Positions 1 through 64,000 of a DNA stretch of 64,000 bases are shown piece after piece; within the stretch, counting starts at the first letter, position 1; each line of letters opens with the position of its first letter. The position numbers were made by a program, and so were the translations under genes. Where the stretch lies: the IMG/VR virus record IMGVR_UViG_3300034101_004588, positions 146,957 through 210,956 of that record; one strand, 5' to 3'. The notes under the pieces are model-generated. The model was not told where the DNA came from. It ran no database searches and was given only the letters and a program-made list of their open reading frames with translations.

Positions 1-209
1 TACATCATCAGTCTCATCATTAACTATCTCTAAATGTCCGTCAAAGACAAAACCACAAGCTTTCAAATAACACTGAAAATTCCAGAGTATTTGAGTAATA
101 GTGACTTCTCCGGGTATATCAAAAGTTACATCAAGAGGTGAGAAGTCTTCACATTCTTCGTTATAGATATATTTGAATTGATGTTTTGCATTCATATTTT
201 TTTAAAAGG

Positions 210-282
210 TGGGCCCGGTAGGATTCGAACCTACAACCAATCGATTATGAGCCGACTGCTCTAACCATTGAGCTACAAGCCC
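210..282 (-). tRNA. tRNA-Ile2(CAU), probably lysidine-type; Met not excluded
   Basis: Cloverleaf GGGCTTG...GGGCCC-A; anticodon arm GTCGG-CTCATAA-TCGAT; overall resemblance to bacterial Ile2 tRNAs. Confidence 0.85.
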
Positions 283-498
283 GAAAATTTATTGAGAATT
301 TTTTATCATGTATTGTCTTTGTTCAATATAGATTTGTTTTTTAAAATTTTCAACATCTTTTTTAATATATCCTTGAATTAAACTAACTATAAAGAAACAA
401 GTAATAAAAGCACCTGCAAAAATTCCAAAAGCAATTATTAAATTATCTTTATTCATTTAATTTAGGATAATATATTTTTTAAAAACATCAACAATTAT

Positions 499-831
499 TC
501 ACTGAAACAATTGTAAAATTTGAGGGTTGTCTGATAAAAATTGAGCTATTTTATTAATTAAATCTTTTGCCATTTCTTCATTATGTAAAAATATTTCAGG
601 ATTTTTTGAAAAAAAGTTATGGGAATAAATTGCCATAGTAAATGTTGAGATAGCTGGAATAAATCCTACATACTCTCTCCTTATTTCATCCTGATTAAGC
701 CATTTTAATATATCTTTTCCTTTGTTAATCCAATCTTTGGCAGTGAAGATAAAGTTTTTAAAATCTTTTAAAGAAAATCCTTCTACCAAACATGCTTCAT
801 AAACTAAAGCCATTTTTTGTTGTTCTGTCAT
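499..831 (-). CDS. hypothetical protein
   Basis: ORF; ATG at 831 preferred because the track start (861) overlaps a tRNA. Confidence 0.7.
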   Translation of the reverse strand: MTEQQKMALVYEACLVEGFSLKDFKNFIFTAKDWINKGKDILKWLNQDEIRREYVGFIPAISTFTMAIYSHNFFSKNPEIFLHNEEMAKDLINKIAQFLSDNPQILQLFQ

Positions 832-852
832 TTGAATACTTATTCTAAAATA

Positions 853-942
853 TGGGTCCACCCGGATTCGAACCGGGATCTCGCCGCCGTCGCGCAGCTT
901 CTGGTGTATAAGACCAGTGTTTTACCGTTAAACTATAGACCC
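853..942 (-). tRNA. tRNA-Ile(UAU) with long variable arm
   Basis: GGGTCTA/TGGACCC acceptor, CTGGT-CTTATAC-ACCAG anticodon arm, CCCGG-TTCGAAT-CCGGG T arm, ~23-nt variable region. Confidence 0.85.
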
Positions 943-1145
943 TAAAATTTATCTCACGTTTAAACTTTCTTTATCTAAAATCATAGCTGGTAAAAATTTT
1001 TGATCAACTATAATCTTCAACTCATCTATTTGTGTCTGTAATTCTTTTGTTTGTTTAAAATAGATTACAAATAAAATAATAATCATTCCAATAAGGAAAC
1101 CAAAGAAAATATCTAAATCAAATTTCATATATTTGTAAAGTTGTA

Positions 1146-1487
1146 TTAATCATAAAGTTTAATGTTTTTAAGACCTTGCCAATCTGGGTCATCTACAACT
1201 GACGTCCATCCTTTTCGCCATTCTAAAACGCTATTAGAGTAATGTTTTTTTCCGTCTTCGTCAACATGAACTGTACGAACATATTTTACTTCAATGTCTT
1301 TAAACATTTTTTCAAGACGAGCTTCTAACATTTTAATAGGCTTCATCCAAGAAGGTTGCTTGCTTGACCAAAAATCATAATAAGGTTTATACCAATAGAC
1401 CAGGTCATAAACCCTTTCCGTCTTTTCTCCAATGACAATGTCCTTGAAGTGTTTTTTTCCTTTTAGTCTGTAAACGTATGCTCCCAT
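1146..1487 (-). CDS. hypothetical protein
   Basis: 113-aa ORF with promoter at 1511-1539 upstream. Confidence 0.8.
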   Translation of the reverse strand: MGAYVYRLKGKKHFKDIVIGEKTERVYDLVYWYKPYYDFWSSKQPSWMKPIKMLEARLEKMFKDIEVKYVRTVHVDEDGKKHYSNSVLEWRKGWTSVVDDPDWQGLKNIKLYD

Positions 1488-1510
1488 AGATTTATTTTTG
1501 TTATGTAAAC

Positions 1511-1539
1511 ATTATGGAGAATATTATCGGGAAAGACAA
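1511..1539 (-). promoter_or_regulatory. sigma70-like promoter of the TTCCC-spacer family
   Basis: TTGTCT-N17(TTCCCGATAATATTCTC)-CATAAT. Confidence 0.6.
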
Positions 1540-1555
1540 GCAAAAAATAAAAAAA

Positions 1556-1626
1556 CTGCCTTGCTACGACTCGAACGTAGAAAAGGAGATCCAAATTCTC
1601 CTGTGATACCATTTCACCACAAGGCA
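1556..1626 (-). tRNA. tRNA-Gln(UUG)
   Basis: TGCCTTG/CAAGGCA acceptor; GGAGA-ATTTGGA-TCTCC anticodon arm. Confidence 0.93.
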
Positions 1627-1637
1627 TTTTTAATATT

Positions 1638-1720
1638 TAGGAGTGAAAGGATTCGAACCTTCTAAGCCAATGGCATCAGATTTACAGTCTGAAGTAACTC
1701 TCCAACGTTACCGCACTCCT
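1638..1720 (-). tRNA. tRNA-Tyr(GUA)
   Basis: TCAGA-CTGTAAA-TCTGA anticodon arm, long variable arm, GGTTCGAATCC. Confidence 0.93.
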
Positions 1721-1791
1721 GTATATTATATATACATCATATCCTCCAAAAATAACTTGATTTTTTCAATAAATTTGAGATAATAAAACTC

Positions 1792-2076
1792 ATGAAAGAG
1801 CTACCCAAAGAGATATCAAAAAAAGGGTTTATTTACACCCAAATAAAAAGAAAAAAGAATATAGCTATTTACGAGCAAAAATCTAATACTTTATTAAAAC
1901 AAAAGCCTTCTTATGAGGTTATTAAAATTAAAGCTCATAAAGGACTAACTATAGCAGACACCTATTTACCTCCTTCTGAAATGTACCCTCCATCTACTCA
2001 ATGGGGAGTTGCTGGATTTACTTATTCAGATTTAGAAGCAGCAGAAGAAAGATTTAATCAATTGTTACATGTTTAA
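1792..2076 (+). CDS. hypothetical protein
   Basis: 94-aa ORF, ATG start, coupled to next gene. Confidence 0.8.
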   Translation: MKELPKEISKKGFIYTQIKRKKNIAIYEQKSNTLLKQKPSYEVIKIKAHKGLTIADTYLPPSEMYPPSTQWGVAGFTYSDLEAAEERFNQLLHV

Positions 2077-2260
2077 GATTCTTTTTTATTTGGCAATTTT
2101 ATTTTTAATACTTTCTTATATAGTATTTGCTCCTTTCATGTTTATTTGGAGTTTAAATACTTTATTCAAATTAAACGTAGAATATAATTTTTATACATGG
2201 ATTGCAGTCTATACCTTGTTGATTTTATTAGATTTATCTAAAGGGTTGATTAAAAAATAA
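2069..2260 (+). CDS. small membrane protein
   Basis: 63 aa, two hydrophobic stretches. Confidence 0.75.
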   Translation: MFKILFYLAILFLILSYIVFAPFMFIWSLNTLFKLNVEYNFYTWIAVYTLLILLDLSKGLIKK

Positions 2261-2268
2261 GTATTATT

Positions 2269-2661
2269 ATGAAACTCAATAAGACCCAAATTAAAACAAT
2301 TCACAAAAGATGTTTAAGTCTTATTAAACGCAAGGAACCTTCTTTTTTTATTTTCAGAAAATTGAGAGGAGCAATGGGGTATATGTTGTGGGAAGATGAA
2401 AAAAATGAAGAAAAAATAGAAATAGATTATCGAAAATCTTTATTACCTACAGTCATTCATGAATGTATACACTATCTATATCCAGAATGGAATGAAACAG
2501 AAGTACTATATGCAGAATCAAGAGTAGTTAATCATTTAGATTCTTTTGAGATGGCAAAAATATTAAAATTGTTTAGTGAAAAACTCTATAAAAATGAAAA
2601 ATCTATAAGAGTTAAAAAGAAAATTGCAAAAAAAAGACACAAAAAAAACTGCAATTTGTAA
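2269..2661 (+). CDS. putative zinc metallopeptidase-like protein (HEXXH)
   Basis: PTVIHECIHYLYP motif with downstream Glu. Confidence 0.6.
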   Translation: MKLNKTQIKTIHKRCLSLIKRKEPSFFIFRKLRGAMGYMLWEDEKNEEKIEIDYRKSLLPTVIHECIHYLYPEWNETEVLYAESRVVNHLDSFEMAKILKLFSEKLYKNEKSIRVKKKIAKKRHKKNCNL

Positions 2662-2740
2662 TTTAGTTTAAATTCATAATGTTACATATATAACAGTTCA
2701 ATTGAATTTTTCGACAAAAAAGATAATTAAAAATAATCAC

Positions 2741-4756
2741 ATGAATAATACAAATGAAGCTAAAGTTACTACCTCATATGTTTCTGATATACTACCAGAA
2801 GAATTTCTTAATAAATACATAAACAAACAAGTTCCTTGGGGTTTTAATGGTCTCGGTTATATTGTGTATAAAAGAACATATGCAAGAAAGCTAGAAAATT
2901 CTAATCAAACAGAAGAATGGTGGCAAACAGTAGCTAGGTGTATTAACGGTTCTCAAAAACTTGGGGCAGATTATACAACAGAAGAAGCTCAAAGATTATT
3001 TGATTTAGTGTTCAATCTTAAATGTAATTTTGCAGGAAGAATGTTGTGGCAGCTTGGTACTAGTACAGTTGATCGGTTTGGAGCTAATAGTCTTTTAAAT
3101 TGTTGGTTTGTTGCTATTAATGATCCTAAAGCATTTCTTTTCATTTTTGAAAATTTAATGCTTGGTGGTGGAGTTGGATTCTCTATACGCAGAGAAGATA
3201 TTCATGAACTTCCTAAAGTAAAGAAAAATGTGTCTGTAAACCATTTAAATACAAAAGACGCAGATTTTATAGTTCCAGATTCTCGCCAAGGTTGGGTTGA
3301 ATTACTTCGAAAAATTTTAGAAGCTTTTTATGTAAATGGTAAATCTTTTTCTTATTCTACTATTTTAGTTAGAGGAGCCGGAGAAAGAATTTCAGGTTTT
3401 GGTGGTTTAGCTTCTGGTCCAGGTCCTCTTATTGACGGAGTTCAAAGAATAATAAAAATTTTCTCTTCCAGAGAGGGGAAAAAATTAAGATCAATAGATG
3501 TATTAGATATCTGTAATATTATTGGTTCAGTGGTTGTAGCAGGTAATGTTCGTAGATCTGCTCAGATTGCTCTTGGAGATCCGGATGATTATCTTTACCT
3601 TAGAGCTAAAAACTGGTCTTTAGGAACTATACCTAACTGGAGAGCAATGTCTAATAATACAATTTATGCTGATGAGTTTGATCATATTTCTAACGAGATA
3701 TGGGAAAATGGATATGTTACAGACTCTAAAACAGGATTTGCTAAAGGAGAACCTTACGGATTTTTTAATTTACCTCTTTCACAAAAATGCGGACGTACAA
3801 AAGATGGTCCCATGAAATCTAGCAAACTATACCCTACAGATGAAGATAATGTTCAAGGAACTAATCCTTGTGGAGAGATCAGTTTGTCTTCTTATGAATG
3901 TTGTAATTTAGCAGAATTGTATTTAAATAATATTGAATCAAAAGAAGAATTATTTGATTGTGCAAAACTTTTATATAAAAGTCAAAAAGCTATTGCTTCA
4001 TTACCTTTTATCCATGAAGAAACCAATAAAATTGTACATAAAAATATGCGACTAGGTCTTGGTGTTACAGGTATCTGTCAATCTATTGATAAATTACCTT
4101 GGTTAGACGAATGTTATGTTCAGTTAAGAAAATTTGACAAAGAATGGAGCAAACAAAAAGGTTATCCACAAAGTATTAAATTAACAACAACAAAACCTAG
4201 TGGTACATTATCTTTACTAGCTGGTTCAACTCCTGGAGTACATCCAGCTTATTCTCAATATTACATACGCAGAGTAAGAATGGCTTCATCTGATGCTCTA
4301 GTTTCTGTGTGTAGAGAGTTAGGATACCAAGTAGAGTATGCATTAAATTTTGACGGTACAGAAAACCATGATACAGTAGTAGTAAGCTTTCCTTGTTCTG
4401 CTGGAACACAATCAATATTAGCAAAAGATATGTCAGCAATACAACAATTAGAATTAGTTAAACAAATTCAAAGTGTGTGGAGTGATAATGCGGTTTCCGT
4501 GACAGTATATTATCGTAAAGAGGAATTAACAGAAATTAAAGAGTGGTTAAAAAATAATTTTGAAGAAAATATCAAATCTGTAAGCTTTTTATTACATAAC
4601 GAACACGGATTTGTACAAGCTCCTTACGAAGAAATAAGTGAAGAAAATTATAATAAAATGTCTTCTAAAGTAAAGCTCATTACAACTTTATATAATACAG
4701 GTTATGGTGATTTAGAAACTTTAGAATGCGCCGGCGGAGTATGTCCTGTTAAATAA
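2741..4756 (+). CDS. nrdJ: class II (adenosylcobalamin-dependent) ribonucleotide reductase, monomeric type
   Basis: NCWFV, GGGVG, GNVRRSA, TNPCGEI catalytic motif, TKPSGTLSLL, C-terminal CAGGVCP; ATG at 2741 preferred. Confidence 0.95.
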   Translation: MNNTNEAKVTTSYVSDILPEEFLNKYINKQVPWGFNGLGYIVYKRTYARKLENSNQTEEWWQTVARCINGSQKLGADYTTEEAQRLFDLVFNLKCNFAGRMLWQLGTSTVDRFGANSLLNCWFVAINDPKAFLFIFENLMLGGGVGFSIRREDIHELPKVKKNVSVNHLNTKDADFIVPDSRQGWVELLRKILEAFYVNGKSFSYSTILVRGAGERISGFGGLASGPGPLIDGVQRIIKIFSSREGKKLRSIDVLDICNIIGSVVVAGNVRRSAQIALGDPDDYLYLRAKNWSLGTIPNWRAMSNNTIYADEFDHISNEIWENGYVTDSKTGFAKGEPYGFFNLPLSQKCGRTKDGPMKSSKLYPTDEDNVQGTNPCGEISLSSYECCNLAELYLNNIESKEELFDCAKLLYKSQKAIASLPFIHEETNKIVHKNMRLGLGVTGICQSIDKLPWLDECYVQLRKFDKEWSKQKGYPQSIKLTTTKPSGTLSLLAGSTPGVHPAYSQYYIRRVRMASSDALVSVCRELGYQVEYALNFDGTENHDTVVVSFPCSAGTQSILAKDMSAIQQLELVKQIQSVWSDNAVSVTVYYRKEELTEIKEWLKNNFEENIKSVSFLLHNEHGFVQAPYEEISEENYNKMSSKVKLITTLYNTGYGDLETLECAGGVCPVK

Positions 4757-4897
4757 ACCTATGAACGGCAAAGGCGATAAATGGCGTAAAACAGATTACA
4801 AAAAATATTTTACCAATTGGGAAAATATTAAATTATTTCCAAATAAAAATACAAAAACAAAGATTAAAAAGAATAAAAATAAAACAACTTATGTTTA

Positions 4898-5104
4898 TTA
4901 ATCTTCTTTGTCTTCTTCGTCTTCTTTGGAATCTATATTCTTTTTTTCTACTTTAGCTATAGCTTCTTCTTTACTCATACCTGAAGCTACCATACGAGCA
5001 ATCAAAACATCTTTATAATTGTTTTTGCCGTCTTTGTTTTGATCTTCTTTTTCTAAAGTTAATGTTTTGAGATATTCTTCTAAGATATTATTGAATTTTG
5101 ACAT
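4898..5104 (-). CDS. hypothetical protein with EF-hand-like loop
   Basis: DQNKDGKNNYKD; N-terminus MSKFNNILEE. Confidence 0.75.
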   Translation of the reverse strand: MSKFNNILEEYLKTLTLEKEDQNKDGKNNYKDVLIARMVASGMSKEEAIAKVEKKNIDSKEDEEDKED

Positions 5105-5105
5105 A

Positions 5106-5315
5106 TTATTTATTTCTTAATTTTGCTAAAACTGCCCCTGCAACTTTTTTTCCAGCTTCTTTTGATCCGTATTTTTTACCAGCCGATTTTGCAATTTTTT
5201 TAAACATTTTACCAGGTTTACCAATATCTTTACCTTTGCGAGCTTGTTTAGGTGAATAAGATTTTTTAGCTTCTTCTATTACCTGATTATAAAACCTATC
5301 GAATTTAGTGTCCAT
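5106..5315 (-). CDS. basic hypothetical protein of a type common in large T4-like phages
   Basis: GKDIGKPGKMFKKIAKSAGKKYGSKEAGKKVAGAVL. Confidence 0.8.
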   Translation of the reverse strand: MDTKFDRFYNQVIEEAKKSYSPKQARKGKDIGKPGKMFKKIAKSAGKKYGSKEAGKKVAGAVLAKLRNK

Positions 5316-5316
5316 A

Positions 5317-5940
5317 TTATATATTTATACAAATATCATTCAGTTTTGACATAAGTGTTTCATCTTTTATATAATGAAAAGATACATAGTCTGCTATTTT
5401 ATCTTCTGGTATGTTGTAATAAGAAGGAGGATGACATTTAAAAATATCATTATGAGTAAATTTTATACCTTTTTCTCGGGTATTTAATCCAAAAGTAACA
5501 TCACTATGAGTAGTTTTAAAATTTTTAAAATCTTTATATAAAGGTATTAAATTCTGATGCACTAAAAATCCTGCTCCTCCTTGTGGGTAATGTAAATCAC
5601 CATAACATCCAAAACAATCCATACCATGAACAGATTGTGGATCAAAATTTTGTAGAATTTTTAATAAGAATTTTGTGTTAACAAAACAATCATCATCACA
5701 AAAATAAAACCACTCATATTCATTAATTAAATTCTTGTTAATATATTCAAAAATTCCTTTAATTTTTTCTTCCACGTCATCTACATCACATACTTTAATA
5801 ATTTTGTTATTTTTATCTTCATATTCAGCATAAAAATGTATATCACAATTTTTGCCCCAAGTATTTAAAATTGCTTGTTGTCTTTCCTTGCTATTAAGAT
5901 ATTTTTCAGAAGTTAATATTAAAATCAATAAAGGTTTCAT
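5317..5940 (-). CDS. Fringe/galactosyltransferase-like (GT31-type) glycosyltransferase
   Basis: AILNTWG, WFYFCDDDCFV DxD motif, YPQGGAGF, SDVTFG, FH motif. Confidence 0.8.
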   Translation of the reverse strand: MKPLLILILTSEKYLNSKERQQAILNTWGKNCDIHFYAEYEDKNNKIIKVCDVDDVEEKIKGIFEYINKNLINEYEWFYFCDDDCFVNTKFLLKILQNFDPQSVHGMDCFGCYGDLHYPQGGAGFLVHQNLIPLYKDFKNFKTTHSDVTFGLNTREKGIKFTHNDIFKCHPPSYYNIPEDKIADYVSFHYIKDETLMSKLNDICINI

Positions 5941-6389
5941 ATATTTTTATTTAGAAACTTTTCATTTATTTCAATACATTCTATACTATAAAATTTAAAA
6001 ATATCTAAAGCAGATTTGTCTCTGTCATACATTTCTTTATATACAACCTTTTTAATCCCGTGACCAGCTATAAGTGTTGCACAGGATTTGCAGGGTAATA
6101 AAGTTGTTGCTAGTGTTTTACATTTTCCTCTTTCAAACAAAGATAATAGATTAGCCTCTGCGTGAATCATGTACGGCAATCTCTGATCTCGGTCTTTCCA
6201 AAAATTTTTAGGAGCCTTTTTGCCAGGAGCTAAACCATTATAAGCAACACCTATAACTCTGTTATTATAATCAAGAGCGCAGGCTCCTACTTTTCTCCAA
6301 GGGTCTTCGGATCTTAAAGCAGCTACTTCTGCTATCTTTAAAGCATAAACATCCCAATTTAAGCGCTTTGTTTTAAAAATAAATTCCAT
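5937..6389 (-). CDS. dCMP deaminase (zinc-dependent)
   Basis: RSEDPWRKVGAC, YNG, HAEANL, PCKSC. Confidence 0.92.
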   Translation of the reverse strand: MEFIFKTKRLNWDVYALKIAEVAALRSEDPWRKVGACALDYNNRVIGVAYNGLAPGKKAPKNFWKDRDQRLPYMIHAEANLLSLFERGKCKTLATTLLPCKSCATLIAGHGIKKVVYKEMYDRDKSALDIFKFYSIECIEINEKFLNKNI

Positions 6390-6949
6390 TCTTTTATATT
6401 GTGTTTGTTTCTTATATAATGAAAAGCTGGTAGTTCTTTAGGAGGTTCTGGAGTTTTTAATAATTTAAGACCTGCCTCTTTAGGCAATAAGTCTGCTTTT
6501 TTAGCGTTTATTGTTTTGTGAGCCAATACACAGTTAGACCAATCAGTTTTACCTCCTCTTGATTTTGGTATTACATGATCAATATTCCCTTCACCTGGTT
6601 TTAATTTTTTCCCTGTATATTGACAAGTACCATTATCTCTAAACCAAATAGCTTTGGACGAAAACCTAGGTCTTCTTTTAGGAACTCTATCAAATTTACA
6701 CAACACAATAACTTTAGGAACTCTTATTTTTCCTTTTACTGTGTTAATAAAATCATCTTCCTCTCTTACTGAAAGATTCATCCATTCTTTCCATTTGAGG
6801 GGAACCATGTTGTCCAAGCCTTCTATGTTTAAAGCAGTAGCTGTATCTGTCATAAGCATAGCAAAAGTTTCGGCAGGACTTTTGACATGAATAGCTTGCC
6901 AATTTCTATTTAAAACTAAAACTATATCTTTGTATAATATACTATTCAT
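6359..6949 (-). CDS. HNH endonuclease (McrA-like)
   Basis: RDNGTCQYTG, NIDHVIPKSRGGKTDWSNCVLAHKTINAKK. Confidence 0.9.
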   Translation of the reverse strand: MNSILYKDIVLVLNRNWQAIHVKSPAETFAMLMTDTATALNIEGLDNMVPLKWKEWMNLSVREEDDFINTVKGKIRVPKVIVLCKFDRVPKRRPRFSSKAIWFRDNGTCQYTGKKLKPGEGNIDHVIPKSRGGKTDWSNCVLAHKTINAKKADLLPKEAGLKLLKTPEPPKELPAFHYIRNKHNIKEWNLFLKQSA

Positions 6950-7476
6950 TTTAAAGATTTTTTTTGTTCTTCTGTTCTAAAATCGAACCAAACCGGACAT
7001 TTATATCTTTTACCTGCTGCTAAATGTTCTTGTAATTCTTTTTCTATACGAGAAGCCATTTCATAATCTCCTCTTTCTTTTAAAATCTTAATAGTTCTCC
7101 TAGCTCTCATTCTACCAGACAATTTATATTTTTTGATTCTTTGATGTTTATTGTCTACTCTGTAACCATATTTTTTAAAAATATCTTCCGGAGAATACGG
7201 CTTATCTGCCAAGGACCAAACCGCATAATATTTTTTATCAGAACCACCCATCATATAATTATTGCAATAAAATTTACGACTTAAAGAATCAATCATATTG
7301 ATTCTATATTTTCCGATACCTAGCCGCATATTACCAGTAGTATAAAATTTGGTTTTCTCTTTCAATAAAACAGGTTCATGAGTTTCTGCATCAAAAACAT
7401 AACCTCCTTCTGGTCCATAAAGATTCATATCTTTAAAAACCTGACCTTGATAATTGTCCAATTTACAAAAAGCCAT
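6946..7476 (-). CDS. hypothetical protein
   Basis: 176-aa ORF, ATGA-coupled. Confidence 0.8.
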   Translation of the reverse strand: MAFCKLDNYQGQVFKDMNLYGPEGGYVFDAETHEPVLLKEKTKFYTTGNMRLGIGKYRINMIDSLSRKFYCNNYMMGGSDKKYYAVWSLADKPYSPEDIFKKYGYRVDNKHQRIKKYKLSGRMRARRTIKILKERGDYEMASRIEKELQEHLAAGKRYKCPVWFDFRTEEQKKSLK

Positions 7477-7479
7477 ATA

Positions 7480-7872
7480 TTAAAAACAAGAGTTATTGAT
7501 TACTTTCCATGCATCGGTAATTCTGCAATAAGGAGATTGTTCGAACATGTCCAATACTATTCCATCTTTAACTACAAAAACATGGGCTCTGATTCTTACA
7601 TAATAAATTCCTGATGAATATTTCATTATAAATTTTCGTAAAGTTATCGGTTTTCTAAAATTTAATTTAAGAAAAGAATGACCCATATAGCTGCAACTTT
7701 TTTTCAAAAACCTTTTAATATGAAATCCTTTATTTGGTTTACGACCAGCTCTCCATAACAAATCATAACATTTATGATAAGATGAATTTGTAGCTATTGC
7801 TAATGCTCTGACTGTGCAGTCATTCTTTTCCTGAGAAGGAGATTTAGCATTGTTATACTCAAATTTAATCAT
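7480..7872 (-). CDS. phage hypothetical protein, possible Cys-His peptidase-like fold
   Basis: NDCTVRALAIA ... RAHVFVVKDG..D pattern. Confidence 0.7.
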   Translation of the reverse strand: MIKFEYNNAKSPSQEKNDCTVRALAIATNSSYHKCYDLLWRAGRKPNKGFHIKRFLKKSCSYMGHSFLKLNFRKPITLRKFIMKYSSGIYYVRIRAHVFVVKDGIVLDMFEQSPYCRITDAWKVINNSCF

Positions 7873-7922
7873 ACTAAAAAATATTAAATTTTTTTATTAG
7901 GATAGGCAAGCTTAAAATACGT

Positions 7923-7950
7923 CCCCAGAAGATGTTTTCATCTTCTGGGG
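7923..7950 (-). terminator. hairpin, probable terminator after the DUF932 gene
   Basis: CCCCAGAAGATG-aaaa-CATCTTCTGGGG, 12-bp stem. Confidence 0.7.
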
Positions 7951-7979
7951 GTTAGTATAACCGGTTCTAACCTAATTAC

Positions 7980-9002
7980 TTAGTTTAAGATTACCTGATT
8001 CTCTTCTACGAACCCTGTTTTAGCAAAGTTAATGCCAAGACGAAGAGCTGCATCTTTAACCATTTTACCAGAACCAAAACCAATGTATTGGATTCTTCCG
8101 TCTTCGCCTGCTTTGGGTCTTTTATGGTGATCAACATATTCTGTTATGGCATTATAAGTACCCCACAAAGTACCTCTAACTCCTTTGATATCAGCTCCTT
8201 TACCAATTTCAACTAATTCCATAACATTATTAACTTCTGTAACCAAACGAGCTGGAGCTTTATCTTCTTCTGAAACATTACGATTTTCACTATTACCGTA
8301 AGGTCTTAAAGATTCTGCAATATATTGCTTCATTTGCTTTTCCTTAATATTAACTCTGGCAAACTTGCGATAAACTTCAGAAAGCTCATCATAAAATGCT
8401 CCGATTTGTCCGAGAAGAGTGCCGGCCACTTCTAATCGATCTGCTACATTGCCACGGTGTACAAGACGAACTTCTTCTTTTACATTGCGATTCAAAGATG
8501 CGGTTAAAGTATTCCAACATACAACTCGAACTGGAGTAACTCTACCAGTAACAGAACCTTTACCATCATGACGGTTAGTAAGAAGAAAATATTTATCTAC
8601 ATAATCTTCTGCCAAAATCTTGATTTGTCCTTTAATTTTAGCTAAAAGCCAAATCAAACTACCGTTTTTCAAAGCCCCTGCAGTTTCATAAAGAGCTTCT
8701 CCTTCATCTACTGCTGCATCAAAAAAGCGAAATGCTTCTTTATTTTGTAAGGGTTTATAACCGTTTCCGACAATTCCTAAAACGGTTCCAGTGTCATTGC
8801 GTACAACAGCTTTGTGGGAATCCACATTTTGATCTGCTGTAAACAATTCTTGCAATTCTACTTCATAATCTAAACCTGCTTGTTGCATGGCTTCTTCTGA
8901 AGTAAATGGTTTATCAAAACGATGACCGTATTGATGCCATGGTGTTTCTCCGGTGTAAGCTATTGCTGCCCGGCCTTTGCTCATATCTAGTTCGTGTGAC
9001 AT
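7980..9002 (-). CDS. DUF932 family (phage/plasmid-like, TIGR03299-type) protein
   Basis: PWHQYG, AGLDYEV, YETAGALKNG, NRHDG, TPVRVVCWNTL, GTLWGTYNAITEYVDH; ATG at 9002. Confidence 0.88.
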   Translation of the reverse strand: MSHELDMSKGRAAIAYTGETPWHQYGHRFDKPFTSEEAMQQAGLDYEVELQELFTADQNVDSHKAVVRNDTGTVLGIVGNGYKPLQNKEAFRFFDAAVDEGEALYETAGALKNGSLIWLLAKIKGQIKILAEDYVDKYFLLTNRHDGKGSVTGRVTPVRVVCWNTLTASLNRNVKEEVRLVHRGNVADRLEVAGTLLGQIGAFYDELSEVYRKFARVNIKEKQMKQYIAESLRPYGNSENRNVSEEDKAPARLVTEVNNVMELVEIGKGADIKGVRGTLWGTYNAITEYVDHHKRPKAGEDGRIQYIGFGSGKMVKDAALRLGINFAKTGFVEENQVILN

Positions 9003-9084
9003 ATATTTGTTTATTGTTAACAAAAAACATCTTAACATTGTTTATGAGGACAATCAACAAAAATAAAAAAAGAATCTTTAATTG

Positions 9085-9092
9085 TATAAATA
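9085..9092 (+). promoter_or_regulatory. T4-type late promoter box
   Basis: TATAAATA 6 nt before the ATG at 9099. Confidence 0.65.
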
Positions 9093-9098
9093 TTAAAT

Positions 9099-9290
9099 AT
9101 GAATAAATTTTTAAAATTAGTTCTAGAAATTTTAAATGAGACAGAAACTATTGAAGCACCTACAAAACCCAAAACAACTCCTAAAAGACATCCATTTGCT
9201 CCAAAGCCTGGACAAACTCCAAAGCCTAGACCAAAAGCTTTAGAAGATAATGCTAGTGTAAAATTATTTAAAAAATTAAGATCAAAGTAA
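9099..9290 (+). CDS. Pro/Lys-rich hypothetical protein
   Basis: 63-aa ORF after late promoter. Confidence 0.75.
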   Translation: MNKFLKLVLEILNETETIEAPTKPKTTPKRHPFAPKPGQTPKPRPKALEDNASVKLFKKLRSK

Positions 9291-10429
9291 TGAATTTAAA
9301 AGAAACAATATTAGAAGCTATTGATACTGGAGACTATCCAGATTTTATAAATCCGTCAAGAAAAGAGGCCATAGCTTCTGGGCAAGAAGAAATTACCGGA
9401 GTATTGCCGGACATAGGAGGTTCTGCTGCATCTTATTTAGAAATTATTACTTCTAAAAATTATAATAAACTAATGCAAAGATTAGAATATTACTCAGGTG
9501 TATCAGCAAAAAATCAATCTTTACCTTCTTTGATATCTCAACTATTTACTGGTGTCCAAAAAATACAAAGATTAGAAAACAAAAACAAAAAATTTTTAGA
9601 ATCTTTATCTTTAGATTTAATATTATCTTTACCAGAATTTAAACAAATAAAAGAATTGCATGATTCTGGAGATTTATTATTCGATGTGCAATTAGGACCT
9701 GCTGAGTTGCAAAATGTTATAACCCAAGCAGAAAAAGAAGCAGAAGAAAAAAATGCGGAAGCTCCAGAAGAAAATGAATTAAACGAAGGAGAATCTGAAG
9801 AAATGGCTTTGATTAAAGAATTGCAATCAGAAGAAAAAGCAGAAACAATTTTACGTAGAAGATTAGCCAATACTATTATGCAAGGTATAGCTACTCATGG
9901 TTTATTTTTGTTTAATTTAGTAGAAGATAAACTTAATGAGTTAGATAAAAATTTAATACCTTTATATGGTATGGTATCAGTATTAACTCAATTAGGATAT
10001 TTTGCGGTTCCTGCTAATTTAAATTTAGGGGGCATGAGCCAAGATGCTCAAGCTGGTAGTGAAGAAGTTATAGAAAATGAAGGAACCTATACTATAAAAG
10101 CTAGGGGATTGACATTTCCATTTTTAGTTCATGAAATTGTAAAAGGGATTTATGAATATATGGCTTTAGAAGGAGCAACTCCTAATGATACTTTAGAAGC
10201 TGAGATACCAGATATTATATATGGTCCGGAATTTTATAATTTATTAACCCAATTTATACCAGATGACAAAAGAGAATTAATACCGTTAGTGTATAAAAAG
10301 TTTTTAGAAATTGATTTAGACGAAATCAAAGAAGTCTTAGCTGGTGGAGGTAAAGCCAAAGCTATTATAGATAGATTAGTAAATCTTGCAGATGAAGAAA
10401 TGCAAGATTATGAAAAATACGAAGACTAA
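9290..10429 (+). CDS. hypothetical acidic protein (possibly virion-associated)
   Basis: 379-aa ORF; N-terminus MNLKETILE. Confidence 0.85.
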   Translation: MNLKETILEAIDTGDYPDFINPSRKEAIASGQEEITGVLPDIGGSAASYLEIITSKNYNKLMQRLEYYSGVSAKNQSLPSLISQLFTGVQKIQRLENKNKKFLESLSLDLILSLPEFKQIKELHDSGDLLFDVQLGPAELQNVITQAEKEAEEKNAEAPEENELNEGESEEMALIKELQSEEKAETILRRRLANTIMQGIATHGLFLFNLVEDKLNELDKNLIPLYGMVSVLTQLGYFAVPANLNLGGMSQDAQAGSEEVIENEGTYTIKARGLTFPFLVHEIVKGIYEYMALEGATPNDTLEAEIPDIIYGPEFYNLLTQFIPDDKRELIPLVYKKFLEIDLDEIKEVLAGGGKAKAIIDRLVNLADEEMQDYEKYED

Positions 10430-10824
10430 ATTTTAGGTATAAATTTAGCTGTTGTATTAAAATTTTCTTGTCCTTGATCTACTAAAAGAACGTCAATACC
10501 TGCCATTATACAAAGAGTACAAACTTCAACGCTGTCATCAAGATGAAGTTTGCTGTTAAGTTTTTTAATAAAAGGAATTTTATTTTTACCTTCTGTGCAA
10601 ACAATAGATTTTATTGGAACTTCATACAATCTACAAAAACCTTCTACCTCTTTTTTATTATTCCAATTTCTAAACGTAACTATATGAATCTCATATCCTT
10701 TTTTGTGTTGGTCTTTTACAAAATCTATAATCCGTTGAATTGGTTTAAGAGTTGAGCCTCCCCAAGCAGTTGGTAATGTTTCCGCTAAACATTCATCAAA
10801 ATCAACTGTTATTATTTTATTCAT
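10426..10824 (-). CDS. HAD-superfamily phosphatase-like protein
   Basis: TVDFDECLA motif I, IVT motif II, K, LDD motif IV; ATG at 10824 avoids the tRNA. Confidence 0.75.
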   Translation of the reverse strand: MNKIITVDFDECLAETLPTAWGGSTLKPIQRIIDFVKDQHKKGYEIHIVTFRNWNNKKEVEGFCRLYEVPIKSIVCTEGKNKIPFIKKLNSKLHLDDSVEVCTLCIMAGIDVLLVDQGQENFNTTAKFIPKI

Positions 10825-10831
10825 AATAAAA

Positions 10832-10905
10832 TGGTAGGGAATGACGGTTACGCTCCGCCGACCCATGAGTGTAAATCACGTGTTTTACTATTAAACTAAT
10901 TCCCC
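10832..10905 (-). tRNA. tRNA-Val(UAC), atypical T loop
   Basis: CGTGA-TTTACAC-TCATG; T loop AGCGTAA; encoded CCA. Confidence 0.85.
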
Positions 10906-10907
10906 AA

Positions 10908-11171
10908 TTATCTTTTATACTTAAACCAAGCATACACTAAAATTGTGCACATAATAAGCCCAACACAATAATTTAAAAACCACCAAAGCCCAAAAGTTCC
11001 TAAAAACATATAAACCATCCCAGAAATATAACCTCCAATAGACATAAGAATAAGAGTTAAAGAAACGTCTCGGGAAGATTTGTTTTGAAATATTTTAACA
11101 ATTTGCGGAATGTAACAAAACATAAAACACAGAGTCATTACAATTCCTGCAATTTCTTTTACTATTTCCAT
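10908..11171 (-). CDS. PQ-loop / SemiSWEET-like membrane protein
   Basis: 87 aa, three hydrophobic helices, YIPQIVKIFQNKSSRDVSL. Confidence 0.85.
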   Translation of the reverse strand: MEIVKEIAGIVMTLCFMFCYIPQIVKIFQNKSSRDVSLTLILMSIGGYISGMVYMFLGTFGLWWFLNYCVGLIMCTILVYAWFKYKR

Positions 11172-11241
11172 TCAAGCATTATAGGTCTAACAGGCAAAGA
11201 ATGCAACAACAAAATAGCTTTTATAAACTAAATATATAAGA

Positions 11242-12006
11242 ATGTTAAGTCATCATTTAGTAAGAATTTATTCTAATTTATTGCAAGAAGGATATTACGA
11301 AAATCAATTAAATCCAAAGTTTTGGAGTCCACAAGGAATTTTTGATAGAAGTATAAGAGAAAAGCTGTTATCAATAGCTCATGAATTTTACGACAATTTA
11401 AAATTAGAAACTCCGATAATAGATATACAATTGACCGGATCTCTAGCAAATTATACCTACACAGATTATTCTGATTTAGATGTTCATATAATAATAGATT
11501 TTTCTAAAATCAATAAAGACGTAGAATTGGTTAAAAAAGCTCTAGACGGTATGAGATTTGTTTGGAATTTAAGGCACAATATAACTATTAAAGAACATGA
11601 AGTAGAAATGTATTTACAAGACATAAATGAAGTTCATTTGGCTTCTGGATTGTATAGTCTTATGGAAGATAAATGGCTTAAGAAACCAGTATATAATCCG
11701 CCAGAAATAGATGAAAAGGATGTAGATTTAAAATTTGAAGAATTTGCAAAAGAGATTACGCGTTTAGAAAATGTTTTAAATTTAACAAATTTAACTCGAG
11801 AAGAAGCTAAACATTTAAGAGAAAGAGCAATACACATTAAAGATAAAATACAAAATGGAAGAAAACAATGCTTAGGTGTAGGTGTATATAATGAGTTTTG
11901 TGTCGAAAATTTAGTTTTTAAAAAATTACGCAATGCTGGTTTAATTGCTAAATTAATAGAATTATCCAGTGAAGCTTACGATAAAATATATTCTGAAAGC
12001 GTTTAA
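11242..12006 (+). CDS. Pol-beta-superfamily nucleotidyltransferase
   Basis: TGSLANYTYTDYSDLDVH (GS...DxD) and a third acidic residue in EVEMY. Confidence 0.8.
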   Translation: MLSHHLVRIYSNLLQEGYYENQLNPKFWSPQGIFDRSIREKLLSIAHEFYDNLKLETPIIDIQLTGSLANYTYTDYSDLDVHIIIDFSKINKDVELVKKALDGMRFVWNLRHNITIKEHEVEMYLQDINEVHLASGLYSLMEDKWLKKPVYNPPEIDEKDVDLKFEEFAKEITRLENVLNLTNLTREEAKHLRERAIHIKDKIQNGRKQCLGVGVYNEFCVENLVFKKLRNAGLIAKLIELSSEAYDKIYSESV

Positions 12007-12007
12007 T

Positions 12008-12080
12008 TGGATCCTCCAGGATTCGAACCTAGAATGTAACGTCCGTAGCGTTAAGTGATAGTCCATTTCACTAAGGATCC
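12008..12080 (-). tRNA. tRNA-Arg(ACG)
   Basis: TAACG-CTACGGA-CGTTA; GGTTCGAATCC. Confidence 0.92.
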
Positions 12081-12084
12081 TAAA

Positions 12085-12161
12085 TGGCGGAACCAAGGGG
12101 ACTTGAACCCCTGGCCCCCTGCGTGACAGGCAGGTGCTCTAACCAACTGAGCTATGATTCC
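12085..12161 (-). tRNA. tRNA-Asp(GUC)
   Basis: canonical cloverleaf, CCTGTCA loop, encoded CCA. Confidence 0.96.
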
Positions 12162-12165
12162 AAAA

Positions 12166-12239
12166 TGGTGCGGTGACACGGTTACGCTCCGAGGCCCGAA
12201 GTTTGGAAGACTCCTGTACTACTATTATACTACCACCGC
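12166..12239 (-). tRNA. tRNA-Gly(UCC), atypical T loop
   Basis: GGAGT-CTTCCAA-ACTTC; T loop AGCGTAA; encoded CCA. Confidence 0.85.
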
Positions 12240-12246
12240 AAAAGAT

Positions 12247-12340
12247 TTGTGCTGTTATGGGTTCTGCCCTTTACTTACGTATGGTGACCCTACCACGTAG
12301 ACCAATGCCAAGGGTTATTAGGTTCTTAACCACAGCACAA
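12247..12340 (-). ncRNA. unidentified structured RNA between tRNA-Trp and tRNA-Gly
   Basis: closed by TTGTGCTGT/ACAGCACAA, internal hairpins, no ORF. Confidence 0.4.
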
Positions 12341-12342
12341 AA

Positions 12343-12417
12343 TGGCATGTCGGGTGGGTAATGCTCCCACATAAGGCAGTTTTGGAGACTGCTGCATTGC
12401 TTGTCTGCCACCGACAT
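12343..12417 (-). tRNA. tRNA-Trp(CCA), atypical T loop
   Basis: GCAGT-CTCCAAA-ACTGC; T loop AGCATTA; G73; encoded CCA. Confidence 0.87.
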
Positions 12418-12424
12418 ATAAAAA

Positions 12425-12497
12425 TAGCGGAGGTGGGAGTTGAACCCACCTATAGATGCTTATGAGACACCCCAATTCACCGGAATTGTACTCCGCA
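12425..12497 (-). tRNA. tRNA-Met(CAU), possibly initiator
   Basis: GGTGT-CTCATAA-GCATC; T1:T72 mismatch as in initiator tRNAs. Confidence 0.85.
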
Positions 12498-12498
12498 A

Positions 12499-12705
12499 TC
12501 AAATTACAAAAACTTTACATTTACCGTCTTTAGAATAATAAGACATAGCTTCTTCATAAGAATCAAACAAAACACAACTGCCATCAGAATAAATGGCTTT
12601 AAATTTAGTTGGATTCATTTTCAAAAAATCCATTGTCATGTCAATTGCTTTTTTAATTGCTTGGTCTGATGTTTGATCTTCAAGACTATTACCACTGGTT
12701 ATCAT
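12499..12705 (-). CDS. hypothetical protein
   Basis: 68-aa ATG ORF filling a gap between tRNAs. Confidence 0.7.
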   Translation of the reverse strand: MITSGNSLEDQTSDQAIKKAIDMTMDFLKMNPTKFKAIYSDGSCVLFDSYEEAMSYYSKDGKCKVFVI

Positions 12706-12738
12706 TAAAATACTTAATGGGTCTTAGACCATTAAATG

Positions 12739-12823
12739 CGGGTGCAGAGGGAATCGAACCCCCGAGGGAATGGTTACCCCAGCTGATTTCAAGTCAGTGT
12801 CCTCGACCAACCGGACTACACCC
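12739..12823 (-). tRNA. tRNA-Ser(UGA)
   Basis: CTTGAAA loop, long variable arm, G73. Confidence 0.92.
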
Positions 12824-12826
12824 TTT

Positions 12827-13021
12827 TTAAAATTTGTTATATTCTTTAGCAGTATCTACATAACCTTCATCTATTAAATATTTTTTTAAAGATTGAAAAT
12901 CATCTCTAGATAAAGGTTTTTTAGTACGGATTTCTAAATCAAATCCTTGTCCGTAAGGTTTAATAAAAACTTCAAATTTTCTTTTTTTAAATTCTAATTT
13001 TGTGTAATATGCATTTTTCAT
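12827..13021 (-). CDS. hypothetical protein
   Basis: 64-aa ORF between tRNAs. Confidence 0.7.
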   Translation of the reverse strand: MKNAYYTKLEFKKRKFEVFIKPYGQGFDLEIRTKKPLSRDDFQSLKKYLIDEGYVDTAKEYNKF

Positions 13022-13209
13022 AAATTGTTTTTAACCCATGATATTTCTAAAGTGTATCCTAACCAGGACACACCATACTTTGCACACGATGTAAAATTGT
13101 AATAAGAAAAATTAGGTATTTTAAAAAATATTGGCCATTTCCATAAACCAAAATTATATCTGCCTAATATAAGCCAATTGAATGTTGGTAGTATTGTTTG
13201 AGTTTTCAT
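13018..13209 (-). CDS. hypothetical aromatic-rich protein
   Basis: ATG at 13209 (MKTQTIL) avoids the tRNA-Ser overlap; ATGA coupling. Confidence 0.6.
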   Translation of the reverse strand: MKTQTILPTFNWLILGRYNFGLWKWPIFFKIPNFSYYNFTSCAKYGVSWLGYTLEISWVKNNL

Positions 13210-13221
13210 AAAAATATTTAA

Positions 13222-13309
13222 CGGAGCGAGCAGGATTTGAACCTGCGGAGGATTATTAGCCCTCGAAGCTTTAGCAAAGCTTTGTTTTAAACCACTCAAC
13301 CACCGCTCC
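13222..13309 (-). tRNA. tRNA-Ser(GCU)
   Basis: AAGCT-TTGCTAA-AGCTT; long variable arm; G73. Confidence 0.93.
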
Positions 13310-13315
13310 TTAAAA

Positions 13316-13397
13316 TGCTCAATGAGGGAGTCGAACCCACACGCCTTGCGGCTACAGATCCTAAGTCTGTCGTGTCTGCCAATTTCACCAATTGAGC
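13316..13397 (-). tRNA. tRNA-Leu(UAG)
   Basis: ACAGA-CTTAGGA-TCTGT; GCC-GCAA-GGC variable arm. Confidence 0.95.
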
Positions 13398-13399
13398 TT

Positions 13400-13470
13400 T
13401 GGAGAATACCAGAGTCGAACTGGTGACACCTGAATGCAAATCAGGAGTTATACCACTTAACTAATTCCCC
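13400..13470 (-). tRNA. tRNA-Ala(UGC)
   Basis: CCTGA-TTTGCAT-TCAGG; G3:U70. Confidence 0.94.
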
Positions 13471-13579
13471 GAAAGAGTGAGACGTTTACCCGCGACGTCT
13501 CAGGATCAATCTTAACTCTTCCTAGAGAGAACCCTGGAAAAAGAATGTCGGCTCCATTTACAAGATTAACCCAATTGTT

Positions 13580-13687
13580 TTACTTTACGGTGCAAACAGT
13601 CGTCTTACCACTTGGTTTACATTCTTTTTTTGATGCACATGCGGTAAGGGTCATAATTGCCACGATTGTTAGAATAATGTATTTCAT
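13580..13687 (-). CDS. small lipoprotein (35 aa; below the ORF-track cutoff)
   Basis: MKYIILTIVAIMTLTA-CASKKECKPSGKTTVCTVK: signal peptide with lipobox LTAC. Confidence 0.75.
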   Translation of the reverse strand: MKYIILTIVAIMTLTACASKKECKPSGKTTVCTVK

Positions 13688-13730
13688 AGAATCTTTATTA
13701 TAATACTTTTATTTATAATATCAACTGTTG

Positions 13731-13803
13731 GTTGCTCGACGGGGTTCGAACCCGCTCCGACAGAATCACAATCTGTAATGCTTACCGTTACACTACAAGC
13801 AAC
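13731..13803 (-). tRNA. tRNA-His(GUG)
   Basis: ACAGA-TTGTGAT-TCTGT; encoded G-1 opposite C73. Confidence 0.93.
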
Positions 13804-13811
13804 ATTAAAAG

Positions 13812-13891
13812 TTTTGGAGCAGGACTTACTTTTGTGCACTTTCCAATTACACAAAACGCCTAATACCAGAGGGTTGGTGGTTACTCCAAAA
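13812..13891 (-). ncRNA. unidentified stem-loop RNA between tRNA-Pro and tRNA-His
   Basis: TTTTGGAG/CTCCAAAA outer stem, TTTTGTGTA/TGCACAAAA inner stem. Confidence 0.35.
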
Positions 13892-13895
13892 AATA

Positions 13896-13968
13896 TCGGG
13901 ATAGAGGGGCTCGAACTCTCAATCTCCTGCTCCCAAAGCAGGCGCCTTAACCGTTGGGCTATATCCCG
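13896..13968 (-). tRNA. tRNA-Pro(UGG)
   Basis: CCTGC-TTTGGGA-GCAGG; C1-G72, A73. Confidence 0.94.
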
Positions 13969-13974
13969 TAAAAA

Positions 13975-14088
13975 TTATTTTTTAATTAAATTTCTTTTTT
14001 TAATTTCTGTTAAAAACTCCTCAGCTAATGTATTAAAATTTATATTTAAAGCCCATTCATAATAATATAAAAGCTCTTTGTTAGTCAT
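13975..14088 (-). CDS. small hypothetical protein
   Basis: 37 aa from ATG at 14088 (MTNKELLYYYEW). Confidence 0.4.
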   Translation of the reverse strand: MTNKELLYYYEWALNINFNTLAEEFLTEIKKRNLIKK

Positions 14089-14201
14089 TTTAGATTCGTG
14101 TTTTAAAGATCTTATTATTTTTAAACCAAAAAAATTTAAAAAAATTTCCAAAAAATTCACAATTAATAATACCTTAGAAAAACTTAAAATCAAGAAAATA
14201 A

Positions 14202-14272
14202 TCCCTCCTCAAGGTACTGCCCCTTGTTCTATCGGTTATCAACCGATTGTAATGCTACTATACTAAAGAGGG
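14202..14272 (-). tRNA. tRNA-Ile(GAU), atypical T loop
   Basis: ATCGG-TTGATAA-CCGAT; CAAGG-GGCAGTA-CCTTG. Confidence 0.85.
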
Positions 14273-14625
14273 GAAGGGCGTGTTTTTGTCCCGGAAACCG
14301 AAGGCGTCCCAACTTAATGTGTACCGGTTTTGTTATCACGCTAATCACCCGATTGGTGCGCATCAACATCATTGAGAGGCGTTCCGGGTCTACTATAATA
14401 TTTAGTTAGTATTTGAAGAGTTTTGCTCCGGAAATTGTCTCTTCTTCAACGAGACCGGGCATGGAGCCCGGAATCATCCGTCTAGCCTGTATTGAATCTA
14501 ATGCATGGAGTCATAGTTTTACGCAGCCTGACTCGTCCAGCAACAGTAAGAAAGTCCCAACACACTAACAGGCAAAGACTATCTTACCTGGATCTGGTTT
14601 ATTTGCTGCTGCCAGATCCGTTATC
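14273..14625 (-). ncRNA. unidentified ~350-nt multi-helix RNA (one or two RNAs)
   Basis: GC-rich, no credible ORF, multiple helices, promoter-like TTGCAA...TAGTAT just upstream. Confidence 0.5.
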
Positions 14626-14664
14626 TTTATACTATAGCAATATTTTATATTTGCAAATAGAAAA

Positions 14665-14741
14665 TGGAGTATCGGGTCAGACTTGCACTGACTAATGAAA
14701 GTTTTGCAGACTATCGCTTCGACTACTTTAGCTTCCGATAC
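14665..14741 (-). tRNA. tRNA-Cys(GCA)
   Basis: CTGCAAA loop; U73; CCA; T loop TGCAAGT. Confidence 0.88.
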
Positions 14742-14750
14742 TTTAAAATG

Positions 14751-14821
14751 AGCCTAGTGACAGAATCGAACTGACGTCAGATGATTACAAATCAACCGTT
14801 TTACCATTAAACTAACCAGGC
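14751..14821 (-). tRNA. tRNA-Thr(UGU)
   Basis: TTTGTAA loop; GCCTGGT/ACTAGGC acceptor. Confidence 0.92.
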
Positions 14822-14827
14822 ATAAAA

Positions 14828-14898
14828 TGCGAGTACTCGGTAATGCTCCGAGGCCTAAAACTTGGCAAGCTTCCGTTCTACTATTAAACTATACCCGC
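14828..14898 (-). tRNA. tRNA-Gly(GCC), atypical T loop
   Basis: TTGCCAA loop; CTCGG-AGCATTA-CCGAG. Confidence 0.87.
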
Positions 14899-14990
14899 TT
14901 AAATTATATACACCTCTGAGTTACCTCACCCACGGAATTCACGGTGGTTGTTTTGGTGATTCAGGTTCACCTCCCATAAAACCTTTAAAA

Positions 14991-15030
14991 TTAAAAACCC
15001 GCTTTCCATTTTATTGGAATAAGCGGGTTT
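14991..15030 (-). terminator. intrinsic terminator of the putative tRNA-operon attenuator
   Basis: AAACCCGCT-TA-TTCCA-ATAAAA-TGGAA-AGCGGGTTT followed by TTAATTTT. Confidence 0.8.
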
Positions 15031-15060
15031 AGTTGACAATAAAAATGTACAAACCCGCTA
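15022..15060 (-). promoter_or_regulatory. putative antiterminator helix
   Basis: TAGCGGGTTT (15060-15051) is complementary to the terminator 5' arm AAACCCGCT (15030-15022). Confidence 0.7.
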
Positions 15061-15126
15061 GACACTCCAACAAAGTCTTCGTGGACTTGTTGAAATTGCA
15101 TTGCTGGTTGTTGTATGAATTTTCAT
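15058..15126 (-). CDS. putative attenuator leader peptide (22 aa, MKIHTTTSNAISTSPRRLCWSV)
   Basis: ATG just downstream of TTGAAA-N16-TAAATA; its TAG stop overlaps the antiterminator strand. Confidence 0.65.
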   Translation of the reverse strand: MKIHTTTSNAISTSPRRLCWSV

Positions 15127-15324
15127 TGAATGTAATATTATTTATCTTTTATATGAGAATTTCAAGCAAATTTTATATATTTTTTTAAGATATAAGATTC
15201 TTTTGATAGGTGATGTAATTTAATAATGTAATAATCTATTGTTTCTCCTATCACAATCACTATATTTCCTTTTACAAAAGGTTTTACATCTTCTATAATC
15301 AAAGCTTGTTTATATGGAAGATTT

Positions 15325-15510
15325 TTATTCATTAAAAATTTGAGATATTAAATCTATTAATCTTTTTTCATTTTTAGTAGCTATTTGTATAGCTGCTAAT
15401 TGTTTTACTGCTTTTTCTTTAGTCGGAAAGGGTTTTTTACTAAAACATTTAGAACTATTTTTTTTACAAACCTTATAACCAGAATTTATTTTACGTATAG
15501 TATATGGCAT
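15325..15510 (-). CDS. small basic hypothetical protein of large phages
   Basis: MPYTIRK...GYKVCKK...TKEKAVKQLAAIQI. Confidence 0.8.
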   Translation of the reverse strand: MPYTIRKINSGYKVCKKNSSKCFSKKPFPTKEKAVKQLAAIQIATKNEKRLIDLISQIFNE

Positions 15511-15540
15511 ATTATTATTTATAGTAAAATAGAAAGGAAG

Positions 15541-15996
15541 AGGAGATGAGGGGACTCGAACCCCTGTCCAAATACTTTACACTAAAAGGTCTACATGTTT
15601 AAGTGTCTTTAGCATTTCAGCCACCATACGGTGACGAAGACTTTAGGCTGCTTGGCGACACTAACCGAGTTTTTAGTCTGCCTATAGACATTACCGCACA
15701 TCTACAAACGGAGGATTCTTTTTGTTACGTTGATACAGTCCACAATTCAACTACCTCTGCATATCAATATAACCTTAGAGGATCTGGTTATAAGGACCTT
15801 AGGCTGCTAAGAGATACTCTTCTTCAACACCACCGAGGAACTCGGAAGCATTGTTGAAGATATACTCGGCTTCAGCCAAGATAGCATCAGTATTATCTTC
15901 TGCTTTTAGTTTTTTGATCTGCTTTTTACGAGGCCAGCTGATCAACCTCGACATGCACTCTTAGTTTCAACTATTTGTCGAAACCAGTACATCCCC
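15541..15996 (-). ncRNA. ssrA: tmRNA
   Basis: 5' GGGGATGTACTGGTTTCGAC; 3' GGACAGGGGTTCGAGTCCCCTCATCTCC; G3:U70; tag frame 15903-15799 ending LLAA-stop. Confidence 0.95.
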
Positions 15997-16009
15997 GAAT
16001 TTTCAAAGA

Positions 16010-16774
16010 TCAAACTTCCATTGAAGGTATTGAATGTCCACCCATAGGATTGCTTGTCGCTTCCTGTGGTTTTGGAGCACCTGCTACTTCGTATATAGAT
16101 TTTCTAACACTATCTAAATCTGTAATAAAATAATCTGTTCCGTTTATATTAATAGCTGCAATACTGTCTATGCTAATAATTCTTGGTTCTATTCCTTTTT
16201 CCACTCCTTGATAAGATGCTGAACCTTTAGAAGGAGATTTATATTGAGATACTTCATCTTTATTGGTTACTTCAAAGTCTGAAGATGAATTGGGATTTTC
16301 TTTATTAGCTTTAACCAACACTGGTGAAAAACTAGCAGATATAGCAACCGGAAGATACCGTAAATAAATCTGTCCTTCTTTTTGGCGCAAAGAGGTACTA
16401 CCTTCTACATCATCATAAACACTTTTTTGAGCAACAAAATCTGTTGTTTTTCCTTCTCTTTCTCTTTGACGATTAACAGCTGCTGTATAATCAAAACCAA
16501 TTTGTCCATTGACTTGAGATACTTTAGCAAAATATGCTTTACCATGTTTTAAACCCGGCAAAACAAATGAAGGAGAAGGTGCTTTGTTGCTAGACTCTCT
16601 AGTAACTTGAGTAACACTAAAGAAGTTAGTTCCTTTGTGTTTTTGTTCTACCTCTTTAATAATATTAATCAATTCTGATTTAGTGATATTACCTTGCTTT
16701 TCTGGTGTTGATGATATGCCGTAAGCCATTTCGTTGTATACCCTTTCTAGTAGTATGTGATCTTTATTTTTCAT
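16010..16774 (-). CDS. hypothetical protein with KDxILLE N-terminus
   Basis: 254-aa ORF, MKNKDHILLERVYNEM. Confidence 0.85.
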   Translation of the reverse strand: MKNKDHILLERVYNEMAYGISSTPEKQGNITKSELINIIKEVEQKHKGTNFFSVTQVTRESSNKAPSPSFVLPGLKHGKAYFAKVSQVNGQIGFDYTAAVNRQREREGKTTDFVAQKSVYDDVEGSTSLRQKEGQIYLRYLPVAISASFSPVLVKANKENPNSSSDFEVTNKDEVSQYKSPSKGSASYQGVEKGIEPRIISIDSIAAININGTDYFITDLDSVRKSIYEVAGAPKPQEATSNPMGGHSIPSMEV

Positions 16775-16795
16775 GATTATACTACTTATACCGGG

Positions 16796-17899
16796 TCAAC
16801 TCACGCTTAAAGTTTTACCTAATGTCGTAATTGTAGCTTTTTTATTAGATACAATAACTGTCTCTACTCCTACATTATCATCATTATAGTTAATAATAGA
16901 AAACCCGTTTTGCCAATTGGCAGCAGATGCGTAAATGGGTTTTAAATCACAAGCACATCCATTTTCATAAACCCTAACAACTTTTTCTTTTTGAGTTCCT
17001 ATGCTCGGAATTCTTTGAGCTGTCATGCCTGTACGATGAGTGTGATTTGCCATAATAGAAGTAAACCATTTTTCAAATAATCCACGAGCAGAATAACCAC
17101 CATGGCGTCTGACTACATCTCCATGCATAACTATAAAACCTGGAGCTACTTCTACATAGTCAACTAATTTAACTCTACTCCATTCTTGGGTAGGTAAGAA
17201 TACAGAAGCATAAGAAAGTTTTTCTTTAATTTCTGCTATATCTGCTATTTCACCAATACGGTCACTTAGATACCTCCACCATCTTCCTTCGTTTCCGTCA
17301 CCAGAGTGATTAGCATTTGTCTCATAAATTTTGCTTTGATAAGGAGCTGTAACATCATGAATCAATTTTAAAAATTTATGATATTGCTCCCTTTCTGCTG
17401 ATAATGAATAAAAATGTCTTACATCTTTTGGATATCTACTAATAGCAAACATATCTAAGGTGTCTCCGTTAAGAATAATAGTTTCCGGTTTAACCTCCTG
17501 AATTGTTTGAATAAAAATGTCTAAAACATTCCAGTCTTCACTTCCAAAATGGATATCTCCAATAACCATAGCTGTTTTAGTAGCTTGAGCATTAACTGTT
17601 GGTTTTGGAGGAGCTGGATAATGAATAGGAGCCAATTGAGATATAAAATCTTTTAAATCTTCAAATCTCTCTTCTTCTTTAATAATAGGAATGTGCAAAT
17701 ATGGCACAGGTGTATCATGTGAAGGAACAATCACAGCTGAAGGGTTATGTCTCTTGCGATCTGTAACCCAATCCCAAACGGTTGATCTCTTAGCTCCTAA
17801 AAGATCGGCTATTTCTTTAAAGGTGTAACCTTCTTGTTTTAGCTCTTTAGCTTTTGTTTTTAGATAGCTATGCTGTTCTTTATTTTTTTGCATTTTCAT
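16796..17899 (-). CDS. calcineurin-like metallophosphoesterase with N-terminal HTH
   Basis: GYTFKEIADLLGAKRSTVWDWV; GDIH, GDTLD, ANH, HGD, NHTH. Confidence 0.88.
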   Translation of the reverse strand: MKMQKNKEQHSYLKTKAKELKQEGYTFKEIADLLGAKRSTVWDWVTDRKRHNPSAVIVPSHDTPVPYLHIPIIKEEERFEDLKDFISQLAPIHYPAPPKPTVNAQATKTAMVIGDIHFGSEDWNVLDIFIQTIQEVKPETIILNGDTLDMFAISRYPKDVRHFYSLSAEREQYHKFLKLIHDVTAPYQSKIYETNANHSGDGNEGRWWRYLSDRIGEIADIAEIKEKLSYASVFLPTQEWSRVKLVDYVEVAPGFIVMHGDVVRRHGGYSARGLFEKWFTSIMANHTHRTGMTAQRIPSIGTQKEKVVRVYENGCACDLKPIYASAANWQNGFSIINYNDDNVGVETVIVSNKKATITTLGKTLSVS

Positions 17900-17935
17900 A
17901 TGATATATTTTTTATAGGAAAAATCAACTTTTTTA

Positions 17936-18178
17936 TCACCAAAACCAAATTTCAACATTTGAAGTATAATGTGGTGGTTTATCTAAACTGGCCATGTCAC
18001 TGAGTATTCCAGTTGTAAAATATATAGGTGTGTTTTTATATTCTGTATTATATTTCATTCGAGGGTAATGTTTTACCTTTTTAATACCATTAATATGGGT
18101 TGCTTCTATTTCTCCTTCTATTTGTAGATTTTTACATCCAACCAAAGCCATCATCAACAGGCTTAGAAAAAATTTCAT
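17936..18178 (-). CDS. putative lipoprotein
   Basis: MKFFLSLLMMALVG-C lipobox. Confidence 0.65.
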   Translation of the reverse strand: MKFFLSLLMMALVGCKNLQIEGEIEATHINGIKKVKHYPRMKYNTEYKNTPIYFTTGILSDMASLDKPPHYTSNVEIWFW

Positions 18179-18444
18179 AATTTATATATTTTAACTTTAC
18201 AATCTTTTGTGCCTTTAATCAACCGGTGATATTCACCTTTTGGTATAAAAATCTGCCCTTCAAATTTTTGTGGTAATTTATTATCAAATTGAATTAACCA
18301 ATCCGTAGATTCTACAGATTCAACTAATCTGTCTTCATCATCAAAATGCCATTGTAAATCTTCTTCGTCAACTTTTTCGGAAAAATCTCTAACTACACAT
18401 TTATCTGATAAAAGTTTTTCTTTGAATGGATATTTTTTTACCAT
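18175..18444 (-). CDS. cupin-like phage hypothetical protein
   Basis: DLQWHFDDEDR...IFIPKGEYHRLIKG. Confidence 0.75.
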   Translation of the reverse strand: MVKKYPFKEKLLSDKCVVRDFSEKVDEEDLQWHFDDEDRLVESVESTDWLIQFDNKLPQKFEGQIFIPKGEYHRLIKGTKDCKVKIYKL

Positions 18445-19010
18445 GTACGAGATGATTTAAGACCTAACGCTTTACGATATCGATGAATATTACAAGACCA
18501 GTAACCAGCTTTTGTTCTGTCTTTTTTCTGAGAACATTTATGTCTTGCTGTAAACGATTTTGCTCTGGCTTTGCTGGTATTACGTACTCTCATGTTTGGA
18601 TCACCAAACGTGACTTTTTTAATAGAACCTTTTGGTGTTTTAACATAAACCGCAAATTTTTTAGGACCACCCGGAGTTCGAAATGGTTTATTTAATTTAA
18701 CCTTTTTTCCATGGTGAACTGCTTCTATCATTAAATCTTCTTCTTCAAATAAAGGAGCGTCTAAATAAACTTCTCTGCCTTCGTATATAGCCTTTTCCCC
18801 GATATCTGTTTCTAAAATTTCTGCATCTTCGTCAGATAATTTTAATTCTCCTTTGTAATACAAATTTTTAGCTTCTTTAATAATCTCAAAAAATTTATCT
18901 GAATATATTCTAAATACGTTATCGCAGAGAGTTTGATTATTTTCTATAACATATTGTAACTCTTTTGAAATTTTATTGTCTTGTAATTTAAAATATTCTG
19001 AAAATTTCAT
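18438..19010 (-). CDS. hypothetical protein of large T4-like phages
   Basis: KLNKPFRTPGGPKKFAVYVK...FGDP...ARHKC...AGYWSC. Confidence 0.85.
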   Translation of the reverse strand: MKFSEYFKLQDNKISKELQYVIENNQTLCDNVFRIYSDKFFEIIKEAKNLYYKGELKLSDEDAEILETDIGEKAIYEGREVYLDAPLFEEEDLMIEAVHHGKKVKLNKPFRTPGGPKKFAVYVKTPKGSIKKVTFGDPNMRVRNTSKARAKSFTARHKCSQKKDRTKAGYWSCNIHRYRKALGLKSSRTW

Positions 19011-19045
19011 TTTGTTTATTTTAAAATAAATCTATTAATAAGCAC

Positions 19046-19216
19046 TTATTTCTTTTTACCCCAGTTTTTAGCTCCTTTTTTGCGACATTTTGCTAAAGCT
19101 CCTGCTGCATAATAAGAAGGCCATGCTCCAGATTTTTGGTATTTTCTTTTTACTTTTTTATAACAAGCATCTTTTTCTTCTAAAACTAATTTTATTAGGT
19201 TATTTAAATTCATTAT
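19046..19216 (-). CDS. small basic hypothetical protein
   Basis: DACYKKVKRKY...WPSYYAAGALAKCRKKGAKNWG; ATG at 19216 (MNLNNL) assumed. Confidence 0.75.
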   Translation of the reverse strand: MMNLNNLIKLVLEEKDACYKKVKRKYQKSGAWPSYYAAGALAKCRKKGAKNWGKKK

Positions 19217-19815
19217 GATTTTATTAAATTTGCTTGTGCTGTCCAAAAATAGGTTTCTCCAGTGGCTCCATTAACTTTTATCCTAAAGAAATTTGGAGAA
19301 TCAACAACTACATTAGCATCTACTGACGTGTTGTCTCTGGCATGTATTATCTTAGTAGGAGTGCCTACTAGTTCTGTAATAGATCCAGATGTTGATCTTC
19401 TTTTAACGGATCCGGAGAATTCAAAAAAAGCAGTATCTCTGCTACTAGCACTACTACGACCTATAAGGTGTATTTTATAATTCCAGGAATCTCCTAAATT
19501 TAAAGTCATGTCTGCTCCGTCTTTAGTTAATAAAGTAGTTAAAGTTGTTCCTGTAGCTGAACCTCTTAAAATTAAAATTTCTGATACATAAGTAGCATCA
19601 CCAAAAATAACCGGGGTTTCTGCGTATAAAGTTCCATCTACAGTTAAATCGTTTTTAATTTCTGCATAAGGAAGATTTAAAAATACTGTAGATAAAGCAA
19701 TTTTAAAGGTGTCTGGATTATCAAAAGTTCCAAAATTTGCTGGGATAACCCCTGTATTAAAAGCATTACCTATATAAGGAGGTAATTGACTAATTTTTTT
19801 AGATGCTGTAGCCAT
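19213..19815 (-). CDS. probable virion structural protein
   Basis: MATASKKISQLP N-terminus typical of tail/fibre accessory proteins; S/T-rich. Confidence 0.7.
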   Translation of the reverse strand: MATASKKISQLPPYIGNAFNTGVIPANFGTFDNPDTFKIALSTVFLNLPYAEIKNDLTVDGTLYAETPVIFGDATYVSEILILRGSATGTTLTTLLTKDGADMTLNLGDSWNYKIHLIGRSSASSRDTAFFEFSGSVKRRSTSGSITELVGTPTKIIHARDNTSVDANVVVDSPNFFRIKVNGATGETYFWTAQANLIKS

Positions 19816-19824
19816 TATTAATAT

Positions 19825-20208
19825 TTATGGACGTTGAGGTGGATAATCTTTATGATATCGTTCTAAATATGTAGTTCTTTCTGATATTTGATCTAATTGT
19901 TTTTGTAAGCCAGATACTACTGTATTGTAACCCTTCAACTGTTCTGCATATACTAACTGGGTTTGCATTATATTTTCCAATTTGCTTTGAGTTAATTCAA
20001 ATTGAGTTTGTAAAAAATTTTCTTGTTTGTCTAAATAGGTTTGAAATTTATCTTGTCTCAAATAAGTGGATTCCATCCACAGTGTATAATACCCAACAGC
20101 TAAAAAGGTTATAATAACAAAAATAGGTTTGATTACAACACTAATAAAAGCTCGATGACGAGTTTCGAATTTATTAAATTTGGATATAAAATCTGATGAT
20201 TCACTCAT
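19825..20208 (-). CDS. membrane-anchored coiled-coil protein
   Basis: single TM segment then Q/L heptads. Confidence 0.75.
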   Translation of the reverse strand: MSESSDFISKFNKFETRHRAFISVVIKPIFVIITFLAVGYYTLWMESTYLRQDKFQTYLDKQENFLQTQFELTQSKLENIMQTQLVYAEQLKGYNTVVSGLQKQLDQISERTTYLERYHKDYPPQRP

Positions 20209-20395
20209 ATACTTCTAACAAAATATACTTATAAATCGTTTATCCAGATTTATTTAAAAATTTAAAAATTTAAAAAAATTCTTAATTTTTTCTTTAAAAG
20301 AAGTTTTTTTATTTTTCTTAACAGTCTTTTTAATAATGATTTCTTCTGTTACTGTTTTTCCATCTCTATAGGTTCTTTTTTTGCTATATTTCATA

Positions 20396-21217
20396 TTAAT
20401 TTCTGTATTTAGCTCCAGTTTTAAAAATTTTATTTATTTTATTAATGATAGTTTCGTCTTTTTCATCCGAGATTTCTTTTTTATTGTTTCTATTAATTGC
20501 TATATTATAAGCCAAAACCAAAGCGATTGCTAAAGGATCAAACACAACAATAATTGCCAAGGTAAACCATTTAACAATTGTGTTGATGTCTGTTCCGAAA
20601 AGTTCTGCTGCATATTTGAGAGTTCCAATATCTTTTTGTTTTCCGCTTTGTTTTTGTGCTTCCAATGTTTGCAAATCGAGAGCTTTAATTTCATCAAATA
20701 TCTGATTCATTCTTCCTCTAGCTTGTGATATTTCTTCTCCTGCCGCTTTAATGTCTTCATAGACAGGTGCTGCTGCTCTACGAGACATTGATGGAAGTCT
20801 TTGTTCTTGTGAAAGGCGAGATTGATTTAATGTTTCAACCCGCGTGTTTAATGATTCTAATTCCTTTTCTAGTATCGCTTTTTGCGATACCAAAAATTCT
20901 TGTTGTGTTTCTGCTTGAGAATATTCAATAAGACTTGTTTGATATGCGGATGTCAAAAATCCAAAAATACCCATTGATGTAATTCCCATCAAAGTTAAAA
21001 TGGCAACAAGAATATAAGTTTTTAACAACAGATTAGTCTTGTGCCAATATCGATAAAGAAAACTTGTTGCTACAAGCTTACCGACTTCCAAAGCTCCTGC
21101 CATGACAAGAACAGAAATAAATGCTCCTGCATAGAGTGTAGCAATACCATAAACGGAAAAATATGCTGCAACACCAGCAATAACAAATGCGGTTAACGCT
21201 AAAATACCTACGAACAT
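20396..21217 (-). CDS. multi-pass membrane protein with coiled coil
   Basis: three N-terminal TMs, central coiled coil, C-terminal TM (FDPLAIALVLA). Confidence 0.85.
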   Translation of the reverse strand: MFVGILALTAFVIAGVAAYFSVYGIATLYAGAFISVLVMAGALEVGKLVATSFLYRYWHKTNLLLKTYILVAILTLMGITSMGIFGFLTSAYQTSLIEYSQAETQQEFLVSQKAILEKELESLNTRVETLNQSRLSQEQRLPSMSRRAAAPVYEDIKAAGEEISQARGRMNQIFDEIKALDLQTLEAQKQSGKQKDIGTLKYAAELFGTDINTIVKWFTLAIIVVFDPLAIALVLAYNIAINRNNKKEISDEKDETIINKINKIFKTGAKYRN

Positions 21218-21230
21218 AACTATCTAATAT

Positions 21231-22814
21231 TTATCTGCTAATCTCTTCCCAGTCCAAGGAACCATATACATCATCTCCATCACCATTAGATGCCATAACA
21301 AGTGATAATTCAAAAGGAGTACCCGTTAATCCGTTTCGTTCTAGTTGAAACTTAAAAATAGCTTCTTTAAGAATGTCTATTTGTCCTTTAGCAAAGTTAT
21401 TAGTAATAAAATAACCACTTGCTAAAATTCTTCCTTCTGAAATCCCTGTGCCTGTTAAATTATATTCAACAGCACTATCTACTCCTGCACTCAACCATGT
21501 TCCTCCCGTTGTAGTAGTATTTGATCTTATCTGCCAATTGTATACACCATCACTTGAACCTATAACAGAAATTGCTGTAGGTACTACAATAGCATCTAGA
21601 CTGTCTGTTCTCAATTTTAAAGAGACAACAGGGTAGTAAGTTCCTGCTGTGGTTAATTCTTTTCCTCCTCCTGTGATTGCAGTTCCCACGGCTTGTTGCA
21701 ACCCTCTAAGTTCATACCCTCCTTCTGAAATTACACTGGAACATATTTGTTTCAATGTATTAGAGCCATTTGTGGCTGCTTTGTTGACGATCTCATATCT
21801 CAGAGGCAATGAAGCTGTGGTGATGTAAGTTGAATCGATAAGATTAGCATGATGGAATGAATGACAAACAATAAACTGACCATTAATTACAAATCCTGTT
21901 CTTGCTGTTCCTACACCAAGCCATTCAATATCCATCCAAAAAATTTGAGCCTTGGTTATATCTAAAACTATACCAGAGGCTCCAGTTCCATCCAATTTGT
22001 CTCCGTTCCAATTAGATCGAAGAACTACGGTATCCACAACGGAACCTGATATAAAAGATCTTTTAACCAGACCAATATTATCATCATCTAACTGGAAATA
22101 AAATCCATTTTGACTTCCGAAATACCCCACTCTTTGTCTTAAATTTGTGGTAGAAGAAGCCATGACAAAAGTATTCATGACTAGCAAAGACTTGCCTGGT
22201 TGATAAGCAAATACTTTTGTTGTTTCTCTAATTGCACTAGCTCCTGACGCATTGGTGACATTTAACTGCATCAATCCCTGTGATGCGTTGAATGAAACTG
22301 AACCTCCATTTGCTGATAATGTAGCCCAAAGATTATTATCTTTGTAACGATGTGAAGAATCAAACAAAGTCATAGGGGTAGACATTCTCAATCTTCCAAA
22401 AGCATCAAGCTGTGTTGGTTCTGGTCTTGTTATACTTGTTACGGTATTTGTAACTTTAACATTTAAAGAAGATGTTGGTGCAAAAACTGTAGCAAAATTT
22501 CCATCTTTATCACCAATGGTAATATCATCAACAGATGATTCTAAATCTTGGGATAAAACTCTTAATGCATTTAATCCATCAGATGTTGTTACATCGGCTC
22601 TTAAATTTGAATTCCAATCTTTGATTTCGACTGCACCTATATCAACATTTCCAGCAGATAGTGAAATAGTTAAATCATCAAAATTTGTTATATAAGACGC
22701 CTGTGCAAACAAATCACGATTTGCATTGTTTCCTACTTCTACCCAAGAATTGTTGTATCCGACATTACAATTTATAGGAGCAGATGAAACTGTATTTACT
22801 AAACTATATGACAT
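21231..22814 (-). CDS. probable virion/tail structural protein
   Basis: DAFGRLRMSTPMTLFDS motif, beta-rich S/T/G composition. Confidence 0.8.
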   Translation of the reverse strand: MSYSLVNTVSSAPINCNVGYNNSWVEVGNNANRDLFAQASYITNFDDLTISLSAGNVDIGAVEIKDWNSNLRADVTTSDGLNALRVLSQDLESSVDDITIGDKDGNFATVFAPTSSLNVKVTNTVTSITRPEPTQLDAFGRLRMSTPMTLFDSSHRYKDNNLWATLSANGGSVSFNASQGLMQLNVTNASGASAIRETTKVFAYQPGKSLLVMNTFVMASSTTNLRQRVGYFGSQNGFYFQLDDDNIGLVKRSFISGSVVDTVVLRSNWNGDKLDGTGASGIVLDITKAQIFWMDIEWLGVGTARTGFVINGQFIVCHSFHHANLIDSTYITTASLPLRYEIVNKAATNGSNTLKQICSSVISEGGYELRGLQQAVGTAITGGGKELTTAGTYYPVVSLKLRTDSLDAIVVPTAISVIGSSDGVYNWQIRSNTTTTGGTWLSAGVDSAVEYNLTGTGISEGRILASGYFITNNFAKGQIDILKEAIFKFQLERNGLTGTPFELSLVMASNGDGDDVYGSLDWEEISR

Positions 22815-23056
22815 CAATCATACTTAGTTTTAAAGGGTTCCATTATTTTTAAAAATTCAGTATTAAAACTTTCTCCTATGGCTTTGTCATATTTATTAAT
22901 GCGTTTACGCAACATTTTTACCCAACCCGTATTATTAGTTTTTTCTGCTCTTTTTAAATGTTTAAAAGCTATTTTTTTCTTTGCTCTCCAGAAATTTTTC
23001 TTTTCTGATTTGTTTAATTTTTTAGGAGCTGTGCTTCTTTGAGTAAGTTTTGACAT
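22814..23056 (-). CDS. basic hypothetical protein
   Basis: 80-aa coupled ORF. Confidence 0.75.
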   Translation of the reverse strand: MSKLTQRSTAPKKLNKSEKKNFWRAKKKIAFKHLKRAEKTNNTGWVKMLRKRINKYDKAIGESFNTEFLKIMEPFKTKYD

Positions 23057-23068
23057 TTAATCTACTTA

Positions 23069-23425
23069 TCAAAGTTTTCCTCCATGGCGATGGGTTGCTT
23101 TTTCACCTAACATTTTTGCCCATACTTCTCTGACTTCTTCTCTTAATTTATCTGCTGAAGGTTCTTTAATAGCTCCTGTTCTAAATCCAGAACAGGTTAA
23201 GTAATTTAACAATCGCCTAATACGATAAGGATCTGTTTTATCCTTTTCAAAATATTCTCTCATACGCTGCACGCATTCAGGTCCATGTTGAGCCCATTTG
23301 CCTTTTAACCATAATCTCAATTTTTGCCATTCAGGGTCATCAACAACAACTTGAATGTTCATTCCTTTAACCTTTTGAGCCAATTCTTGTACACGAGAAT
23401 TTAAATTCGCAATTTCTTGTTTCAT
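23069..23425 (-). CDS. hypothetical protein
   Basis: 118-aa coupled ORF. Confidence 0.8.
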   Translation of the reverse strand: MKQEIANLNSRVQELAQKVKGMNIQVVVDDPEWQKLRLWLKGKWAQHGPECVQRMREYFEKDKTDPYRIRRLLNYLTCSGFRTGAIKEPSADKLREEVREVWAKMLGEKATHRHGGKL

Positions 23426-23628
23426 TAATTTATTTTCTTTTCTAGATTTAAACGACTTTGCATAATCAAAAAATTCTTTTCAATAATGTTCAATTGTTCA
23501 TCTGCGTTTTCTTCTTCTAAGTCTTCGCAAGTCTTAATAAATTGTTTAAGCTGTTTAGACAAATCTTTTAATTGATCGTTTAACCATAAAAAGTTTTTAA
23601 TTTTTAAGTTAGGTGTTTTATATTTCAC
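23425..23628 (-). CDS. hypothetical protein
   Basis: 67-aa ORF. Confidence 0.65.
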   Translation of the reverse strand: MKYKTPNLKIKNFLWLNDQLKDLSKQLKQFIKTCEDLEEENADEQLNIIEKNFLIMQSRLNLEKKIN

Positions 23629-23666
23629 CCTATTAATATAAAAAAAATAATGAAGAAGTTCAACTA

Positions 23667-23873
23667 TTATTTTTTCTTAAATACTGGAACAGAAGGTGGG
23701 CAACAAGTTAAAAATATCATACCCCAAAAAATTCCCAACCCAAAAGCCATAAATCCAAAAACTGACAACAATACAGTCCATATACAAGCAATATTACCTA
23801 TTATACCGTAATGTATACTTCCTCCTGCTACAACACCTAATAATAAAACCAATGTCGAATAGATTGTCTTCAC
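23667..23873 (-). CDS. small membrane protein
   Basis: two hydrophobic helices. Confidence 0.7.
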   Translation of the reverse strand: MKTIYSTLVLLLGVVAGGSIHYGIIGNIACIWTVLLSVFGFMAFGLGIFWGMIFLTCCPPSVPVFKKK

Positions 23874-23922
23874 ATCTTATTAAATTATTTAGGGGTTTAA
23901 ACCATCAATTTGATTTTTTTTA

Positions 23923-24222
23923 TTAGCGAGACAATTCTTGATCTAAATCAATTTTTTGAAATTCTAACTGGTTGGCTGCTTTTGATAAGATTATTTGAAT
24001 CTCATTTAAAATTTGAGGCAATTCTTCAAAAGGTGTTTGTGTTTGTTGATGGACAAATTCAGCTGCAGTTTCTGTTTCTTTGGCTATTGATTTTAATCCA
24101 AGCAATAAAGAATCTAAATCTTTTTGCAAATTTTTTAAATTTTCAAATGAATATGTTTGTTCGTTAATCTGATTTAGATCTTTATATATGTTTTTTAAAA
24201 TGTTTAAATCTTTGATGAGCAT
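23923..24222 (-). CDS. coiled-coil hypothetical protein
   Basis: 99-aa ORF after TAAATA. Confidence 0.7.
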   Translation of the reverse strand: MLIKDLNILKNIYKDLNQINEQTYSFENLKNLQKDLDSLLLGLKSIAKETETAAEFVHQQTQTPFEELPQILNEIQIILSKAANQLEFQKIDLDQELSR

Positions 24223-24254
24223 GATAAATATATTTAGTTTAAAAATACATTTTT

Positions 24255-24665
24255 ATGAATTTACAATACAACTTACAACCAACTAGCTTTGTTTCAAACA
24301 TTTCCTGTTTAAATGGTTTAACCGTGAATGGTACATTATCAACTACTGGAAATTTATATACGAATCTTCCAATAATATTATCCCAATCTCCTTTAACCTA
24401 CACATTTTCTTTATCAGATAAAGGAAAATTATATGGATCGATTGGGTCTGTGGTTTATATACCTAATGACAACACGACCAATTTTGAAATAGGTACACAG
24501 ATAGCAATAGCTCAATTTAGTACAACAATTTTAACAATTTCTGCAGAACAAAACGTAATCGTAAGAAGTACTGAAAATAGACGAAATTTAAGAACACAAA
24601 ATTCTATGGCGGTTATAATAAAAATAAACCCTAATGATTGGTTTTTATTTGGTGATCTGTTATGA
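24255..24665 (+). CDS. tail-fibre-associated protein
   Basis: TTNFEIGTQIAI...IKINPNDWFLFGDL, typical fibre C-terminal module. Confidence 0.7.
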   Translation: MNLQYNLQPTSFVSNISCLNGLTVNGTLSTTGNLYTNLPIILSQSPLTYTFSLSDKGKLYGSIGSVVYIPNDNTTNFEIGTQIAIAQFSTTILTISAEQNVIVRSTENRRNLRTQNSMAVIIKINPNDWFLFGDLL

Positions 24666-25462
24666 ATCTATGTTTTTTTTCAGCTGCAGCAGGTGGCTTT
24701 GATATTAAAAAAATTTCAAATATTGTAATGTGGATTGATGCTTCGGATCCTAATGCATTATATACAGAAAGTATAAACGGAACCTTAGTAGAACCAAACA
24801 GTGCAATAGGTTTGGTTTTAGATAAATCTGGTAATCAATTTAATTTAACTCAAAGCCTTTCAGTTAACAGACCTATAAGAAGAGAAAATGTTCAAAATTC
24901 TTTAGGAGTAATAGAATTTAATACACAAGATTACATCAAATTTCTTACAAGCCCTTCTCTTTTATTTGACGATTCTCAATGGTCTGTGTTTACAGTTTAT
25001 AAATTTTTATCTGCTTCAGAGTTTAATTGTATATTAGAATTAGGAAGACCGAGACATTCAGGATCTTTTTTCGGATTTTCATTTACTCCAAGTAATAGTG
25101 TTCGTTCATCAGTTGCAGCAAGATCTAATACTAGTAGAGGAGGTCTTTTGAATATAACTTTAGGTACTAGTTTAAATACGTCTTCTTTTGAAGTACAAAG
25201 TTTTGTATGGAACAGAACTAATGCTACTTTAGCAACTAACCGATATTTAGAAGGTTCATCAACTATAGTTAGCGGGAATGTACAAACCCCAACAACACAA
25301 CAAATAATTTTAGGTAGTGGTTATAGTTCAGGGGTTATACCGTTTCCAGATCTTGGAACAAATATACAAATTGCAGAAATAATTATTATTAAAAGAAATG
25401 TTTCTCCGGGTGAAAGAACCGCTATAGAAGAATATTTAAATAGAAAATGGAATTTATATTAA
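24662..25462 (+). CDS. LamG/lectin-like virion protein
   Basis: MWIDASD...DKSGN...IAEIIII...IEEYLNRKW pattern. Confidence 0.75.
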   Translation: MNLCFFSAAAGGFDIKKISNIVMWIDASDPNALYTESINGTLVEPNSAIGLVLDKSGNQFNLTQSLSVNRPIRRENVQNSLGVIEFNTQDYIKFLTSPSLLFDDSQWSVFTVYKFLSASEFNCILELGRPRHSGSFFGFSFTPSNSVRSSVAARSNTSRGGLLNITLGTSLNTSSFEVQSFVWNRTNATLATNRYLEGSSTIVSGNVQTPTTQQIILGSGYSSGVIPFPDLGTNIQIAEIIIIKRNVSPGERTAIEEYLNRKWNLY

Positions 25463-25734
25463 ATGGATTTTGCTTTCTTTTGTAAATGTTGTTCATAGGC
25501 AGAAGCTAATTTTGGATTAGTTTCTACCATCCATTCTCTGAAAGATTTATTAGAATTTGTTTCTTTTTGTTTTGTTTTGGATTCTTGAGATTGATTCTCA
25601 AGCTCTTGTAATTTATTTAAATAAGATTTTAATTCTTGTAAATCTCTTTCATCATACGTTCCGGTAAATCTTTTATTGTTTACAAAACCGACATATCCTT
25701 GACCTGGAATCAATTTGTAAGAATATTTTAACAT
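25459..25734 (-). CDS. hypothetical protein
   Basis: 91-aa ORF. Confidence 0.7.
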   Translation of the reverse strand: MLKYSYKLIPGQGYVGFVNNKRFTGTYDERDLQELKSYLNKLQELENQSQESKTKQKETNSNKSFREWMVETNPKLASAYEQHLQKKAKSI

Positions 25735-27012
25735 TTATTGTGCTCGTTGATCTGCTCTAGCTGCGGATCCCATATCATTTAAAGTGTCGTCTATTAATTT
25801 TGCCCAATACTTGTAAGTTTGACTCTTTTTACTATTTTTCATAATAGAATCTTCCCATAAAACAGCTTCCCAATTTTCTTTATTTTGTTCTGCTAATTCC
25901 ATGGCTTGAGCCATTCTTTTGTTAATACTTTCGTAATCTGTGTCTGCAAATAGATATAACAATTTACGCAATCTTGAATTCATGTCTTCATCTGCTGCAT
26001 CTGGAGCTCTAACATTAATATATGTATGTTGTAATTCTGCTGGTAATTCTGTGTAATCTTTTGAATATATCTTTTTTCTAGTATCTATATAAGCTCTTTT
26101 TACTCTATAAGATGTAAAGTTTGTAAAATCTGAAGGACCTGCATTACGAGTAACTTGATAAATTTGCTCGTCTTCTGTAAGAGGACGATAAACAAATAAT
26201 TTTTCCAATCCTTTTAACTTTGGTTGCCATTCTTGAGAAATAACCATATTCCAATCACCAACTCTTTCACGATTGTTCAACGCATTAGTTAATCTAAATT
26301 TACCATCTCTTTGAGCGTGAATAACTATAACGTGGTTGTCATCAGATACTGGTAAGGTTTCATCATACACAAAATAAACACTGGCACTAGTATCACCGGA
26401 TCCAAATCTATAACTGTAAAATAAACTTCTTTCTATAGGATAAGAAATACACCATCCGTAGTATTTGCTGATATCTTTGCTTTCGTTTTTGGCTTCTTCT
26501 TCTTTTTCTTTTGATAGAAAACGTTTAAATAAAATACAAGAATTGGGATCTTTACCAAAATAAACATGAATTCCATTTTTCGGATCTTTGTATATTTCTT
26601 CAGCTCCGGTTTCTCCTTCTGCCATTTCAACTTTAGATGCTGCTTTTTCTGCCGGGTCTCTAAATTGATGGACTATTTTTTCTAGATCAGACCAATTATA
26701 AAATTCTACTTGAAGAGGTTGTTTTTTTAAATTTTCAAAACGGCGAACATCTTTTTGATTTCTTTCATCCGGTTTAATATCTCCACTATCTATATATTGT
26801 TGAACTAGTTCTTTAATACGATTAGATGTATTGTTGGCTGTTTTAAGTTGATCAAATCTTTGTAAGGTTGCTCGAATAGCTGTTTCTTCTACAAATGCTC
26901 CTGCTTGTGGTTTTAATCTTTTAATTTGTTGATTGAGAAACCCTTCACTGTATTCGTTCAAAATAATACCTCCATACACTTGTTCCAATAAAATTTGATC
27001 TTTGGTTCTCAT
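25735..27012 (-). CDS. putative internal virion protein (KDQILLE family)
   Basis: MRTKDQILLEQVY...ILNE-YSE; 425 aa. Confidence 0.85.
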   Translation of the reverse strand: MRTKDQILLEQVYGGIILNEYSEGFLNQQIKRLKPQAGAFVEETAIRATLQRFDQLKTANNTSNRIKELVQQYIDSGDIKPDERNQKDVRRFENLKKQPLQVEFYNWSDLEKIVHQFRDPAEKAASKVEMAEGETGAEEIYKDPKNGIHVYFGKDPNSCILFKRFLSKEKEEEAKNESKDISKYYGWCISYPIERSLFYSYRFGSGDTSASVYFVYDETLPVSDDNHVIVIHAQRDGKFRLTNALNNRERVGDWNMVISQEWQPKLKGLEKLFVYRPLTEDEQIYQVTRNAGPSDFTNFTSYRVKRAYIDTRKKIYSKDYTELPAELQHTYINVRAPDAADEDMNSRLRKLLYLFADTDYESINKRMAQAMELAEQNKENWEAVLWEDSIMKNSKKSQTYKYWAKLIDDTLNDMGSAARADQRAQ

Positions 27013-27024
27013 CTATTTTAATAT

Positions 27025-27471
27025 TTACCAGTTTTGTTCATAATATTCTGCTCTGGTTAAAGATGGAGAACCTAATATATTTTCTATTCTTGAAACTACT
27101 TCTTCATCATCAATATTACAAGGACCTCCTACATGCCAATTATATTCTTCTCTTGGTATGCGTTTTTCTCTATAGACATATATTGTAACTATTAATCCGT
27201 CTTCAAACTGTATTACCCATCTAGCTAAAACCTTATCGTCTTCTGTATAAATTGGTTTACCAAATTTATCTATCAATTGTTTGTGTGTTGTTTTTACGTA
27301 TCCTTTTAAACAAGTACCAGATATTTCTATATCATTGCTATTAATTTTTTTTATCTTATAGCGATTTGAAAAGGATCTCAAAGCTTGAACTTTATTTAAA
27401 TCTGCTTCTAAAAGAGATGCATAAACATTTTTTAAGGTTTTAAATTTTTTGGGTATATTACTTTTATTCAT
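27025..27471 (-). CDS. FG-x-P/W-x-I-x-F-x-DG domain protein
   Basis: LLEADLNKVQALRSF; LIDKFGKP...WVIQFEDG...WHVGG. Confidence 0.85.
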   Translation of the reverse strand: MNKSNIPKKFKTLKNVYASLLEADLNKVQALRSFSNRYKIKKINSNDIEISGTCLKGYVKTTHKQLIDKFGKPIYTEDDKVLARWVIQFEDGLIVTIYVYREKRIPREEYNWHVGGPCNIDDEEVVSRIENILGSPSLTRAEYYEQNW

Positions 27472-27472
27472 A

Positions 27473-27871
27473 TTAATACGAATTCCACATTTTTAACCAT
27501 TTATCATAATTTGGTTCTATTTTTCCGTCTATTACCAATTCTCTTAATACCACTTCTGCAACTTTGAAAAGGTGAGAAGTTGGAGGTATTTCTGCATCCA
27601 AACTAGTATATTCACTGTCTGAAAATCTTTTTAAACTTATTAATTCCATTTCTGGTTCTTCTAGAGCCCACTCAAACGTATACCTTGCTTCGTAATGGTC
27701 GTCTTTAGCAATAAAACTTAATATATAAATTTTATTGTCTTTATCATAATCTTCGTTTTCTATTATAAAATCCCTGCCAGGTCCTAAGTCTTTATCAAAA
27801 TCCATAAATTTTTTTAAACCTTGAATCTTATCATATTGAGATTCTAAAAGTATTTGATCCTTGGTTTTCAT
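27473..27871 (-). CDS. putative internal virion protein, paralog of the next gene
   Basis: MKTKDQILLESQYDKIQGLKKF. Confidence 0.85.
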   Translation of the reverse strand: MKTKDQILLESQYDKIQGLKKFMDFDKDLGPGRDFIIENEDYDKDNKIYILSFIAKDDHYEARYTFEWALEEPEMELISLKRFSDSEYTSLDAEIPPTSHLFKVAEVVLRELVIDGKIEPNYDKWLKMWNSY

Positions 27872-27886
27872 TTTTATTATTTAGGT

Positions 27887-28303
27887 TCAATAATCTGGTT
27901 TCCAAAAATGAGGCGGTATTTCTGGTTCCAGTTTACCTGCATCTACCAAGGCTTCTATCTTTTCTTCTGCGTCTATAAAAAGTTTTGAACCAGGTGTTAT
28001 TTCTGCTTCTAGATAATCATAATTTTCATCTGCATATCTTTTTAAACTCAAAAGTTTTATAATATGATCTGGATTCCAACCTTCGTATTTCCACCAAAAA
28101 TTATATCTTGCTTCATAATAATCATCTTTAGCTTTAAAGGATACCACATAAATTTTTGCTTGATAATTCGGAAATTCTGTGTCTTTATATAATATTTGAA
28201 AATGAGAAGGGTCTCCTAAATCCGATTCTCTTTCGGCAAACTTTTTAAGAGCTAAAATTTTATCTGTAGCTTCTCTTAATAATTGTAAATCCTTTTTATT
28301 CAT
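27887..28303 (-). CDS. putative internal virion protein, paralog of the previous gene
   Basis: MNKKDLQLLREATDKILALKKF; ATG at 28303. Confidence 0.85.
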   Translation of the reverse strand: MNKKDLQLLREATDKILALKKFAERESDLGDPSHFQILYKDTEFPNYQAKIYVVSFKAKDDYYEARYNFWWKYEGWNPDHIIKLLSLKRYADENYDYLEAEITPGSKLFIDAEEKIEALVDAGKLEPEIPPHFWKPDY

Positions 28304-28788
28304 GGACCATACCACCTAGTTGATGCTGTGAAATAATCTAAAAAGTCATTGTAATCAGGTTCATTATAAAATGTTGTCAAATAATCATAAGCTTTACTTC
28401 CTAATTCTTCTGTTAAATCTTCAGACCAATTTTTTTTAAATTTTTCATAACCGCCATAATTTTCTAAAGTATCTTTGGTTGCTTTATCGTACAAAGCTTG
28501 GTGTAAGAATCCTTCATACTCTTGTTGTATTTCTCGAGAAGACAAATGGTCATAATAAAAATCTACATTTATTGGATTTAATTCTATATTTCTTTTTACA
28601 TGGTCTAGATATTCTGGTAAAATAGACATATACAATTCTCTGGGAACACCCATGGAAGAGTTTTCATATTCGTCTATGGTTAGTTTTTTAACATGATCTA
28701 AAACATTAAGCTCTTTATTGGCAAATTGTTTAAACGCTTGTATCTTGTCGTATTGAGCTTCTAAAAGTATTTGGTCTTTATATTTCAT
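28300..28788 (-). CDS. putative internal virion protein
   Basis: MKYKDQILLEAQYDKIQAFKQF. Confidence 0.85.
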   Translation of the reverse strand: MKYKDQILLEAQYDKIQAFKQFANKELNVLDHVKKLTIDEYENSSMGVPRELYMSILPEYLDHVKRNIELNPINVDFYYDHLSSREIQQEYEGFLHQALYDKATKDTLENYGGYEKFKKNWSEDLTEELGSKAYDYLTTFYNEPDYNDFLDYFTASTRWYGP

Positions 28789-29129
28789 TAAACAAATAAT
28801 TCTACAACATCTTTAATATCTGGAATTATCATTTCTATATCATCTTGGTCTATCTCTTTTCCTTCTTTATCATAAAGAGGAGTTTCTAAATATTTTTGCG
28901 AAGATACCCAGTTTCTATAAAAATTATCAAATTCTGGTGTAGATAAAAATCCAGCAAATGTTTGTATAGCAGAATTTAATTTATCTATATGTTCATTGTA
29001 CTTGCTAATCATAAGACCGGCTTCTCGGCGATCTTTTTCATCTTTAGAAAAAGATTTTAGTCCTTGAATTTTTAGATTAGTTATTTCTTCTGCAGCTTCT
29101 TGTAATAATTGTAAATCTTTTTTTGTCAT
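28788..29129 (-). CDS. putative internal virion protein
   Basis: MTKKDLQLLQEAAEEITNLKIQGLKSF. Confidence 0.85.
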   Translation of the reverse strand: MTKKDLQLLQEAAEEITNLKIQGLKSFSKDEKDRREAGLMISKYNEHIDKLNSAIQTFAGFLSTPEFDNFYRNWVSSQKYLETPLYDKEGKEIDQDDIEMIIPDIKDVVELFV

Positions 29130-29446
29130 AATTGTTCACTTGCATAAATGCCTAATTTTTTGTGAGCTTCATCTCTGTTTAAGAAATGCCATTTGTTGTT
29201 AGTTGGGTGTATAAAAGCGAATCCTTCTTCAGGTTTTCCTTTATCATACCATTTATCGGCTTCTTCATCACTAGGAATACGACCTAATTTTTTAGGAAGA
29301 TATTCGTCAAATATTTCTCGAAAAACAAAACCATGACCCATGCGAGTTTTATCATGGAATATTTTTCCGTATACTTTAATAGCGGGGTAAAGCTTAATGC
29401 CTCCACGAGCTTCAAAAATCAGACAAATATAATATGTATTAAACAT
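29126..29446 (-). CDS. hypothetical protein
   Basis: 106-aa ORF after TAAATA. Confidence 0.8.
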   Translation of the reverse strand: MFNTYYICLIFEARGGIKLYPAIKVYGKIFHDKTRMGHGFVFREIFDEYLPKKLGRIPSDEEADKWYDKGKPEEGFAFIHPTNNKWHFLNRDEAHKKLGIYASEQL

Positions 29447-29476
29447 ATCATATATTTATAGAAACCAGGTGGTATT

Positions 29477-29995
29477 CTAAAATACTTGCTGCAAAAACTC
29501 TGCTACTTCTTTATCTTTAATAGATTGTCCTTCATGCAGAATCTCACAAACAACCTTATACATATCAAAAGCCTTGCGTTCAAAAAACTTTGTTGCCTCT
29601 TCATATCCTAGAGTCTCAATCCAACAATTCATTTGTGGGTATTGAGGAGCAGCATGGAAGATACATCCATTATGAAAATTACCAATCCAACACAAAAGAA
29701 AGATTGCTCCTTTGACACCTTTTTCTTTAACCATGTATTCAAAGAATACAGCTCGTTCTTCTGGGTCTTTACCTACATACCGATTGAGCTTGGTAATATA
29801 AGAACCGTCTAAAAAGATAATCGAACGGCCTTTAGAAAGAACATGATCCTTTAAAACGGAAACATTATTATCATTCATATAGACCTTACGAATAGTAGGC
29901 CATTTAACATTAACCCCTCTAGAGGAAAAAATAGACGAACCTATCAAAGGTTGTCGATTCATTGACACTTTTTTATTTTGACGAAGATCTATCAT
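29477..29995 (-). CDS. hypothetical protein
   Basis: 172-aa ORF. Confidence 0.8.
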   Translation of the reverse strand: MIDLRQNKKVSMNRQPLIGSSIFSSRGVNVKWPTIRKVYMNDNNVSVLKDHVLSKGRSIIFLDGSYITKLNRYVGKDPEERAVFFEYMVKEKGVKGAIFLLCWIGNFHNGCIFHAAPQYPQMNCWIETLGYEEATKFFERKAFDMYKVVCEILHEGQSIKDKEVAEFLQQVF

Positions 29996-30036
29996 GTTTA
30001 AAATGATAGATTAAATTGGTGGGAAATACAAGAATA

Positions 30037-30216
30037 TTATTCGGTTTTATATCTTTCTTTAATCCATTTAGATTTGAATTTTAAAGTCCAGTCGATCAAG
30101 GCTCGAGGAAATCCAATATCGTAACCCACTTTTTCTGACTCATACCATTTGTGTTTATTGATCTCTTCTTTCATAGCCAAGAATTCTCGGTAAAGGCTAG
30201 TTTTTTCTATATTCAC
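30037..30216 (-). CDS. DUF4032-like small protein (59 aa; missed by the ORF track)
   Basis: GTG start; MNIEKTSLYREFLAMKEEINKHKWYESEKVGYDIGFPRALIDWTLKFKSKWIKERYKTE. Confidence 0.75.
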   Translation of the reverse strand: MNIEKTSLYREFLAMKEEINKHKWYESEKVGYDIGFPRALIDWTLKFKSKWIKERYKTE

Positions 30217-30239
30217 TCTATCTATTAATATTTATCATT

Positions 30240-30710
30240 TTAAGAGGTTATACGAAACGCAAATTCAACACCATCATTAGATTTAACTATTTTAAAACCA
30301 TTTTGTTTATAAAAAGACATTAAATTTTTATGAGATGATTTGTTTTGCCCTGAAGAAATTTCTCCCGGAGATAATGCCATAAGGGTTCCTGAGGGATATT
30401 GCATGGCTAAAGTATTAATGATCTCTGAACCCCTACCTAATCCTCTTTGTGTAGAAAGTATTCTTAATAATTGAATCCATATATAGGTAAATTTTTTTGG
30501 TAGTTTTAAAGACCTTAGATATTTTGCTACCGGATCATTTTTGGGATCATCAAAATAAAAAAGATCAATAACCTCAGATATTGTCAGGTTTTCAGCAACG
30601 TCCCAATCGAAGTCTGCTATTTTTTTACCATCTTCTCGAACTTCTTCTCGAGACATATCAAATTCTAAAGACTCTAGAATTTGTTTTATTTTATTATTGA
30701 ACCGATTCAT
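30240..30710 (-). CDS. GNAT-family acetyltransferase
   Basis: TQRGLGRGSEII acetyl-CoA loop; LMSFYKQNGF. Confidence 0.75.
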   Translation of the reverse strand: MNRFNNKIKQILESLEFDMSREEVREDGKKIADFDWDVAENLTISEVIDLFYFDDPKNDPVAKYLRSLKLPKKFTYIWIQLLRILSTQRGLGRGSEIINTLAMQYPSGTLMALSPGEISSGQNKSSHKNLMSFYKQNGFKIVKSNDGVEFAFRITS

Positions 30711-31062
30711 TTTCAAACCAATAAATCATTCCATTAGGACCTTCTTCCATTTTTAGGTCATCATGTTTGATTCCTACTTTAGAAAGAAGATTGCCTAATC
30801 TTTCTCCAGTCGCTTGAAAATCAAATAAAGAATAATCCGTATTAAAAATTTGTTTATACATTTCATCTAAATCAGAAAACTTTTCTTGGTTATCATAAAT
30901 TTTCTTCTTAGAAAAAAGACTATTGCCGAACATTTCTTTCAAACGAGAAGCAAAGGTTTCAGACAATTCATCATAAGCTTTCATCTGAACTTTTTTCTGT
31001 TCTTTGGCTTGGTTAATTTTACCGTAAGTCTCTTCTAAGAGTATTTGATCTTTATTTTTCAT
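30694..31062 (-). CDS. putative internal virion protein
   Basis: MKNKDQILLEETY. Confidence 0.8.
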   Translation of the reverse strand: MKNKDQILLEETYGKINQAKEQKKVQMKAYDELSETFASRLKEMFGNSLFSKKKIYDNQEKFSDLDEMYKQIFNTDYSLFDFQATGERLGNLLSKVGIKHDDLKMEEGPNGMIYWFENESVQ

Positions 31063-31066
31063 AAAA

Positions 31067-31318
31067 TTATTCTTTAGATTCTGTATATTTTAGATGTCTT
31101 AATATATCTTCAAAGACCTCGACTACATTATTAAAATTACCCCAATAACCTAATCCATCTTGATTCTCGGCCTCATCAATATATTCATTAAAAGCTTCCA
31201 TGACCTTATTTTTAAAACGCCAGAGTTCTTCTTCTTGAAAATCTTGTAAGGCCTGTAGTTTTGGATTTACAATTTTATCCATTTCCGCTTCCAAGAGTAT
31301 TTGATCTTTAGATCGCAT
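31067..31318 (-). CDS. putative internal virion protein
   Basis: MRSKDQILLEAEMDKIVNPKLQALQDF. Confidence 0.8.
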   Translation of the reverse strand: MRSKDQILLEAEMDKIVNPKLQALQDFQEEELWRFKNKVMEAFNEYIDEAENQDGLGYWGNFNNVVEVFEDILRHLKYTESKE

Positions 31319-31378
31319 ATTATTCTATTTACCCAACTTTTAAAGAGAATTCTCTTTATTACTCTTTATAATAAGAGT

Positions 31379-32032
31379 ATGGCTTATATCAATACCGATA
31401 TTCCTTTATTCTCTTGTCTGCTAGATACTAGCTTTCTTTATGATAAAGACCCAAGAACCACCCAAGAATATCTTAAAGTAGAGGTCTTTGGATTTACTTC
31501 TCTTAATCGAAGATGCGGTCTCTTCTCGGTTATGTCAGAAATGGGTAGTGTTCATACTCGAGTACCTCTTCATTACCTTATAGCCGAGGACACGGATAAT
31601 CCCTCTCATTACCCGCTCGACTGGTTGCAACTTTGGGATTCCTATTCTCCTTATGTGCAATGTATAAGATATGAGTACCTCAAAAACCTCACTTGTAAGA
31701 TCTGCCTGAAAGATAGGAACTATGAGTCGGCTCGCTATCTCATGACCTTTGATTGGTGCTATGGACCGGAATTCACCACCGGACAAAGTGAAAATCCGGG
31801 AGGTCATAAACAAGGACATCTACTAAAGGGCGATCACGGACAATACTATATACAACCGGGTAATAGAATAATCTGGAGAGACGGAGGAGCCTGGATTGGT
31901 AAAGAATTACAAGGGCATGAAAAATGGAAAGTCTTTTCTAAAGAGTTCTCTTGTGAACAAACAGGTTCTCGATGGTTTGCCGGAGAAGAAGAATTACACT
32001 TCTACCAATTTGAAAAGAATAAAGACAGGTGA
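31379..32032 (+). CDS. phage hypothetical protein
   Basis: ATG at 31379 (MAYINTDIP); LQLWD...YLMTFDW...HKQGH...QPGNRIIWRD pattern. Confidence 0.8.
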   Translation: MAYINTDIPLFSCLLDTSFLYDKDPRTTQEYLKVEVFGFTSLNRRCGLFSVMSEMGSVHTRVPLHYLIAEDTDNPSHYPLDWLQLWDSYSPYVQCIRYEYLKNLTCKICLKDRNYESARYLMTFDWCYGPEFTTGQSENPGGHKQGHLLKGDHGQYYIQPGNRIIWRDGGAWIGKELQGHEKWKVFSKEFSCEQTGSRWFAGEEELHFYQFEKNKDR

Positions 32033-32242
32033 TATAAAGATAAAGGGGTACCTATATAAAGGGGTAGGTACCGGGATTGCCCCGAGACCCGGGTATCGAT
32101 TATTCTCGTCTATTATTGTTTTTGAACTGCCGGGGTCCTAGGATACCGCCCGTTGTCGTATTAACTTGCTTTTCCCTAGAATCCGATTTATAATTCCGCG
32201 CCTAGGGTTTCTTGGTCAAGGGGTTCGAACCCAGGTGACCTT

Positions 32243-32542
32243 CTACAGCTCGTACCCTTCAGACTCTTTCTTAGACTGGTGTTGATCCACGTGCCTGGCT
32301 AGCCGGCGAAGCTCTTGGCGGCACATCTCCTTAGCTTCTTCATTAGCCGAGGACTCCAGAACCGTCATACAGATATTCACCGCCTCTTCCCAAGAAGGGG
32401 TTAGGTCAATGACTCGACGATTGGTGTTGGCAGGAAGAGCTTGGAAGGCTTCGGCCATCTCTTCATTAGCTTCGGACTCGGTGACATAGACTTCTTCACA
32501 TTGCACTTGAGTGTTGAAGTCATCGGTGTAGTTCTTATTCAT
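32243..32542 (-). CDS. hypothetical early protein
   Basis: 99 aa, directly behind promoter cassette. Confidence 0.8.
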   Translation of the reverse strand: MNKNYTDDFNTQVQCEEVYVTESEANEEMAEAFQALPANTNRRVIDLTPSWEEAVNICMTVLESSANEEAKEMCRQELRRLARHVDQHQSKKESEGYEL

Positions 32543-32552
32543 AACAGTTATT

Positions 32553-32581
32553 AGTGTAGAGACTATTTGGGGGAAACACCA
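32553..32581 (-). promoter_or_regulatory. repeated early promoter
   Basis: TGGTGT-TTCCCCCAAATAGTCTC-TACACT. Confidence 0.7.
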
Positions 32582-32680
32582 GACTTTCTTTTTATTCTCT
32601 CAAAGTAATTTTAACGATGAAAGTAATCCTGCCTTTGTATTATTTTATACCGTTGTATTAAATTGCGGACTGCTATGAGA

Positions 32681-32727
32681 GATAAAAGAACCCTCCAGCT
32701 TCCTATTACGGAAGCTGGAGGGGGTTT
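32681..32727 (-). terminator. intrinsic terminator
   Basis: CCCTCCAGCTTCC/GGAAGCTGGAGGG 13-bp stem then TTCTTTT. Confidence 0.8.
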
Positions 32728-32766
32728 CGTTGACACGGGTTCCTCTACTCAGAGGACCGAGAGTGT

Positions 32767-33132
32767 TTACTTCTTCCGCTTCTTCTTAGCGGCTTTCTTG
32801 ACCGGAGCCTCTTCAACCGCAACTGTCACCATCTCCTCTTCAATCTTAGCCTCGACCGCTTCTTTGACCTTAGGGTCAGCGGCGATGACTTCGAACTTGG
32901 GCTTGGAGACTTTGGCCGAGGAGACTTTCTCTTCGGTGTACTCTACGCCGATCCCGAGGAAGGATCCTTTGCCGTTGGAGGCGGTGATCCGACGAAGCGC
33001 TCCGAAGACGGGACGATACTCGGCGGTGATGTTGTATTCGCTAGCGAGAGTGTCGATAACGAACTTCGGGGTGACCGTTTCATTCTTCATCAGAATGTCG
33101 CGGATGGCTTTGCTCATTGGGTTCTTTTCCAT
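32767..33132 (-). CDS. hypothetical protein, possibly DNA-binding (K/A-rich tail)
   Basis: 121-aa ORF, PVKKAAKKKRKK end. Confidence 0.8.
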   Translation of the reverse strand: MEKNPMSKAIRDILMKNETVTPKFVIDTLASEYNITAEYRPVFGALRRITASNGKGSFLGIGVEYTEEKVSSAKVSKPKFEVIAADPKVKEAVEAKIEEEMVTVAVEEAPVKKAAKKKRKK

Positions 33133-33224
33133 ATTTTTATTTTATTGGTTGTTTCTCTTGAGAGGTGGTCTCTCTTGATTGTTTATATCTTAAAGGTTTT
33201 TCTCGGGACTGGCAACCGGGTTTT

Positions 33225-33458
33225 TTAAATTTCGAAAGCCTTGGCATACCCCGACACTCGCGGCGAGAAGCAACGATCTTCGTTGATGATGCCATTGAGG
33301 TCATGTCCGATAGTGGAGACTATCGCCGCGTACTTCTCCTTAGAGCTGTACGTGGGGTGGTTGTGAACAAACCTGACATAAGCCAGGAGGTCTTTGAGGA
33401 AGGTTTTATCTTTCATAGTCTTTATTATGGAGGAAATAAGGGGGAAGAGCCACCTCAA
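33225..33458 (-). CDS. hypothetical early protein
   Basis: 77-aa ORF coupled to the upstream gene. Confidence 0.65.
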   Translation of the reverse strand: MRWLFPLISSIIKTMKDKTFLKDLLAYVRFVHNHPTYSSKEKYAAIVSTIGHDLNGIINEDRCFSPRVSGYAKAFEI

Positions 33459-33658
33459 ATCTCCTTCAGATGTTTGGGTTTCTTGAGAGAGAAGTTCTTG
33501 GGTTTCTTCTTGAGGACATTGAGGTAGTCCAAAGTATCGTCAATCAATTGATAGATAGCTTTTATCTCCTCGGCTTTGGCTTTGGGGTCTTCTAGCATGT
33601 TGGCTAGACACTGCAAAGCCTCTTGGACTCGTTGGATCTCTTTCTCGATGCGATTCAT
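33455..33658 (-). CDS. hypothetical early protein
   Basis: 67-aa ORF. Confidence 0.75.
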   Translation of the reverse strand: MNRIEKEIQRVQEALQCLANMLEDPKAKAEEIKAIYQLIDDTLDYLNVLKKKPKNFSLKKPKHLKEI

Positions 33659-33802
33659 TTAAAAGGAATAAGGGTTACCTGTCGAAGGGGGATGACTGGG
33701 TAGTACGTAATAGGTGGATACTCTTTCGTAGTAGCCATTGACTATCTTGACAAAGCAGCCTAAGACAAAGAGACTGAAGAGGAGTGCAAGAGAGTATTTC
33801 AT
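33659..33802 (-). CDS. small membrane protein (47 aa; missed by the track)
   Basis: MKYSLALLFSLFVLGCFVKIV...; ATGA-coupled upstream, abuts the next ATG. Confidence 0.6.
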   Translation of the reverse strand: MKYSLALLFSLFVLGCFVKIVNGYYERVSTYYVLPSHPPSTGNPYSF

Positions 33803-34074
33803 TGATGGAGAAAATCCCAGGCAGAATTAGGAATCTCTTCGCGCACCGCGGTGTCCAGGCTATCCGCCAGGTCCCGAGCTTCTTTAACCCGATTCTGCTC
33901 CAGCAGATGCCCAATGCAAAAGAGGTCAGCGGCATCGGTATAGGAGATGAGGAGATTGGCTCGATACTCTTTAACATTTTCTTTCTCCCAGGCCGTCTGC
34001 CAGTACTCGAGATACTTTGTAGAAGCCTCTTTGACGATGTTAGCCGCGGAGATGTGGGTGAGTTTTATTTTCAT
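33799..34074 (-). CDS. hypothetical early protein
   Basis: ATG 8 nt after the -10 box. Confidence 0.8.
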   Translation of the reverse strand: MKIKLTHISAANIVKEASTKYLEYWQTAWEKENVKEYRANLLISYTDAADLFCIGHLLEQNRVKEARDLADSLDTAVREEIPNSAWDFLHQ

Positions 34075-34082
34075 CAAACACT

Positions 34083-34111
34083 AGTGTAGGGGTTATTCGG
34101 GGGAATCTCAA
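34083..34111 (-). promoter_or_regulatory. repeated early promoter
   Basis: TTGAGA-TTCCCCCGAATAACCCC-TACACT. Confidence 0.8.
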
Positions 34112-34425
34112 GCCAATTCTCTAACCACTTTTAGGTAACTAGCTAGGATCCAGGTACCTCCTTGGATGGCAGGTCTCTTGTACTCTTGATAGTTAGTAAC
34201 TTCTACCTCACACCAGACTCTCTTCTCTCCACTGCGAAGCTCTGTCTTAAGATGATCCGCCTTAGGTTCCACCGCACAATGCCAACCTGGACGATAGGCA
34301 AAGCCTTTGGTGGCATGACACTCGGCCGGCATCCATTGTCCGAAAGGTACTACTTGAGTGCGATTGATAAAGAGAGGACCAAGAGTTCCGTCTTTACGTT
34401 TGCGAAAGAGTTTGTAGGCTTTCAT
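34108..34425 (-). CDS. phage hypothetical protein
   Basis: MKAYKLFRKRKDGTLGPLFIN...GFAYRPGWHC. Confidence 0.85.
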   Translation of the reverse strand: MKAYKLFRKRKDGTLGPLFINRTQVVPFGQWMPAECHATKGFAYRPGWHCAVEPKADHLKTELRSGEKRVWCEVEVTNYQEYKRPAIQGGTWILASYLKVVRELA

Positions 34426-34428
34426 GGT

Positions 34429-34689
34429 TTAGGCGTCAAGTTTAAATGCGGTCATGATACGGTTGTACCAAATAGGGTTCTTGTCTTTGAGGATATCCAG
34501 GGGGGCTTTGCCATCGTGGTACTCCTCAAAGTATTCCTCTGGGGTGTGGTTGGCGATAAGCTCTTTGCGGAACTTAGCCATCGTGAACGGGCTGCCCGAG
34601 TACTTGAAACGAGCAACGAACTGGCGGTTGGGTCCGAAGAGCAGGTACTGCCCTTCCTTCTTGAGATTGTCTTTGGTGAACTTATTCAT
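34429..34689 (-). CDS. hypothetical early protein
   Basis: ATG at 34689 (MNKFTK) behind promoter cassette. Confidence 0.8.
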   Translation of the reverse strand: MNKFTKDNLKKEGQYLLFGPNRQFVARFKYSGSPFTMAKFRKELIANHTPEEYFEEYHDGKAPLDILKDKNPIWYNRIMTAFKLDA

Positions 34690-34699
34690 AACAAATACT

Positions 34700-34728
34700 A
34701 GTGTAGGGGTTATTCGGGGGAAACTCAA
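34700..34728 (-). promoter_or_regulatory. repeated early promoter
   Basis: TTGAGT-TTCCCCCGAATAACCCC-TACACT. Confidence 0.8.
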
Positions 34729-34731
34729 CCC

Positions 34732-34947
34732 TTATTTGATCCTCTTGACTTTGAGAGCTGTCGGCTCGATATCACGGTCTCCGAACTCGGATCCGAAAGC
34801 ATAGAAGCTGCCATGATAACCGTTCCACTCTTGAATGAAATTGAAAAGCTGGGTTTGGAAGGCTTTCATGGAGGTGCTGTCCAGCTGTTCTCCTTTAAGA
34901 GTATTGAGGTTGAAGCTGATTTCGAATTTGAAGGTGTTCTTATTCAT
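34732..34947 (-). CDS. hypothetical early protein
   Basis: ATG at 34947 (MNKNTF) behind promoter cassette. Confidence 0.75.
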   Translation of the reverse strand: MNKNTFKFEISFNLNTLKGEQLDSTSMKAFQTQLFNFIQEWNGYHGSFYAFGSEFGDRDIEPTALKVKRIK

Positions 34948-34957
34948 AACAAATACT

Positions 34958-34986
34958 AGTGTAGGGGTTATTCGGGGGAAACACAA
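34958..34986 (-). promoter_or_regulatory. repeated early promoter
   Basis: TTGTGT-TTCCCCCGAATAACCCC-TACACT. Confidence 0.8.
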
Positions 34987-35228
34987 GTCAAAACATCGTC
35001 TTCGGAAAGGGCATTGTAATCCAACCAGCCAAAGAGTTCCTGCTTACGAGCTACGGAGATATAAGAATAGTCTTTTACTTTCTCTCCATAGAAGCCACAG
35101 ATGAAGCCGGCATGATCTAAAGCATCTTGCAAAGAAGAATGGGTTCTTACTTTAAGATGGGTAATGAGGTTGTGAACCTCAAAGCCGCGATCGCTTTTGT
35201 AGATCTTGACTACTTGGGACTCTTTCAT
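34968..35228 (-). CDS. hypothetical early protein
   Basis: 86-aa ORF with TACACT box upstream. Confidence 0.75.
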   Translation of the reverse strand: MKESQVVKIYKSDRGFEVHNLITHLKVRTHSSLQDALDHAGFICGFYGEKVKDYSYISVARKQELFGWLDYNALSEDDVLTCVSPE

Positions 35229-35256
35229 GATCCCTAGTGTATATCAGATTAGGGGG

Positions 35257-35478
35257 TCAGGCCAGACTGAAAAAGTCACTAGAAACCTTTTTAACATTGT
35301 CTGTCTCTGGGTAAAACCAAACTGTGAAGGACATCGGTTGAGATTCCTCTTCTTCGGTTTTCAGATAGACAGCACAAGACCAAACATCTCCATCAATGTT
35401 CCAGGCTTCTACTTCCAAGACCTCAGCTCCAAAGTTGTACGCTTCTAGAGCCACATTAACTTTCTCTTCTCTATTCAT
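35257..35478 (-). CDS. hypothetical early protein
   Basis: 73 aa, ATGA-coupled. Confidence 0.75.
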   Translation of the reverse strand: MNREEKVNVALEAYNFGAEVLEVEAWNIDGDVWSCAVYLKTEEEESQPMSFTVWFYPETDNVKKVSSDFFSLA

Positions 35479-35723
35479 ATCAGAACTCCATTCTCCTGGA
35501 GGTATTGCTGTCTTTCAACGGATGACAGATGCTTTTGTAATTTGACATTGTCCTTAGAGCTTACATCTTTGAAGATGACCCCGTCTATATTCCATCGACT
35601 CTCATAGACCTCAAAGAGATGCAGCAGGAACTTCTGATGATGCCTGGCCAGGAAGTCATGGTCCTGTCGATTGATAAAGAAACTATCTACAGAAGAGACT
35701 ACAGCACTCTGATAGGTCTTCAT
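35475..35723 (-). CDS. hypothetical early protein
   Basis: 82 aa, ATGA-coupled. Confidence 0.75.
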   Translation of the reverse strand: MKTYQSAVVSSVDSFFINRQDHDFLARHHQKFLLHLFEVYESRWNIDGVIFKDVSSKDNVKLQKHLSSVERQQYLQENGVLI

Positions 35724-35980
35724 AGAACAGAATCCTCTAGAATGTTTTCTTCATAGCATTCTTGGAACGACCCGTATTCTGAAAACATATGATAGAGTTC
35801 GTGGTTGATATCCGAGGTACCTACTTCTTCTGCTCCGGCATTAACCAGACGACGAGCGGCTAGACGACGAAGAAAAGGTTTAATGAGGTCCTCCGTATTA
35901 CGATAGGCCTGCATGGCCTCTTCAAAGGTGGGTTTAGTAGCTTCCATGATAGTGGTAACGATGAAGACGGTCTTGGGCAA
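35720..35980 (-). CDS. hypothetical early protein
   Basis: 86 aa, TTG start. Confidence 0.65.
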   Translation of the reverse strand: MPKTVFIVTTIMEATKPTFEEAMQAYRNTEDLIKPFLRRLAARRLVNAGAEEVGTSDINHELYHMFSEYGSFQECYEENILEDSVL

Positions 35981-36109
35981 TCAAACGATCGATCCATCCA
36001 CTTTGATTGAACCAGGTGATGTTATGAGTCAGGAGACTAGGTTTCGGCTTACGGTAACGCCGGCTGATAACTTCAAAGAGCCTATGGAGTTTGTTTTTCA
36101 TCGTCTGTA

Positions 36110-36138
36110 AGTGTAGATGGTATTAGGGGGAAGTTCAA
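36110..36138 (-). promoter_or_regulatory. repeated early promoter
   Basis: TTGAAC-TTCCCCCTAATACCATC-TACACT, ATG at 36101. Confidence 0.75.
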
Positions 36139-36464
36139 GCCTCGATTTTCACATCAACGAAGATGTCCTCTTTGAATGACCAGAGAATATCTTTGAGGCG
36201 AAAGCCAGGAGAACATCCACAGCTGCAGCCACACTTCTGAGACCAGGAAGGTTTAACGGTCTTGATCTGATCTTCTGTGAACCCTAGTCGCCGAAGGATA
36301 GTCGGGATCTGTTTCTTGAATTCCAGATGAGGACGGCTACGGCGATTGACTAGATTCTCCATCACAGACTCTCCGGTGAGGAAGAAGTACATATGAGGAG
36401 ATGTCCGACGACGATCGTAACCGTTCATCGGTTGTTTGGTGATTCCTTCAATGGTTATTTTCAT
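36135..36464 (-). CDS. phage hypothetical protein
   Basis: WSQKCGCSCGCSPGF motif. Confidence 0.85.
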   Translation of the reverse strand: MKITIEGITKQPMNGYDRRRTSPHMYFFLTGESVMENLVNRRSRPHLEFKKQIPTILRRLGFTEDQIKTVKPSWSQKCGCSCGCSPGFRLKDILWSFKEDIFVDVKIEA

Positions 36465-36472
36465 CGTTTATA

Positions 36473-36501
36473 AGTGTAGAGGAAATTCGGGGGAAACACA
36501 A
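36473..36501 (-). promoter_or_regulatory. repeated early promoter
   Basis: TTGTGT-TTCCCCCGAATTTCCTC-TACACT. Confidence 0.8.
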
Positions 36502-36540
36502 GGAAAAAAAGAGGGGGTCCCAGCCGCACTAGGACCCCCT
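36502..36540 (-). terminator. intrinsic terminator
   Basis: AGGGGGTCC/GGACCCCCT stem followed by CTTTTTTTT. Confidence 0.8.
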
Positions 36541-36555
36541 CAACCACACCCACAA

Positions 36556-36924
36556 TTACCAGGTAATGTCAACACCTAAGCGCCGCATCATCTTTTGCAT
36601 ACGCTTCAAGAAGGCTTCCTTGTCGTCTTCGGTGACCGAGACCGGCCGAGACCAGGTGGGGGCCATATCTTTGTAGATATAGGTCCTAGGATGAACGTTA
36701 CGAATACACGTAACGTAGTTACGATTACCAGAGCCTTTACGATACGACAGACAGACTCCTTTACGTTTAATGGTACGGTTCAAAGAACCAACCATGCGAC
36801 GAACCTCAGCAGACTCGTTACCGAGGATTCGAATAGTATCACCTGGCTCCATGCTATGAAGAAGTTCGGCGAGTTGTGGATTGGCCGGCCTGCGACCACT
36901 GTTTTTGAGGTATGATTTATTCAT
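36556..36924 (-). CDS. hypothetical early protein
   Basis: 122-aa ORF. Confidence 0.8.
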   Translation of the reverse strand: MNKSYLKNSGRRPANPQLAELLHSMEPGDTIRILGNESAEVRRMVGSLNRTIKRKGVCLSYRKGSGNRNYVTCIRNVHPRTYIYKDMAPTWSRPVSVTEDDKEAFLKRMQKMMRRLGVDITW

Positions 36925-36963
36925 CAGGATAAGGTTAAAGGATTTTATCGGGAATTGCCCGCT

Positions 36964-37212
36964 TTATTTTAGAGGAAGTTCTGGGTGGTCAATAACAATC
37001 TTGTCAATCTTTTTATTGAGGTCTTGTAGTTTAGTAATCAAACTACGCAGACCCTTTTTATTGACCGACACTATCTGAGAGGTGTTCTCATAAAAGAACT
37101 CCAGAGTAACGACTGCCTCTGAGGATATCGGGGTTGAGAAACCTTTGTATTTAACTTTCTTTTCCAAAGTAGCTTTGACTTTGGCACTGACGGCATTGAA
37201 ACATTCTTTCAT
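36964..37212 (-). CDS. hypothetical early protein
   Basis: 82 aa; promoter TTGCCT-N17-TATTCT 7 nt upstream. Confidence 0.75.
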   Translation of the reverse strand: MKECFNAVSAKVKATLEKKVKYKGFSTPISSEAVVTLEFFYENTSQIVSVNKKGLRSLITKLQDLNKKIDKIVIDHPELPLK

Positions 37213-37259
37213 AGTCTATAGAATAAAAGGGTTTAGGGGGAAAGGCAACAACATTAAGA

Positions 37260-37334
37260 TGGCACCTAGGGTAGGATTCGAACCTACAACCGAGCGGTTA
37301 ACAGCCGCTAGCTCTACCATTGAGCTACCTAGGT
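37260..37334 (-). tRNA. tRNA-Asn(GUU)
   Basis: AGCGG-CTGTTAA-CCGCT; G73; CCA. Confidence 0.95.
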
Positions 37335-37340
37335 GTGACT

Positions 37341-37412
37341 TGGAACGATTGGGACTCGAACCCAAAACCAATACCTTAAAAGGGTACTGCTCTACCATTG
37401 AGCTACCGTTCC
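37341..37412 (-). tRNA. tRNA-Lys(UUU)
   Basis: GTACC-CTTTTAA-GGTAT; TTGGG-TTCGAGT-CCCAA. Confidence 0.94.
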
Positions 37413-37423
37413 GCAGCATAAAT

Positions 37424-37669
37424 CTATTTATAAGCGCCGACAACTCCGTCAAGGAGGCTATCGAAGTCTCCGTAGGTCAACTCGACTCTCTCCTCTAAAG
37501 GATCCCCCGAAAGAGCCCCGTCTTGATACATCTGGTGTAGCTCCTTGAATTCTTCCCGAGAAACAATACCCTTAAGTTCATCAAGGGCATCATAGACAGC
37601 GCGCATGCGATCGTCGTACTTGTCGAGGACAATGTCATGCATGGTAGGTGTGGATTTGTTTTTCATCAC
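37424..37669 (-). CDS. hypothetical early protein
   Basis: 81 aa; promoter TTGTCT-N17-TAAGAT upstream. Confidence 0.75.
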   Translation of the reverse strand: MMKNKSTPTMHDIVLDKYDDRMRAVYDALDELKGIVSREEFKELHQMYQDGALSGDPLEERVELTYGDFDSLLDGVVGAYK

Positions 37670-38047
37670 CCTTTATCTTAAAGAGCCATTCCGGGAAAGA
37701 CAAGAAGAAAATTGGGGTAACTTTAGCCTTGGCTTTCCCCCTTAAATGCCTTACAATGAATACAGAATAAAGGACGGTAGAGCCTCGAACCGATAAAGAC
37801 AGGGCGAACAGGGGATCAAACCCCGAGGGTAGGGGACTGGAGGCTGCCCAAATTCCATTTACGCAAAAGCCTCTTCTCTCAGTATAACTTATTATAGGGA
37901 AAATTCCCGGGGATGGCCAGAACTTTTTTTAAAAATTTTTGCCGGGCTTTTCCCCGGAAACCCTTATAAAATGGGGTGATAGTTTTTTTATTCCGAGGAA
38001 ATTAATAATAGGGTATCCCCCCTTGGTTTCCGTGGAATAAGAAAAAG

Positions 38048-38096
38048 AATACCTAGGTATTAATGGAAGGATTCCCGGGTTTAATACCTAGGTATT
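38048..38096. repeat. two copies of the 14-bp palindrome AATACCTAGGTATT
   Basis: 38048-38061 and 38083-38096. Confidence 0.9.
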
Positions 38097-38115
38097 GATT
38101 GGGAGGAAAGGATTA

Positions 38116-38442
38116 TCAGGTTTCCTCGGGATACTCGATTCCCGTGTCGATACCCAGGATTTCCTGCCAGTTAGTAGCAATGTAACGAAAGATCTCTTGA
38201 ATGAAAGAAGAAGGATATTCATCAATCAACAAAGCAGAATCTTTGTCTTGTTCCAAATAATCGTTCTGGGTACCTTGTTCTAAAATGCTTTCAATGTAAG
38301 CACTTAGCTCCAAGGTGGTGACTTCTTTTTCATTATCCATAGAATAATCATTAAGGAGAGTAGATGCCAAAGAATATACTCCTCGCCAAAATCCAGGATT
38401 GGTACGAAGAAGTTCATCTAGAGAAAGATTGAAATCACTCAT
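38116..38442 (-). CDS. hypothetical protein
   Basis: ATG at 38442 (MSDFNL). Confidence 0.75.
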   Translation of the reverse strand: MSDFNLSLDELLRTNPGFWRGVYSLASTLLNDYSMDNEKEVTTLELSAYIESILEQGTQNDYLEQDKDSALLIDEYPSSFIQEIFRYIATNWQEILGIDTGIEYPEET

Positions 38443-38443
38443 A

Positions 38444-38626
38444 TTAATCTTTTTTACGGAAGGATCCTTTACCACAAGAAACACCTACCGAACGACAAGT
38501 CCGATAGACCTGACGATAGGTATAAGACTGTTCTTCGGTAGAGACTCTCTTGAGGAGGTCATGAACTTCAAAAGAGTCTCCACTAGAGAGAATCTCTCGC
38601 AACTTAGCAGATAATGTATTTTTCAT
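38444..38626 (-). CDS. hypothetical protein, possible winged-helix
   Basis: 60-aa ORF. Confidence 0.7.
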   Translation of the reverse strand: MKNTLSAKLREILSSGDSFEVHDLLKRVSTEEQSYTYRQVYRTCRSVGVSCGKGSFRKKD

Positions 38627-38741
38627 ATATCGATAAAAAGTTTACCACGAATAAGGAGGTAAATCAACAAAAATAAAAACGCGTTAATAGAAACCCCCGC
38701 GATAATATAACACACTGTTCTATTAAATTAAAACTCGCTAT

Positions 38742-38776
38742 AGAAAAGGGGTAGCTCTTTCGAACTACCCCTTTTC
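38742..38776. terminator. bidirectional-type terminator hairpin
   Basis: AGAAAAGGGGTAG/CTACCCCTTTTCT. Confidence 0.75.
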
Positions 38777-38813
38777 TTGTTTGGTGATCAGCTTCTTGAC
38801 ATTCCGATCCAAA

Positions 38814-39038
38814 TTAGCGGCGTTTACGGTTACGGGTAAAGCGACCTTCTTCATCACGCATATTGTGATAACGAGGGCGCAAGCGAACCGTATTACCTTG
38901 GAGAGCCACGATCTCGTAACGGCTAGTATTGATCATACGAGCGACACGAGACTTACGAGCTTCCAAAGAAGTCCGAGGATCCAATTTGATCCCGAGGTCT
39001 TCTTTAATGTTCTTAGTAATGGTCATTAGTGCATTCAC
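38814..39038 (-). CDS. hypothetical protein
   Basis: 74-aa ORF. Confidence 0.7.
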   Translation of the reverse strand: MNALMTITKNIKEDLGIKLDPRTSLEARKSRVARMINTSRYEIVALQGNTVRLRPRYHNMRDEEGRFTRNRKRR

Positions 39039-39103
39039 TCCTTTCTAATAAAATAAGTATAGAACAGTTTAAGACTTAGGCAACGAAGTATTTTTAATAA
39101 AGA

Positions 39104-39179
39104 TGGTACCTGAGGTGGGACTCGAACCCACACTTGACAGATTTTAAGTCTGTTGTCTCTGCCATTGGACTACTCAGGC
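39104..39179 (-). tRNA. tRNA-Leu(UAA), short variable loop
   Basis: ACAGA-CTTAAAA-TCTGT; variable region only CAAGT; A73; CCA. Confidence 0.92.
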
Positions 39180-39189
39180 CTAAAGCTCA

Positions 39190-39720
39190 TTATGCTGCCT
39201 TATGAAATCTTTTCAAGTCACAGACGCAATATTTAATCCACGGGCATCCATCACACCACTTTCCGTTATCGAGATAGATGTCGGGACGTTGACAAGCCAC
39301 CGAAGTCAATGACTCTACCCCTTCTTTGTCTGTAGGAGTAATAAAAGGCAGCTTAGTGAATTCCATCTTCGGAAGATCTTTCTTAATCTTCTCGGCTCTC
39401 TCTTCTAGCTCTTCCTTGGTCATTACTGACAAAGGATTAACATAAGTCTTCTTCGGTTTAGGTTCTTTAGGATCTTTATGCAGATTGCGACAGGCTCGAC
39501 ATTCAAAGGTCTGTAGCAGCTCTTCTATGTTATTCTTATGCTTCTTAAGATAGTTCTTAAGATTAGGACCAAACATAGAAACGGTATTGTGTTTGCAGTG
39601 ACTACAAGTAATCTTCTGCGCCGGCAGTTTCTTGTGTTCTTTAAAGAACTTGATCCAACCTGAGATATCTTCAAATTGATTGAATGATGCCTTTTTATTA
39701 CCCTTAGTTTTCTTAGCCAT
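39190..39720 (-). CDS. Cys-rich (zinc-binding) hypothetical protein
   Basis: CSHC, CRAC, C-terminal CDGC/CVC. Confidence 0.85.
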   Translation of the reverse strand: MAKKTKGNKKASFNQFEDISGWIKFFKEHKKLPAQKITCSHCKHNTVSMFGPNLKNYLKKHKNNIEELLQTFECRACRNLHKDPKEPKPKKTYVNPLSVMTKEELEERAEKIKKDLPKMEFTKLPFITPTDKEGVESLTSVACQRPDIYLDNGKWCDGCPWIKYCVCDLKRFHKAA

Positions 39721-39864
39721 AGATAGCGTTACTTTCTATTTGTTGGTGCTTTTGTATAGGATCTAGTGCTTTGCCGGGAATGACACTCTTTTTTTATTAA
39801 GAGGTTTGACCACAATGCGAAGTCGGTTTTTGTTGATAATGAAGGTTAAAGAGGCTTTTTCCAT
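39712..39864 (-). CDS. small basic hypothetical protein (50 aa)
   Basis: ATG 9 nt after promoter TTGTCT-TTCCCCC...-TATATT. Confidence 0.5.
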
Positions 39865-39939
39865 AAGACTAATAATATAACATTTATTAGGGGGAAAGAC
39901 AAGGATTATTTTCTACCCCTATTTACCCCTTTTTTAGGC

Positions 39940-39967
39940 TTGACTAAAATTTTTTTTGGGTTATAAT
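39940..39967 (+). promoter_or_regulatory. near-consensus sigma70 promoter facing a non-coding G-rich tract
   Basis: TTGACT-N16-TATAAT. Confidence 0.6.
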
Positions 39968-40068
39968 GGGGTTGCTGGGGGTGGGGGCCGAAGGTTAATA
40001 CACTTTTTTTTAAATCCCCTTTGAACTTTCTTTATATATTTTCCTAACCCATTCCTTAATATACTTCT

Positions 40069-40404
40069 TTAATCTGTATCTTTAATGAACTTCATAAGCT
40101 GTCTACCCCAATCAAAGAGGTTTTCCGGAAATTCTTTAATAGTTTTCATACTATAGTAAAGATTAAATTCTTCAGGGGTCTTTCCAGGTTTATTTTGTAA
40201 TTGTTCTAAGACGTCTTCAATCCTTTGATTAATTTCTTCTTCTTGACCTATCAAGACCTTTTCTATATCTAATATAAGCCCAAAAACCTGATTGATCTTA
40301 CGGGAGAGCTCCATTATATCTTTTTCTTTATTAGCAAATTCTTTAAAGGCATCAACCTTATTTTGCACCTGATTATAGGCTTCGGATAAACTTTTATTAT
40401 TCAT
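40069..40404 (-). CDS. putative internal virion protein
   Basis: LSEAYNQVQNKVDAFKEF. Confidence 0.8.
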   Translation of the reverse strand: MNNKSLSEAYNQVQNKVDAFKEFANKEKDIMELSRKINQVFGLILDIEKVLIGQEEEINQRIEDVLEQLQNKPGKTPEEFNLYYSMKTIKEFPENLFDWGRQLMKFIKDTD

Positions 40405-40984
40405 TGGTCCATTTATCTATCTTTCTTAACATTTCGGAGAGTTTATGAATTCCTTGGAAGTCATCTCCTAAAATACTATATTCATTTTCTGATCCCCAAT
40501 GAGCCTTACGATAGGCAGGGGGCATATGGTTTAGATTAAATCCTAGGTCTTTGGCATTAGGAGCCCATAAGAGAAATTCTACTTCATTTTTAAGTAAGCG
40601 AGCCAGGATCTCTACTATAACATAAGCCTTATAGGTTCCTTCTAAACCAAAGATATGAAAGTCTCTTTTTTGATTCATTTCAAATTTATAGTTAGTATCT
40701 TGAGGGGTAGGTTTTAAAGGATCGGTATATATCAATAAAGGTTTAGCAGTTGCTCGATTAGGAATTTCCCAGGCCCATACATCATCGAAACCGGACTCTT
40801 GAGTAATTTCATCGTTCTCGGTTATATATTTGTGGGGTCCCAATACTCTTTCTAGATCGGCAATGGAAGCTTTAATGGTCAATTCATTTTTATATTGGTC
40901 TTTAATTTCTTGTTTAAAGAAATTTTTAAAGCCTTGAGCCTTAACATTAGATAAGGTTTCTTCTACAAGTTGATTAAATTTCAT
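40397..40984 (-). CDS. putative internal virion protein, divergent FG-x-P domain
   Basis: MKFNQLVEETLSNVKAQGFKNF; LERVLGP...WAWEI. Confidence 0.85.
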   Translation of the reverse strand: MKFNQLVEETLSNVKAQGFKNFFKQEIKDQYKNELTIKASIADLERVLGPHKYITENDEITQESGFDDVWAWEIPNRATAKPLLIYTDPLKPTPQDTNYKFEMNQKRDFHIFGLEGTYKAYVIVEILARLLKNEVEFLLWAPNAKDLGFNLNHMPPAYRKAHWGSENEYSILGDDFQGIHKLSEMLRKIDKWTNE

Positions 40985-40998
40985 GGATCTATTATTTA

Positions 40999-41412
40999 TT
41001 ATTCTCCGGGTGGAAAGAGAACCTCGTCTTGTAAGGGTTGTTCTAAACGAAATTCCCAGTGATAGGTTTTCTTGCCTAAAGTTGGATTATTAGGTTCGGT
41101 GTAAAGTTCATTCTTATATCCATAGTCATTTAGAGCCTGAGATATGTTTCTTAATTCTCGCACTTTAATCTTAATACGTTGATCAACTCCTATGGCAAAG
41201 AAATCTTCATCAATCCAATCAAATTTTATATAAGAAGATAAATGAGGAACTGTTTGGTTTACTATGTTCTTTATAACTTTGCTTTCGTTATTAGATTCTT
41301 CCGCAGTTCTTTTAGAGGTGTTTTGGGAAAAACTTTTTAAAGCCTGGAGCTTATCATTCTCTAATACCGTTTGATAAACTTCTTTTAAAATTTGTAAATC
41401 CTTATCACCCAT
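40999..41412 (-). CDS. putative internal virion protein
   Basis: MGDKDLQILKEVYQTVLE-NDKLQALKSF. Confidence 0.85.
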   Translation of the reverse strand: MGDKDLQILKEVYQTVLENDKLQALKSFSQNTSKRTAEESNNESKVIKNIVNQTVPHLSSYIKFDWIDEDFFAIGVDQRIKIKVRELRNISQALNDYGYKNELYTEPNNPTLGKKTYHWEFRLEQPLQDEVLFPPGE

Positions 41413-41441
41413 TTTTATTATTTAGGGATAATAAGGATTTA

Positions 41442-41735
41442 TTATTTCCAACAAGCCTTGCCTCTTAAAATATAAGCATTACCCAAAATCGGATAACCGG
41501 CGGTGGCCGAGGCATCGGGATTGACTAAAAGCTTTTTCCATTCTCCTTCTTCATCCACTAACAATTGTAAAGGTTCTTGAGAACGATTGTTAAGGATCGG
41601 AGCCATCGTAATGTAACCCCCAACGAAGTCCTGAACCTCTTGCAGAGTGGGAGAATCTTTTTTTTCCGAGACAATACGAGTTTTAGTTCCGTTGGAGGCG
41701 GTGATATTAACCGAATAAATTTTAGGTTTTTTCAT
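41442..41735 (-). CDS. DUF3846-like protein
   Basis: TLQEVQDFVGGYI...LVDEEG...VNPDAS...ILGNA. Confidence 0.8.
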   Translation of the reverse strand: MKKPKIYSVNITASNGTKTRIVSEKKDSPTLQEVQDFVGGYITMAPILNNRSQEPLQLLVDEEGEWKKLLVNPDASATAGYPILGNAYILRGKACWK

Positions 41736-41766
41736 CCTTTAAGTCTAAAACCTTTTATTGGGAAGG

Positions 41767-41967
41767 TCACTTCAAATATACCAAAGACTGATGGGTCTCT
41801 CCTTGGTAGTTAAAGGTTAAAAGATCACGACCTTGCATATCTTCTTCAACATTGAGTACCTCCAGGTCTTCACACCTAACATATTCTCCTAAAAGAAGAA
41901 CGTGGGGTTTGGGTTCGTGGTAATAGCTCTCTTCGGTGTATTCTCCTAAAATTCTTTTTTCACTCAT
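41767..41967 (-). CDS. hypothetical protein
   Basis: 66 aa with TTCCAG-spacer promoter upstream. Confidence 0.75.
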   Translation of the reverse strand: MSEKRILGEYTEESYYHEPKPHVLLLGEYVRCEDLEVLNVEEDMQGRDLLTFNYQGETHQSLVYLK

Positions 41968-42093
41968 AATTTAAAAATTTAACTTGTTTTTTCTGGAATT
42001 GCCCGTATTATTTTATAAATATTAAAGATTAAAAGCTTTTAATTCGGTTTCTGTGGTGGAAATATAAAGGTTTTCACCAAAGAAATTAAAATT

Positions 42094-42198
42094 ATGAGTC
42101 TATTAATCGGTAGTATAATATTAACATTTAATGTTAAACTTTTTTGTTTAAGTTATTTGTTAATGGTTTCAGAAATGTTTAGTCGAGGCAATCGTTGA
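42094..42198 (+). CDS. small hydrophobic peptide (34 aa)
   Basis: MSLLIGSIILTFNVKLFCLSYLLMVSEMFSRGNR, followed by a UUCG hairpin. Confidence 0.4.
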   Translation: MSLLIGSIILTFNVKLFCLSYLLMVSEMFSRGNR

Positions 42199-42228
42199 TT
42201 GATTTGATAAAAACCTTTTTGCAATACC

Positions 42229-42262
42229 ACGGGAGAATCTTCGGATTCTCCCGTATTTGTTT
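42229..42262 (+). terminator. C(UUCG)G terminator hairpin
   Basis: ACGGGAGAATC-TTCG-GATTCTCCCGT then ATTTGTTTT. Confidence 0.75.
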
Positions 42263-42292
42263 TAAGGAAGGAAAAACCGTTAAATAGTCTAT

Positions 42293-42655
42293 ATGAAATT
42301 TAATTTATTGTGGGAATCTTATCTTAAAGGGTTAAAAAATAATTTAGAAGATTTTAAATTGTTTATCGAAAAGAGATCTACAGGAGCCAAAAAGATTGCC
42401 GAGGCTTCGGCTAAGAAGGGGGAATATGCTACACTGACCGCTATTCACTTTAAAGCCAAAGAGGTTCCTTATAACTTTTGTCTTCGCCACTACAAAGCTG
42501 AAGATTCTAAATTGGTAGAAGATAAAGCCGATGAATGTTTTACTAAATTAAAGTCTTGGAAGAAGATGTCTCAAAGAGAATTTCAGGCAGTGATGGGGGA
42601 ATTAGAGGCTTATGGAGAGGTTTATATTAGATCAAAAGAGACAAAAGGACAATAA
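42293..42655 (+). CDS. hypothetical protein
   Basis: 120 aa after TAAATA; MKFNLLWE N-terminus. Confidence 0.8.
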   Translation: MKFNLLWESYLKGLKNNLEDFKLFIEKRSTGAKKIAEASAKKGEYATLTAIHFKAKEVPYNFCLRHYKAEDSKLVEDKADECFTKLKSWKKMSQREFQAVMGELEAYGEVYIRSKETKGQ

Positions 42656-42769
42656 ACCTTTGTATTTTCTTTATTTTTAGCAATTTCTTCTATAAAATAA
42701 CTTTTATTTTGAATTTTTTATAAATTTTAAGCACTTTTTTTACAAAATAAGCCACTTTTTTATAGATTT

Positions 42770-43534
42770 TTACGATTTTTTATGCAAAAAAGCAAACGGA
42801 CATTTGCTTTTTTGAGGGGGTATTTGAGATTCTGTAATGAATTCTTTGGGGGTACGAAAGAATTTTTTATAGCGATGAAAGAAAACCGTGCAAGCCTTGT
42901 CCCATTGTTTTTTAAATTTAGACCCCTTATCATAAGAATAGAACGATACAAATTTTTGTCGCTTAAAAGGTATAACCTGAATGATAGGGGTGCCTTTAGG
43001 AATCAATCCTTCAAAGCCTTCCTTAATCAAAAAGGGAAAGTTTACCGGCATAGGAAACTTATCTGTATCAACTAATCCTGAAAAGCAAAGAAAAGGAACT
43101 TCATCGGTATGTTGTGGTTGTAAAAACAAACAAGACCAACCTCGTGGAGTTTTTATAATCCAAGGATTCTCCCATTTAAAAGCTACCTGATTGGAGTAAC
43201 CCGAAGGAATGGGATAATTACCTATTTGTTCAAAATAATGGGTATTAGCTATTTCTAATTCTGGAGCAGACCAGCGAATATCACATCCTCCTTCTCGGTA
43301 TTCAATCCAAACATCACAAGGTAAGGGAATGTAATAACCGGCACCTCTCATGTCATTGAAAGGCATACATTGTTTGACGGTCTCTAAAGGGTCTCCGTGA
43401 TGGTCTATTTTAGAATCACTCCAAAAAGTAGAAAGATTTTTAAACCATTGTGGAGTTAATTGAGAAGCTGGATAAGGTTTATCACAAATTTCTAAATACT
43501 TTTTCTCCTTTGCAATAAACTTAATTGGTATCAT
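42770..43534 (-). CDS. phage hypothetical protein of a family common in aquatic phages
   Basis: TVKQCMPFND...FKWENPWIIKTPRGWSCLF...GLVDTD...IPKGTPIIQVIPFKR. Confidence 0.85.
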   Translation of the reverse strand: MIPIKFIAKEKKYLEICDKPYPASQLTPQWFKNLSTFWSDSKIDHHGDPLETVKQCMPFNDMRGAGYYIPLPCDVWIEYREGGCDIRWSAPELEIANTHYFEQIGNYPIPSGYSNQVAFKWENPWIIKTPRGWSCLFLQPQHTDEVPFLCFSGLVDTDKFPMPVNFPFLIKEGFEGLIPKGTPIIQVIPFKRQKFVSFYSYDKGSKFKKQWDKACTVFFHRYKKFFRTPKEFITESQIPPQKSKCPFAFLHKKS

Positions 43535-43579
43535 ACTTTAATAATAAAGCATGTTTTAAGGTTATCAAATAAAATTTAA

Positions 43580-44143
43580 TTAAGACCTTGATATACTCAA
43601 TATTTGTGCCTGAGGTATGAGTTTTTCTATTTTAATCTTGGTTCTAGCTCTTTGCTCTTTTTCATCTTCTTCTGATTTTATCCACATCGGCCAAGGTTTA
43701 AGAGTACCAAAGTGAATATAGAATTTTTTTGGTGATGTTATTGTTTTAAAATAATTTAATACCCCTTCTTCGGATTCAAATTGAAAAGGAGGTATTTTAG
43801 ACGAAGTATATATAGATCCTAAAGAATTATCTTCAAGTTCAAAATACCAAGAAACTGTGATAACGGTAGAAACTATATTTTTATTTTTGCTATCAAAAAG
43901 TCGAGTGTGATGTACATCATAAAAAGTAACATCTGTTTCACTAGGATCTCCGAGACTCTCAAAAACATTTTTTGGAATTACTTCAATAGTACTTTTCATT
44001 TGAGGGTTTATCTCAAACTCATCTCTAGTAAATTTACGTTTAATCCTGGTGTAAGAAAAAAAAGATTGTAAACCTCTCAACTTATCATTTTCATTGATAG
44101 AATGGTAAGTTTTTAATAAAGATTGTAGGTCTTTGTTATTCAT
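43580..44143 (-). CDS. putative internal virion protein
   Basis: SINE-NDKLRGLQSF; SLGDP...W. Confidence 0.85.
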   Translation of the reverse strand: MNNKDLQSLLKTYHSINENDKLRGLQSFFSYTRIKRKFTRDEFEINPQMKSTIEVIPKNVFESLGDPSETDVTFYDVHHTRLFDSKNKNIVSTVITVSWYFELEDNSLGSIYTSSKIPPFQFESEEGVLNYFKTITSPKKFYIHFGTLKPWPMWIKSEEDEKEQRARTKIKIEKLIPQAQILSISRS

Positions 44144-44793
44144 CCGTGTATTAGTCTTCTAAACATACCAGCATATTCATCTAAATAATCTGGCAATAAT
44201 TCTAAATTCATGGCATTTTCAAATTCTTTTAATTCTTGTGGAGTCAATGTTCCTTCATTATAACCTGGAGATAAATTTTCAATAGCACTGTTCATATTTG
44301 AGACCATTTCTTGTTGATGTTTTTTTAATATTTTATAATTTTTATCTAAATGCTTTTGCATGTTTTTAACATCCTCTGCAAATTGTGATATTTCTTTATT
44401 GTTTTGTGCAAAGCTTTTTAATCCTTCAAGTTTATTATTTTCTTCTATTGTACCTTCTAAAGTTTTTTTAAGTTCTTCTGCTGCGTCTTCTAAAACTCTT
44501 ACAAAGCCATAAATGTTATCTGCATTAGATTTAGCATCTTTTGAAGCTTCAATTTCATTTTTTAATACTCCACGAAGCCAGGCCATATATTCTTTCTCTT
44601 GAAAGTCATCATCATAAAGTTCAGAAAGAAAATCATCGAATTTATGAAAGAAATCTACAATTCTGTTTTGAATGTATCGTGTTCTTTGTTCGAAATTTTC
44701 TTGTTTACTAAAACTTTTGAGTGCCTGAAGTTTATCATTTTCATTAATCATTTGATAAGCTTTACCTAGAGATTGTAGATCTTTATCTTTCAT
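44140..44793 (-). CDS. putative two-module internal virion polyprotein
   Basis: MINE-NDKLQALKSF and internal TIEE-NNKLEGLKSF. Confidence 0.85.
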   Translation of the reverse strand: MKDKDLQSLGKAYQMINENDKLQALKSFSKQENFEQRTRYIQNRIVDFFHKFDDFLSELYDDDFQEKEYMAWLRGVLKNEIEASKDAKSNADNIYGFVRVLEDAAEELKKTLEGTIEENNKLEGLKSFAQNNKEISQFAEDVKNMQKHLDKNYKILKKHQQEMVSNMNSAIENLSPGYNEGTLTPQELKEFENAMNLELLPDYLDEYAGMFRRLIHG

Positions 44794-44803
44794 TTTTATT
44801 TAC

Positions 44804-45322
44804 TTAACGGGTTTTTTGTTTATTTTTAAAAACAATTCTATCAATACGTTCTTGTATGTCTTTTGCTATCTCGCCAAGTTCTTTGTTTTGTATAGAAGGA
44901 TCGGTTGCTCCTTTATATCTAAAATATACTCTATAACTTATATCACGATAATCATCTCGATAATCTTCGTCTTCATCGCGAGGCAATATAAACTTTTTTG
45001 CTAGGTAATGTTCCAACCAAAAAGGATCTATGTGGTTTGTGCTTATAGCCATTTTTACATTATCTGCAAATTCAATATACCAAGATATTGTTCCATATTT
45101 CCAATCAAGACCACGGTGATATTCATAATGTGAAATTTCATTTGGAGGGCCAAATATATCTGCTATTCGAGTTACATCGTGATGAAAATTTTCAACAAAA
45201 TAAGAATCTTTATATTTTTTAGGATTAAATGTACCTTTGACCTGAAAACGCAAAACGTCATAGGTATAAAAATCTTTAAATCCTTTTAATTTTTTAGCTG
45301 CTCTATTATCTTGATTTTCCAT
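44804..45322 (-). CDS. FG-x-P/W-x-I-x-F domain protein
   Basis: KKLKGFKDF; IFGPP...WYIEFADN. Confidence 0.85.
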   Translation of the reverse strand: MENQDNRAAKKLKGFKDFYTYDVLRFQVKGTFNPKKYKDSYFVENFHHDVTRIADIFGPPNEISHYEYHRGLDWKYGTISWYIEFADNVKMAISTNHIDPFWLEHYLAKKFILPRDEDEDYRDDYRDISYRVYFRYKGATDPSIQNKELGEIAKDIQERIDRIVFKNKQKTR

Positions 45323-46173
45323 TACAGTTTTAAAAGCGTTTGTAATCGGCTTACAACGTCTTGATACTTATTTGCTGGAGAAACTCCAACCCACCAATCT
45401 GTAGGTTCATCTTCTAAAAGATCAAAGTTGTTGCGGGTTAAGTCTTCATCGTCGTCATGTTCTTTGGTGACAAATCCATACATATGAACAAAGGCTCCAT
45501 CATTAAATTCTATATACCAATCAGCCTTAGCTTGATCGGTATCAAAGTAAGCGTCAATATCTCCTTGATAGTCTAAAGAATTAGGAGTCGGATTTATATC
45601 TGACATCTTATCCATCATATCTTCATAACTTACTCCCCCAATAAAAAATTCGGTAGGGCTCATGTCATCTTTTGCTTCTAAGGCTCTTTCTTTCCATTCT
45701 TTATAACTTAAAAATTGAAAGTTTTGAGACATTTTAAAAGATTTTAAACCTTCTAATTTACTTTCTGATATCTGTTCCGGCAATGTTTGTTCTAGATGTT
45801 CACTATAATCTTTAGATATTTTCTCTGGACCAATAACAAACCATTCCAAGATTTCATTTTCTAGCATTTGATCTACCGACAAAGCTAATACAGAGGCGAT
45901 ATAAATTTTTCCTCCGTTGGTAAAGGTTATTTCCCAAGCAATTTTAGTATCTCCTCCTTTAGTTTTATCTATTGAAGGTTCTACTCCTTTAAGATAATTT
46001 TTTAAAATAGGATAGGTAGCAGTAAATTCAAAAACTCCTTCTTTTATTGAAGGGTCTTTAAGAACCAAATCCCATAGATTTACTGGTTTAACTTTCTCTA
46101 TATCAAATCTATTAGCAAAAGACTTTAAAGCGTCTAACTTATTATTTTCTTTTAGATATTGCTTAAAGTTCAT
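45322..46173 (-). CDS. putative two-module internal virion polyprotein
   Basis: MNFKQYLKE-NNKLDALKSF; QISE-SKLEGLKSF; WEITFTNG and WYIEFNDG. Confidence 0.85.
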   Translation of the reverse strand: MNFKQYLKENNKLDALKSFANRFDIEKVKPVNLWDLVLKDPSIKEGVFEFTATYPILKNYLKGVEPSIDKTKGGDTKIAWEITFTNGGKIYIASVLALSVDQMLENEILEWFVIGPEKISKDYSEHLEQTLPEQISESKLEGLKSFKMSQNFQFLSYKEWKERALEAKDDMSPTEFFIGGVSYEDMMDKMSDINPTPNSLDYQGDIDAYFDTDQAKADWYIEFNDGAFVHMYGFVTKEHDDDEDLTRNNFDLLEDEPTDWWVGVSPANKYQDVVSRLQTLLKL

Positions 46174-48326
46174 ATTATGTTTAGAGGTATATTATTTATA
46201 TTAAATTTTTCTGTGACCTCTTCTCTTTTTTTATTAGACCAAACATCAAAAGAATAATTTTGATCGTAATCTATATTTGAACCTTTGGCGTGAGTTTTAA
46301 AAATAGCAATTAAGGTCCCGTCTCCAAATATTATTCCCCACCCTGTATTAAATCTATAGTCCATGCGAAAGTGGGGATAATGAAACACTGTACCTAATCT
46401 TTTTTCTAATTGGGGGTAGGAACTATTGATTTGAAAGGCAAAATATTTATATATTTCCGGAGCCAATCTATCCGGATTAACTATTTCTATAATTTTATTA
46501 CTTTTTTGAAAAGCTTTTAATCCTTCTAGTTTATTACTTTCCTCTTGCACATACACTTCTGAATTTGGAAACATAGAGGATATTCTATTTTTTAAATCTG
46601 GTTTACTTGTTGTTTTTGCTTTCGATTTTTTTGATGGAATATAAACATACCATCTTTCATTTGCAGTTTCTAAATCATAATTAAAATGGTTTTGTCTTTG
46701 CTGTGTATTTTTTAAATAATCCATCATATTACTATTGAGACCTGGTGTAATTATACATTTTAAACCGTCTTTAAATGTAAATGCCCATAATACATATTCA
46801 AATAAAGATTGAGAACTAGTATCCCATTTCCAAGGATCGAAATTGCCTGCAGGAAGATTAAGTTTTTGTGGTTCTCCAAATTTGTTTTTAACTTCTTTTA
46901 AATTAGATACAAAAGATCCCAAACACTCAAATCCCGCATCAGAAAAGTTTGGGTCTTTAGAAATTTCAAATTGTTGAGTATCTAAAAATTGTTTAAATCC
47001 TAATATTTTATTATTTTCTTTTATAATTTGTTTGTTGAGAATGGTTTTTATTCTTTCAACTACATCTAAAGCATTTTGTTCATCCTGATCATTAGCTACA
47101 TAAACATCCCAAGGATGATCTTCATCCGGATCTAATTCTCCAAACATTTCCATAGCATCTTCATTGGTTAATCCTTGTAAAATAACTTTATTACCATCAC
47201 CAAACTCTATACCCCAATTGTAAATAATTGTGTCACCGTTACGAGGATTGACATCTCTTTCAATTCGCGGTTCTCCAAATTTAGATTTTAGATTGTTTAT
47301 CGAAGCATAAAAGTCATCTGTCGGATCTGCGTGCACGTAATTATCAAACCTGTATTCATTATTAATATTTTTTTCCCAATTTTTAAGAGTTTGTTGGTCT
47401 ATTGATCTGAATTGCAATTTACTAAAAAAACTTTTTAAATTTATTAATTTATTATTTTCTTCTATATTTCTTCTAGTCCAAGGCACAACATCTAAATTTA
47501 TTTTTGTTTGTCCTAATATAAATTTAAGACGATCTGATAAATCTTCTTTTTCTTCTGCCCCTTCATAAGTTCCATAAACAGTCCATTTGTCGCTAAAATA
47601 AACAGTTATATCTGCTTTAGAAACCGATCCTGTCTTTAAATAACGATCGGTTACATCTTTTGGAATATAGTTACTGGTGATATACATTGCCTTGCCATCA
47701 GCAAAAGTAATAACCCACATAAAAGCTGAATAAGTGGTATTTGGTAAAGTTTCTACAAAAGGTTTACCAAACAATTGAACTATTTCATTATAATTTTTAA
47801 AAAACTGTCCCATCATTGTAAGATTAGTTTTAGGTAAATCTTTTAAACCCGAGAGTTTAATTATTTTATAACGATTATAAAAATTTTTAAATCCTTGTAA
47901 TTTATTTTCTTTTAAAAGTTTACCACCCTTTTCTTTTATAGCTTGTTTTATTCTTGCAATGTAATCTTTTGGATTCATACCAGATACCGTCCAATAAGTT
48001 ATTTGTTCTAGATTTTTCTTTGCGTTTATGCCAAAAGGTTTTATTTCTTTTAAAGCAGATACAGAAGCCTTTGCTCCGTCTTTAAAAGTAACCAACCATA
48101 TCCAATCTGTTTCATCAAACCCTATTTTTTTTTCTTTTGGAGGTTTACCAAAAGTTTTTAATAAAGCATCATAAGAAACATGAAATCCTTCTACTCTATT
48201 TTCTTGAGAAGGATACATTGGTTGTAAAAAATCACTATATTCTTCCGGTGAATAATCATTTGAAACAAATGCTATTCCGTGAGAAGCTGAAAAATCTTTT
48301 AAAGCTTTTAATTTAAAATTATTCAT
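46170..48326 (-). CDS. five-module putative polyprotein
   Basis: five FG-x-P...W-x-x-x-F-x-DG domains separated by E-N/S-(N)K-L-x-x-(L/F)-K-x-F linkers. Confidence 0.9.
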   Translation of the reverse strand: MNNFKLKALKDFSASHGIAFVSNDYSPEEYSDFLQPMYPSQENRVEGFHVSYDALLKTFGKPPKEKKIGFDETDWIWLVTFKDGAKASVSALKEIKPFGINAKKNLEQITYWTVSGMNPKDYIARIKQAIKEKGGKLLKENKLQGFKNFYNRYKIIKLSGLKDLPKTNLTMMGQFFKNYNEIVQLFGKPFVETLPNTTYSAFMWVITFADGKAMYITSNYIPKDVTDRYLKTGSVSKADITVYFSDKWTVYGTYEGAEEKEDLSDRLKFILGQTKINLDVVPWTRRNIEENNKLINLKSFFSKLQFRSIDQQTLKNWEKNINNEYRFDNYVHADPTDDFYASINNLKSKFGEPRIERDVNPRNGDTIIYNWGIEFGDGNKVILQGLTNEDAMEMFGELDPDEDHPWDVYVANDQDEQNALDVVERIKTILNKQIIKENNKILGFKQFLDTQQFEISKDPNFSDAGFECLGSFVSNLKEVKNKFGEPQKLNLPAGNFDPWKWDTSSQSLFEYVLWAFTFKDGLKCIITPGLNSNMMDYLKNTQQRQNHFNYDLETANERWYVYIPSKKSKAKTTSKPDLKNRISSMFPNSEVYVQEESNKLEGLKAFQKSNKIIEIVNPDRLAPEIYKYFAFQINSSYPQLEKRLGTVFHYPHFRMDYRFNTGWGIIFGDGTLIAIFKTHAKGSNIDYDQNYSFDVWSNKKREEVTEKFNINNIPLNII

Positions 48327-48625
48327 ATACCTTCAAAAAATCCGTTTCTTTCTAAAAAACTATTTAAAATTTCTTTAGCTCTTTCTCTTTCTCCATACCA
48401 ATGTACACCATATAGCTCATTTTCTGGATCATGAATTGTATTATGTACGAATTGCCATAACACCTGCCAATGACTAGATCCTTGAATGACTGTTCTTAAA
48501 TTTAATTGTTCTGGTATATGTTCTCTCATGAAGTCTAAAATCTTTTCATCCAATTCTGAATGTCTGGAAAAAGATTTTAATGCAGACAATTTATTATTTT
48601 CTTTTATATATTTTTTAAAATTCAT
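48323..48625 (-). CDS. putative internal virion protein
   Basis: MNFKKYIKE-NNKLSALKSF. Confidence 0.85.
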   Translation of the reverse strand: MNFKKYIKENNKLSALKSFSRHSELDEKILDFMREHIPEQLNLRTVIQGSSHWQVLWQFVHNTIHDPENELYGVHWYGERERAKEILNSFLERNGFFEGI

Positions 48626-48628
48626 TGG

Positions 48629-49057
48629 TTATCTTTTATTTAATAAATGATCTAATCGTTCTAAAATTTCTTGTTCTCTTCCTATTGGACCAGTTACTTG
48701 TGCTATAACTGGGCTGTCTGGAATAACATTATTTTCCTCATCATAATGCAAATCATGAACTTCAGTACTTAATATAACTTTAACACCATCGTTAAATTCA
48801 ATCCCCCATTCTAAAAATTTTGCTCTACCTGGTCCTTCGTCTGTGAAATCGGGTTCTCCAAATAAATCTATCAAACTATCATATCTATCTACAACCATTT
48901 CTGTCATATAATAATCCATGCCCAACTTTTCTATATCTTTTACTGACATAGAAAAATAAGGTTTTGCATCAAATCTTTTTTTTACCATATATGCTCCTGC
49001 AAATTGTTTAAATGCTTCTAATTTATTTTCTGTATAATATTTTAAAAAAGTTTTCAT
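48629..49057 (-). CDS. FG-x-P/W-x-I-x-F-x-DG domain protein
   Basis: YYTE-NKLEAFKQF; LFGEP...WGIEFNDG. Confidence 0.85.
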   Translation of the reverse strand: MKTFLKYYTENKLEAFKQFAGAYMVKKRFDAKPYFSMSVKDIEKLGMDYYMTEMVVDRYDSLIDLFGEPDFTDEGPGRAKFLEWGIEFNDGVKVILSTEVHDLHYDEENNVIPDSPVIAQVTGPIGREQEILERLDHLLNKR

Positions 49058-49434
49058 GTTAATATATTAGTTAATCTTTCAATCACTTCTTTTGATTTAT
49101 TTTCTGGAGCAGATACACTATAAGCATAAAATTCATCTCCTCTCGACAAATATCTTAACACGGATAATGTATTATCTCCAAATTCTATAATCCAGAGAGG
49201 ACCCATCATGCCGTAAGCTCCGGTTATTGGTTCTCCTAAAAGTTTTTTAACATCTTTATAAGGAGGAGCTTTAGGAAAAACAATTGTTTTATAATTAGCT
49301 AATATATTAGGATCTGCTAATTCGGGATATATTCTGTTAATATCCGCTCGAGTTCTCATCCCTTCTTTGTTTGCTGCTATAATTTGATTGGCTTTAACAA
49401 ATTGTTGAAAACTTTTTAATTTATTTTTATCCAT
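49054..49434 (-). CDS. FG-x-P/W-x-I-x-F domain protein
   Basis: MDKNKLKSFQQF; LLGEP...WIIEFGDN. Confidence 0.8.
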   Translation of the reverse strand: MDKNKLKSFQQFVKANQIIAANKEGMRTRADINRIYPELADPNILANYKTIVFPKAPPYKDVKKLLGEPITGAYGMMGPLWIIEFGDNTLSVLRYLSRGDEFYAYSVSAPENKSKEVIERLTNILT

Positions 49435-50233
49435 GACGTAAAAAATATTCTCTGTCTGCATCAAATTCTTTACGTTCGTAATTAAAATTTGCTATCATAT
49501 CTTTAAAAGGTATGAATATTTCATCACCTTCTTCTGCTTTACGAAATGCTTGTCTGGGTTCTATTTTGCTCCAAAGCATATGAAGACCGGTAGGTTTAAC
49601 TTCTAATATTTCCCCAGTAACACTATACTGATCTGCAACTACTTCTCCGTATTGAGCATAGCTAAAACGTTTACGACCATATATAGTTAAATCCAAATCA
49701 ACAGCGTCTTTAAAAAGATTGTAAAGATCGTAAGAATTTACTAATCGTGAAGAATATTGTAAATTATCATATTTTCGAATTATGTCTCGTCTCTTTTCAT
49801 CACTAACAAAAGATTTTAAACCTTCTAGTTTATTGTTTTCGGATATTTGTTTTAATCCTAATTTATTTAAAATTGTGTTTAAAATATCTTCAGCGTCTTT
49901 ATAAGCATTAACAATTATAGATATGCCTTTATCTTGTTCGTTTGTTAAAAAAACTAAACGAGAAGGTGTTCCTCCCATTTTAAAATCCCAAATATAAGAT
50001 TTATAGTCTCTTGGAATTTTTTTTGAAACCCAAGATCCTCCATGTCCAAATAAATCAGCCAATTGACTTGGATAAATTGTTCGGTCTTTTGGTATTTTAT
50101 AACCAGCTACGGTTTCATTTTGAACCGAAGGATAAGAAGTTTTGAAGTCTCCTGAAGGAATGTATTCAATTTGATTAAACGATTTTAAAGCTTTTAATTT
50201 ATCATTTTCTAATAGATATTGCTTAAAGTTCAC
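49427..50233 (-). CDS. putative two-module internal virion polyprotein
   Basis: MNFKQYLLE-NDKLKALKSF; QISE-NNKLEGLKSF. Confidence 0.85.
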   Translation of the reverse strand: MNFKQYLLENDKLKALKSFNQIEYIPSGDFKTSYPSVQNETVAGYKIPKDRTIYPSQLADLFGHGGSWVSKKIPRDYKSYIWDFKMGGTPSRLVFLTNEQDKGISIIVNAYKDAEDILNTILNKLGLKQISENNKLEGLKSFVSDEKRRDIIRKYDNLQYSSRLVNSYDLYNLFKDAVDLDLTIYGRKRFSYAQYGEVVADQYSVTGEILEVKPTGLHMLWSKIEPRQAFRKAEEGDEIFIPFKDMIANFNYERKEFDADREYFLRHG

Positions 50234-50241
50234 ATTTCTAT

Positions 50242-50628
50242 TTATTCTTTGATCTCCGGAGTCATCGCATATATATTATAAAGATACAAGACATATTCTT
50301 TAAATTGATCTTGTAAAGAATAAATTGTTAGTTCTTCGAAAGGGTTTGTAGGTTGCATTTCTAAAATACCTTGCAAAGATTCTATAAAAGATAGCATTAT
50401 AGAATCATATCTTTTTGGTCCTATTAATTCTTTTTGTTCTTTGGTGACCATTGATTCATAAGACAAATAGGATTTGACTTGTTCTTGATCTATTTTACCA
50501 TCTTTAACAATATCAATGGGTTTGTTTTCGATAAAAGATTTTAAAGCTTGAACTTTTGGTTCTATTTGTTCTTGAAACACTTTGTCTTCTTTAACAAAGT
50601 CTTTAAAAGCTTTAAACTTTTTTAACAT
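50242..50628 (-). CDS. putative internal virion protein
   Basis: KKFKAFKDF and QIE-PKVQALKSF. Confidence 0.8.
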   Translation of the reverse strand: MLKKFKAFKDFVKEDKVFQEQIEPKVQALKSFIENKPIDIVKDGKIDQEQVKSYLSYESMVTKEQKELIGPKRYDSIMLSFIESLQGILEMQPTNPFEELTIYSLQDQFKEYVLYLYNIYAMTPEIKE

Positions 50629-50902
50629 AATCTATTCTTCTGATTCCCTCTTAAAGGAACGTTTAGGTATGTTAACCTGTTTAAGTTTTTTAGTAGGATA
50701 AAAAACTTCTTTCATTTCTTTTTTAGAAAGCAAAGGAAAAATTTCCGTACGAAGATAATATTTGTTATGAGTTGGGAATATACCGTGCATAGAATTTATA
50801 ATAAAATATTTAGAACAAATTTCAACTTTTTTAAAAGGGGTGTTTTATAGGCTGTTATAGTTTTTAACAGGGATAATGTCTAGCGCTACATTATCTCAAC
50901 AC

Positions 50903-51103
50903 CTAACCATTTGTTGTAGGCCATTTATAAGGCTGTTGCCACACCTTGTTTATACTCCATGATCGGTGGAGTTGTTGGTCTCTCCAACATGGTCTATTCA
51001 TTTCAGGACTCAAACCTGGGGCCTGACTCTCCCGTTGAACCTTTTGGTTCAAATTATTTTCAAAGAACATTAACAATTTAATATATTTTATCGGTAAAAT
51101 CAA
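50903..51103 (-). CDS. hypothetical protein (start uncertain)
   Basis: 66-aa ORF coupled to the upstream gene. Confidence 0.45.
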   Translation of the reverse strand: MILPIKYIKLLMFFENNLNQKVQRESQAPGLSPEMNRPCWRDQQLHRSWSINKVWQQPYKWPTTNG

Positions 51104-51282
51104 CTTAAAATTTCCGACATTTCTTCTTGTAGTTCTTTTTTAGTTTTTAACCGGTAACCATCTCCTATTTTAATGGCAATACCTTCTGCTATCAAATAAT
51201 CTAAAGCGGATTGAACTTGAGCGATTTCTTCTTTGTTAGGTTCTATTACTCTTAAAACCTTAGGTCTTTTTATTTTTTTCAT
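51100..51282 (-). CDS. hypothetical protein
   Basis: 60-aa ORF. Confidence 0.7.
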   Translation of the reverse strand: MKKIKRPKVLRVIEPNKEEIAQVQSALDYLIAEGIAIKIGDGYRLKTKKELQEEMSEILS

Positions 51283-51386
51283 TTTAAAAGATATTCTATC
51301 AAATATAATCCACCCATTATCATTGTTAATAATAAAATAAAAGACATTAATAAAATAAAGTTTTTATTCATAAAGTTTTTATTTGA

Positions 51387-51617
51387 TTAATCTTTAAAGG
51401 TTTCAATTCGCCGAGAAGGAAAAGTAGCACTCCAAAACCCTAAAGAATCTCTTAATTGTATAATTTTCTTGTAAAGAATAGGATTTTCTTCTGATAATTT
51501 ACGAAAATCTGATCCTTTTTGTTTTTGAGCCCATGTTACGAATTCGCCCATGTTTTGAAAAGTTTTGCTAACTAAAAAATTTACTTTTTTATGTTCGGGT
51601 TGATATATTGTTTTCAT
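51387..51617 (-). CDS. hypothetical protein
   Basis: ATG at 51617 (MKTIYQ), ATGA-coupled. Confidence 0.7.
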   Translation of the reverse strand: MKTIYQPEHKKVNFLVSKTFQNMGEFVTWAQKQKGSDFRKLSEENPILYKKIIQLRDSLGFWSATFPSRRIETFKD

Positions 51618-51787
51618 AACCATTTTATTAAAATAATTAAAGCAGCTCCTATTAAAGCCCATTTACCAAATTTTTCAATGTCTTCTTTAGTGTATCCCAT
51701 TATTTTAGGTTGATAATCTTTATAGGTTTTTTGATGTCTGTGCTTTCCACAGCTACAATTACCACAACTTTGTCTTTTCTTTCTCAT
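51614..51787 (-). CDS. small protein with Cys/His N-terminus and C-terminal TM (57 aa; missed by the track)
   Basis: MRKKRQSCGNCSCGKH...KWALIGAALIILIKWL. Confidence 0.6.
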   Translation of the reverse strand: MRKKRQSCGNCSCGKHRHQKTYKDYQPKIMGYTKEDIEKFGKWALIGAALIILIKWL

Positions 51788-51795
51788 ATTAATAA

Positions 51796-52050
51796 TTAAA
51801 CCTCTTGAAAATATTTCTCGGTCTCTGGATCATCAATATTATTATAAAATTGTTGATGAGTATCAAATAAATTTTGAGAAACGATTTGTATTTCTGGAAT
51901 TAAATTTTTATCAAAAACTAAAATTCCTTTTTTTCTAGGAATCTGATAAATTTTTGCGCAAGAAGAACAATAATTTGTTTTAATTAAATTAAAACGAACT
52001 GCTTCTATAGGATTGTTACAATTAATACACAAAGAGGAATTCATTAGCAT
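51796..52050 (-). CDS. TraR/DksA-type C4 zinc-finger-like protein
   Basis: CINCNNPIEAVRFNLIKTNYCSSC. Confidence 0.65.
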   Translation of the reverse strand: MLMNSSLCINCNNPIEAVRFNLIKTNYCSSCAKIYQIPRKKGILVFDKNLIPEIQIVSQNLFDTHQQFYNNIDDPETEKYFQEV

Positions 52051-52226
52051 AAAAAAATACTATATTTTACATGGAATATCCACAAAAAAATATAAGTATT
52101 AAATTATATGACGGTGTTTCAGTGGGTGGCTGTAGGGGGATTTATTATTTATATATTTTGGATTTGTTGGTTTGAAATTAGACCCCACACAAAAACAAAA
52201 ACAAAAGAAAAAAAGAAAATTAAATT

Positions 52227-52883
52227 TTAATCGGTTTTTTCTTTTTCTAAAGAACCGCGAGACATTTTATCTTTTGCGGTCTCTTTGACTTCTTTAATCC
52301 ATTCATCATAATAATACCATTCAGGATATAAGGTATTGTTTCCTACTTTTAAAACTCTATTAGCTTGTAGTACCCCTATAGATTTAGGTGGTGAATTTTG
52401 CATACTTGCTATAGTTTCTGATATGCAATATTTGGGTTTTTCATTTCTTTTAACTATTTCAAAAAATCCTTTGTTGGGTCCTGATTTTATGTAATACACA
52501 GAATAATCTATAGCAAGAAAATCATAAAGATCTTTATATTGATTTTGTAGACCAGACCTTTGTAAAAATCCTTTGTCTATTATTTTTATAAAATATTGTT
52601 TAAGATTTGATTGCACTGATGGTTGAGATATAGTCATTGCAAATACTCCGTCTGGAAAAGAAGGATCTACTAAAACCACGAATTTGCCTTGTTTAAACGA
52701 AACTCCGTTGGTGCCTATTGGTTTGGTAGCTTTTTGATCTTTGTCTCTTTGCCATTTTGCTAAACTTTCTCTGAATTTATCTAAAGGCAATTGACCTGAT
52801 TGTAAGGTTTTTGCAGCTGTAGTGATTGCAGAAGATAAAAAATTTCCTATACCTTCTTCATATATTTCTTCAAATTTTAACAT
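52227..52883 (-). CDS. hypothetical protein
   Basis: 218 aa; MLKFEEIYEE N-terminus. Confidence 0.8.
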   Translation of the reverse strand: MLKFEEIYEEGIGNFLSSAITTAAKTLQSGQLPLDKFRESLAKWQRDKDQKATKPIGTNGVSFKQGKFVVLVDPSFPDGVFAMTISQPSVQSNLKQYFIKIIDKGFLQRSGLQNQYKDLYDFLAIDYSVYYIKSGPNKGFFEIVKRNEKPKYCISETIASMQNSPPKSIGVLQANRVLKVGNNTLYPEWYYYDEWIKEVKETAKDKMSRGSLEKEKTD

Positions 52884-52928
52884 AATCTTTATTTATTTAT
52901 GGTTTATAAGATAAATTATATAAAGAAC

Positions 52929-53207
52929 ATGAAAGAACCTCTTTTCATTTTAAACAATTATGTTTATTCTAATAAGATATATTCTGGCACATTTCCCATA
53001 TACACGGAAGAAACAAAGTGTATGTTGTCTCAGACTAATGAAGAAATTTTAGACTTAATGCAAGAATTAAATGAAAATGAAATTTTGGGTATATTAGATG
53101 AAAGCAGCACCCGTAGAAATGAAAGATTTATAGAGCCGGATTATACTTTAGATAGTAGAACTCCTCCAAGACCAACTCTTGAGAGCTATTTTTGGTTATA
53201 TGCCTAA
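52929..53207 (+). CDS. hypothetical protein
   Basis: ATG at 52929. Confidence 0.7.
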   Translation: MKEPLFILNNYVYSNKIYSGTFPIYTEETKCMLSQTNEEILDLMQELNENEILGILDESSTRRNERFIEPDYTLDSRTPPRPTLESYFWLYA

Positions 53208-53222
53208 ATATTAAATACAATT

Positions 53223-54095
53223 ATGGCTGGATTAAAATTATCGCAAATGACACCTGTAAGTGATATACAGGATGGAGACAGAATATTATTATCTCGCAAA
53301 ATAAACAACCTATGGCGTAGTTTTGTTTTGCCTGGAAGAATTCTAAGCAAATTAGAAACTGGTGGTGTAAACAGAGGAAACGGAACTCCAATATTCATGG
53401 ATAAATCTGGAGAAAATTTAAGATTTAGAACCTTTAAAAGCAGAAACGTTAATTTAGCAATAACTAATGATACAGATGAAATCTTTCTGGAAGCGAAGGT
53501 CAACGGAGCTAATAAAGGTACGGGTAATGATGGCGAACCTATTTTTGCTGGTAAAAATAGTCAAACAGGTACTTTAGAATTTAAAAGAATAAACACCGGT
53601 CGTAATTTAAGAATAGATGATAATCAAAATAGAGTATTGATATCGGTTCCACAAAATTTTTATTTTTTCCGACCAGCAAGACCTGCAAACCCGAACGTAC
53701 ATCCGGTTTTATATCGCAACTCCTGGTCAATGGATAATTTTAGAAACAGAGATTTTAGTACTGGTTGGTTGAGAATACCTGTTCAGGGAGCACCTGATAA
53801 TTGTGATTTGGCTTTAATAAGATGGAAAGTTAATTCAAATCCAGGTGGCAATAGTCAAATAAAAGCAGAAGTACGACAAAAATCTGGCGCCTCTGAATCC
53901 AATAGAATATCTATAGACAGTGTAGGTGGCGCAGGCCCTGCATTTGAAGGTGAGGAAATAATAACTACCGTAGTACAATTTGAACCAAGACAAAATTATT
54001 TTGAAATTAAAATAGATGCAACTGTAGGTGGAACGGCAAGAGTAGGAAATACTTTTTTAACTACTAGAGTTGTTTTGGAAGGCTTTTATTGTTAA
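53223..54095 (+). CDS. probable tail/baseplate structural protein
   Basis: MAGLKLSQMTP N-terminus; two G-x-x-IF...L-x-F(R/K) repeats typical of fibre proteins. Confidence 0.75.
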   Translation: MAGLKLSQMTPVSDIQDGDRILLSRKINNLWRSFVLPGRILSKLETGGVNRGNGTPIFMDKSGENLRFRTFKSRNVNLAITNDTDEIFLEAKVNGANKGTGNDGEPIFAGKNSQTGTLEFKRINTGRNLRIDDNQNRVLISVPQNFYFFRPARPANPNVHPVLYRNSWSMDNFRNRDFSTGWLRIPVQGAPDNCDLALIRWKVNSNPGGNSQIKAEVRQKSGASESNRISIDSVGGAGPAFEGEEIITTVVQFEPRQNYFEIKIDATVGGTARVGNTFLTTRVVLEGFYC

Positions 54096-54100
54096 AAGGA

Positions 54101-57100
54101 ATGAATGATGATATTAAACCCTATTCATACAATGAATGGCTGGCTAAGAATAGTCTTGTAGCAGAAGACGCTTATAAGGCTTATACAGGTTATTTAATAG
54201 ACTGGTATCATCAACATAAAGGTCAAGGCAAATCTTTAAAAAACGATTACATACAGCTTTTAAAAGATTTAAATTTTTTATTCAAAGACGAAGTTAAAAA
54301 TAGATTTTTAGCAGAAATTGATTTAGATAATGACGAAGAAATTATCAATGCCATACCTTATTTTGCTAGTAAAGTAAAAGAATTAATTCAAGTTTATAAT
54401 GAGAAAAGAAAAAATGTTAAGCGAGCTAAATTAAAACATAGCTTAAATTCTTCTTTTCGAGGTATAGAAACTTTATTATATGAACATATATTAAAAAGTT
54501 TTACTAAAAAAGGTCAATTAGTAGAAATACCTTTTAAAGAAATTGCAGATTTGTTGCCACAACTCAAAGATGTTAATGATAGGTTTTATATAGAGATAGA
54601 AGAAATATATGATAAATCAAACTATTTTGATGCATCTCCTGAGTTACCTGCAAATGCTTATGTAAACACAGAAGAACTTTTAAAATCTTCTGCGTATCAA
54701 AATTTTACAGACGAACAAATAAATTCTATAATACAATCAGGATTTTTAAACAGAGCCGCTAATAATCCTCTTTCTAGAATATTTGCTCAATTTATTTTTC
54801 CTGTAATAGAAGCAGAAGATGTAGAAGATCAAAGACCAATCACCTATTTAAATTCTATTAATACTATTAAAGCGAATCAAAAATATCTTGGTTCAGATTT
54901 ATATGGTTTAACAGCAATACGTTTAAGAGAAGTAGAAAAACCAGATTTAATTATATCTTTAAATGTACAACCTGGTAACAATTGGTTTTACTGGCCAAGC
55001 GGAGACAAGGTTTATTCTGAAACTATTATAGATAATATCTATTTTCCGATACCTATAAATTCTTCTAATTTAATAGACAACGGAGCCACAGCCGGAACAG
55101 GTATAAGTGATTCAGATTTAATTTTTACGGATAAAAGAGGATTCATAGAAGGTGCCTGGTTGCGTGGTCCTTATAATACAGAAATATATAAAAATGTTTC
55201 TGTTAATATAGAACCTAATAGTATAAGAGAATTTATATGGCCTTATACGGGATTTGAATTATCAGAAATTACTAATGAATGGGGAGGTCATGTTACCAAT
55301 GATAATTCTATTGGAACTTTTTATTTTTTACCAGCTCCGGAAAAAGAAAAAATATTAGAAAAATATTACACGACAAATTTACCTGCAGACTCTGCTCATC
55401 CAATATATTTAAATCAAACAGATTTTTTCAGACAAGGAAGCTTTGCAGCAGAAAATTCTTATGAATCAGATGTTATTTTAAAACAAAATAATAATCAAAA
55501 TATAAATTCTATATACAATGAAACAGTTGGAGAAACAGAAGCAGCATTTTTATATAAGTTTACCGAAACTAACCTACCTGTATTAAATGGTTTAAATACC
55601 TATTTATGGCCTTTAAAGAGAGTAGATACGGATCAAGAAAATATACCGATAAAAATAGATAATAAGTTTTGTTCACCTTTAGAATTAAGGTTTATTAATA
55701 TTAAAAAAAGTTTCAAAGGAGCTGTTGCTGGGTTAACTTTTGATACAGCCGATGTTATATTTAAAATAGATAAACAAAACGGTGTTCCCGTTGAGGCTGC
55801 TTGGTTAGCCTCACAACCAATAGGAGAATTAGATATAGTTAAAAATTCTATTAAAGTTTATAATAATAAAGCTGTTAATTGCCAACAATGTTTAGAAGGG
55901 CCTATACAAACTGGATTAAGCACTTTAATACAGCCAGGGCAATTTGTATCTTTTATATGGACTGGTGACGACACCTATTTGGACAATGTTGTTAAATTTG
56001 TAGAACATAACGATGGATGTCCTTATAAAAATATTAAAACGGATTATTATACTGATCAAGATTTTCGTAATGCCGTTCCTTTAGTTCAAAAAGAAAACAA
56101 ATGGGAAAAATGTAATTGTCGTTCTGTTTATTTTTCACCCATTGGGCATAAAGGAAATAATTTAACAGATTATGATGGTATTACAGATTTTATTTTTCAT
56201 GATCCAGAAGGTTTAGGAGATAATTTTACTTTTGATAGTTGGAAAGATTCTCGTAATTTAAAATATCGTAACAGTCCACAATTTGCTTTTTATCAATTAG
56301 ACAAACAAATTGTTTATAATAAAGACGTTATAGGTTGGGGTGTTGGAAGGTGGAAAACAGGATCATCTTCAAATAATGGAAGATTTGTATTAAGAACAGG
56401 TAGAAGATATACCTACTATCGTTCAAATTTTAAAACAGTTAATTCTGAAACTGTTCCTTATTTGGTCATAAATCATCCCTATGAATCTCAAACTGTTAAC
56501 TGTGTAACTCCTAACTGTTTTGATATGGTTATTTGTGTTGATTTGAGTGTGTCTCAAAAATATAATTTAGATGTCAGTAAAAAAATAGTAGAAGAAATAG
56601 TTAGAGCTAAACCTATTAATTCTCAAATTGCTATAGTGGCTTTTGATTTAGAAGGTTCAATACTATCTTATTTAGAACAAACCCCAGACACAGTCACATT
56701 ATTTGAACGAATGGCTACTTTAGGAAATAGAGTAGAGTTTTATCGCACCAACATATATGATGCATTAGAGTTAGCAAACACTATATTAACAACAACAATT
56801 ACTCAAGGTACAACTGTTAAAAATTTTAAACGATTATGTGCAGATTTAAATGCTACTTTAGTAGCAGCTCAAGAGACTTTAGTCTTGAATGACCCTCAAG
56901 AAGATTGTGACAAAAAAATAGTCATTATAAGTGATGGGGCTAGTAATGTGTTTACTAAAACTGGTTTAAATTATGCAGAAAGATTAAAAGGAAAAGGAAT
57001 AAAAATTCACGGTATAGATATCGGTATGTTATCAAAATATAACGATAACTTAGAAACAATGTCGTCTTCTAATTTTTATTTTAATTTAGAAAAATTTTTA

Positions 57101-58711
57101 ACTCTTAGTGACGGAGATATAGAAGACTTTTTATCTTTCTTTATAGGTTCTGTTAATGGTTGTGTACCTGAGGTGGGAAGATGGAATTTAGCTACAAGAT
57201 CAGCAGATGGAAATTGGACTGGTGAACATGAACAATCTCCCATGATTATTCGTCCTGGAGATTATATAATTTATTTGCACCGAGAAGAGATTAGTTATCT
57301 CTCGCCAGTTAATGGAACTGTAGCTTTTACTCAACCTTCAATCAACTTTACTTTAGACGCTCCTTTAGAAGGTTGGAGTTATCTTACGAATACTTTTGAT
57401 GACAATGCTTCTTACGAAGTATCTGGTGCAAGACCATATTGGGCTGAAGCTTATGTTGATCCTCTCAATGATGTACAAAGAGAAGGATATACAGTTGATG
57501 TAAATTTTGATAAAAACTCTATGTATTCTGGAGGTCATGTAAGATGGGTAGAAAATTATTTGCCGGTCACACAACCAGATATTTCTAAAATGGTCTTAAC
57601 CAATGGAAATTTTATTCAATATAAACGCAACAAAACAGAAAGTTTGCTTTTAAAACAAAGAGTTAAATTTGATAGACCAGTAGAAGGTAAGGTTTGGTGT
57701 AAATTGGAATTTACAAAACAATTTTCTAAAATAGAAAAATTATTACAAAGTAATAAATTAGAATATATTGTAGAGCCTACCTATGAAGAATCAGATTTAG
57801 ATTTAGAAGGTTTTTATGAATTTAAAAATTCTCGATACAATTATTTTGCTCGTAATGCTTTTGATTATAGTCAGGAATTATTTTTAATTAATAAATGTAG
57901 GGATAATTTTGTAGTATTTACATCCGGAAGAGTATTACAAGCAGAAATGCCTTATGCTCATTTAGATAACGTTAATTTTCCAACTGTAGCTTCAGTTCCC
58001 CTTCCTTATAATTTTGTTACTAAAACAGAAGTTGGAGAATATTTGTTACCTACTAAATTTGGAGTTTCTTATTTTAGAGGCAAGGGCCATTCTATTAGTT
58101 TAGATCCTCAAAGCTTAACTACTTTAGACGCTATGAGTGCTGAAAGATTATTTTTAGACCCAACAAATTATGGTCCTATTACTAGAGGTTTAACTAAAAC
58201 AAATAATTATTCTCCTACTAAAATTGATTATGTTGACAATAGATGGATGATAGCTCCTTACGGATCTGGAGATTATTCCGGAACTGTAATTGATACAGTA
58301 GCTAATCAAAAGTTTACTGCCTATCAAAGTAGCTATGAAGTATATGGGCAAAATGAATTTGGAGTATCAAGGCAAGTTGACAATACACAATTTTATACCG
58401 GAGGGTTTCCGCCTGTGTGGAATGATCCAATAAATTATCCGTTGACCTATAGAGGAGAAGTGAAACCTCAGGATTATTTATTGCGTCGAGATAAATTATT
58501 AGGTGATGTAGGTATTATAACATCTTGGAAGACAGATATTTATGGAAACAATTATGGTTTGTTTAAATCTCGAGAAGATCAAAACAGATTACAAACTGAA
58601 GTTCCAGAAGACATAAAGACAGACAAAGAAAACTTCCAATTAAGAGAGACTGAGTATTTAACTTATAATGTCAGAGAACAAGATGCTTTAGATTTTGAGG
58701 TAGACCTTTAA
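54101..58711 (+). CDS. very large probable virion protein with a VWA domain
   Basis: DMVICVDLSVSQ (DxSxS MIDAS), TNIYDAL, KIVIISDGASN, IHGIDIG; ATG at 54101. Confidence 0.85.
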   Translation: MNDDIKPYSYNEWLAKNSLVAEDAYKAYTGYLIDWYHQHKGQGKSLKNDYIQLLKDLNFLFKDEVKNRFLAEIDLDNDEEIINAIPYFASKVKELIQVYNEKRKNVKRAKLKHSLNSSFRGIETLLYEHILKSFTKKGQLVEIPFKEIADLLPQLKDVNDRFYIEIEEIYDKSNYFDASPELPANAYVNTEELLKSSAYQNFTDEQINSIIQSGFLNRAANNPLSRIFAQFIFPVIEAEDVEDQRPITYLNSINTIKANQKYLGSDLYGLTAIRLREVEKPDLIISLNVQPGNNWFYWPSGDKVYSETIIDNIYFPIPINSSNLIDNGATAGTGISDSDLIFTDKRGFIEGAWLRGPYNTEIYKNVSVNIEPNSIREFIWPYTGFELSEITNEWGGHVTNDNSIGTFYFLPAPEKEKILEKYYTTNLPADSAHPIYLNQTDFFRQGSFAAENSYESDVILKQNNNQNINSIYNETVGETEAAFLYKFTETNLPVLNGLNTYLWPLKRVDTDQENIPIKIDNKFCSPLELRFINIKKSFKGAVAGLTFDTADVIFKIDKQNGVPVEAAWLASQPIGELDIVKNSIKVYNNKAVNCQQCLEGPIQTGLSTLIQPGQFVSFIWTGDDTYLDNVVKFVEHNDGCPYKNIKTDYYTDQDFRNAVPLVQKENKWEKCNCRSVYFSPIGHKGNNLTDYDGITDFIFHDPEGLGDNFTFDSWKDSRNLKYRNSPQFAFYQLDKQIVYNKDVIGWGVGRWKTGSSSNNGRFVLRTGRRYTYYRSNFKTVNSETVPYLVINHPYESQTVNCVTPNCFDMVICVDLSVSQKYNLDVSKKIVEEIVRAKPINSQIAIVAFDLEGSILSYLEQTPDTVTLFERMATLGNRVEFYRTNIYDALELANTILTTTITQGTTVKNFKRLCADLNATLVAAQETLVLNDPQEDCDKKIVIISDGASNVFTKTGLNYAERLKGKGIKIHGIDIGMLSKYNDNLETMSSSNFYFNLEKFLTLSDGDIEDFLSFFIGSVNGCVPEVGRWNLATRSADGNWTGEHEQSPMIIRPGDYIIYLHREEISYLSPVNGTVAFTQPSINFTLDAPLEGWSYLTNTFDDNASYEVSGARPYWAEAYVDPLNDVQREGYTVDVNFDKNSMYSGGHVRWVENYLPVTQPDISKMVLTNGNFIQYKRNKTESLLLKQRVKFDRPVEGKVWCKLEFTKQFSKIEKLLQSNKLEYIVEPTYEESDLDLEGFYEFKNSRYNYFARNAFDYSQELFLINKCRDNFVVFTSGRVLQAEMPYAHLDNVNFPTVASVPLPYNFVTKTEVGEYLLPTKFGVSYFRGKGHSISLDPQSLTTLDAMSAERLFLDPTNYGPITRGLTKTNNYSPTKIDYVDNRWMIAPYGSGDYSGTVIDTVANQKFTAYQSSYEVYGQNEFGVSRQVDNTQFYTGGFPPVWNDPINYPLTYRGEVKPQDYLLRRDKLLGDVGIITSWKTDIYGNNYGLFKSREDQNRLQTEVPEDIKTDKENFQLRETEYLTYNVREQDALDFEVDL

Positions 58712-58730
58712 GAAAAAAAATATAAAATAC

Positions 58731-58736
58731 TAAATA
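58731..58736 (+). promoter_or_regulatory. late promoter core TAAATA
   Basis: 6 nt before the portal ATG. Confidence 0.55.
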
Positions 58737-58742
58737 TATTCC

Positions 58743-60653
58743 ATGGCAACAGACATTTTCCCAACTAGTAATATGCAACCCGATCAAGGTAGAGGGTTTA
58801 TCAACTCTATATTATCTCGTTTGCCTTATGTTAAAAATACAGTAGAAACTGGAACCAACAATCCTCGTTATGAATTGTTTGATCGCTTGAGCAAAAGACA
58901 AGAATATAGAGTATTACAGCAATCTGTTATTACTGGACCATTTTTAACACAAAATAATGATATCTATAACCCAAATACATTTGCTTCAGATCAAGGTTAT
59001 CATCGCTATATTTATGCTAATATAGATAGCGATAAAATTAGAAGATTAGCTGAGTATCGACGTATAGCAGCATTTGCAGAGGTTAGTGATTGTTTGGATG
59101 AAATATGTGATGAATTTATTAGTAAAGATGATGAAGGCAAAATAATTAAATTGTCTTTTAACGGTTTTGAAAAATTAAATCCAGAAGAAAGAAAAGAAAT
59201 AGAAAAAGAATTTTATAAATTTATTAACATTTTTGATTTGCCGGACAAGGGATGGGGATATTGTCGCCAAATGCTCACAGAAGGGGAAATATTTTTTGAA
59301 AATGTTGTTTCAGAAAGAAAAGAAGATTTGGGAGTTATAGGTGTTCTAAATGTACCAGGAGAACTTATTAATCCAATATATGATAACGTGCAAAACAATG
59401 TTATACAAAATTTTGTTTTTCAAAAACCTATCAATCTTTTACAACAACAAAACCAACAACCACAGACTCAAAAAGACGGTCAATATCCTAATATACCGTC
59501 AACACCTAATCCAATTAATAATAATTTAACCCCTAATAACGTTTTACAACATCAAGTTGTAACATTACAAGGCAATCAGGTAACCTATATTAATTCTGGT
59601 TTATGGAACGAAGACATGACTATTCGTATTCCGTTTATTGAAAATTGTCGTCGAGCTTATAAGCAATTGTCTTTATTAGAAGATGCTATTGTCATTTATC
59701 GTTTAGTTAGAGCTCCCGAAAGATTAAAATTTGTTATTGATGTCGGTAATATGCCTCCAGCCAAAGCAGAAGCTTATATTCGTCAATTGATGCAAAAATA
59801 TTGGACAAAAAAGACTTATGACACTCAAAGTGGTGGAGCCGCTGGAAACATTTATGATCCACAGTCTATGTTAGATTCTTTTTGGTTCGCTAAAAGAGCC
59901 GGAGAACAAGGATCTAATGTTGAAGTGTTACAAGGAGGACAAAATTTAGGACAATTAGATGATTTAAATTATTTTGTTCTTAAATTATATAAGAGCTTAA
60001 AAGTACCTACTACTCGTTTAAATCCTAATGAATCCTTTAAAGATGGTTCAGAAATATTAAGAGAAGAACTAAGATTTGCTAAATTTATTATTAGATTACA
60101 AAATCAATTTGCTCAAGGATTGAAAAATTCTTTTGTTACACATCTTAAATTAAGAGGTTGGTGGAAACAATATAAATTACACGAATCTTATTTTGATTTA
60201 TCTTTTAATCCTCCATCTAATTTCTTTGCAATAAGACAACAAAATCTTTTTGAATTAAAGTATAAAAACTTTAATGATATGAGCGGTAATGATGGTATAT
60301 CTAATACGTTTGCTCAGCGACATTATTTGGGACTGAATGATGCTAAGATCAGTGAGAACATGGAATGGAAACGCAAAGATGCAGCTTTAAATTGGGAATT
60401 ACAACAAATACAATCACTAGGACCTAATTGGAGAGAACAATTAGAGGTTGCCGAAACTGCCATGAAAGCTGGTGGATTAGGAGCAGGTAAAGAATCACCT
60501 ATTGGAGGTGGAGGATCTAGTAGTCCCACAGAAATACCAGAATTTGGAGGAGGGGAAACACCTCCAGCAGAAGAAGCTCCAGCTGCTCTAGAGACAACAC
60601 CAGAAACAGAAACAAGTCCCGCTCTAGAAGCAACTCCAGAAACACCGGTTTAA
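58743..60653 (+). CDS. gp20: portal vertex protein (T4 gp20 family)
   Basis: LEDAIVIYRLVRAPERLKFVIDVGNMP..KAEAY; QGGQNLGQLDDLNYF..KLYKSLKVP..RL; EILREELRFAKFI. Confidence 0.95.
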   Translation: MATDIFPTSNMQPDQGRGFINSILSRLPYVKNTVETGTNNPRYELFDRLSKRQEYRVLQQSVITGPFLTQNNDIYNPNTFASDQGYHRYIYANIDSDKIRRLAEYRRIAAFAEVSDCLDEICDEFISKDDEGKIIKLSFNGFEKLNPEERKEIEKEFYKFINIFDLPDKGWGYCRQMLTEGEIFFENVVSERKEDLGVIGVLNVPGELINPIYDNVQNNVIQNFVFQKPINLLQQQNQQPQTQKDGQYPNIPSTPNPINNNLTPNNVLQHQVVTLQGNQVTYINSGLWNEDMTIRIPFIENCRRAYKQLSLLEDAIVIYRLVRAPERLKFVIDVGNMPPAKAEAYIRQLMQKYWTKKTYDTQSGGAAGNIYDPQSMLDSFWFAKRAGEQGSNVEVLQGGQNLGQLDDLNYFVLKLYKSLKVPTTRLNPNESFKDGSEILREELRFAKFIIRLQNQFAQGLKNSFVTHLKLRGWWKQYKLHESYFDLSFNPPSNFFAIRQQNLFELKYKNFNDMSGNDGISNTFAQRHYLGLNDAKISENMEWKRKDAALNWELQQIQSLGPNWREQLEVAETAMKAGGLGAGKESPIGGGGSSSPTEIPEFGGGETPPAEEAPAALETTPETETSPALEATPETPV

Positions 60654-60669
60654 AACATAAGTAAATCAT

Positions 60670-61008
60670 ATGACCTATGATATACCGGATCATCGCCAAG
60701 GAGATACTTGGGATGGAATAAATTCAATTTGTATACAAGTAAATGGGATACCTGCGAATCTTACAGGCGCATCAATTAAAGCTGATTTTCGTCGTTCTAT
60801 AGATTCTCCAGTAGTCTTATCTTTTTCGTCAACAAATGGAAGTATAATTGTTACAGACGCATCAGGTGGGATTATACAATTTCCTCCTAGATTAATAAAA
60901 ATTCCTCCTGGAAAATATTTTTATGATTTACAAGTAACGTATCCGACCGGAGTTGTTAAAACATATTTTTCCGGAACTTGGATTATTATATCTGATTTCA
61001 CAAAATAA
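60670..61008 (+). CDS. baseplate/tail accessory protein (BppU N-terminal-like)
   Basis: QGDTW...NLTGASIKADFR...GKYFYDLQVT..G.V.T...G. Confidence 0.75.
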   Translation: MTYDIPDHRQGDTWDGINSICIQVNGIPANLTGASIKADFRRSIDSPVVLSFSSTNGSIIVTDASGGIIQFPPRLIKIPPGKYFYDLQVTYPTGVVKTYFSGTWIIISDFTK

Positions 61009-61011
61009 CCA

Positions 61012-61656
61012 ATGTCTAATTGTTTTTTTAATTATATATCTGCTACAGATCTTGTTACCTATTCAATTAACATAGGAGATAATATTAATAGTGCTTTTAT
61101 AGTTTCTCATAATTTAGGCACAAAAGATGTGTCTGTAACTGTTAGAGACACTCAAACTAATCTTTTAGCTTATCCTGCTATTGAAATAATAACATTAAGC
61201 TCAATACAATTATCATTTAATTTTGTCCCAGTTTTAACTGCTTATGATGTAACAATATTTGCTGCAGCTTCTACTTTAAGAGTAGAACCGTTTTCAGATA
61301 GAGTAGTTATAAATATTAATGAACAACCGGCACAAAGCATTAGTATTAATGTTAGTGGAGGAGGGGATAATGTAGTTATAAATGCCGCAGATATTGTGGC
61401 TCAATGGGGGTCTATTACAGGTATTTTATCAACTCAAACCGATCTTTGGTCAGTTTTGTCTGCAAAAGCCTTGCAACAAGATTTAAATGTTCTACAAACT
61501 TTGATACAATCATTTAGCAGTATTTGGGGTCAGGATATACAAACTTTAAGTTATACTCCTTCTTCTGTACAAATATCTATATCCAATGGTAATACCATTA
61601 CCATGAATAATTTAGCTACTAAACCTTTAGCTCTTGCCTATGCAATAGCTTTATAA
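61012..61656 (+). CDS. probable virion structural protein
   Basis: HNLGTKDVSVTV; WGSITGILSTQTDL; LALAYAIAL end. Confidence 0.8.
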   Translation: MSNCFFNYISATDLVTYSINIGDNINSAFIVSHNLGTKDVSVTVRDTQTNLLAYPAIEIITLSSIQLSFNFVPVLTAYDVTIFAAASTLRVEPFSDRVVININEQPAQSISINVSGGGDNVVINAADIVAQWGSITGILSTQTDLWSVLSAKALQQDLNVLQTLIQSFSSIWGQDIQTLSYTPSSVQISISNGNTITMNNLATKPLALAYAIAL

Positions 61657-61659
61657 ATA
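61652..61659 (+). promoter_or_regulatory. T4-type late promoter box
   Basis: TATAAATA upstream of the GTG at 61671. Confidence 0.6.
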
Positions 61660-61670
61660 AATATTATAAC

Positions 61671-62840
61671 GTGAAGACTCTTGTAACAAATTATACATTT
61701 TCAGCTACAGCAAAACAAATTACATTTGTAGATTATTTATCTTTAAAGCTTGATCAGATTCTTCTTATAACTAATGTTACAAACAATATTATAATATACA
61801 ATTTTGCAGACCCTACAGCAGGTGGCACTCTTGTAGGAAATGTTCTTACTTTATTGTATAACACTACCACAATGTCAGATAGTGATAGGTTACAAATTTT
61901 TATAGATGATTATGCCGTACCTGCTACCGAAGCTTCTCTAACCGCAGTACAAGTTAAAATAGATAATACTAATACTTTACTAAACGTTTTAACAGCTAAA
62001 CAAGACACTTTTAACTTTGATATATCTTCGGTTAATGTAAATACAAATGAACTTGAAGGTTTAACTAGAACTATTAATGTTAGTATTACAGCAACAAACA
62101 CTAGATTAGATGTTTTGACTGCTGTTGATTATGCTACTAGAGCAAATCAAAATTCTCAAATTACATTATTAAACTCTTTAACTGCTAGTACTGATGAATT
62201 AGAGGGCTTAACTAGAACCGTTAATGCAAGCGTAACAGCAACAAATAACAACTTAGTAACTTTTAATAGACAGCTTACAGGTCAAGTTTTAGCTTTTAAT
62301 AATCAATTATCAGGTCAGGTACAAACTTTAAACACCCAGTTAACTGGACAACTCTTAACAATAAATCAAAATGTAAGTTCTACTAATCCTAGACTTTCAA
62401 GTATAGATACAAAGCTAACAACACTTATAAATCAAACTGATCAAATTGAAGGCTATGTAGATCTAGTTGAAACAAAATTAGATACTGTTATTGATAATAC
62501 ATCTTACAAGGTATATCAGCAAAGCTTTCCTAACAATTATAGAACATCACAAGGCCCGGTTTCAGGTATTGATATACAAGGCTTTGAAATATGGTCAGTG
62601 GAAGGTACATCGTTCGCTGGTTATGATCAATATCTGCAGATAGTTGAAAATGGTGTCCCACAATTTGTATTGTTTTCACAATTAATAAAACCTGGTGAAA
62701 ATTTTAAATTTAATTTTAGACAAAATGGACCCGGTCAAATTTTTATAGGGGGTTCTGGAGGTTCAGTGAGAAATAGTCTTACTCCGTTCTCTCATACCCC
62801 TGGTAATAATGATTTGTATTTGCTAGTGAGAGGAACATAA
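61671..62840 (+). CDS. probable tail-fibre-like structural protein
   Basis: NYTFSATAKQITF...ILLITNVTNNIIIYNFAD; internal ELEGLTRT(I/V)N and (Q)LTGQ repeats. Confidence 0.8.
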   Translation: MKTLVTNYTFSATAKQITFVDYLSLKLDQILLITNVTNNIIIYNFADPTAGGTLVGNVLTLLYNTTTMSDSDRLQIFIDDYAVPATEASLTAVQVKIDNTNTLLNVLTAKQDTFNFDISSVNVNTNELEGLTRTINVSITATNTRLDVLTAVDYATRANQNSQITLLNSLTASTDELEGLTRTVNASVTATNNNLVTFNRQLTGQVLAFNNQLSGQVQTLNTQLTGQLLTINQNVSSTNPRLSSIDTKLTTLINQTDQIEGYVDLVETKLDTVIDNTSYKVYQQSFPNNYRTSQGPVSGIDIQGFEIWSVEGTSFAGYDQYLQIVENGVPQFVLFSQLIKPGENFKFNFRQNGPGQIFIGGSGGSVRNSLTPFSHTPGNNDLYLLVRGT

Positions 62841-62859
62841 TTGTAATAAATAACTAAAA

Positions 62860-63414
62860 ATGGAAGAAATAGAAAAAGATTATAATTTAGTAACCGAGAC
62901 ATATGATGATTGGGACCGTCTCATTTATAAGAATTATTATAGAGGTGTCGTTCCTAGCAGAAAAGGTATTACATCACCTAATAACAAAAAACCTAAAAAA
63001 TTATTATATCAAGATGTCTATGTGTACGAGGGTAAGAAAAGAATTCACTCTCATATAAAGAGAGTTTATCAGCCAATGATAGATTTTATAGGTTTAGCTA
63101 GAGGAGGATCCGAAAATACCATAATAACAGCAACAGCAAATTTTTCCTGTGGTTCAATAATTTTGGTATCTGGTTTTGTCTGGAGTGCAAATCAAGATAG
63201 TTTAGCAAATTTAATGTGTAGTCCTCCCAACTTTTTGGTTAAATCTTTTGGGGACGAACCCAATGCGTTATTTTTAAGAGGTACACAAAAATATTTAGAA
63301 AACAATACGTTAGGTCAAAAGGTACATTCTATAACTGAAGCTGGTACTGTTTATTTTAAAGCTTTTGCTCAGATTGAAACTGGGACTCTTTTTTCTAAAA
63401 CTTTAAGTGTATAA
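62860..63414 (+). CDS. hypothetical protein
   Basis: 184-aa ORF. Confidence 0.75.
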   Translation: MEEIEKDYNLVTETYDDWDRLIYKNYYRGVVPSRKGITSPNNKKPKKLLYQDVYVYEGKKRIHSHIKRVYQPMIDFIGLARGGSENTIITATANFSCGSIILVSGFVWSANQDSLANLMCSPPNFLVKSFGDEPNALFLRGTQKYLENNTLGQKVHSITEAGTVYFKAFAQIETGTLFSKTLSV

Positions 63415-63859
63415 GTTTAATTTACCAAACGATCTTAATAAGTTCTTTGAAGTATTAGAATACTTTGAATATAAACCAATTGTTATTGGTAGTTTTGCTG
63501 ATTATTTTTTATTAAAGCAAGATAAAAAGACTATAAAAGATTTGGATATTCTTGTAAATGATTATAATGAATTAAATTGTGATTTATCTGGATTTTTAGA
63601 TGTTAAATCTAAATTATATGAAAAGGTTCTTTTTGGTAGAGTCATTAATGATTATACTGTGGAAGTTTATAAAGACTCCACATTTGATTATAATATGAAT
63701 AGTTTTAAATTAAATGATTACGATTTTAAAATTTGTACTCCACAATACCGTTTAAATTACCTTAAAAATATACAAAATAATATTGTGGCTTATAATAAAG
63801 ATTTAAATAAAATAACAAATCTTGTTAAAGAATACACAAAAAGGTATAGTTTAGATTAA
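63407..63859 (+). CDS. nucleotidyltransferase-like protein
   Basis: VIGSFA...IKDLDILV (GS...DxD); GTG start. Confidence 0.6.
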   Translation: MYKFNLPNDLNKFFEVLEYFEYKPIVIGSFADYFLLKQDKKTIKDLDILVNDYNELNCDLSGFLDVKSKLYEKVLFGRVINDYTVEVYKDSTFDYNMNSFKLNDYDFKICTPQYRLNYLKNIQNNIVAYNKDLNKITNLVKEYTKRYSLD

Positions 63860-63872
63860 ATAAATATATAAT

Positions 63873-64000
63873 ATGGAGAAAGAAAATAATACATTTGTAG
63901 ACAGTGGTATTATGGAGCCTCTCCCCCCCATCTTCAAGGGTGAAAGGATTAAGATTTACCCGGGCAATCTTGCAAAGCGTACAGGTAATGTAAGACAAAG
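63873..64000 (+). CDS. hypothetical protein, truncated by the window edge
   Basis: ATG after TAAATA, open to the end. Confidence 0.6.
   Translation, partial: MEKENNTFVDSGIMEPLPPIFKGERIKIYPGNLAKRTGNVRQ

Follow-up and report, generated by a model that had tools for sequence, protein, structure and literature searches.

A leader-and-helix tag on diverse proteins of a T4-related phage: candidate head cargo

A T4-related phage of 211 kb, known only from freshwater metagenomes, carries two clusters with about 22 fast-evolving genes whose products are tagged with a short leader ending in (L/I/V)-x-E, a short amphipathic helix, or both. The reading that we favour, on sequence grounds and with a probability of roughly 0.45, is that these genes encode head cargo like the internal proteins (IPs) of T4, made partly as polyproteins and keeping a docking helix after cleavage. 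Coordinates refer to the window, the 64,000-nucleotide stretch of this genome that was analysed; arrows mark cleavage sites, which are predicted in this phage.

The tagged genes and their layout

In the first cluster (40069-50628), where the initial annotation had reported the motif, all 13 minus-strand genes carry it or a degenerate form. The single-module 142-aa member (48629..49057) begins MKTFLKYYTE↓NKLEAFKQF and continues with a core domain that recurs in the family, whereas in the 100-aa member (48323..48625) MNFKKYIKE↓NNKLSALKSF heads a body unrelated to it. The 187-aa (43580..44143), 137-aa (40999..41412) and 111-aa (40069..40404) proteins begin MNNKDLQSLLKTYHSINE↓NDKLRGLQSF, MGDKDLQILKEVYQTVLE↓NDKLQALKSF and MNNKSLSE↓AYNQVQNKVDAFKEF, the last with a helical body. 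Two-module members are the 268-aa protein (49427..50233, GTG start, ATAAATA box 5 nt upstream), which starts MNFKQYLLE↓NDKLKALKSF and has the junction LKQISE↓NNKLEGLKSF at residue 135; the 283-aa protein (45322..46173, box 20 nt upstream), with MNFKQYLKE↓NNKLDALKSF and EQISE↓SKLEGLKSF at 139; and the 217-aa protein (44140..44793), with an 18-residue leader (MKDKDLQSLGKAYQMINE↓NDKLQALKSF), GTIEE↓NNKLEGLKSF at 121 and two helical-looking bodies distinct from the core domain. The five-module, 718-aa member (46170..48326), by its sequence a candidate polyprotein, has the leaderless start MNNFKLKALKDF and carries the motif five times, of which four mark internal junctions: LLKE↓NKLQGFKNF (142), NIEE↓NNKLINLKSF (293), IIKE↓NNKILGFKQF (440) and VQEE↓SNKLEGLKAF (599). 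A leaderless member of about 126 aa (49054..49434) reads MDKNKLKSFQQF from the ATG at 49434, the automatic ORF call running on to a TTG at 49464; its body is the core domain, as is that of the 172-aa member (44804..45322), whose helix lies at residue 11 (MENQDNRAAKKLKGFKDF) without an (L/I)xE. Degenerate forms are found in the 128-aa member (50242..50628; copies MLKKFKAFKDF at residue 4 and KVQALKSF at residue 25, no clear (L/I)xE), in the 195-aa member (40397..40984; MKFNQLVEETLSNVKAQGFKNF, ATAAATA box 8 nt upstream) and in a probable 120-aa member on the opposite, plus strand (42293..42655; MKFNLLWESYLKGLKNNLEDFKLF), recognised by eye from the MKFN... leaders of 40397-40984 and L011.

Scanning for the motif revealed a larger family than had been noted, with a second minus-strand cluster at 25735-31318 where the helix is as in the first and the leader is different (MxxKDQILLE). 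Its tagged genes lie at 31067-31318 (MRSKDQILLE↓AEMDKIVNPKLQALQDF), 28788-29129, 28300-28788 (MKYKDQILLE↓AQYDKIQAFKQF), 27887-28303 (MNKKDLQLLRE↓ATDKILALKKF), 27473-27871 (MKTKDQILLE↓SQYDKIQGLKKF) and 27025-27471 (SLLE↓ADLNKVQALRSF, followed by the core domain). The gene at 30694-31062 has the leader only, as does the one for a 425-aa protein (25735..27012; MRTKDQILLE↓Q...). This protein has 20 homologues, of which the closest three alone share the leader, and in its structure model the leader has a pLDDT below 50. Untagged genes stand between the tagged ones of this cluster (27025..31318). Outside both clusters, a 254-aa gene (16010..16774, minus strand) carries the leader MKNKDHILLE↓R.

The initial annotation had placed the motif at gene starts and described leader and helix as a pair. 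The first point applies to the N-terminal copies, but seven copies lie within proteins, where modules meet (four in the 718-aa ORF and one each in the 283-, 268- and 217-aa ORFs), which moves the picture towards polyproteins or a domain-linked helix. The pairing is seen in many members; others have the helix without (L/I)xE or the leader without the helix, and the two elements are thus separable.

Conservation of the helix at the protein level

The helix motif, K-(L/I)-x-(A/G)-(L/F)-(K/Q)-x-F, has about 27 copies in minus-strand coding frames. A six-frame search of the window with this expression gave 30 matches; composition-preserving shuffles gave 2.6 +/- 1.6 and never more than 7. On average, pairs of copies are 58% identical across the 8-residue motif and 7% across the following 30 residues. 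The helix is short and amphipathic: positions +1, +4 and +7 are hydrophobic, +3 is occupied by a small residue, and 0 and +5 each hold a near-invariant Lys. A strict pattern, E-N-[ND]-K-L-x-[AG]-[LF]-K-x-F, was back-translated to DNA and searched in IMG/VR and a metagenome collection. Among 2.9 million IMG/VR contigs it matched seven times, in this phage alone and always inside the 40069-50628 cluster. The metagenome collection yielded 31 matches that look like chance, because each is a singleton, about half are interrupted by in-frame stops and none has a leader or a second copy.

The copies occupy gene starts and the joints between modules, places of evident shuffling, as could also be expected of a DNA- or RNA-level element that drags the peptide along, be it a recombination joint, a promoter, a ribosome-binding site or a structured RNA; GAAAATAATAAATTA is A/T-rich, with a loose likeness to ATAAATA boxes. 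However, inside the motif constant amino acids are written with freely varying synonymous codons: Leu is encoded by TTA, CTA, CTT, TTG and CTC, Ser by TCT, AGT, AGC, TCG and TCC, and Ala by four codons, which indicates that selection acts on the protein. Moreover, every true copy is in frame and on one strand, and the motif is kept in relatives although their DNA has diverged. Codon variation effectively refutes conservation at the DNA or RNA level, and we give this explanation hardly any weight.

A T4-like leader, its predicted cleavage site and the head genes

The initial annotation had taken T4 as its frame of reference, and the genome bears this out. A T4-kind gp20 portal gene (58743..60653, plus strand; PF07230) has 27% identity with cyanophage portals. 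Some 15 kb past the right end of the window lie genes for gp13, a Peptidase_S77 prohead protease, a gp22-like scaffold and a T4-type gp23 capsid protein (28% identity), the last three at about 14-17 kb (L004 14509-17836). The protease shares 34% identity with T4 gp21, and its GELNHP and GVSSR blocks align; its N-terminus, HLLVE, resembles LLIE-9 of gp21; the capsid protein has a plausible candidate maturation site, I-E-E↓A. The T4 facts that had been quoted on the leader, gp21 cleavage and the internal proteins are found in the literature (PMC3012670; PMC9026906).

By sequence, the leaders MKTFLKYYTE, MNFKQYLKE, MKTKDQILLE and MNKKDLQLLRE resemble the T4 propeptides taken from NC_000866, namely MKTYQEFIAE↓A of IPII and IPIII, MKTFKEF...ITE↓A of IPI and MAKINELLRE↓S of gp24, the last being close to the second-cluster leader MNKKDLQLLRE↓A. 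Their length, 9-18 residues, compares with 10-19 in T4 (PMC9026906). As with the CTS of IPI, IPII and IPIII, a short N-terminal leader ending in (L/I)-x-E heads otherwise unrelated proteins; the internal proteins of T-even phages are diverse and have the CTS as their only common part (PMC3012670). There are also differences. At P1', most predicted sites would have Asn, Ser or Asp, and those of the second cluster Ala, Ser, Glu or Gln, whereas the verified T4 IP sites that were compared all have Ala, and the compared IP and gp24 sites together Ala or Ser; P3 is aromatic or Thr in some leaders (YYTE, FFTE, YYE). T4 IPs have neither the additional conserved helix that follows the site here nor repeated tags within multi-module proteins, and they number 3 against about 22 tagged genes here. 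The gp21 substrates gp24, gp23, gp67, gp68 and gp21 itself have conserved structural or scaffold bodies, in contrast to the small, diverse and lineage-specific ones of this phage.

At the internal junctions of this phage and two relatives, [LIVM]-x-E stands 1-3 residues ahead of the helix in 15 of 16 copies, where the per-residue background is 2%, and the MNFKQY portion of the leader is not retained. This mirrors T4 genetics, in which targeting depends on residues 4 and 7 and processing on residues 8 and 10 (PMC9026906). If the genes fused only recently, common descent alone could explain the retention of L-x-E and helix at internal junctions. The N-terminal copies lie 1-9 residues after the x-E site or, in leaderless genes, at most 5 residues from Met, so that the helix would always end near a free N-terminus. 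This position, and the separability of the helix, agree with the earlier proposal that it survives cleavage as the new N-terminus. In the AF2 model of the 142-aa member (pLDDT 83), residues 8-11 (YTEN) are coil and a helix begins at K12, so the putative scissile bond E10↓N11 is predicted within a 4-residue coil flanked by two helices.

A short amphipathic helix that is portable over unrelated bodies might instead give different proteins one cellular address away from the capsid, such as a membrane or, as a handle, a chaperone or protease of the host or the phage; being rich in K, L and F, it is presumably comparable to MinD- or FtsA-type membrane-targeting sequences. We consider this improbable: internal copies fit a terminal membrane anchor poorly unless cleaved, inspection of the sequences by eye found no transmembrane or secretion features, and the coupled x-E site and T4-like leaders would be left unexplained.

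Module bodies and the head-cargo reading

The proteins had been called otherwise divergent, which is true of only part of them. Between 9 and about 14 module bodies share one uncharacterised core domain of about 100 aa, and BLASTP interlinks 8 bodies; the rest show no relation by BLAST or HMM. The core domain has over 100 distant homologues without the tag, which match only profile positions ~36-125. Since the tag heads non-homologous bodies and is absent from these homologues, it is a portable add-on and not part of the fold. Comparison of the bodies with T4 IPs and known virion proteins found no homology, and many members are acidic (pI 4.5-5.3) where T4 IPI-III are basic (8.9-9.5).

These features, together with evident tandem duplication, could describe an ordinary paralogous family acting outside the virion, as cytoplasmic host-takeover or anti-defence proteins. 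The helix would then be the first element of a lineage-specific N-terminal extension spread by tandem duplication and fusion, and L-x-E, which is helix-friendly, would be kept by descent and uncut. In relatives, orthologues differ in modules (5 vs 3; 1 vs 2), fusions and fissions show junctions to descend from gene starts, and the model places the helix beside the core domain with moderate confidence (pLDDT ~80), where it might merely pack on the domain. Sigma70-type promoters directly upstream of the clusters would likewise suit early genes, but this point is neutral because T4 ip genes also carry early-type promoters. Late-promoter-like ATAAATA boxes precede four family genes and are not conserved in relatives. 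The tagged-gene locus adjoins a tRNA cluster; T4 ip genes similarly combine a tRNA-cluster neighbourhood, sigma70-type promoters and a variable locus. Against a non-virion family, the tag sits on bodies without detectable similarity, leader and helix are found independently, junctions keep exactly P3 and P1 whereas identity has fallen to 7% in the bodies and the remainder of the leader, and leaders like the T4 CTS and gp24 propeptides occur in the same genome as a matching protease. We judge it rather unlikely, though the most credible of the alternatives.

Head cargo has a further parallel in giant phages. According to the part of PMC5694885 drawn on here, phiKZ, 201phi2-1 and SPN3US have paralogous ejection or inner-body families processed by a T4-related prohead protease, with conserved N-termini on diverged paralogues as in this phage; the first 15 residues of SPN3US gp53 and gp54 are identical. 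The gp21-like protease cuts after Glu and the host receives the ejected cargo, steps that are proposed here, but the cleavage motif is A/S/G-x-E and propeptides often exceed 100 residues, unlike here; a retained post-cleavage helix motif and polyprotein junctions are not described in that part (PMC5694885). The giant-phage families have no sequence relationship to the tagged genes. Short elements that dock varied proteins inside an HK97-fold shell include encapsulin cargo-loading peptides and the helix-turn-helix with which P22 scaffolding protein binds coat, making contact through basic residues of an amphipathic helix. These elements are C-terminal, uncoupled from a protease site and of separate lineages, and serve as an analogy only.

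In the head-cargo reading, the genes would form an enlarged, quickly changing cargo set with a two-part N-terminal address. The leader, as counterpart of the T4 CTS and gp24 propeptide, would take each protein into the scaffolding core and then be removed by the gp21-type (S77) protease. The amphipathic helix, an N-cap (N/D/S) followed by K-L-x-(A/G)-(L/F)-K-x-F, would remain on the mature protein. It had been suggested as a possible separate signal for ejection, docking or sorting. T4 precedent speaks by analogy against the need for a separate one for ejection, as the 10-residue CTS by itself suffices for foreign proteins to be packaged and delivered (PMC9026906), and we do not favour an ejection role. 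Our best guess is a docking or co-assembly element, which might bind cargo to the acidic scaffold or capsid interior, or join paralogues into an internal body. The 718-, 283-, 268- and 217-aa proteins would be polyproteins; as their junctions retain the processing residues and helix only, the protease would free one helix-headed module per junction. We infer packaging, cleavage after Glu, a helix partner, injection and any role against host defences. The cargo bodies, comprising a diversified alpha/beta domain of about 100 aa and unrelated small domains, would be delivered with the DNA and probably bind or inhibit host factors.

Architecture of the tagged genes

The protein family is encoded in two clusters, cluster 1 (40069-50628) and cluster 2 (25735-31318), and its members share a tag made of a leader ending in (L/I)-x-E, a predicted cut site (indicated by ↓) and a helix of the form K-(L/I)-x-(A/G)-(L/F)-(K/Q)-x-F. 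As the initial annotation had claimed, the motif runs through the whole of cluster 1, where 13 of 13 minus-strand genes carry it or a degenerate form; a degenerate member on the plus strand (42293-42655) was read by eye. The helix pattern matched 30 times in the six frames of the window, against 2.6 ± 1.6 times in composition-preserving shuffles. A strict back-translated pattern returned seven matches from 2.9 million IMG/VR contigs, all in cluster 1 of this genome, and 31 singleton matches from a much larger metagenome collection. The latter look like chance, since about half contain in-frame stops and none has a leader or a second copy. Relatives of the phage keep both clusters, tag included. 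Pairwise identity among the copies is 58% in the eight-residue core versus 7% over the next 30 residues. Within the motif, Ser is encoded by TCT, AGT, AGC, TCG and TCC, Leu by five codons and Ala by four, and this synonymous variation indicates that the constraint acts on the peptide and not on the DNA. The idea that the repeat is a DNA-level element is ruled out by the same variation and receives almost no weight. A beta-clamp/PIP-box reading of Q-A-L-K-S-F was also discarded by eye, as the spacing is wrong and the Q is not conserved.

The motif had been placed at gene starts, which holds for the N-terminal copies but not for seven further copies that are internal. The 718-aa ORF at 46170-48326 contains five tagged modules, and ORFs of 283, 268 and 217 aa contain two each. 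In cluster 2 the same helix follows another type of leader, as in MKTKDQILLE↓SQYDKIQGLKKF. The two parts of the tag can occur apart: some genes start with the helix only (MNNFKLKALKDF, MDKNKLKSFQQF, MENQDNRAAKKLKGFKDF and MLKKFKAFKDF), about five family members are without any leader, and others have the leader only (25735-27012 and 30694-31062, plus 16010-16774 outside the clusters). The leader-like pattern was found in 14/27 cases in the clusters versus 13/73 elsewhere (p = 0.002). Outside the clusters, leaders resembling the capsid-targeting sequence (CTS) of T4 begin the 254-aa product of 16010-16774 on the minus strand (MKNKDHILLE↓R) and a 379-aa product encoded at 9290-10429 on the plus strand (MNLKETILE↓A); neither gene had a Pfam match, and both may encode additional head cargo. 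A 158-aa ORF of cluster 2 (30240-30716, minus strand) has a leader-like N-terminus (..NNKIKQILE↓S) and a stretch, QRGLGRGSEI, similar by eye to motif A, the acetyl-CoA-binding motif of GNAT acetyltransferases; the Pfam search was empty.

The surroundings of the helix were compared in a table that covered 59 copies, those of this phage and of two relatives (contigs L010 and L011). [LIVM]-x-E lies 1-9 residues from the helix in 27 of 42 N-terminal copies and 1-3 residues before it in 15 of 16 true internal copies, against a background of 2% per residue. In the exceptions P3 is Y, F or T, or the leader is missing altogether. The residue at P1' is usually N, S or D in cluster 1; in cluster 2 it is usually A or S. 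The N-terminal copies are located 1-9 residues after the x-E site or at most five residues from the Met; given cleavage, the helix would adjoin a free N-terminus in every case. The internal junctions are without the MNFKQY part of the leader, and what survives there are only the positions that govern processing in T4. The main alternative, a family of non-virion paralogues with a conserved N-terminal helix, is somewhat unlikely. The pattern at the junctions, where the processing positions are kept and the helix would be near the N-terminus, is what most favours processing. In the structural model of a 142-aa family protein, residues 8-11 (YTEN) form a coil that is followed by the helix from K12 onwards, which would put the predicted scissile bond between two helices. 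The N, D or S before the K would be a typical helix N-cap. The number of modules varies between orthologues (five versus three), and the orthologue of the 142-aa protein is a 277-aa two-module fusion whose junction retains FYTSLTE↓NNKL.

Module bodies and the shared core domain

The description of the proteins as otherwise divergent stood only in part. BLASTP of the bodies with the motif removed linked only 8 + 2 of them and left the others as singletons, but an alignment of 16 modules revealed a shared core with the consensus Y..L...FG.P, about 15 residues, W.I.F.DG....I, then W.V and a C-terminal helix. A broad and uncharacterised family of phage proteins of ~100 aa has the consensus Y..LV..FG.P ... 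W.I.F.DG..ATIY ... W.VGG. A profile search with this core domain against 1.84 billion representatives yielded 184 matches at E below 1e-3, which comprise about 25 close relatives that carry the tag and more than 100 proteins of ~95-125 aa without it, matched at profile positions ~36-125 only. In the reverse direction, an HMM built from the tag-less distant members only recognised nine modules of the window (E 4e-32 to 5e-5). Because tag-less homologues exist and the remaining bodies are unlinked, the tag is a lineage-specific addition placed before the core domain and before unrelated bodies.

Similarity searches gave few hints of function. Neither Pfam nor PHROGs has a family for the core domain; family members returned nothing from Pfam, from PHROGs or by tblastn on 50,697 phage records, and no module showed homology to a T4 internal protein (IP). 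No homologues of the cluster 2 paralogue at 27473-27871 were found in a word-indexed search. The confident AF2 model of the 142-aa module (pLDDT 83) had no significant match in a PDB fold search, the best being an adaptin appendage (TM 0.45), and its two marginal matches in BFVD (E ~7e-4, TM ~0.49) are unnamed viral proteins that are uninformative on function. A 425-aa leader-only protein has 20 homologues and a model of pLDDT 83, with no PDB fold match. The sole PDB sequence hint for the core domain is a weak similarity (E = 0.002) of its 'sy..lv..fGeP' element to 3d4e, a 'putative beta-lactamase inhibitor protein'.

Head genes of the phage and comparison with T4 internal proteins

The window is the final 64 kb of the 210,956-bp JGI contig IMGVR_UViG_3300034101_004588; a second assembly of the same genome, an ENA contig of 211,133 bp, has different ends. 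The genome is large and low in GC (~30%), and it carries ribonucleotide reductase, a tmRNA (15538-15996, minus strand, 135 bits) and at least 24 tRNA genes (208-14898 and 37260-39179). No nucleotide match to the window was found among 50,697 phage records. A gp20-type portal of the T4 kind is encoded at 58743-60653 (PF07230 Portal_T4; 27% identity to cyanophage portals), and a virion protein at 21231-22817 shares 59-63% identity with a cyanophage structural protein (S-RIM12 and S-RIM8). Four more T4-type head genes, for gp13, an S77 protease, a gp22-like scaffold and gp23, are located on the same contig 10-20 kb past the right end of the window. In L004, the stretch that continues the window, the protease gene occupies 14509-15180 and the scaffold gene 15423-16310. 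Pfam matches on the 211-kb contig were PF03420 Peptidase_S77, PF07068 Gp23, PF26809 gp13 and PF07230 Portal_T4, with PF25623 T4_CASP as a weak one. In BLASTP, the protease is 34% identical to the T4 prohead protease gp21 (E = 4e-19), the alignment including the GELNHP and GVSSR blocks, and the capsid protein is 28% identical to T4 gp23 (E = 3e-43). An I-E-E↓A site is plausible before the conserved mature N-terminal region of the capsid protein, and the N-terminus of the protease (...HLLVE) resembles LLIE-9 of T4 gp21.

The T4 gene order is broken in this phage. The portal is followed by Ig-like/fibre-like proteins (58743-64000 of the window and the first 12000 nt beyond it), of 112, 214 and 389 aa with repeated NELEGLTRT.N units and then of 993 aa, and the genes for gp13, protease, scaffold and gp23 come ~14-17 kb further on, where an ORF for a TnsA-like endonuclease separates gp13 from the protease. 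Directly upstream of the portal, a 1540-aa protein without PHROG family (54089-58711, plus strand) has a weak VWA-domain match at residues 813-902. Other annotated genes encode a Fringe-like glycosyltransferase (5317-5940), a dCMP deaminase (5937-6389), an HNH endonuclease (6359-6949) and a DUF932 protein (7980-9038). In a related phage contig, L045, a homologue of ribosomal protein S21 (PF01165; 7628-7813, minus strand) adjoins the cluster 2 copy.

The role attributed to T4 leaders in the initial annotation, capsid targeting and removal by gp21, is borne out by the literature: propeptides of 10-19 residues direct the IPs to the core and are cut off by gp21, targeting depends mainly on residues 4 and 7 and processing on residues 8 and 10, foreign proteins are packaged and delivered with the CTS alone, and the CTS is the sole part shared by the diverse IPs of T-even phages (PMC9026906, PMC3012670). 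IPIII works in the host cytoplasm, permitting infection of one E. coli strain. The T4 N-termini read from NC_000866 are MKTYQEFIAE↓ARVGAGKLE↓A (IPII), MKTYQEFIAE↓A (IPIII), MKTFKEFTSTTTPVSTITE↓A (IPI) and MAKINELLRE↓S (gp24). In length and pattern they resemble the leaders MKTFLKYYTE, MNFKQYLKE, MNFKKYIKE, MKTKDQILLE, MNKKDLQLLRE and the 18-residue MNNKDLQSLLKTYHSINE, which are of the CTS-like propeptide type (M-K-T-[YF]-x-E-F-x-x-E, ~10-19 residues), mostly with the gp21 site (L/I)-x-E at their end. The same genome also encodes a protease of the gp21 family, together with scaffold, capsid and portal proteins of T4 type. The T4 genes ipI, ipII and ipIII flank the tRNA cluster of T4, and the motif clusters likewise flank tRNA-Asn, tRNA-Lys and tRNA-Leu; in contrast, T4 IPs are basic and many family members are acidic. 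The ejection paralogues of the phiKZ/SPN3US type differ by a cleavage motif (A/S/G)-x-E and propeptides of more than 100 residues (PMC5694885), whereas here P3 is L, I, V or M and the leaders have 9-18 residues.

Transcription signals and interpretation of the family

The heptamer ATAAATA is a good candidate for the late promoter of this phage. It lies 5-20 nt upstream of the family genes starting at 50233, 46173, 40984 and 29446, 6-15 nt before the fibre genes and those for protease, scaffold and gp13, and 3-40 nt before 12 ORFs of the window that start with ATG (0.8 expected); beyond the right end of the window it precedes 8 of 14 structural genes, protease, scaffold and gp13 included. The 8-mer TATAAATA showed no overall enrichment, unlike the strong upstream placement of the 7-mer. 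ATAAATA is absent at the orthologous family genes of relatives L010 and L011 and, not being conserved, was not taken as evidence for late expression. Sigma70-like promoters head the clusters, and since T4 ipI-III are also headed by such promoters, the promoter evidence is neutral; a generic sigma70 scan found no excess over chance in this A/T-rich DNA. A strong 11-bp hairpin between convergent/adjacent genes, ACGGGAGAATC-TTCG-GATTCTCCCGT (42229-42254), divides cluster 1 into two units and is probably a bidirectional terminator.

Between the clusters, a GC-rich island (31600-38500; 41-55% in 300-nt windows, averaging ~45% versus ~30% elsewhere) seemed non-coding at first sight. It is a run of short minus-strand ORFs of roughly 70-125 aa, of which 6-9 are each preceded by a conserved element of 45-54 nt, TTG(A/T)GTTTCCCCC(G/A)AATAACCCCTACACTAGTATTTGTT-ATG on the minus strand, with a sigma70-like arrangement (-35, 17 nt, -10). 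This pattern has six matches against none expected, and genes of relative L011 are headed by the same promoter type. The island resembles a cassette of early genes with a foreign base composition. For this gap, an alternative genetic code and read-through of stop codons were both rejected: the three stops occur at equal frequency in every frame, and the gap consists of short genes that have a repeated promoter of their own.

The most likely reading, with a probability of about 0.45, is that the family forms a greatly expanded set of head cargo of the T4 IP kind, with a two-part tag and with some members made as polyproteins. Since T4 manages without a separate ejection signal, the retained helix would more probably serve docking or co-assembly than ejection. 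A helix for docking outside the capsid or for membrane binding is improbable, and explanations beyond those listed receive a similarly small share. A more specific form of the head cargo reading, a two-part capsid address code combined with a polyprotein strategy, is unlikely as a whole. In that scheme, a CTS-like leader would be cleaved off and a docking helix common to all cargo would resist cleavage; the prohead protease would cut proteins of up to five modules at the helix-marked junctions into separate cargo units; and the common helix would allow some twenty cargo species to co-assemble into an organised internal body or to dock on the scaffold. Neither a second docking helix nor a polyprotein cargo strategy has been defined in T4.

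Even without packaging, the family defines a new portable N-terminal peptide and a new, widespread phage domain of ~100 aa outside Pfam and PHROGs, and it is a clear example of rapid module shuffling. If the reading as head cargo is true, the repeated cleavage junctions of the multi-module proteins would represent polyprotein-style production of phage internal proteins, of which we know of no earlier case. The phage would devote ~15 kb of its genome to some twenty injected proteins versus the three of T4, a rich and unexplored set of 'first-minute' effectors whose targets are probably host defences. In the retained helix the phage would have a second signal for sorting or docking, separable from the leader; such a signal could account for the organisation of diverse cargo within a T4-type head and, like the T4 CTS, could be borrowed for loading foreign proteins.

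What the first reader, a model, noticed from the sequence alone, without database searches (positions are those of the whole stretch)
46170..48326. 718-aa five-module polyprotein whose linkers each regenerate the signal
Seen: five homologous ~140-160-aa domains joined by LLKE|NKLQGFKNF (E140), NIEE|NNKLINLKSF (~290), IIKE|NNKILGFKQF (~437) and VQEE|SNKLEGLKAF (~596). Neighbours 44140-44793, 45322-46173 and 49427-50233 are two-module versions with the same linker. Inference: one packaging event loads a polyprotein that the head protease cuts into separate effectors, each with the same N-terminal tag. This would be a modular cargo cassette that grows by gene fusion.
Basis: partly seen in the sequence, partly recalled or inferred. 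Interest (0 to 1): 0.8.

Follow-up and report, generated by a model that had tools for sequence, protein, structure and literature searches.

The report
Five-module phage head-cargo polyprotein candidate
A distant T4-like lake phage encodes an 83-kDa protein made of five related small domains, each separated by a floppy linker that looks like a cutting site for the phage's own head protease, so one gene may supply five separate proteins carried inside the virus head; the cutting itself has not been shown.

Summary
ORF 46170-48326 (-) encodes 718 aa with five homologous ~120-160-aa modules. Each junction reads [I/L/Q]-x-E followed by (S/N)(N)K[L/I]xx[L/F]KxF. The same motif opens about 20 neighbouring minus-strand genes and occurs nowhere else in the 211-kb genome.

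The genome is a near-complete, uncultured lake-water phage with a T4-type portal, major capsid protein and gp21-type (S77) prohead protease.

Several results fit T4-like L/I-x-E cleavage:
- Neighbours' leaders (MKTFLKYYTE|N, MNFKQYLKE|N) resemble the T4 capsid targeting sequence MKTYQEFIAE|A.
- The capsid protein has IEE|A at the expected maturation position.
- The scaffold protein has the highest [ILVM]xE density in the genome.
- Across four related loci, 21-22 of 23 internal junctions keep [ILVM]-x-E.
- AlphaFold2 predicts disordered linkers between independent domains.

Comparison with relatives shows the same modules as separate genes or fused. Breakpoints lie in the motif-coding repeats.

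My verdict is a new variant of the T4 internal-protein/CTS system: a probable protease-processed cargo polyprotein built by recombination at a shared motif. Cleavage, packaging and module function are inferred, not shown. The 718-aa protein lacks an N-terminal leader, and the motif would stay on the products, unlike in T4.

The parts
46170..48326 (-). 718-aa, 83.6-kDa five-module ORF. It starts at the motif (MNNFKLKALKDF) with no CTS-like leader, and its ATG overlaps the stop of the upstream gene (ATGA).
47907..48326 (-). Module 1 (residues 1-140, 16.0 kDa, pI 9.1). 75% identical to module 1 of L005 gene 4838-6241.
47457..47906 (-). Module 2 (residues 141-290, 17.5 kDa, pI 9.1). Begins NKLQGFKNF.
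47016..47456 (-). Module 3 (residues 291-437, 17.3 kDa, pI 4.6). Begins NNKLINLKSF. Its relatives are a single-module gene in L007 (6626-7063) and module 2 of L006 2445-3353.
46539..47015 (-). Module 4 (residues 438-596, 18.5 kDa, pI 7.9). Begins NNKILGFKQF. Related to module 1 of L006 2445-3353.
46173..46538 (-). Module 5 (residues 597-718, 14.3 kDa, pI 9.1). Begins SNKLEGLKAF. Related to module 2 of L006 3350-4615.
47907..47936 (-). Linker 1 (residues 131-140, KEKGGKLLKE). Predicted coil with pLDDT below 50. Putative cut after E140.
47457..47486 (-). Linker 2 (residues 281-290, VPWTRRNIEE). Predicted coil with pLDDT below 50. Putative cut after E290. Homology with L005 ends just after the following motif.
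47016..47045 (-). Linker 3 (residues 428-437, ILNKQIIKE region). Low-confidence coil. Putative cut after E437.
46539..46568 (-). Linker 4 (residues 587-596, PNSEVYVQEE). Putative cut after E596. P3 is Q, the one non-aliphatic P3 in this protein.
45322..46173 (-). Two-module paralogue (283 aa) with leader MNFKQYLKE|NNKL and internal junction EQISE|SKLEGLKSF. A TATAAATA late-promoter-like site lies 20 nt upstream, at 46193-46200.
48629..49057 (-). Single-module paralogue (142 aa) with the most T4-like leader, MKTFLKYYTE|NKLEAFKQF. It is 81% identical to the second module of a two-module gene in L005. This was the protein modelled (pLDDT 82).
49427..50233 (-). Two-module gene (268 aa) with leader MNFKQYLLE|NDKL and junction KQISE|NNKLEGLKSF. 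Module 2 has a different body.
44140..44793 (-). Two-module gene (217 aa) with the long leader MKDKDLQSLGKAYQMINE|NDKL and junction GTIEE|NNKLEGLKSF. Its bodies are not of the WxIxFxDG family. The two modules are separate adjacent genes in L007 (9782-10123 and 10133-10447).
43580..45322 (-). This span also contains the single-module paralogues 43580-44143 (187 aa) and 44804-45322 (172 aa, leaderless MENQDNRAAKKLKGFKDF).
48323..48625 (-). 100-aa gene with leader and motif (MNFKKYIKE|NNKLSALKSF) and an unrelated body. It sits directly upstream of the 718-aa gene and is translationally coupled to it.
49054..49464 (-). Single-module paralogue (about 135 aa) reading MQTENIFYVMD|KNKLKSFQQF, with Asp instead of Glu at the putative P1.
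50242..50628 (-). First gene of the cluster (128 aa). Leaderless, with two motif copies (MLKKFKAFKDF ... PKVQALKSF).
40069..41412 (-). Three further motif-bearing genes (111, 195 and 137 aa).
25735..31318 (-). Second group of genes with the MxxKDQILLE-type leader. Most also carry the motif (27025-29129, 31067-31318). 25735-27012 (425 aa) and 30694-31062 have the leader only. 27025-27471 has a body of the same fold family (E 5.8e-8).

Best explanation
The 718-aa ORF is a polyprotein form of a large, fast-evolving family of T4-style internal head (cargo) proteins.

Proposed mechanism:
1. The family is expressed from the minus-strand cluster at 24-51 kb and incorporated into the assembling prohead.
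2. The phage's gp21-type serine protease cuts after Glu in exposed [I/L/V/M]-x-E sites.
3. In single-module genes this removes a 9-18-residue T4-CTS-like leader.
4. In multi-module genes the same site recurs in every disordered linker. The 718-aa protein would therefore be cut after E140, E290, E437 and E596 into five products of 14-18.5 kDa.
5. Each product would begin with the amphipathic helix (S/N)(N)K-L-x-x-L-K-x-F. This helix is retained and is shared by modules with unrelated bodies, so it is probably the common handle. It may bind the scaffold core, or a common partner during packaging or ejection.
6. The arrays are made and remade by recombination between the 35-60-nt leader/motif-coding repeats.

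Shown: the anatomy, the homology of the modules, protein-level conservation of junction and motif, presence of a T4-type head module and protease, predicted disorder of the linkers, and module gain, loss and fusion among relatives.

Inferred: packaging, cleavage, the role of the motif, and any effector or anti-defence function.
For: (1) T4-type head machinery in the same genome:
- portal (Pfam Portal_T4, 3e-95);
- S77 protease (99 bits, over cut-off) with T4 His85 and Ser140 conserved and an aligned N-terminal LLVE site;
- Gp23 capsid protein (9e-94).

(2) Protease specificity looks conserved:
- the capsid protein has WCIEE60|AGGN where T4 has FLTE65|AEIGG;
- the gp22-like scaffold has 23 [ILVM]xE sites in 295 aa (7.8% against 1.7% genome-wide), the highest density of all ORFs of 100 aa or more.

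(3) Leaders MKTFLKYYTE|N and MNFKQYLKE|N resemble the T4 IPII/IPIII MKTYQEFIAE|A. In T4, residues 4 and 7 target and residues 8 and 10 direct processing (PMC9026906).

(4) Of 23 internal junctions in four loci, P1 is Glu in 22 and P3 is I/L/V/M in 21, while the rest of each linker is not conserved. The background frequency of [ILVM]xE is 2%.

(5) In the AF2 model of residues 131-450, both domains have pLDDT 70-90, pTM is 0.43, and the linkers 131-140, 281-291 and 433-450 are coil with pLDDT below 50. A helix starts right after each Glu.

(6) Leader and linker are interchangeable in evolution:
- the single-module gene 48629-49057 is the second module of a two-module gene in L005 and L006, but a single gene in L007;
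- the modules of 44140-44793 are two separate genes in L007;
- nucleotide homology with L005 breaks exactly at motif-coding segments.

(7) The motif is selected at protein level and is confined to this cluster.

(8) TATAAATA lies within 60 nt upstream of gene starts 6 times against 0.87 expected. These include the protease gene and gene 45322-46173.
Against: - There is no virion proteome, no transcript data and no cultured phage, so cleavage and packaging are untested.
- The 718-aa protein and several relatives have no N-terminal leader (MNNFKLKALKDF, MSNSKLKALKDF, MKSDKLKSFKDF). A T4-style removable CTS therefore cannot be what targets them.
- Unlike T4, the conserved element lies after the putative cut and would stay on the product.
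- The conserved Glu could simply be part of the motif, for example a helix cap, rather than a cleavage determinant.
- Orthologous junctions are not independent, so the junction statistics are overstated.
- One junction (L007 3453-4385, NNDP|NNKL) lacks Glu, one has Gln at P3, and one N-terminal site has Asp at P1.
- P1' is Asn, Ser or Asp here, whereas the T4 examples I could read have Ala or Ser.
- The exact TATAAATA count in the window is not above shuffles.
- The module fold gives no function.
Confidence: 0.55

Rival explanations
1. An uncleaved tandem-domain protein. The K-L-x-x-L-K-x-F helix is simply the first structural element of each module, and the upstream [ILVM]-x-E is inherited from the ancestral gene start after fusion. 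The 718-aa protein would act as one multivalent 83-kDa molecule, for example a five-fold binder, whether or not it is in the virion.
For: - The motif helix is modelled with fair confidence as part of each domain (pLDDT 73-86).
- Tandem arrays of a small binding domain are common. The weak sequence match is to a BLIP-like protein that is itself a tandem repeat.
- Motif-less two-domain relatives exist (P0015, P0021, P0022).
- The protein has no N-terminal leader.
Against: - The same motif heads modules with unrelated bodies (44140-44793, 48323-48625, 40999-41412), so it is not an element of one fold.
- P3 and P1 are kept in junctions whose other linker residues have diverged completely, which fusion relics without a function would not do.
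- Linkers are predicted disordered, and the domains have no fixed mutual arrangement (pTM 0.43).
- Modules switch freely between separate and fused states.
Confidence: 0.2
2. The motif is a signal for something other than the capsid, such as docking on a host or phage factor, localisation or turnover in the infected cell. The family would be a set of intracellular, possibly early, host-takeover or anti-defence proteins that are never packaged. The leader would be a translation or recombination feature rather than a propeptide.
For: - The cluster lies among non-structural small genes and next to an island of small genes with sigma-70-like promoters.
- There is no homology to any known virion protein.
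- pI values are mixed (4.5-9.1) rather than uniformly basic as in the T4 internal proteins.
- The motif is retained in leaderless members.
Against: - The leaders resemble the T4 CTS in length, in aromatic positions and in the processing residues.
- The junctions carry the motif that is over-represented in this phage's scaffold and present at the capsid-protein maturation site.
- A late-promoter-like TATAAATA precedes at least one cluster gene, as it does the protease gene.
- The conservation is at peptide level, not nucleotide level.
Confidence: 0.2
3. An assembly or gene-calling artefact: adjacent paralogous genes wrongly joined into one long ORF.
For: Paralogous neighbours with repeated 35-60-nt segments could in principle mislead an assembler.
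Against: - An independent run from another study has one 17.8-kb contig over the whole stretch with 8 substitutions and no indel.
- Three further runs give identical fragments.
- Modules share only 23-33% protein identity and no long nucleotide repeats.
- Multi-module genes recur in four related loci from different samples.
Confidence: 0.02

Closest known systems
T4 internal proteins IPI, IPII, IPIII (and Alt) with the capsid targeting sequence, processed by gp21
   Same: - T4-type head module with an S77 protease.
- Short N-terminal leaders of similar length and pattern, ending in [I/L/Y]-x-E (MKTFLKYYTE| against MKTYQEFIAE|).
- Many sequence-unrelated small proteins share only the N-terminal element.
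- The locus is hypervariable between relatives, as described for T-even IP loci (PMC3012670, PMC9026906).
   Different: - No sequence homology to the T4 IPs.
- A second conserved element (K-L-x-x-L-K-x-F) follows the cut site and would remain on the mature protein.
- Some members, including the 718-aa protein, lack the leader altogether.
- Up to five modules are chained in one ORF with the site repeated in each linker. I found no such arrangement described for T4-type internal proteins in the papers read.
- About 20 genes and 27 motif copies, against three IPs in T4.
- pI values are mixed rather than basic.
Inner-body and ejection-protein paralogue families of giant phages (phiKZ gp93-95/162/163, SPN3US families A and B), processed by gp175/gp245
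   Same: - Large paralogous families of head-internal proteins whose numbers vary between relatives.
- A gp21-related protease cuts after Glu in a short x-x-E motif.
- Propeptides with several cleavage sites (PMC5694885, PMC9026906).
   Different: - Those phages use S/A/G-x-E and long (over 100 aa) propeptides that are discarded.
- Here the sites are [ILVM]-x-E as in T4, the segments between sites are folded domains, and no homology to pfam12699-type proteins was found.
- This genome has a T4-type portal and capsid protein.
Polyvalent proteins of phages and conjugative elements (Iyer et al. 2017, PMC5512222)
   Same: One polypeptide carries several modules that are thought to be delivered with the DNA and, in some cases, proteolytically processed. 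Domain shuffling is extensive and attributed to conflict with hosts.
   Different: - Polyvalent proteins combine different, mostly enzymatic effector domains, often with their own Zn-peptidase (MPTase) domain.
- Here the five modules are homologues of one small non-enzymatic-looking fold, and no peptidase domain is present.
- The predicted cutter is the separate prohead protease.
BLIP-like / BamE-like small alpha/beta domains
   Same: A weak profile match of the module's 'Y..L...FG.P ... W' core to both repeats of PDB 3d4e, a putative beta-lactamase inhibitor protein (E 0.011). Both are small helix-plus-antiparallel-sheet domains that occur in tandem.
   Different: The match is not significant. 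Structure searches did not recover it; the best matches were adaptin-appendage platform domains at TM about 0.5 and Z up to 6.5, within the noise range.

Membership tests
T4-type CTS-bearing internal head proteins | N-terminal propeptide of about 10-20 aa ending in L/I-x-E that is necessary for head incorporation | tested here: inconclusive
   Present on most neighbours (MNFKQYLKE|, MKTFLKYYTE|, MKDKDLQSLGKAYQMINE|). Absent from the 718-aa protein itself, which starts MNNFKLKALKDF. Its L006 and L007 orthologues have MNFKEFL(S/K)E|. Necessity for targeting cannot be tested here.
T4-type CTS-bearing internal head proteins | Genome encodes a gp21-type (S77) prohead protease and a T4-type prohead (portal, gp23, scaffold) | tested here: met
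   PF03420 at 99.3 bits, over cut-off, with His85 and Ser140 equivalents conserved. PF07068 at 9e-94. PF07230 at 3e-95. A gp22-like scaffold lies between the protease and capsid genes.
T4-type CTS-bearing internal head proteins | Cleavage after Glu at the L/I-x-E site by the prohead protease | not testable with these tools
   Only the site is seen: [ILVM]-x-E at 21-22 of 23 junctions, in predicted disordered linkers.
T4-type CTS-bearing internal head proteins | Physical presence inside the mature head and ejection with the DNA | not testable with these tools
   The phage is uncultured and known only from lake metagenomes. No proteomic data were available.
T4-type CTS-bearing internal head proteins | Sequence homology to IPI, IPII, IPIII or Alt | tested here: not met
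   No Pfam or PHROG family at meaningful E-values for any of 10 cluster proteins. T4 IPs are themselves unrelated to each other outside the CTS, so this feature is weak.
Polyvalent proteins (Iyer et al. 2017) | Several different effector domains (nucleases, ARTs, methylases and others) in one polypeptide | tested here: not met
   The five modules are homologues of one fold. No known enzymatic domain was detected.
Polyvalent proteins (Iyer et al. 2017) | Frequent embedded peptidase (MPTase) for self-processing | tested here: not met
   No peptidase domain in the 718-aa protein.
Viral polyprotein in the general sense | Independently folded units separated by exposed linkers that each carry the viral protease's consensus site | tested here: met
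   The AF2 model of residues 131-450 shows two confident domains and coil linkers with pLDDT below 50 ending in the x-E site. The four sites are listed.
Viral polyprotein in the general sense | Units are released as separate proteins | not testable with these tools
   Indirect only: the same modules exist as stand-alone genes in relatives.
BLIP-like / BamE-like fold | Significant sequence or structure match to a member | tested here: inconclusive
   PDB profile search gives 3d4e at E 0.011, with both repeats aligned on the FG.P core. Foldseek and VIA searches did not recover it.

The most novel reading that the evidence does not exclude
The retained N-terminal helix (S/N)(N)K-L-x-x-L-K-x-F is a previously undescribed, transferable cargo tag of a T4-superfamily phage lineage, distinct from the removable T4 CTS. 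It would mark about 27 modules with unrelated folds for loading into, or ejection from, the head. The prohead protease would convert polyproteins of up to five modules into individually tagged proteins. The tag-coding sequence would double as the recombination site that shuffles, fuses and splits the modules. Together these would form a natural plug-and-play system for diversifying what a phage injects.
Probability: 0.3. Interest if true: 0.8.

Novelty: new variant of a known kind. Interest (0 to 1): 0.62.

Why it matters
T4's capsid targeting sequence is the textbook example of how a phage loads extra proteins into its head, and it is already used to package foreign proteins. If the reading here is right, it would matter in three ways:
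- A distant T4 relative has expanded that idea into some twenty genes and chained the cargo modules into polyproteins, cut by the same protease that matures the capsid. That would be an economical way to control the amounts of many injected proteins.
- It would show how such cargo sets evolve, by recombination at the shared tag.
- It would provide a second, retained tag whose partner (scaffold, portal or DNA) could be identified and possibly exploited.

It would also imply that environmental T4-like phages inject far more diverse protein sets than the model phages suggest.

If the protein is not cut, the finding reduces to a repeat protein of unknown function in a hypervariable region.

Tried and rejected
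- Family and fold assignment of the module. Pfam and PHROGs gave nothing meaningful for 10 cluster proteins or for distant motif-less relatives. Foldseek against PDB, BFVD and AFDB clusters, the ESM Atlas shape search and VIA-align gave only uncharacterised viral proteins and adaptin-appendage/TBP-like platforms at TM about 0.5 and Z up to 6.5, which is noise level. The BLIP-like sequence match (E 0.011) is only a lead.
- Finding more relatives. blastn of the cluster against cultured phages found no match. The search for related loci failed with the alignment (no conserved stretch). With the 718-aa protein it found no relative. A degenerate DNA pattern for the motif gave 0 hits in viral contigs. 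In metagenome contigs it gave 31 single hits, all chance matches with no body-domain hit. The full-length protein search found only P0002. Relatives came instead from the exhaustive profile search (53 proteins in 1.84 billion) and the look-up of encoding contigs.
- Promoters. The sigma-70 and terminator scan was at background. Exact TATAAATA in the window was not above shuffles, and the one-mismatch scan was uninformative. Only the position-aware genome-wide count gave a modest signal.
- Full-length model. An alignment for the whole 718 aa stacked all modules on module 1 (A2) and was not used. A two-module segment aligned with natural two-module proteins (A3) was modelled instead.
- Joints reported by read laying (46203>47432 and others) have sides of 21-28 nt at low likeness and fall on motif-coding repeats. 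I treat them as cross-matches from related genes, not as deletion variants.
- A nucleotide-level element (RNA or regulatory repeat) as the reason for the motif was rejected because of synonymous variation, including both serine codon families.
- An rRNA or known ncRNA explanation for the GC-rich island at 31.6-38 kb was rejected: there are no Rfam hits besides tRNAs.


Full report
**Context.** The window is the last 64 kb of a 210,956-bp viral contig with 31% G+C, rated 99% complete. It carries these T4-type head genes:
- a portal at window 58743-60653 (Pfam Portal_T4, 3e-95);
- a gp21-type S77 prohead protease at G000:C1:13115-13786 (99 bits, above the curated cut-off);
- a Gp23-family major capsid protein at C1:14979-16442 (9e-94).

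A small basic protein and a 295-aa scaffold-like protein lie between the protease and capsid genes. The portal is only about 27% identical to those of cyanomyophages, and nothing in the cultured-phage collection matches the cluster's DNA. This is therefore a distant, uncultured member of the T4 superfamily. Public runs that hold the sequence are all lake-water metagenomes. The window also has 17-21 tRNA genes and a tmRNA.

**The observation.** ORF 46170-48326 on the minus strand encodes 718 aa. I built an HMM from the bodies of seven modules in neighbouring genes, with leader and motif stripped so that only the domain body counts. It hits the 718-aa protein five times with whole-protein E 1.7e-25. 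It also picked up one extra family member at 27025-27471.

- Pairwise identities between modules are 23-33%.
- The shared core is Y..L...FG.P ... W.I.F.DG ... W.V ... RL..IL.
- The four junctions are LLKE140|NKLQGFKNF, NIEE290|NNKLINLKSF, IIKE437|NNKILGFKQF and VQEE596|SNKLEGLKAF. Cutting there would give products of 16.0, 17.5, 17.3, 18.5 and 14.3 kDa.
- An independent lake run contains a 17.8-kb contig across 45300-50300 with 8 substitutions and no indel, and three more runs give identical fragments.
- The only nucleotide repeats in the cluster are the 35-60-nt leader/motif-coding segments, at 63-85% identity.

The ORF is therefore real, and its modules are anciently diverged paralogues rather than recent tandem copies.

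The motif K-[L/I]-x-x-[L/F]-K-x-F occurs 27 times in about 20 minus-strand genes between 24 and 51 kb, and nowhere else in the genome. It heads modules with clearly different bodies. Genes 44140-44793, 48323-48625 and 40999-41412 and the second module of 49427-50233 do not match the body HMM.

Two kinds of leader precede the motif:
- a 9-10-residue one (MNFKQYLKE|, MNFKKYIKE|, MKTFLKYYTE|);
- a longer one (MKTKDQILLE|SQYDKIQGLKKF, MKDKDLQSLGKAYQMINE|NDKL).

Some genes have the motif with no leader (MNNFKLKALKDF, MLKKFKAFKDF). Two have the long leader without the motif (25735-27012 and 30694-31062). Leader and motif are thus separable elements. Codon tables show synonymous variation at every conserved residue, including both serine codon families. 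The constraint is therefore on the peptide and not on an RNA or DNA element.

**Why a protease site is a reasonable reading.**
- T4 IPII and IPIII begin MKTYQEFIAE|A. In T4 the first ten residues suffice for head targeting: residues 4 and 7 matter for targeting and residues 8 and 10 for processing (PMC9026906). MKTFLKYYTE|N matches this pattern position by position, and MNFKQYLKE|N matches with one residue less.
- The phage's protease keeps the residues aligned with T4 His85 and Ser140. That these are the catalytic residues is from my memory of the literature. The protease also has LLVE aligned with T4's N-terminal LLIE.
- The capsid protein has WCIEE60|AGGN near where T4 gp23 has FLTE65|AEIGG.
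- The scaffold-like protein has 23 [ILVM]-x-E sites in 295 aa, 7.8% against 1.7% genome-wide. This is the highest density of any ORF of 100 aa or more. T4 gp22, which gp21 degrades, makes this the expected pattern.
- Across the window and three non-redundant related loci, 22 of 23 internal junctions have Glu immediately before the motif, and 21 have I/L/V/M two residues earlier. The remaining linker residues are not conserved. The background frequency of the tripeptide in these proteins is 2%. Some junctions are orthologous, so they are not 23 independent trials.
- An AlphaFold2 model of residues 131-450, using an alignment of natural two-module proteins, gives two confident domains (pLDDT mostly 70-90) with no fixed mutual orientation (pTM 0.43). 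Residues 131-140, 281-291 and 433-450 are coil with pLDDT below 50, and a helix starts directly after each Glu.

**How the arrays arise.** Four related loci from different samples carry the syntenic cluster (L005-L008). Module-by-module comparison shows the following:
- The single-module gene 48629-49057 is 81% identical to the second module of a two-module gene in L005. It also corresponds to the second module in L006, but to a stand-alone gene in L007.
- The two modules of 44140-44793 are two adjacent genes in L007.
- Modules 1 and 2 of the 718-aa protein correspond to modules 1 and 2 of a 467-aa protein in L005 (75% and 59% identity), which then continues into an unrelated C-terminal domain.
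- Modules 3, 4 and 5 have their nearest relatives in other genes of L006 and L007, in a different order.

At nucleotide level, homology between the window and L005 runs through junction 2 and stops just after the motif of module 3. It resumes at the start (leader plus motif) of the next gene. The leader and motif of 48629-49057 align with the leader of the L005 two-module gene, while the body aligns from that gene's internal motif onward. This is what unequal recombination between motif-coding repeats would produce. The locus therefore gains, loses, swaps and fuses modules at the motif. 'Grows by gene fusion' is one outcome of that process. In the large protein databases only 53 proteins match the module profile, and only one other protein of comparable length matches the 718-aa protein. 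The five-module form is so far unique to this phage.

**What remains uncertain.**
- Nothing shows that these proteins are in the head or that they are cut.
- The conserved motif lies after the putative cut. The 718-aa protein (like its L005 orthologue) has lost the leader that its L006 and L007 orthologues still have. If the family is head cargo, the retained helix, not a removable CTS, must be the common handle. That differs from T4.
- The conserved Glu could alternatively belong to the motif itself.
- The module fold is a small alpha/beta domain found in other uncharacterised phage proteins. It shows only noise-level resemblance to adaptin-appendage platform domains and a weak sequence match to a BLIP-like protein. 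No function can be assigned. An injected binding or inhibitor role is a guess by analogy with T4 IPI* (PMC3012670).
- Evidence on expression timing is thin. TATAAATA lies within 60 nt upstream of gene starts six times genome-wide against 0.87 expected. One copy lies 14 nt upstream of the protease gene and another 20 nt upstream of gene 45322-46173. The plain count in the window is not above chance.

**Comparison with known systems.** The closest known system is the T4 internal-protein/CTS system. It shares the head machinery, the type of site, the look of the leader, and a hypervariable set of otherwise unrelated small proteins. The differences are the retained second motif, the leaderless members, the size of the family and the chaining of modules into polyproteins.
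- Giant-phage inner-body paralogue families share the idea of many processed head paralogues. They use S/A/G-x-E sites and long discarded propeptides (PMC5694885).
- The 'polyvalent proteins' of Iyer et al. share the idea of one delivered polypeptide with many modules. They combine different enzymatic domains, often with their own peptidase (PMC5512222).

I therefore rate this a new variant of a known kind. My confidence in the protease-processed cargo polyprotein reading is about 0.55.

Noticed in passing
window 31600-38200: An island of 45-55% G+C in a 31% G+C genome, with no Rfam match besides three tRNAs. It holds many small (55-122 aa) minus-strand ORFs. At least nine of them sit directly behind a conserved 45-54-nt element. 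On the coding strand this element reads TTGAGT-17 nt-TACACT, followed about 10 nt later by ATG. That looks like a sigma-70-type promoter with an almost leaderless start.
   Followed up: partly
window 200-1720, 10835-14900, 37260-37412, 39104-39179; tmRNA 15538-15996: A large tRNA set (17 by ARAGORN, 20 by Rfam) plus a full-length tmRNA (135 bits), all on the minus strand. The gene called tRNA-Ile(tat) at 853-942 is unusually long, at 90 nt.
   Followed up: no
window 25735-27012: A 425-aa protein carries the MRTKDQILLE leader of the second gene group but lacks the K-L-x-x-L-K-x-F motif. It has no Pfam or PHROG match. It could be a larger cargo protein that uses the leader alone.
   Followed up: no
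L005:5747-6241, P0009 and P0014 C-termini: In relatives, the orthologue of the 718-aa gene ends in a conserved domain of about 170-215 aa with no family (it ends ...NIR(F/Y)WWRL(W/F)D). This domain is attached through the same E|S(S/N)KL junction. In the window it is replaced by modules 3-5.
   Followed up: partly
window 54089-58711: A 1540-aa ORF directly upstream of the portal gene, with only a weak VWA_2 match (23 bits, below cut-off) and no PHROG hit.
   Followed up: no
window 61671-62840 and G000:C1:5517-6062: Two structural-module genes share a near-identical N-terminus (MK(T/K)LV(T/S)NY(T/S)F(S/N)A(T/A)AKQIT...). Both are preceded by an exact TATAAATA 7-12 nt upstream.
   Followed up: no
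window 2702-4756, 7980-9038, 16796-17899: A class II (B12-dependent) ribonucleotide reductase, a DUF932 protein, and a metallophosphoesterase with an N-terminal HTH or terminase-5-like segment.
   Followed up: no
window 49054-49464: This single-module paralogue has Asp rather than Glu at the putative P1 (YVMD|KNKLKSF). In T4, Asp at that position is reported to block processing but still allow targeting (PMC9026906). If the family is cut, this member may be a natural uncleaved form.
   Followed up: no
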